Of a DNA stretch of 32,000 nt, positions 1 through 32,000 are shown in pieces (positions within the stretch are counted from its first letter, which is position 1; the number at the start of each line of letters is the position of its first letter). The notes under the pieces are model-generated. The model was not told the origin of the DNA. It did no database searches and worked only from the letters and a program-made list of their open reading frames with translations. The translations under genes and the position numbers were made by a program. This stretch comes from Candidatus Pelagibacter ubique HTCC1062 (lineage in GTDB: Bacteria; Pseudomonadota; Alphaproteobacteria; Pelagibacterales; Pelagibacteraceae): contig NC_007205.1 of assembly GCF_000012345.1 (NCBI RefSeq), positions 270,001-302,000 on the forward strand. The letters run 5' to 3'.

Positions 1-578
1 GTTGAAAAAATTACAATACTCTCTTCTGATAGGCCATTAATGAATATGTTTTTAAACTCTTCACGCAACTGCTCTCTTAACTTGTAATCTAAATTTACTA
101 ATGGTTCATCCAGTAGTAAAATCTTTGCATTTTTTACAAGTGATCTTGCAACTGAAACCCTTTGTTGTTGACCGCCAGATAATTCTTGGATTTTTCTTTT
201 TTCATAACCCTCTAATCCTACTAATTTTAAGGATTTAAAAACTTCATCTTTAATCTTTTGAGGATCTAAACGTCTTTGCTTTAAAGGAAATGCAATATTT
301 TCAAAAACATTTAGGTGAGGATAATTAATGAATTGTTGATAAACCATAGCAATATTTCTTTCCCAGACTGGCACCTCTAAAAAATTTTTATCTTCAAATT
401 TAATTGTTCCACTATCTGGCATAAGTAATCCAGCTATTGTTTTTAATAGAGTCGTTTTCCCAGAAAGTGTTCTTCCTAGAATTGTGTAGAGTTTACCTTT
501 TTCAAAATTAAAAGATATTTTTCTTAACTGTAATTCCTCAGTTAATTTGTATGATATATTTTCTCCAACTAAGTTCAT
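1..578 (-). CDS. ABC transporter ATP-binding protein (partial; C-terminus lies beyond window start)
   Basis: Reverse translation from the ATG at 578-576 reads MNLVGENISYKL... It contains Walker A GRTLSGKTT, ABC signature LSGGQQQR and Walker B ILLLDEP. The start overlaps the upstream permease stop in TAATG. Not in the ORF track because it runs off the window. Confidence 0.85.
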   Translation of the reverse strand, partial: MNLVGENISYKLTEELQLRKISFNFEKGKLYTILGRTLSGKTTLLKTIAGLLMPDSGTIKFEDKNFLEVPVWERNIAMVYQQFINYPHLNVFENIAFPLKQRRLDPQKIKDEVFKSLKLVGLEGYEKRKIQELSGGQQQRVSVARSLVKNAKILLLDEPLVNLDYKLREQLREEFKNIFINGLSEESIVIFS

Positions 579-1426
579 TATTTAATTGCTCCTGATAAAT
601 TTCCTTTTGATAAGTATCTCTCAACAATAAATGCAACTATGATTAAAGGTGCAACAGAAACTAATGCTGAGGCGGATAAGCTCCACCATGGTGTGATTGA
701 AGAATTTAGAGCTACTATTTTAACTGGCAATAATTGTACTTCTGTAAAGGTTAAAATGAATGCAAAAAAGAAGTCAATCCATCCAAATATTATACAAAAC
801 ATTCCAGCAACAATTAACCCTGGTATTGAGTTTGGTAGAACTACTTTAAAAAATGCCTGATAAGGATTACATCCATCTATTAATGCAGTTTCATCTATTT
901 CTCTTGGCACCTTATTAAAAAAATCAACCATTATCCAAACTGCTATCGGCATTAATAAAACAATATAAACAACTATCAGCCCAATTAGACTATCTAATAA
1001 ATTGACCGCTCCTAAAAATAAGAAGAAAGGTATTGATAAAACAATTGGTGGCATAATTCTTTGAGAAATAAAGAAGAATGTAATGTCATTATTTTTTATT
1101 GGACCAGCTTTAAACGTATATCTTGAGAGTGCATACGCTGATAAAGTTCCAAGGATTATGCTTATTAAACTTGCAGTACATGTTACAAACAAACTGTTAA
1201 AATAAGGTTCGACAATATCCACTCCACCTTGTGCTGGAGATTTAATTAAAACTCTCCACCCTTCTAAGTTTGGTTCAAAATCAACCCAAGGAATATAAGT
1301 AACTCCTCCATTTACTGAATTAAAATCTTTAAAAGAAGTTGTGAGCGCCCAAAGAAAAGGAGCCACAACAAATACTGTCCAAATCGTTATAAAAAAATAT
1401 TTTAAAAATGTATATAGTTTTCCCAT
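578..1426 (-). CDS. ABC transporter permease (MalG/UgpE-type, carbohydrate uptake family)
   Basis: 282-aa multi-TM ORF with an EAA-loop-like segment IDETALIDGCNPYQAFFKVVLP. It is packed tightly between a second permease and the ATPase. Confidence 0.85.
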   Translation of the reverse strand: MGKLYTFLKYFFITIWTVFVVAPFLWALTTSFKDFNSVNGGVTYIPWVDFEPNLEGWRVLIKSPAQGGVDIVEPYFNSLFVTCTASLISIILGTLSAYALSRYTFKAGPIKNNDITFFFISQRIMPPIVLSIPFFLFLGAVNLLDSLIGLIVVYIVLLMPIAVWIMVDFFNKVPREIDETALIDGCNPYQAFFKVVLPNSIPGLIVAGMFCIIFGWIDFFFAFILTFTEVQLLPVKIVALNSSITPWWSLSASALVSVAPLIIVAFIVERYLSKGNLSGAIK

Positions 1427-1428
1427 AT

Positions 1429-2289
1429 CTAATCTTTGAGTAATAATTTAGTTAATACTTTTGCTATAACAGTTAAGCTTATGATCATTATTATTAAATA
1501 TGTGAATGACATAGAGGCTGCATAGCCCATTTGAAACTCTCTCAATCCCTTAATAAAAATATAAAAACTTGAAGTCTCGGTTGAGGTTCCTGGACCACCA
1601 GAGGTTAACACATAAACTGTATCCATTATCTTTGAGGCTTCAATCAATCTAATAATAATTGCACCGATAGATATAGGTGCCATTAATGGAAATGTTACAT
1701 AGATAAATTTTCTGACTGGGCTAGCTCCATCAATCGCAGCTGCTAAAAATGGTTCCTTTGGAAGTGATAAAAGGCCTGCTAACAATAGTAAAAACATAAA
1801 AGGTGTCCACTGCCAAACCTCAACTATAATAACAGTAAATTTAGCTAAAGTGGGATCTGTGAGCCATTTTGGTGAAAGACCAAAGTTGCCCAGAATATCA
1901 TTTACAGGACCTAGAGATTCATGAAAAAAAGTTCTCCAAATAACAGTCATGATAACTGGTGTGGTCATCATAGGTATTAAAAATAATACTCTAAAAAACC
2001 TTTGAAACTTAATTTCCTTCCAGACCATGTGTGCTAATGCAAAACCAATTACATATTGAAGAACAACAGTTGTTACTGACAAAAAACTTAATCTAAAAAA
2101 TGATTCCCAGAACCTTGGGTCATCTGTAAATAATCTTATATAGTTCTCAAGGCCTATAAAATTTAAACCATTATAACTATTCCACCCTGATAAACTTAAA
2201 CGAACTACAAATATTATCGGGAAAATTAAGATACCTATAAGAACAAATAAACCAGGAAATAGAAAAATGTATTTATGTTTAAAGTTCAT
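1429..2289 (-). CDS. ABC transporter permease (MalF/UgpA-type)
   Basis: 286-aa multi-TM ORF with EAA-loop-like LAAAIDGASPVRKFIYVTFPLM. A 2-nt gap separates it from the next permease. Confidence 0.85.
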   Translation of the reverse strand: MNFKHKYIFLFPGLFVLIGILIFPIIFVVRLSLSGWNSYNGLNFIGLENYIRLFTDDPRFWESFFRLSFLSVTTVVLQYVIGFALAHMVWKEIKFQRFFRVLFLIPMMTTPVIMTVIWRTFFHESLGPVNDILGNFGLSPKWLTDPTLAKFTVIIVEVWQWTPFMFLLLLAGLLSLPKEPFLAAAIDGASPVRKFIYVTFPLMAPISIGAIIIRLIEASKIMDTVYVLTSGGPGTSTETSSFYIFIKGLREFQMGYAASMSFTYLIIMIISLTVIAKVLTKLLLKD

Positions 2290-2316
2290 GACTTTGAATA
2301 TTGATTATATTGCATG

Positions 2317-2348
2317 TATATGGCCACCTAATTAAAGGTGGCCATATA
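2317..2348 (-). promoter_or_regulatory. Intercistronic GC-rich stem-loop between the binding-protein and permease genes
   Basis: Perfect 12-bp inverted repeat TATATGGCCACC / GGTGGCCATATA (2317-2328 and 2337-2348) around an 8-nt loop TAATTAAA. It sits in the 68-nt gap after the binding-protein stop. No U-tract follows on the transcribed strand. Confidence 0.6.
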
Positions 2349-2357
2349 AGATTATTT

Positions 2358-3893
2358 TTATAACTTATTGTCTTCCATTTTGACACCAACAGCATAATCC
2401 TCTTGTACTGCTGATTTACCAACTCTTTTGACAATTGCTTCCCACTCTTTAGCAACTTCATCCAAAGCTTCTTGAGGAGATAGCTGACCAGCTAAAGCCT
2501 TAGAAGTTCCAGTTGCAACTGCACTAGTGAACTCAAATACACCACGAACTCTTAAAGGGAAAACTCTATTCTTACTTTTTTCCATGTCTTTAAGTGTTTT
2601 AGTGTAAGATTCCGCAATCTCTTTATCCCAACCCATTGTATCTATGTAAAGATTTGGATCAAAATCAGAGTTTTTAAATGGATTAACACCAAAGTTACCA
2701 ATAGCTAAGTCAGCTTGGTGGTTTGCTCCATTAGAAAAGAAACAAAGATAATCAAACGCCATCTCTTGAACTTTACTTTTCTTAGCAACACCTACTGCCC
2801 AACCCCATACAATGTACGGTGCTTGGTTGTATTGGTTTTCCCATTTGCCAGTAACTCTGTTCCAAACTTTGTCTGCGCCTGGAAGAGGAGCTGTACCTAC
2901 TTTATTTTTAATAGGACTATCATCTTGCATTGCTGCAATAAAAGCATCATCCCATGAAAAACTAAATAGAGTTTGTCCACCACCAAATGATCCAATTTCA
3001 TCACCTAGCCCAAAGTTAATTCCTCCTGGAGGAACATACTTAGTAGCTTCTACCCAGTCAGTTAAAGCTTCAACAAACCCTGGATTGTTAACATTTGGTT
3101 TCATAGTTTCTAAATCAAAAAAGAAACCACCTGGAGTTCTAGGATTTTTAGCATACGCTACTGATCTACTGAAAAAAGCTGCGAACATTAAGTCGTCTTT
3201 TTTCATAACTTCAGCTGAACCGTATTCTTTTTCTCCATCTCCATCCCAATCCCAACCATTAAAGTATTTGGCCATTTCGCCATATTCTTTCCAAGTTGTA
3301 GGAACTTTTAACTCTTTACCAGTGTCTGCTTTGTATTTTTTTTGCATTTCAGGATTATCTATTACGTCTTTTCTGTATTTTAGATAATGTCTGTCTCCAT
3401 CAACTGGATATTGGTACATAGTTCCATCCCAAGAAGAAACACCCACATGAGATTTTGTAACGTCTTTCATCTCTTTTGTGTTCATGTATTTTTTTGGAAC
3501 TGGTGCTAAATACTGTCTCCAGTCATTTATAAAGTTAGAAAAACCAAATACGATATCGTATGGGGCTTGACCAGCTTTAAAAGGAACCATAGCTTTTGCA
3601 TACAAATCACCTGCAGGTGTATGTGTTACATCAACTGTTGCGCCGGTTAGTTTTGCAAACTGTTCAGCATGAAGAGCTGTAGGCTGTCCGATTACTGGAA
3701 CTGCGTGCGTATTTATTTTAAGAGTTTTTCCTTTATAATTTTTCTTAGAAATTTCTTCATAAGAACAATCACCTGGAATATCTCCTGTCGCTTTGATATG
3801 TGGAAATTGATCACTCCACTTATCTGCATAAGCTGGACTAAATATCAGAATTCCTGATATCATAGCACTTAAGCAAGTTTTTATTATTTTCAT
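2358..3893 (-). CDS. ABC transporter extracellular solute-binding protein (family 1, sugar/polyol type)
   Basis: 511 aa with N-terminal signal peptide MKIIKTCLSAMISGILIFSPAYA. Trp/Gly/Asp-rich periplasmic binding-protein character. AGGAGAG Shine-Dalgarno upstream. First transporter gene in the operon. Confidence 0.85.
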   Translation of the reverse strand: MKIIKTCLSAMISGILIFSPAYADKWSDQFPHIKATGDIPGDCSYEEISKKNYKGKTLKINTHAVPVIGQPTALHAEQFAKLTGATVDVTHTPAGDLYAKAMVPFKAGQAPYDIVFGFSNFINDWRQYLAPVPKKYMNTKEMKDVTKSHVGVSSWDGTMYQYPVDGDRHYLKYRKDVIDNPEMQKKYKADTGKELKVPTTWKEYGEMAKYFNGWDWDGDGEKEYGSAEVMKKDDLMFAAFFSRSVAYAKNPRTPGGFFFDLETMKPNVNNPGFVEALTDWVEATKYVPPGGINFGLGDEIGSFGGGQTLFSFSWDDAFIAAMQDDSPIKNKVGTAPLPGADKVWNRVTGKWENQYNQAPYIVWGWAVGVAKKSKVQEMAFDYLCFFSNGANHQADLAIGNFGVNPFKNSDFDPNLYIDTMGWDKEIAESYTKTLKDMEKSKNRVFPLRVRGVFEFTSAVATGTSKALAGQLSPQEALDEVAKEWEAIVKRVGKSAVQEDYAVGVKMEDNKL

Positions 3894-3914
3894 TACTCTC
3901 TCCTTTTTTTATTA

Positions 3915-4976
3915 TTATGGAACTAAAACAGCTCTTCCCTTAACTTTACCCTCGTTAAGATCATGAAGTGCTTTATTAGCATCGCCTAATTTATATTCTT
4001 GCATAGAAAGCGTAACTAAACCTTTGTTAGCTAACTCCATCAGCTCATATAACTCAGACCACGTTCCCACTAAATTTCCAACAATTGTTTTTTCTGAAAT
4101 AATTACATCGACAGCTAGAACTCTGATTTCTTCACCATAGCCAACGATATAATAGTATCCACTTCCTGCTGTCATTTTGATACCCATTGCAGTGGATCCT
4201 TTTTCACCAACAAAATCGATTACAGCTTCACCACCTTTACCTTTGGTAAGTTCTAAAACTCTTTCAACTTCATTACCATCAATCAAAACTCCTTCATCAC
4301 CACCAAGTGACATCGCATGTTTTAATGCTTCAGCAGATTTTTCAACAATAATAATATTTGCAGCACACATTGCTTTCAAACATTGAATTGCTATATGACC
4401 CAGTCCACCAGCTCCAATAATTACGCAAGTCTGACCTGGTAATAAATGTCTAGTAGCTTTTTTAACAACTCTATAAGCGGTAAGTCCTGCATCAGAAAAT
4501 GGTGCAACATCTTTTGGCGCTAATATTGTTGGTAGTTTAATTAAGTTACGAACACTAGTTTTAAGCAGTTCAGCATATCCACCTTCTTTAATGTTTAGTC
4601 CTGGAAAGGCACCTTCTTCGGCATGCTGATCTAAGCCTCTACGACAGCTTAAACAAGTTCCATCTGTTCCAGAAATGATTGGGTGCAAAATTACTGGATC
4701 ACCCTTTTTAAATCCAACGACATCCTTGCCCACTTCTTCAACCCAACCTGCATTTTCATGACCCATAACCATGGGTAATAAATCTCCTTTAGGATCTTGA
4801 ATATGTTCCCATACACCTTCGATAATGTGTAAATCAGTTCTACAAACTCCTGCAGCACCAATTTTAACAATAACATCTGACGATTTTTCTAATTTTGGAT
4901 CTGGCATTTCTTGCTCGGTCACCCAAACTTTTTCATCCATTTTTGGATTATATTTATGTAGAACTTGTGCTTTCAT
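3915..4976 (-). CDS. Zinc-dependent (MDR family) alcohol dehydrogenase
   Basis: 353 aa. Catalytic-Zn motifs GVCRTDLH and GHENAG, Rossmann motif GAGGLGH, and FSDAGLTAY (an Asp at the third Zn-ligand position). Lies 21 nt upstream of the binding-protein gene on the same strand. Confidence 0.85.
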   Translation of the reverse strand: MKAQVLHKYNPKMDEKVWVTEQEMPDPKLEKSSDVIVKIGAAGVCRTDLHIIEGVWEHIQDPKGDLLPMVMGHENAGWVEEVGKDVVGFKKGDPVILHPIISGTDGTCLSCRRGLDQHAEEGAFPGLNIKEGGYAELLKTSVRNLIKLPTILAPKDVAPFSDAGLTAYRVVKKATRHLLPGQTCVIIGAGGLGHIAIQCLKAMCAANIIIVEKSAEALKHAMSLGGDEGVLIDGNEVERVLELTKGKGGEAVIDFVGEKGSTAMGIKMTAGSGYYYIVGYGEEIRVLAVDVIISEKTIVGNLVGTWSELYELMELANKGLVTLSMQEYKLGDANKALHDLNEGKVKGRAVLVP

Positions 4977-5136
4977 AATTACTCTCTATTTTTTTTGTTT
5001 GTTAATTTTTTTAATAACAAACCCTATCCAATATTCAGGTCAACTAAGAGTCAACTGCACAAAAAAGTGTCCAAAAAGTTAACAAAATACAACTTATGGT
5101 TGGTTGTTCATTTTTAATTATGTCCTAAAATAAGAA

Positions 5137-6219
5137 ATGCCAAATTTAACATCTGTTGAAAAAGAATTCTCTAACCTCACTAAGAAAAGAGGTTTTTTAT
5201 CTTCTTTGATTGATAAAGATATAGCTGATAGCTGGAAGAGATGTATTTCAACAGGATTGGATCCGCTTAAAAAACCAAAGAGAACGATTCTTTCTTCTAA
5301 AGAGCTTGATGAGCTTAAAGAAAAAAATGAATATATTAGAAGACTGATAAACCCTGAGCTTGAACTTCTATATTCACAAATAGCTGGAACAAACTTTATG
5401 GTAGCATATTCTGACAGCACTGGCTCAGTTATGGATACTATTTACGATAAAACCTGTCTTAAAACTGATGTTGGAAAAATTGTAATACCAGGTTCAATTT
5501 GGAGAGAAGAAATTGGAGGTACTAATGGATTAGGACAGGTTGTAACTCTCAATAAAGACTCCATAGTTTCAGGTAAAGAGCATTTTTTTGAGTCACATGG
5601 AAAATTATCTTGCTTTGCAAGTCCAATACTAAATCATGAAGGTAAAACAATAGGTATAATAGATGCTTCTACTGATGTGCATTCAAGAGAGCAGCACACA
5701 CTAGCGCTAGTTAAGCTTGCTACAAAAAGCATCGAAACAAAATTATTTATAAATCAATTTAAAGATGAATTAATTTTATCTTTCCATCCACGCCAAGAAT
5801 ATCTTAGTACTAATAGTGTTGGTTTGCTTGCAATTAATGGTGATGGATTTGTTGTTGGTTCTAATTCAAACGCACGAATAATGCTACATGGACTAGCACC
5901 ATTAAAGAATGAGAATTTTAATAATATTTTTACAACTTCATTTTCTTCAATAGCAAATGAACTTTTACAAAATAAAATCCTAAAAATTTCTGATCATTTA
6001 GGTTCGTCTGTCTTTATAATAAAAAGTCAAAATTTTAAGAAAAAAATATCCAAAGAAACAGGAATAAAAACTTATGCGTGCAATAACTGTAAAGGTTCTA
6101 AGTTTAAGGAAGAAAGATGTGTTTTAATTAAATCTGCATTTATAGAAACTGGAAATATTAGTGCAGCTTCCAGAAAACTTGGTGTATCAAGAACCACAAT
6201 TTACAAACATCTAAAATAA
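5137..6219 (+). CDS. AcoR-type GAF-domain transcriptional regulator with Fis-type HTH, lacking the sigma-54 AAA+ domain
   Basis: 360 aa. N-terminus has DSWKRCISTGLDP, then GGTNGLGQ...GKEHFFESHGKLSCFASPI...GIIDAST, an AcoR-like GAF signature. C-terminus has GNISAASRKLGVSRTTIYKHLK (HTH_8). No GxxGxGKE Walker A, and the protein is too short to hold an AAA+ module. Confidence 0.75.
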   Translation: MPNLTSVEKEFSNLTKKRGFLSSLIDKDIADSWKRCISTGLDPLKKPKRTILSSKELDELKEKNEYIRRLINPELELLYSQIAGTNFMVAYSDSTGSVMDTIYDKTCLKTDVGKIVIPGSIWREEIGGTNGLGQVVTLNKDSIVSGKEHFFESHGKLSCFASPILNHEGKTIGIIDASTDVHSREQHTLALVKLATKSIETKLFINQFKDELILSFHPRQEYLSTNSVGLLAINGDGFVVGSNSNARIMLHGLAPLKNENFNNIFTTSFSSIANELLQNKILKISDHLGSSVFIIKSQNFKKKISKETGIKTYACNNCKGSKFKEERCVLIKSAFIETGNISAASRKLGVSRTTIYKHLK

Positions 6220-6221
6220 AA

Positions 6222-7439
6222 TTAATTTTTATAATTTCTTATTAAGAAAAATAGGTAGGAAAAGAAAGAAGTTAATAAAAAAAATATCATAGCAAATCTA
6301 AAGCCTGAAATTTCTGAATAGCCTAAGTTCATTGTGAGATCAATAATAACACCAATGATCCATTGAAGCGCAAATGCTCCAATAAAAAGAAGCAGATTAA
6401 ATGATGTCAGTGCTTTTCCTGCATTTGAAAGTGAAAAAGCCATACCTACTGCTGGTTGGGTTAAGGATAAAAAAACAGAACTTACAGCAAAAAAAGCCCA
6501 GTGATATGCTCCTGCTTTAGGTCCAAGATAAATTATAAAAGCTAGAACAATTAAATTTAACGGTGCACCAAACTTCAATAATCTTATCGCATCTGAAACA
6601 TTTTTTGAAATTTTAGGAACTAAATAGCCCCAAGATAGGAATGATATTAAGAGAGAAAAATAAATTAAGAAAAGACCATTTGCACTTTGTTCGGGTGTAT
6701 ATCCTGAAACTTTAATCATCCATGGTCCTGCCCAAAGTGTCTGAATAGCAAACAATCCACCATAATTAAAAAATCCCATTGGAACTAAGCTTTTAAAAAA
6801 ACTATTGTTCCAAATTTCTTTTAAAGAACCATTATCATTTGAGTTACTTTGAATATTTGCTTTATTCCAATTAGGTATAAAAAAAATAATTAAGATAATA
6901 CAAAATATGGTTAATAGAGCTAAAGTGATAAAAATCATTCTCCATCCAATTATCGGTAAAAAAAATTGTACAGGCAAACTAGAAGAGAGCATTCCAATTG
7001 CGCCCACCATTAACATCCATGAATTTGCTCTTTGTTGCGTTTCATCTTGATACCAAATTCTATATGCAGTAAGCGGCCCCATCAAACAAGCGCCTACGCC
7101 TATTCCAATTAAAATTCTTGATATTAAAAGAGTAATAAAATTTTCTGATAAAGAAAATGAAATCATACCCAATACAGCTATAAGTAAAAAATATGATACT
7201 ATTTTTTTTGGTCCCTTATTATCTAATAAATAACCTAATGGAATTTGAACAGCAGCAAAACCTAAAAAATATCCACCTCCCAAAAGTCCTAAGTCACCAG
7301 CTGATAAATCAAACTCTGATATAAGATTAGGTGAAATAGTTGCAGTGATTGCTCTTAGTAAATTAGAGATATAATAACTGAGAGCAAATACTAAAAATAT
7401 AGTTATCGCTTTTTGTTTTGGTAAAATAACTTTATTCAT
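6222..7439 (-). CDS. MFS transporter
   Basis: 405-aa ORF that is hydrophobic throughout, consistent with about 12 TM helices. It is the last gene of the glycolate-related run. Confidence 0.8.
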   Translation of the reverse strand: MNKVILPKQKAITIFLVFALSYYISNLLRAITATISPNLISEFDLSAGDLGLLGGGYFLGFAAVQIPLGYLLDNKGPKKIVSYFLLIAVLGMISFSLSENFITLLISRILIGIGVGACLMGPLTAYRIWYQDETQQRANSWMLMVGAIGMLSSSLPVQFFLPIIGWRMIFITLALLTIFCIILIIFFIPNWNKANIQSNSNDNGSLKEIWNNSFFKSLVPMGFFNYGGLFAIQTLWAGPWMIKVSGYTPEQSANGLFLIYFSLLISFLSWGYLVPKISKNVSDAIRLLKFGAPLNLIVLAFIIYLGPKAGAYHWAFFAVSSVFLSLTQPAVGMAFSLSNAGKALTSFNLLLFIGAFALQWIIGVIIDLTMNLGYSEISGFRFAMIFFLLTSFFSYLFFLIRNYKN

Positions 7440-7459
7440 AATTAAAAATTATAAAGAAA

Positions 7460-8413
7460 TTAATTTACTTTATTTTTGCAATTTCCTGTTTTGAAAAACT
7501 CATCAATATTGTCTATGGCTAGATTGGCCATAGCAATTCTTGTGTGCTTAGTGGCACTTCCAAGGTGAGGCAAAATAAAAACACTTTTAATCTTCAGATA
7601 GCCTGGATTTAAATTTGGTTCACCCTTATAAACATCAAGTCCTGCTGCGTAAATTTTTCTTCTGTTTAATGCATCTATTAAAGCTTCATCTTCAACAATG
7701 TCTCCACGAGCCACATTTGTTATAACCGCACCTGTTGGAAAATATTCTAATGTTTCTTTATTAATTAAATTTTCTGTTTCTTTTGTTGCGGGGCAACAAA
7801 TTGACAATACATCTGAAACTCCAAAAAGACTTTTAATGCTATCATGATAAATGGCACCTTGTTCTTTTTCGTCACTTAGTTTTGATCTGTTGTGATAGTG
7901 AATAATCATTCCTAAAGATTTTGCAATTTTTGCAATCTTTTGACCTATTCTCCCCATTCCTAAAATTCCAAGCCTCGTACCAGTTAACTGTTTTCCTATC
8001 AAATAATCTGCAGACCATTTCCAGCTACTTTCTTTTGCAGCCTGAACACCCTCTGGAACTCTTCTACATGCTCCAAGAATTAATAAAATTCCAATCTCAG
8101 CTGTGGCATCAGATAAAACTTCTGGTGTATTAGTTACAGCTATTCCTCTTTTTTTTGCTGCTTCTAAATCAATGTTTCCAAAACCAACTGCAAAATTAGA
8201 AATTACCTTAATACTATCTGGTAATTTACTTATAGTCTCTTCATCCATCTTATCAGTTAAAGAAGTTAAGATTGCATCATGGCCTTCACTTAATTCAATA
8301 AGTTTTGACTGAGAATATAATTCATCATTACCATTAAGCTTTGCATCAAATGTTTTAGAAGCTTTTTCCTCAGATTCTTTTAATAGTCTTCGTGTAATTA
8401 TAATTTTTTTCAT
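7460..8413 (-). CDS. D-isomer-specific 2-hydroxyacid dehydrogenase (glyoxylate/hydroxypyruvate reductase type)
   Basis: NAD-binding motif GILGMGRIGQKIAK and C-terminal HLGSAT motif. I moved the start to the ATG at 8413 (MKKIIITRRLL) because the 16 upstream codons of the track ORF overlap glcF. Confidence 0.85.
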   Translation of the reverse strand: MKKIIITRRLLKESEEKASKTFDAKLNGNDELYSQSKLIELSEGHDAILTSLTDKMDEETISKLPDSIKVISNFAVGFGNIDLEAAKKRGIAVTNTPEVLSDATAEIGILLILGACRRVPEGVQAAKESSWKWSADYLIGKQLTGTRLGILGMGRIGQKIAKIAKSLGMIIHYHNRSKLSDEKEQGAIYHDSIKSLFGVSDVLSICCPATKETENLINKETLEYFPTGAVITNVARGDIVEDEALIDALNRRKIYAAGLDVYKGEPNLNPGYLKIKSVFILPHLGSATKHTRIAMANLAIDNIDEFFKTGNCKNKVN

Positions 8414-8415
8414 AG

Positions 8416-9711
8416 TTAATTCTTTTGTAATATTTTTGGTTTTGGACCACCAGTATACCAATCTAATATCTCAATGGTATGTAAAATTGGAGTTTTGGTT
8501 CCATTAGAAATTTGGGTAATACAACCTATATTTCCAGTTGATATAAAATCTGGTTTCAAACTTTCAATATTTTTTACTTTTTTACTTAATAGTTCTTTGG
8601 CAATTTCAGACTGCAAAATATTATAAGTTCCAGCAGATCCACAACAGATATGTCCTTCTGGAATTTCCATAATTTCATTATTTGTTTTTGAAAGTAATGA
8701 CATGGGTTGACTGTGTACTTTTTGTCCATGTTGCATTGAACATGCAGAATGATAAGCAATTTTATATTTCTTTTCTTTTGTTTTAAAGTTTAATTTTAAA
8801 TTGGTATCTAAATATTCAGAAACGTCTTTTGTTAAATCAGAAATCACTTTTGCTTTCTTTTTCATTTCTTCATCATCTTTAAAAATAAAACCATAGTCTT
8901 TCATGGTCGTTCCACAACCAGAAGTATTTGATAAAATAGCATCTAAATTGCCTTTTTGATGTTCATCATACCAAGTATTAATATTATTTCTAAAATCATG
9001 GTGAGCATCATCTTCTTTTCCCAAATGATGGTTCAATGATCCACAACATCTAATTTTTTTAGGCACAACCACTTCAACTCCATGTCTATTTAAAAGTCTA
9101 ATAGTTGCCTCATTAATCTGAGGAGAAATTTCTTTTTGAACACAGCCAGTTAAAAGAGCAACTCTTGCAATTTTATTTTTAGCACTTACAGAATAAACTT
9201 CTTTTTGTTTTATGGTTTTTTTAGGAAAACTTGTTGGCATCAAGCTGATCATATCTTTTATTTTTGATGGCATTAAAAACTGAAAGGGTTTAGCTAATTT
9301 AACCATATAACTTGCTAATCTAAAGTATCCAGTATTCGGTAATACTACTGATAAAAAGTTCCTAATTGTTCTATCAAAAAAAGATCTTTCATAGTTTTTT
9401 TCAATATATTTTTTACCATGATCAATGATGTGCATATAATTTACTCCTGCAGGACAAGTGGTCATACAGCTGTAGCAGGACAAACATCTGTCTATGTGCT
9501 TTACTGTCTTTGCTGTTGGTTTTTTTTGATTTTCCAACATGTCTTTAATCAAATAAATTCTTCCCCGTGGTCCATCTAATTCATCACCAAATATTTGATG
9601 GGTTGGACAAGTTGCATTACAAAAACCACAATGAACGCACTTTTTAAAAATTTTTTCCGTTTCAGCGTTATCACTGTCTTTTAATTGTTTTTCAGTAAAA
9701 TTTGTTTGCAT
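8416..9711 (-). CDS. glcF: Glycolate oxidase iron-sulfur subunit
   Basis: Two ferredoxin-type motifs (CVHCGFCNATCP and CLSCYSCMTTCP) plus two CCG-type Cys-rich segments (RCCGSLNHH, ICCGSAGTYN). It directly follows glcD and glcE. Confidence 0.85.
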   Translation of the reverse strand: MQTNFTEKQLKDSDNAETEKIFKKCVHCGFCNATCPTHQIFGDELDGPRGRIYLIKDMLENQKKPTAKTVKHIDRCLSCYSCMTTCPAGVNYMHIIDHGKKYIEKNYERSFFDRTIRNFLSVVLPNTGYFRLASYMVKLAKPFQFLMPSKIKDMISLMPTSFPKKTIKQKEVYSVSAKNKIARVALLTGCVQKEISPQINEATIRLLNRHGVEVVVPKKIRCCGSLNHHLGKEDDAHHDFRNNINTWYDEHQKGNLDAILSNTSGCGTTMKDYGFIFKDDEEMKKKAKVISDLTKDVSEYLDTNLKLNFKTKEKKYKIAYHSACSMQHGQKVHSQPMSLLSKTNNEIMEIPEGHICCGSAGTYNILQSEIAKELLSKKVKNIESLKPDFISTGNIGCITQISNGTKTPILHTIEILDWYTGGPKPKILQKN

Positions 9712-10991
9712 TAAATTCCTCTATACATTTTTCCAGGATTAAAAATTCTTTTAGGATCAAAACTTTTTTTGATCTTTTCTGATATTAAAAGTCTTATATC
9801 GTCTACTGTAAAAATTGTTTCTTCGTAATCATATTCATCCGATGTCTTTATGATAGTTAAATAACCACCTAATTCTTTGGTCAATTTTTTAATATCACTA
9901 ACCTTAGAGTTCTTTTTTGATTGAACCTCTATCCAATATAATGAGCCACACCAATCAATATAATATTTATACTTATTACCTAAGAATTGTATCAACTTAG
10001 GGCCTTTTGAAGGGGGCACTACTACTCTTAAAAGATTATTTTTTGTTTGTTTGAATAATTCAAGGTTATTTATTTTTTTCCAAAATGGTGTTGATTGGTG
10101 AACATCTAAAACTGTTGTATTCAGCTTACTAAGCTCCAGTTCATTTGTTAGAGCTTTTATTTTTTCATCTATTGCAATTTTGTCTCCTTCTATTCTTAAC
10201 GCCAAAAACGATCCTTTGTATTTTAAGTCATTAAATTTAAAGACCATCTCTTTGTTTTGGTCATAATTTTCATCTTTGGGTTCTTCAGGAATATAAACAG
10301 CTCCAGAGACTTCGCTACTTGAACTAGATATCTTATCAAATAAATTTTTAACTAATTTTTTATCATCAGTATGTATAGTAATTGTATTAGATAATTTTTT
10401 TTTAGGTAGAACTTTTAATGTTATTTCAGTTAAAGCAACTAAAGTTCCAAAAGATCCTGTTACTAGTTTTGATAGGTCATAACCTGTAACATTTTTTACA
10501 ACTGTGCCACCTGATTTAATTATATCTCCTTTACCATTCACACCTCTAAAACCTAATATGTGATCTCTTAAACTTCCTACTTTAAATCTTCGAGAGCCAG
10601 CAAAGTTACAAGCTAAATGGCCTGCAATGGTGCCCTTATTTGATTTTCCATTTTCAATAAATCCAAAATCAATAGGCTCAAAAGCTAGTTCTTGATTGTT
10701 TTTTTCTAACTCCTTTTCAACTAACTCTAATGGCGTGTTAGCTTTAACCTTAATATATAGTTCTTCAGGCAAATACTCAATTACACCTGACAACTTAGAC
10801 ATAGATAGTTTTTTTGCAGATTGAATGTTGTTACCAATAAAATTTTTTGAACCTGTGCCAATTATTTCTGTTGGTTGGTTTTTTTTGTAAAGTTCCTGAA
10901 CTAGATTTGAAACTTGCAGCTCATCTTCTGGATAATAAGTATTATTAGAATCTTGGAAGATCTGGGAATTTTTCTTCATTTCTGTGGACAT
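9711..10991 (-). CDS. glcE: Glycolate oxidase FAD-binding subunit
   Basis: FAD-binding PCMH-type fold character (IIGTGSKNF..., VTGYDLSKL). It sits between glcD and glcF, and its stop overlaps the glcF start (TAATG). The start is ambiguous (ATG at 11012, 10991 or 10979), and every candidate overlaps the glcD 3' end. Confidence 0.75.
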   Translation of the reverse strand: MSTEMKKNSQIFQDSNNTYYPEDELQVSNLVQELYKKNQPTEIIGTGSKNFIGNNIQSAKKLSMSKLSGVIEYLPEELYIKVKANTPLELVEKELEKNNQELAFEPIDFGFIENGKSNKGTIAGHLACNFAGSRRFKVGSLRDHILGFRGVNGKGDIIKSGGTVVKNVTGYDLSKLVTGSFGTLVALTEITLKVLPKKKLSNTITIHTDDKKLVKNLFDKISSSSSEVSGAVYIPEEPKDENYDQNKEMVFKFNDLKYKGSFLALRIEGDKIAIDEKIKALTNELELSKLNTTVLDVHQSTPFWKKINNLELFKQTKNNLLRVVVPPSKGPKLIQFLGNKYKYYIDWCGSLYWIEVQSKKNSKVSDIKKLTKELGGYLTIIKTSDEYDYEETIFTVDDIRLLISEKIKKSFDPKRIFNPGKMYRGI

Positions 10992-12441
10992 GTACCCTTC
11001 CTTCCTCTGCACATTTTCTTAATATTGGATAAACTTTTCCTGGGTTTAGTAAATTTTTTTCATCAAGCGATTTTTTAATATCTAATTGTTGTTGAATATC
11101 TGTATTATTAAACATCTCACACATTAGTTCTCTTTTTTCTACTCCTACCCCATGCTCTCCAGTGATCACTCCCCCTAATCTAACGCACGTCTTTAGTATC
11201 TCAGCTCCAAATTCCTCTGTTTTTCGCAGTTGTTCTTTATCACTTCCATCAAACATTATTAATGGATGTAAATTTCCATCTCCTGCATGAAAACAATTTG
11301 CTACAGGTAATTTGTATTTTTCAGAAAGTCTTTTTATTTCAAGTAAAGCTTCCGCAAGTTTTCCTCTTGGTATGGATCCGTCCATACAATAATAATCTGG
11401 TGCCATAGCTCCACATGCTGGAAATGCTGCTTTTCTACCTGCCCAAAATGATAGTCTTTCTTTTTCATTTTTACTCAATTTTAAACTTGAGCAATTATTT
11501 TTTTCACAAATACTTCTGACTTGTTTTAATAATTCATCTACCTCAGATTCGGTTCCATCTAATTCTACAATTAATAAAAGCTCTGCATCTCTTGGATATC
11601 CTGCTTTACTAAAATTATCTGTTGCCTCTATCAAAGCTTTATCCATTATTTCCATACCTGCTGGAACAATTCCACTTGAAATTATTTCTGATGCTGCGTT
11701 TCCACCTTCTTCAATTGTTGGAAAGCCTATTAGCGCTGCTTTAACGACTTGAGGGTTTTTTAAAATTTTTACTGTCACTTCAGTAATCACTCCTAATAAT
11801 CCTTCTGAACCACAAATTAATCCCATTAGATCATACCCTTCTTGATCAAGAGTTTTTCCACCAACTCTACAAACTGTTCCATCCATCATTACCATTTCAA
11901 CACCTAAAATATTATTAGTTGTCGTTCCATATTTTAGAGAATGGACGCCTCCAGAATTTTCAGCAACATTACCCCCTATTGAGCATGCAAGTTGACTTGA
12001 TGGGTCTGGTGCATAATAAAAATTTTTATGTTGTACGGCATGTGTTATTCCTAAGTTTGTTACACCAGGTTGGGTTACTACACATTTATTTTCAAAATCA
12101 ATTTCTATAATTTTGTTAAATTTTCCAAGACTTAATAAAATTGCATCATTTAAAGGTAGAGCTCCCCCTGAAAGACCAGTGCCAGCACCTCTTGGTACAA
12201 CTTTAATATTTTCTTTATGGCAAAACTTTAAGATATTACTTACTTCTTCAGTATTTTCCGGCATCACAACAGCTAGTGGTGTTTGTGTGTAAGCTGCTAA
12301 TGCATCAGTTTCATATGGTTTAATATCATCTGCATGACTTAAAACATTTTCTGGATTGATAATTTTAGCAAGATTTTTAAAAATATATTCTTTTTTATTG
12401 ATCGTTGCTTTGTCAATCTTTGGCAGAACTAATTCACTCAT
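10945..12441 (-). CDS. glcD: Glycolate oxidase subunit GlcD (FAD-linked oxidase)
   Basis: 498 aa with FAD-linked oxidase motifs (VVPRGAGTGLSGGA, GEHGVG). The C-terminus NPGKVYPILRKCAEEGRVHVH...FPDLPRF resembles the E. coli GlcD C-terminus as I remember it. Confidence 0.9.
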   Translation of the reverse strand: MSELVLPKIDKATINKKEYIFKNLAKIINPENVLSHADDIKPYETDALAAYTQTPLAVVMPENTEEVSNILKFCHKENIKVVPRGAGTGLSGGALPLNDAILLSLGKFNKIIEIDFENKCVVTQPGVTNLGITHAVQHKNFYYAPDPSSQLACSIGGNVAENSGGVHSLKYGTTTNNILGVEMVMMDGTVCRVGGKTLDQEGYDLMGLICGSEGLLGVITEVTVKILKNPQVVKAALIGFPTIEEGGNAASEIISSGIVPAGMEIMDKALIEATDNFSKAGYPRDAELLLIVELDGTESEVDELLKQVRSICEKNNCSSLKLSKNEKERLSFWAGRKAAFPACGAMAPDYYCMDGSIPRGKLAEALLEIKRLSEKYKLPVANCFHAGDGNLHPLIMFDGSDKEQLRKTEEFGAEILKTCVRLGGVITGEHGVGVEKRELMCEMFNNTDIQQQLDIKKSLDEKNLLNPGKVYPILRKCAEEGRVHVHRNEEKFPDLPRF

Positions 12442-12446
12442 TAGTC

Positions 12447-13610
12447 TTAGCCTAGCATTTTTTTGATATTTTCCAATGCGTTAGATATGTTGTCTTGTGA
12501 AGCTGCATAGCTAAATCTTACGTAATCTTGGCAAGTTTTACCAAAAGCTGTTCCTGGAACTATTGCTACCCCTGCTTCATGCATACATTTTTTTGCAAAT
12601 TCTGAACCATTCATTCCTGTTCCAATAACTTTAGGAAATGCATAAAAGGCTCCTCCTGGTAAACTGCATTCCACACCTGGTAAACTATTTAAACCTTCGT
12701 GAATCAATTTCCTTCTTTGATCAAATTTTACCATCATTTCATGGATTGCATCATCTGGTCCGTCTAAAGCTGCAATTCCTGCAAATTGTGACGGAGCATT
12801 AACACATGAAACACTATTAATAATTAGTTTATTTACATGTGGTATTAATTCTTCTGGCCACACACTCCATCCCATTCTCCATCCAGTCATTGCATAAGCT
12901 TTACTCCAACCATCTAAAACAATTAATCTATCTTGCAGATCAGGGTAATTAAAAAATGTTGGCATTTCTTTTCCATCATAAATTTGTCTACTATAAATTT
13001 CATCACTTAGGATTGCTACATGAGGATGTTTTTTTAACCCTTCTGCTAAAACATCTATTGCAGATTTTTCAACAAAACTTCCCGTTGGATTATTCGGGTT
13101 AATTAATATTAACAATCTAGTTTTATCTGTAATTAAAGATAGAATTTTTTCTGGATCAAATTTTAAATCTTTATCTTCTGTTAAGTCATAAGGGACTGGA
13201 GTTGAACCTGTGTAATTAATCATTGATTCATATATTGGGAATGCTGGTGTTGGATGTATAATTTCCGCACCTGGCTCCCCAAAACATTGTATCGCATAAT
13301 ACATTGTTGGTTTCCCACCTGGCATTATCAATACTCTTTCAGGGTCAATATCCTTATTGTAAAGTTTTTTAATTTTTCTAGTAACAGCTTGTCTGCACTC
13401 TAAAATTCCATTTGATAAAACATATCCATGATGACCTTCATCTAATGCTTTTTTTGCAGCATCTACTACGTGTTGGGGTGTCTTAAAATCAGGCTGACCT
13501 AAACCTAAGTGGATCATTGGTTTGCCTTGTGCTTCTAATTTTTTTGCTTCAGCTAAAACACTAAATGCAGATTCTGTTCCTAGTCTTTGTAAATTTTTTG
13601 CTAATTTCAT
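12447..13610 (-). CDS. Class I/II pyridoxal-phosphate aminotransferase (aspartate/alanine-glyoxylate type)
   Basis: 387 aa with NPNNPTG and the PLP-lysine context SKAYAMTGWRMGW. Lies 5 nt upstream of glcD. Confidence 0.85.
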   Translation of the reverse strand: MKLAKNLQRLGTESAFSVLAEAKKLEAQGKPMIHLGLGQPDFKTPQHVVDAAKKALDEGHHGYVLSNGILECRQAVTRKIKKLYNKDIDPERVLIMPGGKPTMYYAIQCFGEPGAEIIHPTPAFPIYESMINYTGSTPVPYDLTEDKDLKFDPEKILSLITDKTRLLILINPNNPTGSFVEKSAIDVLAEGLKKHPHVAILSDEIYSRQIYDGKEMPTFFNYPDLQDRLIVLDGWSKAYAMTGWRMGWSVWPEELIPHVNKLIINSVSCVNAPSQFAGIAALDGPDDAIHEMMVKFDQRRKLIHEGLNSLPGVECSLPGGAFYAFPKVIGTGMNGSEFAKKCMHEAGVAIVPGTAFGKTCQDYVRFSYAASQDNISNALENIKKMLG

Positions 13611-13683
13611 AATAATTAAATTCTAGTATTAATAATTTATAATTTAATTTATTTTTTATATATATAATTTTGATAAGTAAAAA

Positions 13684-14835
13684 CTATTTTCTATAAATTA
13701 ATTTTGACGCGTCTAATTCTTTCAAGGTCTTACAACCCATTAATACCATATTTCTATTGATTTCATCATGCATGTTTTGCAATAGACGTTCCACACCTGG
13801 TTGACCCCCAGCACTTAAAGCAAATAAAAACATTTTCCCAAAGCTGCATGCTGTTGCACCAGCTGCTAAAGCTTTTAAAACATGAGTTCCACGTCTTACT
13901 CCGCCATCTAAAATAATTTCTAATTTATCCCCTACAGCTTCTCTAATTGCATTAACTTGATCAAAGGGTGATCTTGAGCCATCTAATTGTCTGCCCCCAT
14001 GATTTGAAATCATTATTGCTGTACAGCCAATATCTATTGCTCTTTTTGCATCTTCAATTGACATCACACCTTTAAGTGCAAATGGGCCATTCCATCTTTT
14101 TACACAATATTCTGCATCCTTCCAATTCATGGCCGGATCATATTGTTCATTAATATATTCAATGACTGATTTTGAAATATTGGTTCCTTTATCTGTTTTA
14201 TTTTTAACATTGGATAATTCAAATTTTTTATGAGTAAAATAATTAAATACCCATTCAGGTCGCATGGCAAAACTCATTAAGCTTTGAAGTGTCAATTTTG
14301 GAGGAGTAGTAAAACCAGTTCTGTGATCTCTTTCTCTGTTTCCAGCAACTAATGTATCAACTGTCAAACACATACCATTAAAACCAGACACTCGACATCT
14401 ATCTATTAAGTCATCGGTAATTGATTGATCTTTGTGAACATATAATTGAAATAACTTTGGTCCATTTGAAATATCAGCAACTTCTTCAATAGTATTATTG
14501 GCCATTGTAGACATACTATAAAAGGTCCCAAATTTTTCAGCAGCTCTTGCTGAGGCTTTGTCACCTTCATGATGGTAGAGTCTTTGCATTGCAGTTGGTG
14601 AAAGAAAGATTGGCATATCAATTTTTTTTCCAAAAACAGTCGTTGAAAGATCTGGTTTACCAACACTAGCAAGAATATTTGGAATTAAATCACAATCATC
14701 GAAAGAATCTGTATTTCTTTTTAAGGTTTTTTCATCATCTGCACCGCCATCAATGTAGTGAAAAATTGGAGAAGGTAATCGTTTTTTTGCTAATTTTCTA
14801 AAGTCATTAAAATTATAGCAGTCTTTTAGGTTCAT
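13684..14835 (-). CDS. FMN-dependent alpha-hydroxyacid oxidase/dehydrogenase (LldD / glycolate oxidase family)
   Basis: 383 aa with family motif SNHGGRQLDG and a TIM-barrel FMN-binding C-terminal region GVRRGTHVLKALAAGA. Confidence 0.85.
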   Translation of the reverse strand: MNLKDCYNFNDFRKLAKKRLPSPIFHYIDGGADDEKTLKRNTDSFDDCDLIPNILASVGKPDLSTTVFGKKIDMPIFLSPTAMQRLYHHEGDKASARAAEKFGTFYSMSTMANNTIEEVADISNGPKLFQLYVHKDQSITDDLIDRCRVSGFNGMCLTVDTLVAGNRERDHRTGFTTPPKLTLQSLMSFAMRPEWVFNYFTHKKFELSNVKNKTDKGTNISKSVIEYINEQYDPAMNWKDAEYCVKRWNGPFALKGVMSIEDAKRAIDIGCTAIMISNHGGRQLDGSRSPFDQVNAIREAVGDKLEIILDGGVRRGTHVLKALAAGATACSFGKMFLFALSAGGQPGVERLLQNMHDEINRNMVLMGCKTLKELDASKLIYRK

Positions 14836-14843
14836 TGATTAAG

Positions 14844-15353
14844 TTAAAATGTTTTAAAAAAGTTAAACATATAACTATTAGCACCAGGATTTTTTGTTCC
14901 TAAGCTTGCATTAGAAAGATGATTATAAGAAAAACCAAGTTGACTATTACTAACAAAGTCTACTGAAATTTGTAATTCACTTTTAAATTCTAGAATATGA
15001 CCAAGATCTTTACCATCACCCTTACTGTATAATCCTGGTGCAAAGCTTGGTGTAAAATTAATTTTACCTAGCTTATATTGTGCCTGAACACCTGTATAAA
15101 TATATGCAGCAGAGTCTGCAGTCACTAATGCACCTGTTATGGGAGAAATATTACCTAAAAAAGTATCTCTATTTAAATCCTCATTTTGATGTTGAAATCC
15201 AATTAATGTTGATTTTTTACCAGTATCACTGAAATCAAACATTCCAGAATAAACATTAAATTTAGAACTATTTTCTTCAGCATAAACAACTGAAGATAAT
15301 AGGCTGAAGAAAATGATAAAAATAAATCTTGATATCAACTTGTAATGTTTCAT
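14844..15353 (-). CDS. Outer-membrane acyloxyacyl hydrolase, lipid A 3-O-deacylase (PagL)-like
   Basis: 169 aa with signal peptide ending VYA, beta-barrel-like alternating pattern and terminal Phe. The C-terminal motif NHLSNASLGTKNPGANS resembles the PagL catalytic H-x-S-N-A-G-L...N-x-G region. Confidence 0.55.
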   Translation of the reverse strand: MKHYKLISRFIFIIFFSLLSSVVYAEENSSKFNVYSGMFDFSDTGKKSTLIGFQHQNEDLNRDTFLGNISPITGALVTADSAAYIYTGVQAQYKLGKINFTPSFAPGLYSKGDGKDLGHILEFKSELQISVDFVSNSQLGFSYNHLSNASLGTKNPGANSYMFNFFKTF

Positions 15354-15734
15354 TTAAATTTTGTTATTTTTATTTAATATTATTTTTTTATATATTATTG
15401 CACCGCCAAACAAAAATAACAATAATGGTAATAACCATAAAACATATGTGTTTTTGTTTAATTGGGGGTCAAAAATTACCCAGTCACCATATTTTTCTCT
15501 TAAAAATTGATATATTTGTTTTTCTTTTAATCCTTCATTAATTTTTCTATCAACAATTAATTTGATGCTAGAAGCAAACTCTGATTCAGAATCGTATACT
15601 GACTGACCTTGACAAATTAAACAACGAACATTCTTTAAAATTTTATTCTTTAAAATATCATTTGTTTCAGCTGATTTTAACTCTGAAAAGTTTGCAACTA
15701 CAAATAGGATTATAAATATTTTTAATACTTTCAT
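15354..15734 (-). CDS. ccmH: Cytochrome c-type biogenesis protein CcmH
   Basis: 126 aa with a signal sequence, the motif VRCLICQGQSVYDSESEFA (LRCxxCQxQS type) and a C-terminal TM helix. Confidence 0.8.
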   Translation of the reverse strand: MKVLKIFIILFVVANFSELKSAETNDILKNKILKNVRCLICQGQSVYDSESEFASSIKLIVDRKINEGLKEKQIYQFLREKYGDWVIFDPQLNKNTYVLWLLPLLLFLFGGAIIYKKIILNKNNKI

Positions 15735-16252
15735 TTAATAATTAATTTAATTTCACTAACAATTTCTTGATTGATTGGACCAACAAATTTTTTGATTATA
15801 TCTTTATTTTTATCTATTAAAAAAGTTTCTGGAACTCCATAAGCTCCAAATTCAACTCCTAGAGTTCCATCTTTATCAATTAAAATTCTTGAATATGGAT
15901 TGCCAAGGTCATTGATAAATTTTTTTGCATTATTAAAATTGTCCCTATAATTTAATCCAATTAGTTTAATTGATTGGTTTTTACTTAGTTGCATTAATAA
16001 GGGGTGTTCTGTTCTGCAAGGTACACACCAGGAAGCCCAAATATTTACAATATAAAAGATGTTCTCTTCAAAAATTTTCTCTGAATTTACATAATTGTTT
16101 GAATAAAAGTCTTTTGCTTTAAAGGTTGGGATATTTTTTTTTTCATTAACCTTGGGTGTGTAGTTATTTGGAGTATTTAATCCTTTATAAAAAATAACAA
16201 AACAAAAGCTTAAAAAAATAACTACAACAAATAAGCTAAACTTATTTTTCAT
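15731..16252 (-). CDS. ccmG: Thiol:disulfide interchange protein CcmG/DsbE
   Basis: 173 aa with an N-terminal TM anchor, thioredoxin motif WASWCVPCRTEHP and GVPETFLID. Confidence 0.85.
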   Translation of the reverse strand: MKNKFSLFVVVIFLSFCFVIFYKGLNTPNNYTPKVNEKKNIPTFKAKDFYSNNYVNSEKIFEENIFYIVNIWASWCVPCRTEHPLLMQLSKNQSIKLIGLNYRDNFNNAKKFINDLGNPYSRILIDKDGTLGVEFGAYGVPETFLIDKNKDIIKKFVGPINQEIVSEIKLIIK

Positions 16253-18126
16253 ATCTCCTTTTTAAATAAACTCATTAATCCACCAAGACTTAACAATAAA
16301 ACTGATACCCATATCCAAACCATAAATGGTTTTATTTGATATCTAATATTAAAATATTCATTACCCTTTACAAGATTCATTACTAAAAACTTATCCTCTA
16401 ATAGTGTTGTTCTTATATCTGCTTCACTAGTAATAATTATAGGCTGATTATAAATTCTAATCTCAGGTTTTAATTCTATAGTTTTGCCATTTTTGTCTTT
16501 TATTTCAAAAGAGGCAATGATGGAGTTAAAATTACTTTCTTTTCTTTCTTCTACCTTTTTAAAAAAAATTTCACCTTTATTATAATCATATCTTTCACCA
16601 ATTTTTATGTTGGTTATAATTTCTGAGGATAAAATACTATTAAATAGAATGCTTAATATTAATAAACTAAAACCAAAGTGTGAAACAGTTTGAGAAATAT
16701 TATTAAATTTTTTAATAAATAATTCTTTTAAAGTGGTAAAGAAAAGAAAAAAAGCAGCTGAAATTAAAACTGTATAAAAAAGTAAGTCAGCAGTTAAATT
16801 TTTTATAATAAAAAAGGTTAACATTACTGAAATTATAAATGTGATAATTAGTGAGTTCTTATTTTCAATTTTTGATTTAATCCATTTAAGTCTTGGTCCA
16901 AGAGACATGAATAATAGAAATGGTATTAAAAAAGGAACAATTAATTTATGATAAAAAGGAGGCCCTACTGATATTTTTTCACTAGATATTACATCTAGAA
17001 AAATTGGATATACCGTACCTATTAAAACAACAGCTAAAAAATACATCATAAACCAATTGTTTATTAAGATAGAAGTTTCTCTACTAAGCCAAAAAAAATT
17101 ATTTGAGCTTTTATTATTTTCTTTGTGAAATATAAAAAATATTCCTAACGATAAGACAATTAGTGCAAATAAAAATATTAATATAAAAATACCTCTTGCA
17201 GGGTCATTAGCAAATGTATGTACAGAATTTAATATTCCGGATCTTACTAAAAAAGTTCCACACATACTTAGGGTAAATGTTGTAATAGACAGTATAACCA
17301 CCCAAGATGTTAGTGATGCTCTTCTTTCTAACACTACAATGCAATGCAATAATGCAGTTAGTGTTAGCCATGGCATTAAAGAAACATTTTCAACTGGGTC
17401 CCAAAACCAAAAACCTCCCCATCCTAGTTCGTAATATGCCCAAATTGATCCAAGCATAATTCCAATAGTTAGAAAAATCCAAGAAACTAAAACCCATTTT
17501 TTAATATGCTGTCCCCATTCTTTGGTGACATAATTTTGTGTAACTGCGGCAAGGGATGATGAAAATATTATAGAGGTACCAACATAACCTAAATATAAAA
17601 TTGGAGGATGAATTGCTAAAGCTGGATCTTGTAAAATTGGGTTAAGACCAAGACCTTCATTAGGAATTGGAAATAAATAATTAAAAGGATTAGATGTTAT
17701 TAATACAAATAAGAAAAACCCGATAATTATTATTTGCTGAAATAATAAAGTTAAAATTCTATATTTTTTAGGCTGCTCTCTTGATTTAATTAAAAACAAA
17801 AAAATAAATAAAGTTAATACTAATAACCATAATAACAAACTTCCTTCATGGTTTCCCCAAGTTCCTGAGATTTTATAGAATAATGGTTTGGTTGTGTGAG
17901 AATTATTAAAAACAGTCTCATTACTAAAGTCTGAGTTTATAAAAGATACAATCAAGCTCAAAAAACTCACAATTACAAAAACTAACTGTAGAAATGATAG
18001 AGATAATATATTTTGGTTAATCTGCTTATTAGTTTTATTGAAGTCTTTAATTGAAACTCCACAAAGCAATACCGAAAGTAACAACCCTAAAATTAAAGAA
18101 TAATAACCTATCTGATTAGCTAGCAA
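16249..18126 (-). CDS. ccmF: Cytochrome c heme lyase subunit CcmF
   Basis: 625-aa polytopic membrane protein with WWD motif WGGFWFWDPVEN. The only start available after the ccmE stop is the TTG at 18126. Confidence 0.9.
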   Translation of the reverse strand: MLANQIGYYSLILGLLLSVLLCGVSIKDFNKTNKQINQNILSLSFLQLVFVIVSFLSLIVSFINSDFSNETVFNNSHTTKPLFYKISGTWGNHEGSLLLWLLVLTLFIFLFLIKSREQPKKYRILTLLFQQIIIIGFFLFVLITSNPFNYLFPIPNEGLGLNPILQDPALAIHPPILYLGYVGTSIIFSSSLAAVTQNYVTKEWGQHIKKWVLVSWIFLTIGIMLGSIWAYYELGWGGFWFWDPVENVSLMPWLTLTALLHCIVVLERRASLTSWVVILSITTFTLSMCGTFLVRSGILNSVHTFANDPARGIFILIFLFALIVLSLGIFFIFHKENNKSSNNFFWLSRETSILINNWFMMYFLAVVLIGTVYPIFLDVISSEKISVGPPFYHKLIVPFLIPFLLFMSLGPRLKWIKSKIENKNSLIITFIISVMLTFFIIKNLTADLLFYTVLISAAFFLFFTTLKELFIKKFNNISQTVSHFGFSLLILSILFNSILSSEIITNIKIGERYDYNKGEIFFKKVEERKESNFNSIIASFEIKDKNGKTIELKPEIRIYNQPIIITSEADIRTTLLEDKFLVMNLVKGNEYFNIRYQIKPFMVWIWVSVLLLSLGGLMSLFKKEI

Positions 18127-18127
18127 T

Positions 18128-18547
18128 TTATTTATCTCCTAAGGCTTCTTTAACTTCTGGGGGCATATAATTTTCATCATGTTTTGCTAAAATTTTAGTA
18201 GCTGTAAAATAATTCTTATCTTTTAAAAAACCTTCAGCAACCACTCCTTTTCCTTCAGCAAATAAATTAGGGACTGCCCCTGTATAGACAATATTAATTT
18301 CATTTTTAAAGTCAGTAATGACAAAATTAACTTTATCAGAATCTATAAAAATCGATTGTTCTTTAACCATCCCACCCACTCTTATTTTTTTTTTATTTAA
18401 TTCTATTAAAGATTTTATTTCAGACGGAGACTGAAAATATACAACGTTTTCTTTTAATGATTGTAAAACTAAAAAAACTGTTAAAATTACTGAGGCTAAG
18501 ATTAAAGCTAAGAATATAAATCGTAATTTAACCTTTTTACCATACAT
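18128..18547 (-). CDS. ccmE: Heme chaperone CcmE
   Basis: 139 aa with an N-terminal TM anchor, IRVGGMV, and the heme-binding His context [13 protein letters not shown]. Confidence 0.9.
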
Positions 18548-18557
18548 GGTTTATTAG

Positions 18558-18785
18558 TTAAATATTTGATGTATTGGATAATATTTCTCTATTAATATTT
18601 TGTGATCTTGCAGCTCTAGCTTTCTCAACATTTAGAGAACCAAATTTAGAAGCAAATCTTTTTTGCTCTTTTGAAAGTTGTAATTTAGTTACAAAGTACA
18701 GGGCTGTAAAACTAATCAATGTAAATGAAAAAGCTGACCAAACGTAAGCTCCATATCCATTCATTGAAATTATTTCATTTATCAT
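18558..18785 (-). CDS. ccmD: Heme exporter protein CcmD (probable)
   Basis: 75 aa with a single TM helix. NGYGAYVWSAFSFTLISFTALY is typical of CcmD. The gene sits between ccmC and ccmE and has a 4-nt overlap with ccmC. Confidence 0.6.
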   Translation of the reverse strand: MINEIISMNGYGAYVWSAFSFTLISFTALYFVTKLQLSKEQKRFASKFGSLNVEKARAARSQNINREILSNTSNI

Positions 18786-19492
18786 AATCTATCTAATCCT
18801 TTATTTTTAACTTTTATCAGTTCGGTATTATATTTCATCAAAAAAATGAGTAATGAAAAAAGAGCAAATGCCGCAGTCATAATACCCAATGGGACTAACA
18901 TTGATGGGTGAATTGCTGTGTTGGTTGATAAAATATTAATTGAAGCTGGTTGATGTAACGTGTTCCACCAGTCTACAGAAAATTTAATGATGGGAACATT
19001 TACCACTCCTAAAATTGCAATTAAAGACGTAACCTTTATTACTTGTTCTTTGTCCTCATAAATTCTCCAAGCCAATAAATACATTCCATAAAACAAAGCT
19101 AAAATTAACATAGAAGTTATTCTTGCATCCCAAGCCCACCAAGTACCCCAAGTTGGTTTTCCCCAAATTGATCCTGTTCCTAATGCTATAATATTAAAAA
19201 TGAATCCAGAAGGTGCTAAACTTTTAGCAATTAATGCAAAATTTTTATTTTTAAAAACAAAACTTCCAACAGACAAAAAAGCTAAACTTGTAAATATTCC
19301 AAGTGATATCCATGCAGCTGGCACATGAACATACATAATTCTTACTGCATCACTTTGTTTATAATCTTCAGGTGAAAGTATAAGCGCTTCTGTTAAACCA
19401 ATTGTTAGGACAATAATAAATAAAAATAGAACATACTTTGGTGCTTTAGAGGTTATTGCAAAAATTTTATTAGGTTCAAAATATTTAAACAT
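18782..19492 (-). CDS. ccmC: Heme exporter protein CcmC
   Basis: 236-aa multi-TM protein with WWD motif WGKPTWGTWWAWDARITS. Confidence 0.9.
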   Translation of the reverse strand: MFKYFEPNKIFAITSKAPKYVLFLFIIVLTIGLTEALILSPEDYKQSDAVRIMYVHVPAAWISLGIFTSLAFLSVGSFVFKNKNFALIAKSLAPSGFIFNIIALGTGSIWGKPTWGTWWAWDARITSMLILALFYGMYLLAWRIYEDKEQVIKVTSLIAILGVVNVPIIKFSVDWWNTLHQPASINILSTNTAIHPSMLVPLGIMTAAFALFSLLIFLMKYNTELIKVKNKGLDRL

Positions 19493-19549
19493 TTTTAAAT
19501 TATATATATTAAAAAAAAGATAATTTAATTTTTTTTATGGAAGATCATC

Positions 19550-19610
19550 CTGATCAAGAATGCAGAGGGAGTCAATAATGATAAAAACGTTATTTAACAC
19601 TCTTGATCAG
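19550..19610. other. Candidate structured element: long hairpin in the largest non-coding gap
   Basis: Perfect 10-bp inverted repeat CTGATCAAGA (19550-19559) / TCTTGATCAG (19601-19610). Inside it is an inner helix, 19571-19578 pairing with 19590-19598. Strand and function are unknown. Confidence 0.3.
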
Positions 19611-19674
19611 AACATGAATATAGATAGCAACTATATATGTCGAAGATTTGAATTAATTGTGTTTGAAAAAAGAA

Positions 19675-19995
19675 TTAATTAGAGGGCTTAAAGTAGCTAG
19701 AGCCTCTTTTACCAGAAAAAATCTCTTCAATTAAAGGATGTTTAATTGGATCTTCTGAATCGTCCATTAATAGATTTTGTTCTGAAACATATGCTTCATA
19801 TGTAATTTCATCATTTTCGGCTAACAAATGATAAAAAGGCTGATCTTTTCTAGGACGAACATTCTTTGGAATAGATTGATACCATTCTTCAGAATTATTA
19901 AATTCGAAATCAACATCATAAATTACACCTCTGAATTCAAAGTGTTTATGTTTTACAATGTCTCCTATTGAAAATTTTGCTTTTTGAATTGCCAT
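19675..19995 (-). CDS. hspQ: Heat-shock protein HspQ (YccV-type hemimethylated-DNA-binding domain)
   Basis: 106 aa. KFSIGDIVKHKHFEFRGVIYDVD...PFYHLLAEND...YVSEQNL matches the YccV/HspQ pattern. Confidence 0.8.
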   Translation of the reverse strand: MAIQKAKFSIGDIVKHKHFEFRGVIYDVDFEFNNSEEWYQSIPKNVRPRKDQPFYHLLAENDEITYEAYVSEQNLLMDDSEDPIKHPLIEEIFSGKRGSSYFKPSN

Positions 19996-20003
19996 TACTA
20001 TTA

Positions 20004-20030
20004 ATATGGGGGTTTAAGAACAAAAATCAA
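20004..20030 (-). promoter_or_regulatory. Candidate sigma-32 (RpoH)-type promoter for hspQ
   Basis: The minus strand reads TTGATT (20030-20025), a 13-nt spacer, then CCCCATAT (20011-20004). The E. coli sigma-32 consensus is TTGAA-N13-17-CCCCATNT. The C5 run stands out in an otherwise AT-only spacer. Only 8 nt separate the -10 box from the ATG. Confidence 0.35.
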
Positions 20031-20073
20031 TAAAAAACATTTATATTTTTTTTATTATGTTAATATCTGTCAA

Positions 20074-20625
20074 GTGAATAAATCTTTTCTTAAATTTGCA
20101 ACTGACTTTGGGCCTTTAGCCATTTTTTTTTATTATTATTATAATAATGATAAGAATCTAGCAGTTGCGATTCCTCCACTCATAGTTGCAACATTAACTG
20201 CGCTAGCTGTTGTTTGGTTTTTTGAAAAAAAAATACCTATGATGCCATTAATAAGTGGTATCTTAATTACATTTTTTGGGGGTCTAACAATTTATTTTGA
20301 TGATCCAGTTTTTATTTATGTAAAGCCAACGATCATTAATATTTTATTTGCCCTTGCTTTATATTTTGGAAAATATTTTACAAAAGAACCTGTCCTTAAA
20401 AAGATTATGGGTAAGTCAATTGCTCTAACTGATATGGGTTGGGAATTATTAAACAAAAGATGGATGTACTTTTTCTTCTTCCTTGCAATCCTTAATGAAT
20501 GTGTCTGGAGAACGCAAACAGAAGAGTTTTGGGTTAATTTTAAGGTATGGGGCATGTTACCAATAACCCTTGTCTTTACAGCATTTCAAATATCATTGAT
20601 TAATAAATACAAGCTTGATGAATAG
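20074..20625 (+). CDS. yciB: Intracellular septation protein A (YciB/IspZ family)
   Basis: 183-aa, 5-TM protein that aligns by eye with E. coli YciB (FGGLTIYF..., FWVNFKVWG...). It uses a GTG start at 20074, and there is no in-frame ATG nearby. Confidence 0.8.
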   Translation: MNKSFLKFATDFGPLAIFFYYYYNNDKNLAVAIPPLIVATLTALAVVWFFEKKIPMMPLISGILITFFGGLTIYFDDPVFIYVKPTIINILFALALYFGKYFTKEPVLKKIMGKSIALTDMGWELLNKRWMYFFFFLAILNECVWRTQTEEFWVNFKVWGMLPITLVFTAFQISLINKYKLDE

Positions 20626-20962
20626 AAACTTAAAGCTAGTTGTAAATAATCCTCACAAACAAATAGAAGAAAGACAATTTTTTGAAAAAAATGAACTTAA
20701 AATCATTTTAGATCTATATGCAAAAATGGTCTCTGAAGGATCATGGAAAGACTATGGTCTAAACATTTCTAACAGGCAGGTTAGTTTTAGTGTCTTTAAA
20801 AATGCAGCAGAGAATGCTTTGTATAAAATTTGTAAAAACTTTAAACCTAGCAATAAAAATTTAAAGTATTTAATTACAGATTCTAATGGGAAAGTTTTAA
20901 AAAATTCCTTTGATCTAGAAATTTTACTTAAAAATACTAATTGGAAGAACCTTAAGAAATAA
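20615..20962 (+). CDS. DUF2794-like small alphaproteobacterial protein
   Basis: 115 aa. FEKNELKIILDLYAKMVSEGSWKDYGL resembles the DUF2794 core (F.r.EL..IL..Y...V..GeWrDYa) as I remember it. It has an 11-nt overlap with yciB. Confidence 0.5.
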   Translation: MMNRNLKLVVNNPHKQIEERQFFEKNELKIILDLYAKMVSEGSWKDYGLNISNRQVSFSVFKNAAENALYKICKNFKPSNKNLKYLITDSNGKVLKNSFDLEILLKNTNWKNLKK

Positions 20963-20967
20963 AAAGA

Positions 20968-21729
20968 CTATCGTCTTTGACCAAATAATCTTAACAACAT
21001 TATAAACAAATTTATAAAGTCTAGGTAAAGAGTTAAAGCACCCATTACAGCTTTTTTACCCATCAACTCACCCGTATCGCTTGATACATACATGTTTTTA
21101 ATTTTTTGAGTGTCATAAGCAGTAAGACCTACAAAAATTAAAACACCTAGAATTGAGATTACAAAATCCATCATTGAAGATTTTAAGAACATGTTAACAA
21201 CTGATGCAACAATAATTCCAATTAAGCCCATCATTAAAAATGATCCTAATTTTGTAAGATCTCTTTTAGTTGTGTAACCATACAAACTCATTGCACCAAA
21301 AGTAATAGAGGTAATAAAGAATACTCTAGTGATACTCGCTCCAGTATAAACTAAGAATATTGAGGATAGTGATAACCCCATTAAAGACGCAAAAACCCAA
21401 AAAGTTGTTTGAGCAGTTGAAGCTGTCATTTTATTAATTCTAGCACTCATGTAAAAAACTACTCCAAGTGGAGCAAGCATTACAATCCATTTAAAACCTG
21501 AAAGAAATATTGTATTTCCTAAGCTTGTTAATGCTGTAATTGATCCATTAGCATCTGTTACTACAGATAGTTTGAAAAATATTAAAGATATAAGTCCTGT
21601 TAACAAAATACCAGAAGCCATGTAGTTGTAGACTTTTAGCATGTAGGCTCTTAAGCCCTCATCCATTACTACTGTTGATTGCTGAGCTTCTTTTACTTTA
21701 TTTAATATGTTTTGCTTATTGAATTCCAT
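20968..21729 (-). CDS. Bax inhibitor-1/YccA family membrane protein
   Basis: 253 aa with 7 TM helices. The N-terminal region has LRAYMLKVYNYMA, and the C-terminal region has GALTLYLDFINLFIMLLRLFG, which is typical of BI-1/YbhL proteins. Confidence 0.8.
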   Translation of the reverse strand: MEFNKQNILNKVKEAQQSTVVMDEGLRAYMLKVYNYMASGILLTGLISLIFFKLSVVTDANGSITALTSLGNTIFLSGFKWIVMLAPLGVVFYMSARINKMTASTAQTTFWVFASLMGLSLSSIFLVYTGASITRVFFITSITFGAMSLYGYTTKRDLTKLGSFLMMGLIGIIVASVVNMFLKSSMMDFVISILGVLIFVGLTAYDTQKIKNMYVSSDTGELMGKKAVMGALTLYLDFINLFIMLLRLFGQRR

Positions 21730-21789
21730 GACACATATATAATAGCCTTTTACTATTATTTCAAGATGTCTTAATAAGATTAAATAATT

Positions 21790-22827
21790 ATGAATTATAA
21801 AAAATTAGGAAATACAGATTTAAAAGTAAGCACTATTTGTCTCGGTACTATGACTTGGGGTGAACAAAATACCCAAAATGAAGGTTTTGAGCAGATGGAT
21901 TATGCTTTAGATCAGGGTGTAAACTTTTGGGACACTGCGGAAATTTATTCTGTTCCACCAAGACAAGAAACGTTTGGTCATACTGAGACTATTATTGGTA
22001 ATTGGTTTGAAAAAACAAAAAAGAGAGACAAAGTAATTTTAGCTTCAAAAGTTTGTGGCCCAATGAGAGAGTATGTAAGAGGTGGTGGAAATCAATTTGG
22101 AGAAAAGAATATTACAGAAGCACTTGAAGGAAGTTTAAAAAGATTAAAAACGGATTGTATTGATTTGTACCAATTACATTGGCCAGAAAGAAAAACAAAT
22201 TTTTTTGGCAAACTAGGTTATGAACATGATGATAGCAATGAGTGGACTAGGTTTGAAGATATTCTAGGAAATTTAAAAAAATTTATTGATCAAGGAAAAA
22301 TTAAATACGTTGGTGTATCGAATGAAACACCGTGGGGATTATCTAAATATTTAGAGCTTTCAAAAGATAAAAATTTACCAAGAATGCTTTCAGTTCAAAA
22401 TCCTTATAATTTATTAAATAGAACTTATGAAATTGGACTTGCAGAAATGTCTATTAGGGAGCAAGCCGGATTGCTAGCTTACTCTCCTCTCGCGTGTGGT
22501 TATTTATCTGGAAAATACAGAAATAAACAATTGCCAAAAAATTCTAGAATGGAAAGAGATGGTGATTTTTGGTCTAGATATAATAATCAAAATGCTGAAA
22601 AAGCTATTGAATTATATTATGAAATATCAAAGAAACACAATCTGGATTTAGCTCAAATGTCTTTAAAATTTTTAGAAATTCAGCCGTTTGTAACATCGGT
22701 TATCATTGGTGCAACGACAATGGAACAGTTGAAAACTAATATAGAAAGTATAGGTATAGATTTAAGTGAAGACGTAATTAAAGAAATAAATGAAGTACAA
22801 AAAATTTACCCTAACCCATGTCCATAA
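21790..22827 (+). CDS. NADP-dependent aldo/keto reductase (Tas/YajO-like)
   Basis: 345 aa with LGTMTWG, FWDTAEIYS, DLYQLHWP and YVGVSNETPWG, the AKR family motifs. Confidence 0.85.
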   Translation: MNYKKLGNTDLKVSTICLGTMTWGEQNTQNEGFEQMDYALDQGVNFWDTAEIYSVPPRQETFGHTETIIGNWFEKTKKRDKVILASKVCGPMREYVRGGGNQFGEKNITEALEGSLKRLKTDCIDLYQLHWPERKTNFFGKLGYEHDDSNEWTRFEDILGNLKKFIDQGKIKYVGVSNETPWGLSKYLELSKDKNLPRMLSVQNPYNLLNRTYEIGLAEMSIREQAGLLAYSPLACGYLSGKYRNKQLPKNSRMERDGDFWSRYNNQNAEKAIELYYEISKKHNLDLAQMSLKFLEIQPFVTSVIIGATTMEQLKTNIESIGIDLSEDVIKEINEVQKIYPNPCP

Positions 22828-23324
22828 TTAAAAATTTTATAATTCTAATTCTTGTAAGCTTATTTGCTGTTAGCGTAAATTCACAAGAAGTAAAAAAAGT
22901 TGGTAAATTTAAAGACTGGGAAACAATTATTATAACTGAACAAACCGGTAAAGTTTGTTTTGCTCAATCAGTTCCTGTGTTGCAGGCCCCAAAATCTAAC
23001 CCTAGAGAAGCAAGAATGTTTGTTTCATTTAGACCTGCCGAAAAAATAAATGATGAAATAAGCGTTACTGGTGGCTATGAATTTAATAATCAAAACTCAA
23101 TTATAGCTACTTCAGGTAAATCTAAATACAAATTTGATATTGCTCAAGAAGGTTTTGCTTGGATTGCTGATAACAAACTTGAAAACAAAATGATTAAGAC
23201 CATGAAGAAAGGATCAAGAATTATGATCACTGGTCATAATCAAAAAGGCTCTCAAACTATAGACCATTATTCATTGTTAGGATTTACGAAAGCCTATAAT
23301 GCTGCAAAAACTAGCTGCAGTTAA
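22818..23324 (+). CDS. Invasion-associated locus B (IalB) family periplasmic protein
   Basis: 168 aa with a signal peptide, FKDWETI...VCFAQS near the N-terminus and C-terminal YSLLGFTKAYNAAKTSC, resembling the IalB pattern. Confidence 0.55.
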   Translation: MSIIKNFIILILVSLFAVSVNSQEVKKVGKFKDWETIIITEQTGKVCFAQSVPVLQAPKSNPREARMFVSFRPAEKINDEISVTGGYEFNNQNSIIATSGKSKYKFDIAQEGFAWIADNKLENKMIKTMKKGSRIMITGHNQKGSQTIDHYSLLGFTKAYNAAKTSCS

Positions 23325-23328
23325 TTAA

Positions 23329-24516
23329 ATGAAATCTAAAAAGAAAATTGTACTCGCATATTCTGGCGGACTAGACACTTCTATTATTTTAAAATGGCTT
23401 CAAGAAAATTATGATGCAGAAGTTATTTGTTATACTGCAGATGTTGGGCAAGAAATTGATAGAAAAAAAATTATAAAAAATGCCAAAAGACTAGGTGTTA
23501 AAAATATCATTATTGAAGATTTAAAAGATACATTTGTAAAAGACTATGTCTTTCCAATGATTAGAGGGCATGCAATTTATGAAGGTGTTTATTTATTGGG
23601 TACTTCAATTGCAAGACCTTTAATTGCAAAACGTCAAATTGCTGCCGCTAAAAAATTTGGAGCTTATGCAGTTTCTCATGGTTCAACTGGCAAAGGAAAT
23701 GATCAAGTGAGATTTGAATTAGGATATCATTACTTTGGTCCAAAAGTAAAAATTATTGCACCATGGAGAATATGGAAATTAAACTCTAGAACAGATTTAA
23801 TTAAATATGCAAAAAAAAACAATATTCCAATTCCAACAGATAAAAAAGGTGCTCCTCCTTTCTCTATTGATGATAATTTATACCACACATCAACTGAGGG
23901 TAAGGTTTTAGAAAACCCAAAAAATTCAGCTCCTGAGTTTCTTTTTCAAAGAACAGTATCTCCTGAAAAAGCACCTAACAAAGCTTCATTTGTAACTATA
24001 GGATTTAAAAATGGAGACCCCATAACTGTTAATGGTAAAAAACTATCGCCTGGAAATTTGTTAGAAAAACTTAATAATGTTGCCGGCAAAAATGGAATAG
24101 GTAGAGTTGATTTAGTTGAAAACAGATTTATTGGGATTAAATCTAGAGGTGTTTATGAAACGCCTGGTGGAACACTTTTAATGTCAGCGCACAGAGCAAT
24201 TGAGTCTATTACTTTGGACAAAGAAACTATGCATAAAAAAGATGAAATTATGCCTAAATATGCTGAACTTATTTACAATGGTTACTGGTACTCAAAAGCA
24301 AGATTTAAACTTCAAAAAATTGTCGATCTTAAAAAGAATAAAGTTAATGGCTCTGTTAAGCTTAAATTATACAAAGGCAATATCACTATAATGTCTAGAC
24401 AGACAAAAAGTAATGCTTACTCAATGAAAAAAGTTTCTTTTGAAGAAAATAAAACCTTTAATAAATCAAATGTAGAAAGATTTATTAACTTTCATAAACA
24501 AAAGCTTCGTTCATAA
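23329..24516 (+). CDS. argG: Argininosuccinate synthase
   Basis: 395 aa with ATP-pyrophosphatase motif AYSGGLDTS, HGSTGKGNDQVRFE and GRVDLVENRFIGIKSRGVYETPGG. Confidence 0.95.
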   Translation: MKSKKKIVLAYSGGLDTSIILKWLQENYDAEVICYTADVGQEIDRKKIIKNAKRLGVKNIIIEDLKDTFVKDYVFPMIRGHAIYEGVYLLGTSIARPLIAKRQIAAAKKFGAYAVSHGSTGKGNDQVRFELGYHYFGPKVKIIAPWRIWKLNSRTDLIKYAKKNNIPIPTDKKGAPPFSIDDNLYHTSTEGKVLENPKNSAPEFLFQRTVSPEKAPNKASFVTIGFKNGDPITVNGKKLSPGNLLEKLNNVAGKNGIGRVDLVENRFIGIKSRGVYETPGGTLLMSAHRAIESITLDKETMHKKDEIMPKYAELIYNGYWYSKARFKLQKIVDLKKNKVNGSVKLKLYKGNITIMSRQTKSNAYSMKKVSFEENKTFNKSNVERFINFHKQKLRS

Positions 24517-24520
24517 ATTA

Positions 24521-25138
24521 ATGAAAATAAAAGTATTTGCTGACACAATTTGTGGGTGGTGTTTTATTGGTCAGACAAGATTAAATAAAGCATTAAAAAA
24601 TTTTCCTGAGACTAAGTTTGAGATAGAGCATGTTCCATTTCAACTAAATACTGACATGCCTAAAGAAGGAATTGAAAGAAACAAGTACTTAGAAATAAAG
24701 TTTGGTGGGAAAGAGTTTGCTCAACCAATGTATGATCGAATGACAGAAGAGGCGAATAAAGAAAATCTTAATTTTAATCTAGATAAGATAAAGAAAACAC
24801 CCAATACAGTATTTTCTCACTTATTAATAAAATTAGCCGAACAATCTAATGTACACAACGAAATTAAAGAAAAAATATATCAATCATACTTTATTGAAGG
24901 TCTTGATATTGGAGATAAAGAAATCTTAATTAATATTGGTAAAGAATTTAATATTAATGGAGATACAATCAATGATTTTTTTAATTTAAAAAATATTGAA
25001 GAAATTAATTCATATATTTTAGTCGCAAGAGAGAAAGAAATTAATGGAGTACCCTTCTTTGAAATAGGAACAGATTTTATTTCAGGCGCCCAAAGCTCTG
25101 CAAATTTAGAAAGTGTAATAAAGTCCAATTTAAGCTAA
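24521..25138 (+). CDS. DsbA-family oxidoreductase (FrnE / 2-hydroxychromene-2-carboxylate isomerase-like)
   Basis: 205 aa with N-terminal FADTICGWCFIGQ (CxxC thioredoxin-like motif) and C-terminal INGVPFF. Confidence 0.7.
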   Translation: MKIKVFADTICGWCFIGQTRLNKALKNFPETKFEIEHVPFQLNTDMPKEGIERNKYLEIKFGGKEFAQPMYDRMTEEANKENLNFNLDKIKKTPNTVFSHLLIKLAEQSNVHNEIKEKIYQSYFIEGLDIGDKEILINIGKEFNINGDTINDFFNLKNIEEINSYILVAREKEINGVPFFEIGTDFISGAQSSANLESVIKSNLS

Positions 25139-25194
25139 AAATTAAAGGACACTTTATCCTTTGCCTTTAACATATAAATATCTATTCTAGCTAT

Positions 25195-25653
25195 ATGGAA
25201 GCTCTAAAAAATTGGATGAAAGATGCTGCTAACATTTTATTTGATGATAGCAAAAATGATCTGAGGTCTTTACCAAGATCTGTTAGATTACAAATTTTAT
25301 TAGTTCTGAGTTTCGTTTGGACAACTGTTTTTAGTTTATACATATTTTCTTATACAACTTTTGCATTTGGTTGGGCCGGTTTATACGTTGCTCATATTGG
25401 ATTGATATTTGCAGTTTACATGACATTCAAACATTTTCATAAAGCAGAGGCGCAATCTAGCAGTGTATTCAAAACTAAAAACTTTGATCCATTTAAGATT
25501 ATGGTTATTGTTTTTGTAATTGTATTCATCTTTGTATTTTCTAAGGGAATAGAAATTTTAACAAGTCCAAACCCTAGCTCTTATTCAATTCCATATGATG
25601 GACCAGTAAAATCTGTGTTTGAAAAGTGGCTACCATTTAGTAAGGATAAGTAA
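25195..25653 (+). CDS. Hypothetical membrane protein (about 3 TM)
   Basis: 152-aa ORF with three hydrophobic segments. I recognise no family. Its stop overlaps the next gene's start (TAATG), which argues for real translation. Confidence 0.5.
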   Translation: MEALKNWMKDAANILFDDSKNDLRSLPRSVRLQILLVLSFVWTTVFSLYIFSYTTFAFGWAGLYVAHIGLIFAVYMTFKHFHKAEAQSSSVFKTKNFDPFKIMVIVFVIVFIFVFSKGIEILTSPNPSSYSIPYDGPVKSVFEKWLPFSKDK

Positions 25654-26033
25654 TGGATAAAATAGCAAAAATTTTACAGCTTGCACTAATGTGCATTATT
25701 TTAGTGAGCACTGTAATTGCTGTTGGTATGGAAATTAATAATATGTTTCTAAATCAATCTGTAATGCTAGCAGATTTACTTTTAATGTTTCTTTATTTAG
25801 AAGTCTTAGCAATGGTTCGTGTTTTTTGGAATCAACAATCAATCAGTATAACTTTACCTCTTTTAATTGCCATCACTGCTCTCGCACGATTTATTATATT
25901 ACAAGGAAAAGAAATGGATCCATCAGCATTAGTCTATGAAGCTATAGCTATAGTTCTAATTGCATCTGCAATAGTTATTTTAAGATTAAGACACAGTGAT
26001 AAATTGGGTCTAAAGAAAAGAAAATCTAAATAG
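25653..26033 (+). CDS. PsiE-like (phosphate-starvation-inducible E family) membrane protein
   Basis: 126 aa with 4 TM helices. FLYLEVLAMVRVFW...LLIAITALARFIIL aligns by eye with E. coli PsiE YFLYFEFIALIVKYF...YIGITAIVRLIIV. Confidence 0.5.
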   Translation: MDKIAKILQLALMCIILVSTVIAVGMEINNMFLNQSVMLADLLLMFLYLEVLAMVRVFWNQQSISITLPLLIAITALARFIILQGKEMDPSALVYEAIAIVLIASAIVILRLRHSDKLGLKKRKSK

Positions 26034-26039
26034 TTTAAA

Positions 26040-27182
26040 ATGATTTTTGAAGCTTCAAGGGCTAAAGCCGTTGATAAATTAAATACTTTTGTTGAACAAA
26101 ATCTTTCAGATTATTCAAAACTAAGAAATTTTGATTTTGGGCCTAGTAATAGATCTAATGTTTCTTGTTTATCCCCCTATATAACTCACGGAATAATTAA
26201 TGAATTAGAAGTAATTAATAAATCTCTTAAAAAGTTTTCATTTGCAAATAATGAAAAATTTATTCAGGAAGTTCTTTGGCATGTTTATTGGAAAGGTTGG
26301 CTAGAACTAAGACCTGATGTTTGGTCAGATTACTTAATAGAATTAGATAAAATTAAAAAAGAATTTAAAAACAATCAAAGTTATTTGGATGCAACAGAAG
26401 GAAAAACAAATGTAGATTGTTTTAATCAATGGGTAAGTGAACTTAAAGAAAACAATTATCTTCATAACCACACAAGAATGTGGTTTGCTAGCATTTGGAT
26501 TTTTACACTAGAATTACCATGGCAGTTGGGAGCTGAGTTTTTTATGCAACATCTATATGATGGGGATGCTGCATCAAATACCCTTGGTTGGAGATGGGTT
26601 GCTGGCATTCAAACTCAAGGCAAGCATTACCTTGCAAGTGAATGGAATATAAATAAATTTACAAATAATAGATTTAAAAACATAAAACTTAATGAAAATG
26701 CCAAACCTATATCCAATGATAAGATATATTCTGTTATTAGCAAAGGCTTTAAAAATTCTGAGATTTTGGAAGATAAAACTTTATTAATATTTGAAAATAA
26801 TATGACATTTGAATTTTCTGATTTTAAAGAACATAAGTTTAAAAAAATTTTGTTAGTCTCAAATAAAACAGATAGAACTATCAAATTAAGTGAAAAGGTG
26901 TTGAAATTTAAAGCAAATCTTTTAGAGGATCAAAAAATAAGATTGAAAGAAAAATCAATAAATTGTGAAACTATTAACACTAATGATTTAAAAAATATTA
27001 CCGAAGAAGTTTATGCGCTTTATCCAACCGTTGGTGAAAATTTAAATTTTATTCAAAATAATCAATTAAAAAATATAAGATTTTTATATAGAAAGTTGGA
27101 TCAGTTTTCTTGGCAATATTGTAATAAAGGTTTTTTTAATTTTAAAAACTATATTCCAAAAATTATTGCTAATTTTAATTAA
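26040..27182 (+). CDS. Cryptochrome/photolyase-superfamily protein with inverted domain order (NewPHL-like)
   Basis: 380 aa. The FAD-binding photolyase-domain motifs sit at the N-terminus: SCLSPYITHGII, LWHVYWKGW, NHTRMWFASIW, YDGDAASNTLGWRWVAG. About 170 further residues of beta/alpha character follow. Only 6 nt separate the start from the upstream gene, so no N-terminal alpha/beta domain can be hidden. Confidence 0.7.
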   Translation: MIFEASRAKAVDKLNTFVEQNLSDYSKLRNFDFGPSNRSNVSCLSPYITHGIINELEVINKSLKKFSFANNEKFIQEVLWHVYWKGWLELRPDVWSDYLIELDKIKKEFKNNQSYLDATEGKTNVDCFNQWVSELKENNYLHNHTRMWFASIWIFTLELPWQLGAEFFMQHLYDGDAASNTLGWRWVAGIQTQGKHYLASEWNINKFTNNRFKNIKLNENAKPISNDKIYSVISKGFKNSEILEDKTLLIFENNMTFEFSDFKEHKFKKILLVSNKTDRTIKLSEKVLKFKANLLEDQKIRLKEKSINCETINTNDLKNITEEVYALYPTVGENLNFIQNNQLKNIRFLYRKLDQFSWQYCNKGFFNFKNYIPKIIANFN

Positions 27183-27400
27183 AACCAACGTATCATTCCA
27201 ATTATACCTGCTGTTGCATAAAAAAATTGCAACACAAGTATTCCCTTGTGACCTCCTCTATATGCCCAGATACCAATTAAAATGGCAGACAACAGCAACA
27301 AACAAAATCCTAAAAACTCTATTCCAATGTTTAAGGCTACAAACATAGAATAAAGGATTGCCGTAATAACCCCTGCCCATTCAAAAAATTTATTATTCAT
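27179..27400 (-). CDS. Small 3-TM membrane protein resembling a single PnuC-type repeat
   Basis: 73 aa. The pattern EWAGVITAILYSMFVALN...LLSAILIGIWAY...LVLQFFYATAGIIGMIRW resembles the PnuC pattern E-W-x...L-N ... Y ... L-Q-x-F-Y...I-x-G...W. It has a 4-nt ATGA overlap with the upstream GATase gene. Confidence 0.45.
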   Translation of the reverse strand: MNNKFFEWAGVITAILYSMFVALNIGIEFLGFCLLLLSAILIGIWAYRGGHKGILVLQFFYATAGIIGMIRWF

Positions 27401-28116
27401 AATAGCCTTTTAAAATTCTCATAAAGTATCTTAGAATAATTATTCATATCAGGCATATTATTTTTTGCAGCTTGATCAAATTTATCTAAAGCTCCCTCAC
27501 CTAATTGACTTTCAAGAGCTTTTTTATATTCAGGCACACACCCCCACTCATTAACTGTTGTGTCTTTAATTTCTATATGAAATTGAATTGCATATGCGTG
27601 ATTTTGGTATTTGAAAATTTGATATTTAGTAATAGGAGATGATGCTAGTAAAGTTACATCCTTATTATTATCTATTCCTTGCACTTCATATGAATGCCAC
27701 TGCAAACTTTTAATTTGATCTGGAAATTTTGAAAATAAAATATCCTCCTTTTTTTCTTTAGTAAAATTTATATCCATTATTCCAATTTCTGCTGGATTTG
27801 ATTTAACTACCTTACCACCTATTACCTCACCTAATAACTGACACCCAAGACAAAAACCTAAATAAGGTTTTTTTAAATTAACAACAAATTCTTTAATTGC
27901 TTTTTTTTCTTCAATTAGCCATGGATATTCTTGTTCCATAAAAGTATCCATTGGACCACCCATACAAAACATTCCATCAAATTTTCTTAGATCACTTGGG
28001 ATTTTTTCACCTTCATCTAGCTCTATAGTGGTTAAGTTAAAACCATCAGCTAACATTAAATCTTTGATATAGCCTGGGTCTTCAATCTTTATATGCTGTA
28101 AGACAATTATGTTCAT
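27397..28116 (-). CDS. Stand-alone class I glutamine amidotransferase (GuaA-N-like)
   Basis: 239 aa with nucleophile elbow YLGFCLGCQLL and His-x-Glu in AIQFHIEI. Confidence 0.8.
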   Translation of the reverse strand: MNIIVLQHIKIEDPGYIKDLMLADGFNLTTIELDEGEKIPSDLRKFDGMFCMGGPMDTFMEQEYPWLIEEKKAIKEFVVNLKKPYLGFCLGCQLLGEVIGGKVVKSNPAEIGIMDINFTKEKKEDILFSKFPDQIKSLQWHSYEVQGIDNNKDVTLLASSPITKYQIFKYQNHAYAIQFHIEIKDTTVNEWGCVPEYKKALESQLGEGALDKFDQAAKNNMPDMNNYSKILYENFKRLL

Positions 28117-28159
28117 TACTATATTTATAGCATTTTAAAATAGTCTACTGAACAATACT

Positions 28160-28768
28160 TTAAGCTAAAAAGGTTTTTATTCCGTCTAAAATATACTGAA
28201 CACTTAATCCAACTAGAATAATTGCTATTACTCTTGAAATTACACTAATAACTTTTTTATTTATTATCTGAGAAAATTTTGAAGCAGTAAAAAAAAATAT
28301 AAAAGTTAAAAGCAAAACTGAAGCTAAAGCAATCATTCCAACAGATTGGTTTGTAAAATTACTTCCCATATCTGAAACAGAAACAATAACAGATGTGATT
28401 GCAGCTGGTCCTGCTATAATGGGTGTTGCTAAAGGAAATACACTTACATTTTCAGAATTAAAATCAATGTCATCTTCTTTTCGTTGTTGTCTTTTATCAA
28501 ACAACATTTCCATGGAAATTATTAATAAAATGATGCCTCCACCAATTGTAAATGCTGGAAAAGATATATTCAAATAATTTAATAAAGTGCTTCCAAGAAA
28601 TGCAAAGAATAGCAATATGATTGATGCAATTATTGTTGCACTCAATGCAGTTTTAACTCTTTGTTGGCTGCTCATATTTTGAGTTACTGCTAAGAATAAT
28701 GGTGTATTTCCTAGTGGATCAATTACAATAAAATATAAAAAGAAAGTTTGAATAAATATTTCAAGCAT
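28160..28768 (-). CDS. MarC family (UPF0056) integral membrane protein
   Basis: 202 aa with 6 TM helices. The N-terminal IVIDPLGNTPLFLA is typical of the MarC family. Confidence 0.8.
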   Translation of the reverse strand: MLEIFIQTFFLYFIVIDPLGNTPLFLAVTQNMSSQQRVKTALSATIIASIILLFFAFLGSTLLNYLNISFPAFTIGGGIILLIISMEMLFDKRQQRKEDDIDFNSENVSVFPLATPIIAGPAAITSVIVSVSDMGSNFTNQSVGMIALASVLLLTFIFFFTASKFSQIINKKVISVISRVIAIILVGLSVQYILDGIKTFLA

Positions 28769-28809
28769 TCACTTTTCTAGCATAGTTACCTGGATAAATT
28801 CAGCAAATA

Positions 28810-29223
28810 TTAAAACAAATAATAAATTAAGACGTACCTACTTACTTTTCCAATTGCCACTAAAATAATAAAATCTAAAAATCTAACTCTTAATAAACCT
28901 GCAACTAAAGTCAGTGGATCACCTATTATTGGAACCCAAGCAAATAATAATGACCATTTACCAAATTTATTAAACCATTTTGAAGAGCTTTCTATTTGTT
29001 TGTCTTTAAACGGAAACCACTTTTTTGTACTAAGATTTCTTGAATAAAATCCCAAGACCCAGTTAACAACTGATCCCAAAATATTCCCAAAACTAGCAAC
29101 AATTAACAATAATAAACTATCAAAATTTGATGTTGCAATTAATCCTGCCAATGTGAGCTCAGATGAAAATGGTAAAATGGTTGCTGCTAAAAAAGATATA
29201 GCAAATAAAGATAAGTAAATCAC
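28810..29223 (-). CDS. yqaA: YqaA-like (DedA/SNARE-associated superfamily) membrane protein
   Basis: 137 aa that aligns by eye along the full length of E. coli YqaA ([13 protein letters not shown]..., [23 protein letters not shown]). Its GTG start at 29223 overlaps the stop of the upstream small ORF (GTGA). Confidence 0.75.
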
Positions 29224-29342
29224 TTAGAGCACTTTTTGGAGCAATACTTTACCTTATCCCAATTAAGCTTCCACTTCTTACGCCAAACAAAAGGTCTTTT
29301 ACAAACAGGACAAACTTTTGAAGGTAAATTTTCTTTTTTCAT
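29220..29342 (-). CDS. 40-aa zinc-ribbon protein, DUF2256-like (absent from the ORF track)
   Basis: The minus-strand ATG at 29342 gives [40 protein letters not shown], ending in a TGA at 29222-29220. It has a four-Cys CxxC...CxxxC pattern. The start overlaps the photolyase-related stop (TAATG) and the stop overlaps the yqaA start, so it fills the gap exactly. Confidence 0.7.
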
Positions 29343-30832
29343 TAAATAGTATTTTGTTTAATAAATTTATCAGCTTCAGATAAAATCATTTTCTTTCTTT
29401 CATCTTTCATTTTATCAAAAACATAAACCATCATAGACAATCTAGGGTTCTTTAAAAAAAATTTTCTATTTTTATTTATAAACCTCCAATAAAGACCATC
29501 CATCGTATTACACCATTCCCCTTTTTTAAAATCCATCATTTTCATAAAATAACTTGATCCACAAATGTATGGTTTCGTTGCAAAAATACCTCCATCACTA
29601 AATAAGCCCATTCCATAAACATTAGGGACCATCACCCAATCAGAAGAATCTACAAACATTTCCATAAACCACTTATAAACAATTGTTGGTTTCACTTCAC
29701 AAAGGTTCATTATATTTGATAAAATCATTAACCTTTCTATATGATGAGACCAGCCATGATTAACGGCATTTTTAATTGCATGATCCAGTGGAGGCAAACC
29801 TGTTGTGCCTTCATACCAAGACTTTTTCATTTTTCTTTCATGGTTGAAAAAATTTTTTGTTTCCATTTCATCAGAGTAACCTTGATAAATTCCACGCATG
29901 AACTCTCTCCAGCCTATTATTTGACGAATATAACCTTCAAGTGAGTTCATTCTAATTTTGTGTTTTTTATGAAATTCTAAAATTTTTTGAATGATAATTT
30001 CAGGGGTTATCAATCCTAAATTAATATACGGGCTTAATGCGCTATGAAATAAAATATTGTCTTTTTGATTAACAGCATCTTCATAATCACCAAATAAATT
30101 TGATTTTTCTTTAATAAAAAAATCTAAAAGTTTGACCACATCATTGTATTCTGTTGCTAACCAAAAATCATTAGTGCTACCAGGATGATCTTTAAATAGT
30201 TTTTCAATAATTGGTTTTAATTTTTTAGTATGATTAGTTTCGTTAATTTTTGGAAATTTTGGTATTGATATGTCTTTTGGTAATTTATTTCTGTTATCTT
30301 CATCAAAACTCCATTTGCCTCCAATAGGGTTTCCATCTGCTCCCATTAATATTCCAGATTTTTTACGAACTTCTTTGTAAAATGTTGCCATAAAAGGTTT
30401 TTTTGATTTTACTAAATAATTTTTAAACTCATCTCTTGAGTTTAAAAACATTGGAGTTTGAACAATATTCCAGTTAATTTTTTCTTTTTTTAAGAATTGT
30501 GAAATTTTCTTTTCAAAAGATTTATCCTCAACCTCAAAACTTGAAATTTCAGTAATTTTTTTTTGATTAATGATAATTTTTAATTTTTTAAAATAAGTAT
30601 CTTTAAAACCTTTGTCCTCAATTTTAGAATATTCAAGTTTGTATTTATTTGCTCTAAGCATATCTGCATAAGACCTCATAGAAGAGAGAAATAGCAGTAT
30701 CTTTTGCTTATGATGCTTTTCATAAGTACATAGTTCATAGTCTTCTGCCATGTAAAAAGAGTGGTCCTTTTTGAAGCGGTCTACGTATTTTAATGGAAAT
30801 AATTGATTGCCAAGTATAAAAAACAATTTCAT
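29342..30832 (-). CDS. Cryptochrome/photolyase-related protein, COG3046 / FeS-BCP (bacterial 6-4 photolyase, CryB/PhrB) family
   Basis: 496 aa. The N-terminus FILGNQLF...[19 protein letters not shown] is typical of COG3046. The C-terminal half has [34 protein letters not shown] and [10 protein letters not shown]. Confidence 0.85.
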
Positions 30833-30859
30833 AGTTAAATATAACTAAATAAAAATTAT

Positions 30860-31570
30860 ATGTCAGAAAAATATCTTATTTTTGGTGCGACAGGTTCTGT
30901 GGGTTCCAGCTTAGCTGAACAATTGAAAAATTCAGGAAATGATATTCATCTAATAGCAAGAAATGAAAATGAAGTTAAAACTATTGCAGAAAAATTAGGC
31001 TGCACTTATACGGTTGCTGACGTTTTAGAAGAAGGATTTATAGAAAAAGTAAAATCAGACATTAGTGAAATTAAGGGTATCGCTTACTGTGTGGGATCTA
31101 TTGATTTAAAACCATTAAGGATGGTTACAGAAGCAGATATGAATAAATGTATGAAACTAAACCTTTATTCAGCTATTGAAGCAATAAAAGGATTTCAAGA
31201 AAGTTTAAAAAAGAACAAAGGCTCAGTTGTTTTATTTTCAACTGTTGCTGCTCAAAGAGGTTTTACTAATCACACAATTATTGCTTCTGCTAAAGCTGCA
31301 GTTGAGGGACTAACTGTTACACTAGCTGCTGAGTTTGCTCCACATATTAGAGTGAATTGTATTGCACCCAGTTTATCAAAATCTAAAATTGCAGAACCAA
31401 TGTTAAAAAATCCTGCAATTGCAGAAGGAATTGCTAAAGCACATCCTCTTAAAAGATTGGGTGAAGGAAAAGATTCTGCAGCGCTTGCAAAATTTTTAAT
31501 TACTGAAGAGAGTTCTTGGATTACTGGACAGATAATAGCTGTTGATGGTGGTAGATCAAAACTTTCTTAA
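30860..31570 (+). CDS. Short-chain dehydrogenase/reductase family protein (atypical active site)
   Basis: 236 aa with cofactor motif GATGSVGS, NLYSA and FSTVAA. Where YxxxK is expected, the sequence reads IIASAK. Confidence 0.8.
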   Translation: MSEKYLIFGATGSVGSSLAEQLKNSGNDIHLIARNENEVKTIAEKLGCTYTVADVLEEGFIEKVKSDISEIKGIAYCVGSIDLKPLRMVTEADMNKCMKLNLYSAIEAIKGFQESLKKNKGSVVLFSTVAAQRGFTNHTIIASAKAAVEGLTVTLAAEFAPHIRVNCIAPSLSKSKIAEPMLKNPAIAEGIAKAHPLKRLGEGKDSAALAKFLITEESSWITGQIIAVDGGRSKLS

Positions 31571-31571
31571 A

Positions 31572-32000
31572 GTGAAAAAATATTTTTTATTAATAATTTT
31601 TTTTCTTTTATTTGCTTCAAAAAGCTATTCCAATAATTATACATTCACTAAAATTATAGAGTTAGATGAACCTTGGGGATCATCCTTTATTAACAATGAT
31701 GAAATCATTATTACTGAAAAAAGTGGAAAAATTAAAATTGTTAATATTATTTCAAAAGAAGTTACAGAGATTAAACATAATCTTAATTTTTTAGAAGTCG
31801 GCCAAGGTGGGTTATTAGATATTATTCATCAAGATAATACTCTGTGGATTTCTTATTCAGAAGATAGGGGAAATTTAAAAACAAGCACATCAATTGCAAA
31901 AGCACAATTAAACAAACAAGAATTAAATTTTAAAAATATTTTTCAAGCAAACCCTCCTATAGATTCTGGTTATCATTTTGGTTCAAGATTAGCGATTAAA
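31572..32000 (+). CDS. PQQ-dependent soluble sugar dehydrogenase (YliI/sorbosone dehydrogenase family), partial
   Basis: The GTG at 31572 follows the SDR stop by 1 nt. It has a signal-like N-terminus KKYFLLIIFFLLFASKSYS, then EPWGSSFI, EVGQGGLLDI and GYHFGSRLA, which are typical of the beta-propeller family. The ORF runs off the window end. Confidence 0.7.
   Translation, partial: MKKYFLLIIFFLLFASKSYSNNYTFTKIIELDEPWGSSFINNDEIIITEKSGKIKIVNIISKEVTEIKHNLNFLEVGQGGLLDIIHQDNTLWISYSEDRGNLKTSTSIAKAQLNKQELNFKNIFQANPPIDSGYHFGSRLAIK

Follow-up and report, generated by a model that had tools for sequence, protein, structure and literature searches.

A likely composite photolyase locus in Candidatus Pelagibacter ubique: conserved photorepair genes and strain-variable neighbours

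Gene content and packing of the locus

We have analysed a 32,000-nt stretch of the Candidatus Pelagibacter ubique HTCC1062 genome (NC_007205.1, positions 270,001 to 302,000; hereafter the window), focussing on the block summarized in Table 1. All ten open reading frames claimed by a first-pass annotation were found with exactly the boundaries it gave. Its family labels were also supported, with the reservations that the window protein taken by itself gives only a weak PnuC-repeat match (E = 0.039) and that the protein called FeS-BCP-like is devoid of Fe-S ligands. The genes are indeed joined by 1-4 nt overlaps or spacers of ≤43 nt (the junctions being -1, 6, -4, -4, 43, 41, -4, -1 and 27 nt), and there are two convergent units whose stop codons overlap at 27179-27182. 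Outside the block, however, the window has a median spacer of 4 nt, with 18 of 25 junctions ≤43 nt, so that the packing is no tighter than the genome background and is uninformative about shared function. The interval between DUF2256 and NewPHL holds in HTCC1062 the YqaA, MarC, GATase1 and 73-aa half-PnuC-like genes, and that between NewPHL and argG holds the PsiE and 3-TM genes and, just beyond the block, DsbA.

Table 1. Features of the photolyase locus (positions within the window).
Feature	Position	Strand	Description
3-TM protein	25195-25653	+	152 aa, three hydrophobic helices; variable cargo
PsiE-family membrane protein	25653-26033	+	Pfam PsiE E = 5e-16; variable cargo, NewPHL-argG slot
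NewPHL/SPL protein	26040-27182	+	Pfam FAD_binding_7 E = 1e-15; core
73-aa half-PnuC-like protein	27179-27400	-	three-helix membrane protein; variable cargo
GATase1, stand-alone class I glutamine amidotransferase-like	27397-28116	-	Pfam GATase E = 1.3e-19; variable cargo
MarC/NAAT-family membrane protein	28160-28768	-	Pfam MarC E = 3.8e-51; variable cargo
YqaA-like small DedA/VTT-domain membrane protein	28810-29223	-	Pfam VTT E = 2.4e-14; variable cargo
DUF2256 peptide	29220-29342	-	Pfam DUF2256 E = 2.7e-19; core
DPRP photolyase	29342-30832	-	Pfam DPRP E = 8e-65; core
Atypical SDR	30860-31570	+	Pfam adh_short_C2 E = 3.5e-43; core
Candidate promoter of photolyase unit	30833-30866	-	consensus match

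Two photolyase homologues and a small zinc ribbon

[quoted passage not shown] Its residues 8-197 align with residues 205-395 of the E. coli photolyase, and FAD_binding_7 was its sole Pfam match, with no N-terminal photolyase domain detected by Pfam. This inverted topology, with the catalytic domain starting from residue 1, is shared with the proteins described as NewPHL (Emmerich et al., 2020) and SPL (Xu et al., 2021), the features of which are known (PMC7736829, PMC8476157). All the CPD- and FAD-binding residues of the family are present in the window protein, together with two of the three triad Trp and a Z-domain with the conserved Trp and GFF, and the Fe-S cysteines are absent, as in the alphaproteobacterial subgroup A. 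In an alignment of 46 NewPHL sequences E77, W80, N143, R146, M147, W161, D174, N180, W184 and W186 were invariant, and likewise W358 and G364-F/Y-F366 of the Z-domain. The protein is 33% identical (E = 2e-29) to an SPL of Roseivirga, whose gene is found in a PHR-DUF2256-DPRP operon; the SAR11 gene differs in being convergent to the (6-4) photolyase gene rather than in the same operon. It is a predicted CPD photolyase that, by homology, would reverse cyclobutane pyrimidine dimers with a preference for single-stranded DNA. The window has no class I CPD photolyase, as first remarked from the sequence for the block.

The second photolyase, made up of a DPRP N-terminal domain and a FAD-binding domain, matched the PhrB structures (PDB 4DJA/5KCM) over residues 3-492 (E = 1e-82). 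The catalytic pair H365/H366 of PhrB is conserved (His363/His364), and so are the Asp of the Mg2+ site (D177 and D252, equivalent to D179/D254). The Fe-S region is altered, with C350 replaced by Pro and the CxxC loop deleted, E403 is replaced by Met, and the residue comparison with PhrB found none of the [4Fe-4S] ligands. Since this is not an Fe-S protein, the name "FeS-BCP" is unsuitable for it. It has full-length homology to PhrB (A. fabrum) and shares both domains, the His-His pair and the Asp179/Asp254 site with the group of PhrB, CryB and PromaPL, and the missing Fe-S cysteines and the Met in place of Glu403 are traits of subgroup M, which PromaPL represents (PMC9178010, bioRxiv 10.1101/366252). 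Judging from these residues, the protein is homologous to the prokaryotic (6-4) photolyases and falls in their cluster-less "subgroup M", like the Prochlorococcus PromaPL, and by homology it would reverse (6-4) photoproducts using blue/UV-A light and reduced FAD.

Unlike those of PhrB, CryB and PromaPL, the SAR11 gene has a coupled DUF2256 peptide, and our literature search found no discussion of this coupling. DUF2256 is a basic, four-Cys zinc ribbon of 40 aa belonging to the TRASH clan. Its start and the stop of the photolyase gene share 1 nt, and the two are translationally coupled. Of 50 Pelagibacterales loci, 46 have it on the downstream side of the photolyase gene, immediately adjacent in about half of them and with one intervening gene in most of the rest. 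In 11 other, unrelated bacterial taxa examined, it was beside photolyase genes in six and did not adjoin them in five. An AF2 model (pLDDT 81.7) gave YacG and an FCS zinc finger as top fold matches, neither of them significant. YacG is a related zinc ribbon that binds and inhibits gyrase. Both YacG (DUF329) and the FCS zinc fingers share with DUF2256 a CxxC...CxxC ribbon of ca. 40 aa and the Pfam clan, a resemblance of motif and putative fold. We consider DUF2256 a probable photolyase accessory, which by analogy with YacG and gyrase might bind the (6-4) photolyase or DNA.

It could be argued that the DPRP protein is mainly a cryptochrome-like light sensor or regulator, similar to Rhodobacter CryB, with DUF2256 as its DNA-binding output partner. 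SAR11 cells have few classical regulators, and a basic zinc ribbon so tightly coupled to the DPRP protein would suit such a role. Moreover, the family includes CryB, with reported regulatory roles (PMC9178010), and PromaPL, the only cluster-less relative assayed, has very low activity in vitro (bioRxiv 10.1101/366252). Yet PromaPL does repair (6-4) lesions, albeit weakly, the repair-critical His-His pair and both Mg2+-site Asp are strictly conserved, DUF2256 also adjoins ordinary PF00875 photolyases, and neither target genes nor an operator are evident. We regard a mainly sensory function as unlikely and favour repair.

Conservation of the core within and beyond the Pelagibacterales

In the same 50 species loci NewPHL and the SDR were each present in 44, and argG was a neighbour in 31. 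SAR11 genomes are very syntenic overall, and within-order conservation alone is therefore weak evidence: the photolyase pair, DUF2256 and the SDR could have been juxtaposed by chance in a compact genome, just as argG is next door. That most subgroup-M photolyase genes outside SAR11 are solitary would fit this explanation too. However, the same combinations appear in Bacteroidota, Gammaproteobacteria and other Alphaproteobacteria, independently and in differing orders and orientations. Examples are the operon SPL-PHR-Flavin_Reduct-DUF2256-DPRP in Roseivirga, DUF2256-PHR-DPRP-PHR in Polaribacter (with a Tyr-less SDR further along), PHRx3-DPRP-DUF2256 in Alteromonas, DPRP-DCC1-HAD-DUF2256-PHR in Psychrobacter and PHR-DUF2256 in Henriciella and a Rhodothermaeota MAG. 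Along with the SPL-FeS-BCP operons (e.g., Cyclobacterium marinum) and the 85% species co-occurrence already published (PMC8476157), and with an SDR that stays near after rearrangement (L021, L031, L033), this makes chance a very improbable explanation.

The Cyclobacterium, Roseivirga and Polaribacter clusters share with SAR11 the co-location of DPRP, SPL and DUF2256, and Polaribacter the Tyr-less SDR as well. The Bacteroidota ones add class I-type photolyases, flavin reductase, DUF2805 and GTP cyclohydrolase I, whereas SAR11 has a reduced version, broken up by flexible genes. The SPL/FeS-BCP linkage is known; the associations of DUF2256 and the atypical SDR are modest new leads.

The SDR is divergent from the photolyase, across a 27-nt spacer, and its active site is as non-canonical as first suspected: the YxxxK motif has Ile/Val in place of its Tyr, and YCVGS stands where NNAG would be expected, both changes being found in all orthologues. 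In the window protein the catalytic Tyr is Ile, and an NHxI(I/V)xSxK motif is conserved. The 44 loci that have the gene, including the three rearranged ones, carry it ≤10 kb away. Polaribacter has a member of this Tyr-less subfamily in its photolyase cluster (L081:13490-14141), and in L079/L080 one lies next to the photolyase. The SDRs found close to DUF2256 in other places are mostly canonical, and three photolyase-less contigs (L120, L130, L150) keep the SDR. We see it as a conserved neighbour of the photorepair genes that may conceivably play a part there.

Probable passenger genes in the variable slots

The six remaining genes behave very differently. At this locus YqaA was found in one of the 50 species, MarC in two, GATase in 12, the 73-aa protein in 13, the 3-TM protein in 16 (77-91% identity, always with PsiE) and PsiE in 19. 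MarC matched TIGR00427 above its cut-off; GATase1 has a GFCLGCQ nucleophile elbow and an FHIE motif, with all its NCBIfam matches below cut-offs; and the 3-TM protein had no Pfam or NCBIfam match. The 73-aa protein remotely resembles the first three-helix repeat of the PnuC vitamin transporters, although it scores below the Pfam cut-off. In its family 18 of 40 members matched the N-terminus of PF04973 (ca. positions 4-66, best E = 1.2e-5), and the 204 representative homologues (32-139 aa) included no full-length PnuC. In size and helix count its relation to PnuC is analogous to that of SemiSWEET to SWEET.

In 17 of 44 loci DUF2256 and NewPHL are direct neighbours (<60 nt apart) and the slot is empty; elsewhere the same slot is filled by unrelated FG-GAP/ASPIC, fasciclin, DUF4174 or GDSL lipase/acyltransferase genes. 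Among 45 linked metagenomic contigs of close relatives there were >35 gene orders. MarC was also present on the three photolyase-less contigs that keep the SDR, and YqaA was kept in L102, again without photolyase. Neither repeats nor mobile-element genes were found at the slot junctions.

The first-pass annotation had proposed that the whole block is one light- or UV-damage-response module, in which YqaA, MarC, PsiE, 3-TM, the half-PnuC and GATase would serve photoprotection, e.g., by repairing membranes or importing cofactors. In principle, a flavin or nicotinamide precursor could be taken up through a PnuC-like unit. Besides, six same-strand genes, photolyase included, follow each other with overlaps or spacers ≤43 nt and no terminator between them, and from this location in the photolyase operon the HTCC1062 passengers are probably co-transcribed with it. 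In HTCC1062-like metagenomic populations MarC is faithful to the locus, though at many positions (45 of 52 contigs with a close homologue carry other locus genes), and YqaA is frequent there; where present, it nearly always comes directly after DUF2256, usually overlapping its end. Against this stand the low species counts, the slots empty or taken by unrelated genes, the scrambled order among close relatives, the survival of MarC and YqaA where the photolyase is deleted and a packing that is the genome norm. Cargo was also missing from the photolyase neighbourhoods of all other lineages examined: the 96 flanking ORFs of 25 non-SAR11 photolyase loci included no recurrent MarC, VTT, PsiE, GATase or SDR. 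Synteny thus largely refutes the single module, which we find improbable. What stands of the proposal is the linkage of photolyases, DUF2256 and SDR, conserved order-wide and with parts that other phyla, too, have beside photolyase genes; the membrane and enzyme genes, whose order is not conserved, are not supported as its components. Given the MarC linkage and the position of YqaA, we keep in view that the cargo of HTCC1062-like populations may have a lineage-specific functional tie to the locus.

Flexible genomic islands or hypervariable regions occur in SAR11 and other streamlined marine bacteria, and the slots are reminiscent of them in their conserved flanks, strain-specific unrelated cargo and many arrangements in natural populations. 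They differ in that the SAR11 slot is very small (0-4.5 kb), that repeats, tRNA and integrase are absent, and that the HTCC1062-like slot draws on a closed pool of ca. seven small genes instead of open-ended cargo. We consider it likely that the interval combines a photorepair core, which is conserved, with passenger genes that vary from strain to strain. The (6-4) photolyase, NewPHL/SPL, DUF2256 and the SDR would constitute the Pelagibacter photoreactivation locus, a supported reading in which gene content, residue conservation and synteny counts are direct observations and we infer the enzymatic activities from characterised homologues. The passengers would be drawn from a limited set of flexible genes, inserted, deleted and reordered across strains by homologous recombination between the conserved flanks, and would not be functional parts of photorepair.

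Regulation and candidate promoter

A "response" in the regulatory sense finds no backing in the window, in whose 32,000 nt there were no homologues of LitR/CarH, LOV or other known light-regulator families. The LitR/PplR-controlled clusters of Pseudomonas (phrB, cryB, SDR, FAD oxidoreductase, ufaM, folE/folM), a type to which the Psychrobacter locus belongs, are also photolyase-centred and contain an SDR as well as functionally uncharacterised genes. They differ from the SAR11 window, which has no LitR/MerR or LOV homologue, in their other accessory genes and in SDRs that keep the catalytic Tyr.

The candidate photolyase promoter has its -35 (CTGACA) within the SDR start, and its -10 (TATATT) stops 6 nt short of the photolyase ATG. 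It is the best consensus match of the region (10/12), such matches being overall not enriched. With the -10 so near the ATG, the photolyase mRNA might be leaderless or nearly so. A AGTTATAT(T)TA element at this candidate promoter is conserved in 12 aligned SAR11 loci.

RESULTS AND DISCUSSION

Gene content and packing of the locus

The genes of the locus are summarized in the table below. The ORF list gave coordinates identical to those of the first-pass annotation, whose family labels also agreed with Pfam and NCBIfam for each gene, and the two convergent transcription units that it had proposed overlap in their stop codons at 27179-27182. The tight spacing within the block is uninformative, because packing is equally tight elsewhere in the window: outside the block the spacers have a median of 4 nt and are of 43 nt or less at 18 of 25 junctions, and ca. 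97% of the window is coding. The remaining genes code for ABC permeases, glycolate-oxidase-like proteins, ccm cytochrome c maturation, argG and a DsbA-like protein. Among the window ORFs we found neither homologues of known light-regulator families, as would mark a light-inducible regulon of the LitR/PplR type, nor any photolyase besides the two of the locus, and the tRNA and Rfam scans of the window returned zero matches.

Features of the window, with the number of the 50 Pelagibacterales loci that carry each gene within 10 kb of the photolyase
Feature	Position	Strand	Database match	Loci (of 50)
3-TM protein (152 aa, three helices)	25195-25653	+	No match in Pfam or NCBIfam	16
PsiE	25653-26033	+	Pfam, 59.4 bits, above gathering threshold	19
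NewPHL (380 aa)	26040-27182	+	Pfam, FAD-binding photolyase domain only	44
p73 (73-aa membrane protein)	27179-27400	-	PnuC-repeat-like, 14.4 bits vs. cut-off 27.3	13
Class I GATase	27397-28116	-	Pfam, 71.1 bits, above gathering threshold	12
MarC	28160-28768	-	Pfam, 173.9 bits, above gathering threshold	2
YqaA-like protein (VTT/DedA type)	28810-29223	-	Pfam VTT, 54.3 bits, above gathering threshold	1
DUF2256	29220-29342	-	PF10013, 69.4 bits vs. cut-off 25	46
DPRP-type photolyase	29342-30832	-	PF04244, E = 8e-65; PF03441, E = 4e-9	
SDR	30860-31570	+	Pfam; active site non-canonical	44
argG				31
DsbA				4
511-aa ORF beside two ABC permease genes	2358-3893	-	No Pfam match at E <= 1e-5	
360-aa protein	5137-6219	+	Marginal GAF-domain match only	

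The two predicted photolyases

The DPRP-type photolyase falls in the prokaryotic (6-4) photolyase clade (COG3046 / PF04244), with a DPRP N-terminal and a C-terminal FAD-binding domain and full-length homology to PhrB (E = 1e-82, residues 3-492). Its H363/H364, D177 and D252 correspond to PhrB His365/His366, Asp179 and Asp254, i.e., the catalytic His-His pair and the two Asp needed for Mg2+-stimulated repair (bioRxiv 10.1101/366252), and are invariant across the photolyase alignment and five other taxa. The [4Fe-4S] ligands of PhrB (C350, C438, C441, C454) are absent, with Pro at the position of C350, Asn at that of C454 and the CxxC loop deleted (10 aa). The original label "FeS-BCP-like" was thus right on the clade and wrong on the cofactor. 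This ligand loss is common to all 80 nearest genomic relatives, which span SAR11, SAR86, Porticoccaceae, Actinomarina, Bdellovibrionota, Planctomycetota and others. Besides, Met replaces the Glu near FAD N5 (PhrB E403) in a WVMVPNV motif. Missing Fe-S cysteines and Met for Glu define the cluster-less subgroup M (PMC9178010), of which the protein is, judging by these residues, a predicted member (PromaPL type). The sole assayed representative of this subgroup, PromaPL from Prochlorococcus, repairs (6-4) lesions and is weakly active (PMC9178010, bioRxiv 10.1101/366252).

The 380-aa protein is a predicted NewPHL/SPL enzyme, carrying every sequence hallmark of that class. It has no N-terminal alpha/beta antenna domain and no PF00875 match; the catalytic domain begins at residue 1, and residues 8-197 align with 205-395 of E. 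coli photolyase. The residues binding CPD (E274, W277, N341, M345, W384) and FAD (R344, D372, N378, G381) are all conserved. Across 46 sequences E77, W80, N143, M147, W186, R146, D174, N180, W161 and W184 are invariant; only G183, equivalent to G381, varies between Gly (33 sequences) and Ser (13). The equivalents of Trp359 and Trp382 are kept, and Phe occupies the position of W306. The class is characterized by a C-terminal Z-domain of ca. 150 aa that bears a GFF motif and a single conserved Trp (PMC7736829, PMC8476157); W358 and G364-F/Y365-F366 of this domain are invariant in all 46. Only in the enzymes of D. shibae and M. mesophilicum has CPD repair been shown to be restricted to ssDNA.

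The enzyme classes, the cluster-less subgroup and the SPL-BCP linkage are already published, the latter with 85% species co-occurrence of SPL and FeS-BCP (PMC8476157). Among photolyase gene clusters that of SAR11 is new and minimal, and SAR11 would depend, at least here, on a cluster-less (6-4) photolyase plus a NewPHL/SPL enzyme. As SAR11 is the most abundant heterotroph of the sunlit surface ocean, UV repair by a minimal, iron-sparing gene set would be ecologically relevant.

A proposed conserved core broken by a flexible islet

A photolyase-anchored scan with one genome per GTDB species provided 50 Pelagibacterales loci and 30 from other lineages (counts in the table). Of 44 loci, 17 have DUF2256 and NewPHL less than 60 nt apart, and in 24 the gap is at least 400 nt; in other strains this slot is filled by genes for FG-GAP/ASPIC, fasciclin, DUF4174, Cys-rich secreted, GDSL-lipase/acyltransferase, glycosyltransferase or methyltransferase proteins. 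The 3-TM protein was always accompanied by PsiE in the 50 species loci. There is a second variable position between photolyase and DUF2256. A gene of roughly 110-123 aa occupies it in 22 of 46 loci; the cases inspected encode a DCC1-like thiol-disulfide oxidoreductase (PF04134) or an unknown protein of 109 aa. Examples of this extra gene, from which the window strain is free, are found at L024:11484-11855, L034:11475-11834, L001:11491-11820 and L082:5710-6084 (homologous loci from other genomes or metagenomes, as are all L-numbers here). In Psychrobacter, too, a DCC1-like gene directly follows DPRP, so the DPRP-DCC1 association may be a recurrent one.

The first-pass annotation had envisaged the whole block as a light- or UV-damage-response module with membrane components. 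For the membrane genes this was not supported, since their linkage is not conserved beyond close relatives: YqaA, MarC, GATase, p73, PsiE and the 3-TM protein occur in 1 to 19 of the 50 loci and in none of the non-SAR11 photolyase neighbourhoods inspected. By tblastn, no such gene was adjacent to a photolyase gene in the loci outside SAR11, and in 25 non-SAR11 loci the 96 ORFs of the flanks matched 118 different Pfam families, of which those that recurred did not include MarC, VTT, PsiE, GATase or SDR.

A second scan, of metagenomes and anchored on MarC, gave 52 contigs with sufficient flank. On 45 of them other genes of this locus were present, so that MarC resides at this locus in HTCC1062-like populations. 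Between fixed anchors, YqaA, MarC, GATase, p73, PsiE, 3-TM and DsbA appear in more than 35 distinct orders (contigs L088-L167). NewPHL itself shifts position relative to PsiE-3TM-DsbA on these contigs. A repeat search over 24400-31700 gave only AT-rich chance matches, none of them at gene junctions, and we found no mobile-element genes that could account for the reordering.

The best-supported model is that the atypical SDR, the cluster-less (6-4) photolyase, DUF2256 and NewPHL/SPL would form a conserved photorepair core, into which a flexible islet of small genes intrudes at two or three junctions. Strains would swap the islet genes and change their order, for which homologous recombination via the conserved flanks is the simplest mechanism. 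The fidelity of these passengers to the locus in HTCC1062-like populations could reflect inheritance plus such flank-mediated exchange, or else a functional tie specific to the lineage. In the core-and-islet model the membrane genes behave as flexible passengers.

Some contigs have lost part of the core. On four of them (L102:874-2659, L120:7119-9767, L130:3213-5934 and L150:2059-3612) MarC, YqaA and SDR are kept and the photolyase genes are missing; on a fifth (L104:1-5640) NewPHL is missing. DUF2256 is lost as well, save for a remnant on L130 and L150, and argG also remains on photolyase-less contigs. This suggests a natural presence/absence polymorphism of photorepair in SAR11 populations, which could track light exposure. 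The shuffled, at times photolyase-less alleles in natural populations are a modest new lead.

Transcription

At 30833-30866 (minus strand) a -10-like element, AGTTATAT(T)TA, ends ca. 6 nt before the photolyase ATG and is conserved in 12 aligned SAR11 loci; a -35-like CTGACA lies over the first codons of the SDR gene. With this candidate promoter the photolyase mRNA would be leaderless or nearly so, and divergent candidate promoters would overlap inside the 27-nt spacer. Apart from this one conserved element the promoter scan was uninformative (37 promoter-like sites vs. 44.6 expected), and it showed no terminator at the convergent junction. Literature searches on how photolyase genes of SAR11 are expressed under light or UV or over the diel cycle yielded no data for this locus. 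The minus-strand passengers are probably co-transcribed with the photolyase in this strain; in the core-and-islet model this would result from insertion into an operon, with no shared function. For streamlined genomes the case is a caution that tight packing, and even co-transcription, is no proof of a common function.

The half-PnuC-like protein

The p73 family is narrow, with 204 representatives among 1.84 billion proteins, all of 32-139 aa. The label "PnuC-repeat-like" proved reasonable, because 18 of 40 family members show similarity to the first of the three-helix repeats in PnuC (best E = 1.2e-5). The match of p73 covers only profile positions 4-66 of PF04973, short of the seven-helix (3+1+3) architecture and below threshold, and there was no full-length PnuC among its relatives. 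Hence p73 is not a PnuC, and its tie to photolyases is one of position, in a subset of SAR11 only. A single-sequence AlphaFold model gave two long helices instead of a three-helix bundle and was for that reason left out of the fold search. By analogy with SemiSWEET, p73 may be a half-transporter, a stand-alone three-helix PnuC-repeat-like protein, and could be the "SemiSWEET equivalent" for the PnuC family. In the literature searched we found no description of a stand-alone PnuC-repeat family.

Candidate photorepair accessories

The SDR departs from the classical Ser-Tyr-Lys triad, YxxxK and NNAG; Ser and Lys are kept, and in all SAR11, L079/L080 (a non-SAR11 alphaproteobacterium) and Polaribacter orthologues Tyr has given way to Ile/Val and NNAG to YCVGS. 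This Tyr-less subfamily has a conserved His seven residues ahead of the Lys. In L079/L080 the gene lies directly upstream of the photolyase, and the Polaribacter photolyase cluster contains a member as well. The SDR stays in the neighbourhood despite rearrangement (L021, L031, L033) and is also kept on photolyase-less contigs. Not all SDRs linked to photolyase or DUF2256 are of this subfamily, those of Psychrobacter, Rhodothermaeota and Armatimonadetes keeping the catalytic Tyr. A profile search with the SDR alignment, non-SAR11 members included, gave no new contexts among its best 120 matches, all from Pelagibacter.

The DUF2256 protein (ca. 40 aa) shows the PF10013 signature CxxC...WRKKW...YCSxxC, with C11, C14, C34 and C38 invariant in 64 sequences. 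DUF2256 adjoins the photolyase in five of the non-SAR11 loci of the photolyase scan, Mucisphaera, SAR86 and Puniceispirillales among them, and is at most a few kb away in another two. We also ran a DUF2256 profile search and inspected 11 diverse genomic contexts, six of which had photolyase genes within two genes of DUF2256. DPRP and other photolyase genes are nearby in Roseivirga (SPL-PHR-flavin reductase-DUF2256-DPRP), Polaribacter (DUF2256-PHR-DPRP-PHR), Alteromonas (three PHR genes, then DPRP-DUF2256), Psychrobacter (DPRP-DCC1-HAD-DUF2256-PHR) and Henriciella (PHR-DUF2256); a Rhodothermaeota MAG has PHR-DUF2256, with a class I-type photolyase only. There was no photolyase nearby in the other five (Rubrobacter, Sphingomonas, Chloracidobacterium, an Armatimonadetes MAG and Lacimicrobium). 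We could discard the idea that DUF2256 substitutes for the missing Fe-S cluster, because it is found with cluster-less and Fe-S-containing enzymes alike, the latter in Alteromonas and Henriciella.

DUF2256 belongs to the TRASH clan (PMC4047054). With its AF2 model (pLDDT 81.7) the closest fold matches were YacG (best, E = 0.17) and FCS zinc fingers, non-significant and a weak analogy only. No statement on DUF2256 function was found in the literature searched, and it ranks with the most common uncharacterised proteins of up to 50 aa. In a reading that we regard as rather doubtful, DUF2256 would be a hitherto overlooked zinc-ribbon subunit dedicated, as an accessory, to bacterial photolyases of both (6-4) and CPD type, and the Tyr-less NHxI(I/V)xSxK SDR would be another conserved accessory of photorepair, acting for example on a chromophore or a damaged base. 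If this is true, the SAR11 locus would be the minimal natural form of a four-part photorepair system. The same doubt applies to p73 as a half-PnuC transporter. Modest new leads are the association of DUF2256 with photolyases across phyla, the subfamily of Tyr-less SDRs and the half-PnuC-like family; those on DUF2256 and the SDR, whose link to photolyases has cross-phylum neighbourhood support, are testable.

Accessory sets can be larger than that of SAR11: in Bacteroidota photolyase clusters (L081:1-14141; L171:2546-7622) flavin reductase (PF01613) and DUF2805 recur, and the Polaribacter cluster adds GTP cyclohydrolase I and an NmrA/DUF2867 protein. In Lacimicrobium (L170:3263-6162) DUF2256 comes directly after topA (topoisomerase I), with no photolyase near; this adjacency and the weak fold likeness to the gyrase inhibitor YacG hint at DNA-topology enzymes as possible targets of some DUF2256 proteins. 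A GC-rich Pseudomonadota MAG (L056:15601-15705 and downstream) has the DUF2256 motif followed by an in-frame extension of ca. 100 aa (…ICPSEAARR…VARGQLEIVQGG…), suggesting a putative fusion to another domain.

Follow-up and report, generated by a model that had tools for sequence, protein, structure and literature searches.

An intact NewPHL/SPL-class photolyase gene near a PhrB-type photolyase gene in Candidatus Pelagibacter ubique HTCC1062

The NewPHL class of photolyases was described by Emmerich et al. (2020, PMC7736829), and is the same class as subgroup A of the SPL proteins reported by Xu et al. (2021, PMC8476157). The two characterised members, DsNewPHL and MmNewPHL, bind FAD only, photoreduce it to FADH-, and repair cyclobutane pyrimidine dimers (CPDs) in single-stranded but not in double-stranded DNA (PMC7736829). 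The class was described as an alternative to DASH cryptochromes in many bacteria (PMC7736829), the latter having the same proposed niche, namely CPD repair in single-stranded DNA; genomes with NewPHL usually lack DASH. [quoted passage not shown] Pelagibacter is unmentioned in the main texts of both papers, and a literature search on the photolyase complement of SAR11 returned nothing specific.

Here, we analyzed a window of 32,000 nucleotides from Candidatus Pelagibacter ubique HTCC1062 (the whole stretch of DNA under study), in which an earlier note, written from the sequence alone, had assigned one gene to the NewPHL class. The assignment was supported by a full-length alignment with DsNewPHL, by identical functional residues, and by the Trp + GFF signature. 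The protein is thus of a kind already described, being a clear and intact member of the NewPHL/SPL small photolyases. A protein search found an exact match to a Ca. Pelagibacter protein, for which the public records give the names 'FAD-binding domain-containing protein' or 'DNA photolyase'; a more precise name would be NewPHL/SPL-class CPD photolyase.

Domain order and comparison with described photolyases

The gene is located at positions 26040..27182 on the forward strand and encodes 380 aa followed by a stop codon; the ORF call and the alignment with DsNewPHL indicate that it is complete. An in-frame stop precedes its ATG with no other start codon in between, so no upstream extension of the ORF is possible, and the preceding PsiE-family gene ends at 26033, leaving a gap of 6 nt. 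Both observations bear out the earlier argument that the missing N-terminal domain is not an annotation artefact. [quoted passage not shown] The four FAD-domain hallmarks that the note had listed were all found: SCLSPYITHGII at residues 42-53, LWHVYWKGW at residues 79-87, NHTRMWFASIW at residues 143-153 and DGDAASNTLGWRWVAG at residues 174-189. The NCBIfam class I models aligned residues 3-197 with model positions 201-396 of 472, and a phmmer search of the PDB aligned residues 8-197 with chain residues 205-395 of 1DNP; no family model in Pfam or NCBIfam matched residues ~200-380.

From these profile matches and the helices, which extend to residue 207 in the predicted structure, we delimited the catalytic all-helical FAD-binding domain at 26040..26660 (+, residues 1-207). 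It is followed by an interdomain linker at 26661..26777 (+, residues 208-246), which has no regular secondary structure and is confidently modelled (DSSP, pLDDT), and by the Z-domain, an ordered five-stranded alpha/beta lobe in the AlphaFold2 models and the fold search, at 26778..27179 (+, residues 247-380).

DsNewPHL (Dinoroseobacter shibae Dshi_1389, UniProt A8LJA9) was retrieved via a residue-number fingerprint, a protein search and a cluster look-up, and was recognised as the 405-aa sequence P0433 of D. shibae DFL 12 from the source name and from agreement with 24 of the 25 residue numbers given in the literature. BLASTP aligned residues 3-378 of the SAR11 protein with residues 7-397 of DsNewPHL (34% identity, E = 4e-85), with an identity of 50% in the catalytic domain, 21% in the linker and 20% in the Z-domain. 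The order FAD domain, linker, Z-domain is the same in DsNewPHL, MmNewPHL and the SAR11 protein, the last being 25 aa shorter than DsNewPHL, at 380 aa, and very AT-rich. All functional residues named for DsNewPHL are identical in the SAR11 protein, among them E81, W84, W99, N151, W169, W192 and W194. The two proteins are further alike in their two-Trp chain, in the Trp + GFF motif, in the lack of Fe-S cysteines, and in co-occurring with a bacterial (6-4) photolyase; unlike that of DsNewPHL, the SAR11 gene is syntenic and convergent with a PhrB-type gene free of Fe-S ligands. Every feature by which the NewPHL class can be recognised at the sequence level is found in the SAR11 protein.

The protein scored well under the cut-offs of the other classes. 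For class I, it reached 76 bits with NF007955 (cut-off 506) and 72 bits with TIGR03556 (cut-off 885), and for DASH cryptochromes (TIGR02765) 54.6 bits against 317, with the FAD domain alone aligning. The match to the FeS-BCP, or bacterial (6-4), class was E = 0.01 against 4DJA, without PF04244. Homology to class I enzymes (E. coli Phr, 1DNP; Synechococcus elongatus, 1TEZ/1OWL) covers the catalytic helical domain (E = 1e-15), in which the CPD-binding and core FAD-binding residues are shared, whereas the N-terminal alpha/beta antenna domain is lacking, an extra C-terminal alpha/beta domain is present, and nothing in the SAR11 protein matches the final ~70 residues of the canonical helical domain. 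DASH proteins differ from the SAR11 protein in their canonical order of domains and their MTHF antenna.

These partial matches also bear on the possibility that the gene is a truncated and decaying remnant of a two-domain photolyase, which has lost its N-terminal domain and retains a meaningless C-terminal tail. Coverage of only positions 1-126 of FAD_binding_7, the class I score of 76 bits far under 506, and a G+C content that drops to 22.5% across the Z-domain DNA would be consistent with such decay. However, an architecture of 370-430 aa is kept in hundreds of 50%-identity clusters aligned end to end, the C-terminal half is modelled with pLDDT >92 and carries an almost invariant motif, the catalytic residues are invariant in the family, and intact copies are found in dozens of SAR11 species genomes among the matches listed. 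Since length, motifs and fold are conserved family-wide, we rejected a pseudogene or truncated remnant of ordinary photolyases, which the earlier note had named as an outcome that would refute its reading, as extremely improbable. A truncated duplicate of the neighbouring photolyase was likewise rejected, because the identity of only 23% over 140 aa is not that of a recent partial duplication.

Active site and electron path

The CPD-pocket residues E274, W277, N341, M345 and W384 of the E. coli enzyme (Ec) correspond to E77, W80, N143, M147 and W186 in the SAR11 protein, all five being kept, as are the core FAD contacts (Ec R344, D372, D374, N378 and G381, corresponding to R146, D174, D176, N180 and G183). 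Both sets of positions are invariant or nearly so among 138 family members. In (6-4) active sites, the Ec N341 and Ec M345 positions are both occupied by His; these positions are Asn and Met in the 380-aa protein. Several other FAD-contact positions are unlike those of E. coli (R236 to C43, R278 to H81, W271 to F74, W338 to Y140 and R342 to H144). Because H144 is invariant in the family, these changes look like family traits rather than decay.

With respect to the Trp triad, the proximal and medial residues are kept as W184 and W161, whereas the distal Trp of class I (Ec W306) is replaced by F109, a position occupied by L, F or a gap across the family. The same incomplete pattern was reported in the NewPHL and SPL descriptions (PMC7736829, PMC8476157). 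W95 is the equivalent of the alternative W99 of DsNewPHL. Cys residues are found at positions 43, 127, 309 and 361 only. SPL subgroups C and Ac (e.g. RfSPL of Rhodococcus fascians) belong to the same family, share the active site and also lack the N-terminal domain; they differ by four conserved cysteines with a [4Fe-4S] cluster, which are absent as a set from the SAR11 protein and its 137 closest cluster representatives. The AfPhrB-like four-Cys arrangement was not found in the SAR11 protein, and an Fe-S cluster was rejected, as the family alignment contains no conserved four-Cys set and only the C127 column is common (72%).

In the most likely mechanism, the N-terminal helical domain would bind FAD, and the Z-domain would pack against it, shielding the flavin. 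FADH- excited by blue or near-UV light would then give an electron to a CPD held in the pocket that the W80/W186 wedge makes with E77, N143 and M147; the ring would split, and the electron would return to the flavin. The flavin may be held in the reduced state by photoreduction via a shortened Trp chain from W184 to W161, with W95 as a possible alternative third member. By analogy with the two characterised orthologs, the substrate is likely a CPD in single-stranded DNA, and an antenna chromophore is likely absent.

Flavin photochemistry might instead serve signalling, the protein being a cryptochrome-like photoreceptor or regulator and not a DNA repair enzyme. RfSPL, the only SPL studied in vivo, was weakly active in repair and its knockout had a slight phenotype, and a cryptochrome role was raised for C-terminal extensions by the SPL authors (PMC8476157); photoreduction in NewPHL was slower than that of a class II photolyase by a factor of 18-30 (PMC7736829), and the SAR11 gene lies downstream of a gene of a stress-related family (PsiE). 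However, the residues that contact the CPD are strictly conserved in the family, whereas NewCRY, a proposed signaller, has lost E274 and N341 (PMC7736829). Moreover, two orthologs repair CPDs in vitro, the SAR11 protein has no partner or output domain, and tight linkage connects its gene with one of bona fide repair type. A photoreceptor is accordingly a very unlikely reading, and we consider with good confidence that the product is a functional photolyase of the NewPHL/SPL class, Fe-S-free as in SPL subgroup A.

Predicted structure and relationships of the Z-domain

AlphaFold2 modelled the whole chain with a mean pLDDT of 97 and a pTM of 0.94. The pLDDT of the Z-domain was 92-98 within the full model and 93 when the domain was modelled alone. 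The segments KTLLIFENN and KKILLVSNK, which the earlier note had quoted as signs of a Rossmann-type lobe, form the beta-strands 247-251 and 269-274 in this model, and residues 200-380 therefore constitute an ordered alpha/beta domain. The Rossmann-like character guessed in the note agreed with both the models and the fold search, and disorder of the C-terminal part, its other route to refutation, was contradicted by pLDDT values above 92 in the Z-domain.

The Z-domain signature D354-x3-W358-x5-G364-F365-F366 (sequence DQFSWQYCNKGFF) is located at 27099..27137 (+), as determined from the family consensus and the DsNewPHL register, and W358 and G364-F365-F366 are in register with DsNewPHL. Among 138 members, the G is found in 137, the first F in 119 (with Y in another 18), the second F in 132, and the W in 89 (F in 22 and Y in 18). 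The family consensus around the signature is RxWDxxxWPHAxKGFFxFKK.

In Foldseek searches, the N-terminal domain retrieved photolyases and cryptochromes only (~220 columns), and class I CPD photolyases were the structures that best matched the N-terminal 220 residues. The Z-domain alone gave weak E-values spread over generic Rossmann/HUP folds; the TM-score ranking alone favoured photolyase chains. At the sequence level, no homology of the Z-domain to canonical N-terminal domains was found: its sequence had no match in the PDB, PF00875 and PF04244 matched none of 32 family Z-domains, and hhalign gave a probability of 0.1% against the DPRP domain of the neighbouring PhrB-type protein. The PDB copy that we searched yielded no NewPHL structure. 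The Z-domain is presumed to form a cap over the FAD site. It may be homologous to the canonical antenna domain and have been displaced, which would favour a domain-swap origin over an 'ancestral minimal photolyase'; the high-confidence model and the likeness of the Z-domain fold to photolyase chains bear on this choice between an ancestral class and a domain rearrangement.

Gene neighbourhood and distribution in SAR11

Two co-directional genes are located immediately upstream (25195..26033, +), encoding a 152-aa membrane protein without a family match and then the PsiE-family protein. The two overlap by 1 nt, and because of this overlap and the 6-nt gap that follows, the pair and the photolyase gene probably form one transcription unit. 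At 37-41 of 82 related loci, both are found ahead of the photolyase gene. In promoter and terminator scans, promoter-like sites were fewer than in shuffled sequence.

Downstream, and convergent with the NewPHL gene at a distance of 2.2 kb, lies a gene for a PhrB-type bacterial (6-4) photolyase with DPRP and FAD_binding_7 domains (29342..30832, -). Its product matched 4DJA with E = 1e-82 and has none of the four Fe-S ligand cysteines. The two photolyase genes are linked at 65 of 82 loci, usually in the convergent arrangement in SAR11, which fits the reported association with FeS-BCP. A short-chain dehydrogenase/reductase gene (30860..31570, +), divergent from the PhrB-type gene, accompanies the photolyase pair in 56 of 82 loci. 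The NewPHL and the adjacent Fe-S-free (6-4)-type enzyme would act as a compact, iron-free photoreactivation pair.

The earlier note had placed the class in a few alphaproteobacteria, which understates it: NewPHL was counted in 618 species (PMC7736829), SPL proteins were found in at least 10 phyla or classes (PMC8476157), and we obtained 497 family clusters at 50% identity with E <= 1e-30. Nor is the gene an oddity among streamlined oligotrophs, in which the note had called it notable, since it is near-universal in surface SAR11 reference genomes among the matches listed, and occurs not only in dozens of SAR11 species genomes but also in HIMB59, SAR86 and SAR116 among the best 80 loci listed. 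Among 120 close SAR11 variants, the numbers of variable columns in the two halves of the protein were about equal (34/200 and 28/180), consistent with a functional enzyme. Phage carriage was rejected, as only half-length matches to canonical phage photolyases were obtained. Because SAR11 is enormously abundant and the protein search was filled with near-identical copies (at least 8000 candidates), the SAR11 orthologs may rank with the most numerous NewPHL proteins of surface seawater.

A further possibility is that NewPHL is the main or only CPD photolyase of SAR11, which either acts on double-stranded DNA in vivo or leaves CPDs to be photorepaired only in transiently single-stranded DNA. No DASH gene was found in the 32-kb window or in 6-10 kb flanks of related loci, and the (6-4)-type partner was the only other photolyase-family gene within the window or within 6 kb at the 82 loci. 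In addition, the NewPHL and PhrB-type genes make up a conserved island, a minimal set of enzymes would be favoured by genome streamlining, and Mediterranean SAR11 has been reported to be UV-sensitive. [quoted passage not shown] We therefore regard a main or sole role as unlikely. Two more far-reaching readings, one that SAR11 relies on a minimal iron-free island of two genes (NewPHL and the Fe-S-free PhrB-type), without class I, II, III or DASH enzymes elsewhere in the 1.3-Mb genome, and the other that the Z-domain is an antenna-domain homolog, are doubtful. If the island reading were true, an enzyme of inverted topology would be the sole CPD photolyase of the most abundant heterotroph of the ocean, and it would either handle duplex DNA in vivo or confine CPD photorepair to transiently single-stranded DNA.

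For the NewPHL/SPL-class photolyase described here, its conserved linkage to a (6-4) photolyase free of Fe-S ligands points to a compact photoreactivation module that would spare iron in streamlined plankton. If the SAR11 orthologs are as numerous as they may be, SAR11 would be a good system in which to study the role of photorepair specific for single-stranded DNA.

Domain order and class membership of the NewPHL protein

In the ORF listing of the window, in which each ORF was opened at the first start codon past an in-frame stop, 26040..27182 (+) starts with ATG and encodes 380 aa. The frame therefore cannot extend upstream, and a co-directional PsiE-family membrane protein gene (Pfam; 25653..26033) stops 6 nt short of the ATG; as the earlier note had argued, the absence of an N-terminal domain is thus not an annotation artefact. 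The four sequence motifs quoted there were all found at the positions it gave. The sole Pfam match of the protein was FAD_binding_7 (residues 74–197 against profile positions 1–126 of 203, E = 1e-15); neither PF00875 nor PF04244 matched it, and residues 200–380 gave nothing significant in the Pfam scan. NCBIfam class I models aligned residues 3–197 with model positions 201–396 of 472 (76 bits versus a cut-off of 506), and against E. coli photolyase 1DNP, the solved structure with the best sequence match (E = 1e-15), residues 8–197 were aligned with chain residues 205–395. Family and structure searches were concordant on the domain content, placing the FAD domain first with no N-terminal alpha/beta domain. 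A protein search returned a Candidatus Pelagibacter protein with 100% identity and thousands of near-identical SAR11 copies, annotated as 'FAD-binding domain-containing protein' or 'DNA photolyase'.

In the NewPHL class, the catalytic FAD domain leads without an N-terminal antenna domain, and the C-terminal Z-domain (~150 aa, ordered) contains a GFF motif and a single conserved Trp; members average ~370 aa and show strict conservation of the CPD active site, and the Trp triad comprises the proximal and medial Trp only (Emmerich et al. 2020, PMC7736829). The same class was independently named SPL, with five subgroups, of which C and Ac have four cysteines and an Fe-S cluster (Xu et al. 2021, PMC8476157). 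The characterised enzyme DsNewPHL was retrieved by screening representatives against its published residue numbers and using the best-fitting representative as a query for Dinoroseobacter proteins. The top named match fell in a 90% cluster containing D. shibae DFL 12 ABV93131.1 / WP_012178061.1 (P0433, 405 aa), which matched 24 of the 25 published residue/number pairs. The alignment was full-length (residues 7–397 of DsNewPHL against 3–378, 34% identity, E = 4e-85), with identity highest in the catalytic domain (50%) and lower in the linker (21%) and the Z-domain (20%), and DsNewPHL E81, W84, W99, N151, W169, W192 and W194 have identical counterparts in the window protein. On sequence grounds, this upholds the NewPHL identity proposed in the earlier note: the protein is a member, itself biochemically uncharacterised, of the known NewPHL/SPL family. 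G+C content was 22.5% over the Z-domain coding region (26600..27199) versus ~29% over the catalytic domain, consistent with a Z-domain whose amino-acid sequence is less constrained.

The HMMER alignment with 1DNP was used to map residues to E. coli (Ec) photolyase. Five substrate-binding residues (Ec E274, W277, N341, M345 and W384) are kept as E77, W80, N143, M147 and W186, as are the FAD contacts Ec R344, D372, D374, N378 and G381; proximal Ec W382 and medial Ec W359 correspond to W184 and W161, and distal Ec W306 is replaced by F109. When 1.84 billion cluster representatives were searched exhaustively, 4436 relatives were returned (497 at E <= 1e-30), mostly 370–430 aa long and many of them aligning with the window protein over the full length. 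In the family alignment (n = 138), the catalytic residues were invariant or nearly so, and the C-terminal consensus RxWDxxxWPHAxKGFFxFKKxIP has RKLDQFSWQYCNKGFFNFKNYIP as its counterpart in the window protein. No four-Cys set was conserved in this alignment, and the protein therefore belongs, as SPL subgroup A does, to the Fe-S-free type. The conservation data exclude a decayed photolyase remnant. At the position of Ec R342, a DNA-backbone contact in the E. coli enzyme, codon 26469..26471 encodes H144; this His, invariant in 138/138 family members (motif LHNH[AT]RMW), is a family signature and might be related to the preference for ssDNA.

Best supported is the reading of the protein as a flavin photolyase that acts on cyclobutane pyrimidine dimers. 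The active site of (6-4) photolyases has His in place of both Ec N341 and Ec M345, and the Asn and Met found here thus favour CPD chemistry over (6-4). The N-terminal helical domain would hold FAD, shielded by the Z-domain; the flavin would be photoreduced via W184 and W161, and electron transfer from FADH- would split a CPD seated in a pocket of the W80/W186 wedge, E77, N143 and M147. A role in signalling is possible but disfavoured by the invariance of the CPD pocket, and CPD repair remains the preferred reading. By analogy with DsNewPHL (A8LJA9, 405 aa) and MmNewPHL, for which FAD as sole chromophore and CPD repair on ssDNA only were shown (PMC7736829), we infer that the window protein would be specific for ssDNA and lack an antenna. 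What the class does physiologically is still under debate, because RfSPL exhibited weak activity and a slight knockout phenotype (PMC8476157).

Predicted fold of the Z-domain

The AlphaFold2 model, computed on the family alignment, had a mean pLDDT of 97, a pTM of 0.94 and no low-confidence segments, and C-terminal disorder was accordingly not seen. Helices extend as far as residue 207, followed by a confidently placed coil linker (208–246) and an alpha/beta domain with strands at 247–251, 269–274, 309–313, 324–327 and 346–349 and helices between them. A Foldseek search of the whole model against the PDB returned only photolyases and cryptochromes over ~220 columns, corresponding to the FAD domain (best match 4U63, E = 3e-6, TMq 0.45); the PDB copy searched gave no full-length structural match and hence no NewPHL structure.

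Modelled alone (pLDDT 93), the Z-domain matched generic Rossmann/HUP-like folds with weak E-values (eIF2B, LDH/MDH, universal stress proteins). The highest TMq values belonged to photolyase chains (class II 4CDN and 8OY6, 0.61; Caulobacter (6-4) photolyase 9HNK, 0.58), and the remaining matches had TMq values of 0.3–0.45. The part superposed in the photolyase chains is presumably the N-terminal antenna domain, because the Z-domain is alpha/beta whereas the photolyase FAD domain is all-helical, in agreement with a previous report in which the Z-domain contact map was likened to an antenna-binding domain (PMC7736829). Sequence and profile comparisons detected no sequence-level relationship to antenna-type domains. 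The model thus supports, at fold level, the earlier suggestion of a Rossmann-type lobe that follows the catalytic domain.

The PhrB-type partner and surrounding genes

Of the species with NewPHL, 96% also have a class I or bacterial (6-4) photolyase and hardly any have DASH (PMC7736829), and SPL and FeS-BCP genes share one operon in some organisms (PMC8476157). In the window, a PhrB-type bacterial (6-4) photolyase gene (29342..30832, –; 496 aa; DPRP and FAD_binding_7, E = 1e-82 to 4DJA) lies downstream, and this convergent arrangement was found at 65/82 loci, including HIMB59 and SAR11 subclades only ~50% identical to the window protein. An SDR gene comes next at 56/82 loci; the island of NewPHL (+), PhrB-type (–) and SDR (+) genes, 26040..31570 in the window, is kept across SAR11 subclades and HIMB59. 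The gap between the photolyase genes, a cassette site with variable content, gains and loses genes: the window has a 73-aa membrane protein, GATase, MarC and a VTT/DedA protein, other genomes have different content or nothing, and the tightest loci (e.g. L012) have ~125 bp between the two stop codons. No third photolyase-family gene was found in the window or at any of the 82 loci. That SAR11 lacks a canonical CPD photolyase and has the NewPHL enzyme as its only one is improbable, our coverage of the genome being that of the window.

None of the four cysteines that ligate [4Fe-4S] in A. fabrum PhrB is present in the PhrB-type protein: C350 is P348, C454 is N442, and C438 and C441 fall inside a 10-residue deletion. 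The four are likewise missing in all 65 SAR11 and HIMB59 homologs compared. Fe-S-free members, e.g. Prochlorococcus PromaPL, are already known and account for ~30% of the PhrB-type class (bioRxiv 10.1101/366252). Judged by their residues, the NewPHL and PhrB-type proteins, both Fe-S-free, are an iron-free photolyase pair.

The 73-aa ORF (27179..27400, –), with two predicted helices, shares 4 nt with the NewPHL reading frame at its stop codon. The ORF has 86–95% identity across SAR11 loci, compared with only ~73% for NewPHL at those loci, and is therefore a real, strongly constrained small gene; its sole family hint was a weak match to the PnuC NMN transporter N-terminus (E = 0.04). A predicted membrane protein of 152 aa (25195..25653, +), without a significant match in Pfam, shares 1 nt with the start of the PsiE-family gene and precedes PsiE and NewPHL at 37/82 loci; the three genes probably form one transcription unit. 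The content of 578..20962 looks ordinary, with ABC-transporter permeases, an MFS transporter, a Zn-dependent alcohol dehydrogenase, an aminotransferase, an FMN-dependent dehydrogenase, a glycolate-oxidase-like set (FAD_binding_4, FAD-oxidase_C, CCG/4Fe-4S), cytochrome c maturation genes (CcmC/E/F/H-like), YccV-like and IspA. No Pfam match at E <= 1e-8 was obtained for two long ORFs in this region, 2358..3893 (–, 511 aa) and 5137..6219 (+, 360 aa).

Distribution of NewPHL genes

Scanning one genome per GTDB species yielded at least 598 relatives. The best 80 of these loci were mostly from distinct Pelagibacteraceae species genomes (50–76% identity), and also included HIMB59, SAR86, other Gammaproteobacteria, Puniceispirillum (SAR116), a Rhodobacteraceae MAG and a Sphingomonadales MAG. 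The view that the class is known from a few alphaproteobacteria was therefore too narrow, and its presence in a streamlined oligotroph, which had been considered notable, is the rule rather than the exception among the genomes returned. The gene type was absent from the phage records searched and was present on several alphaproteobacterial megaplasmids.

No PhrB-type gene lies within 6 kb of NewPHL in SAR86 (L068, L070, L074) or the other marine Gammaproteobacteria (L071, L073, L078). NewPHL proteins from these loci are 47–51% identical to the SAR11 protein, comparable to the identities among divergent SAR11 subclades (50–53%), and Rhodobacterales are more distant (D. shibae, 34%). Because the gammaproteobacterial proteins are as close as divergent SAR11 subclades and closer than Rhodobacterales, these sequence identities suggest that NewPHL was laterally exchanged among streamlined plankton.
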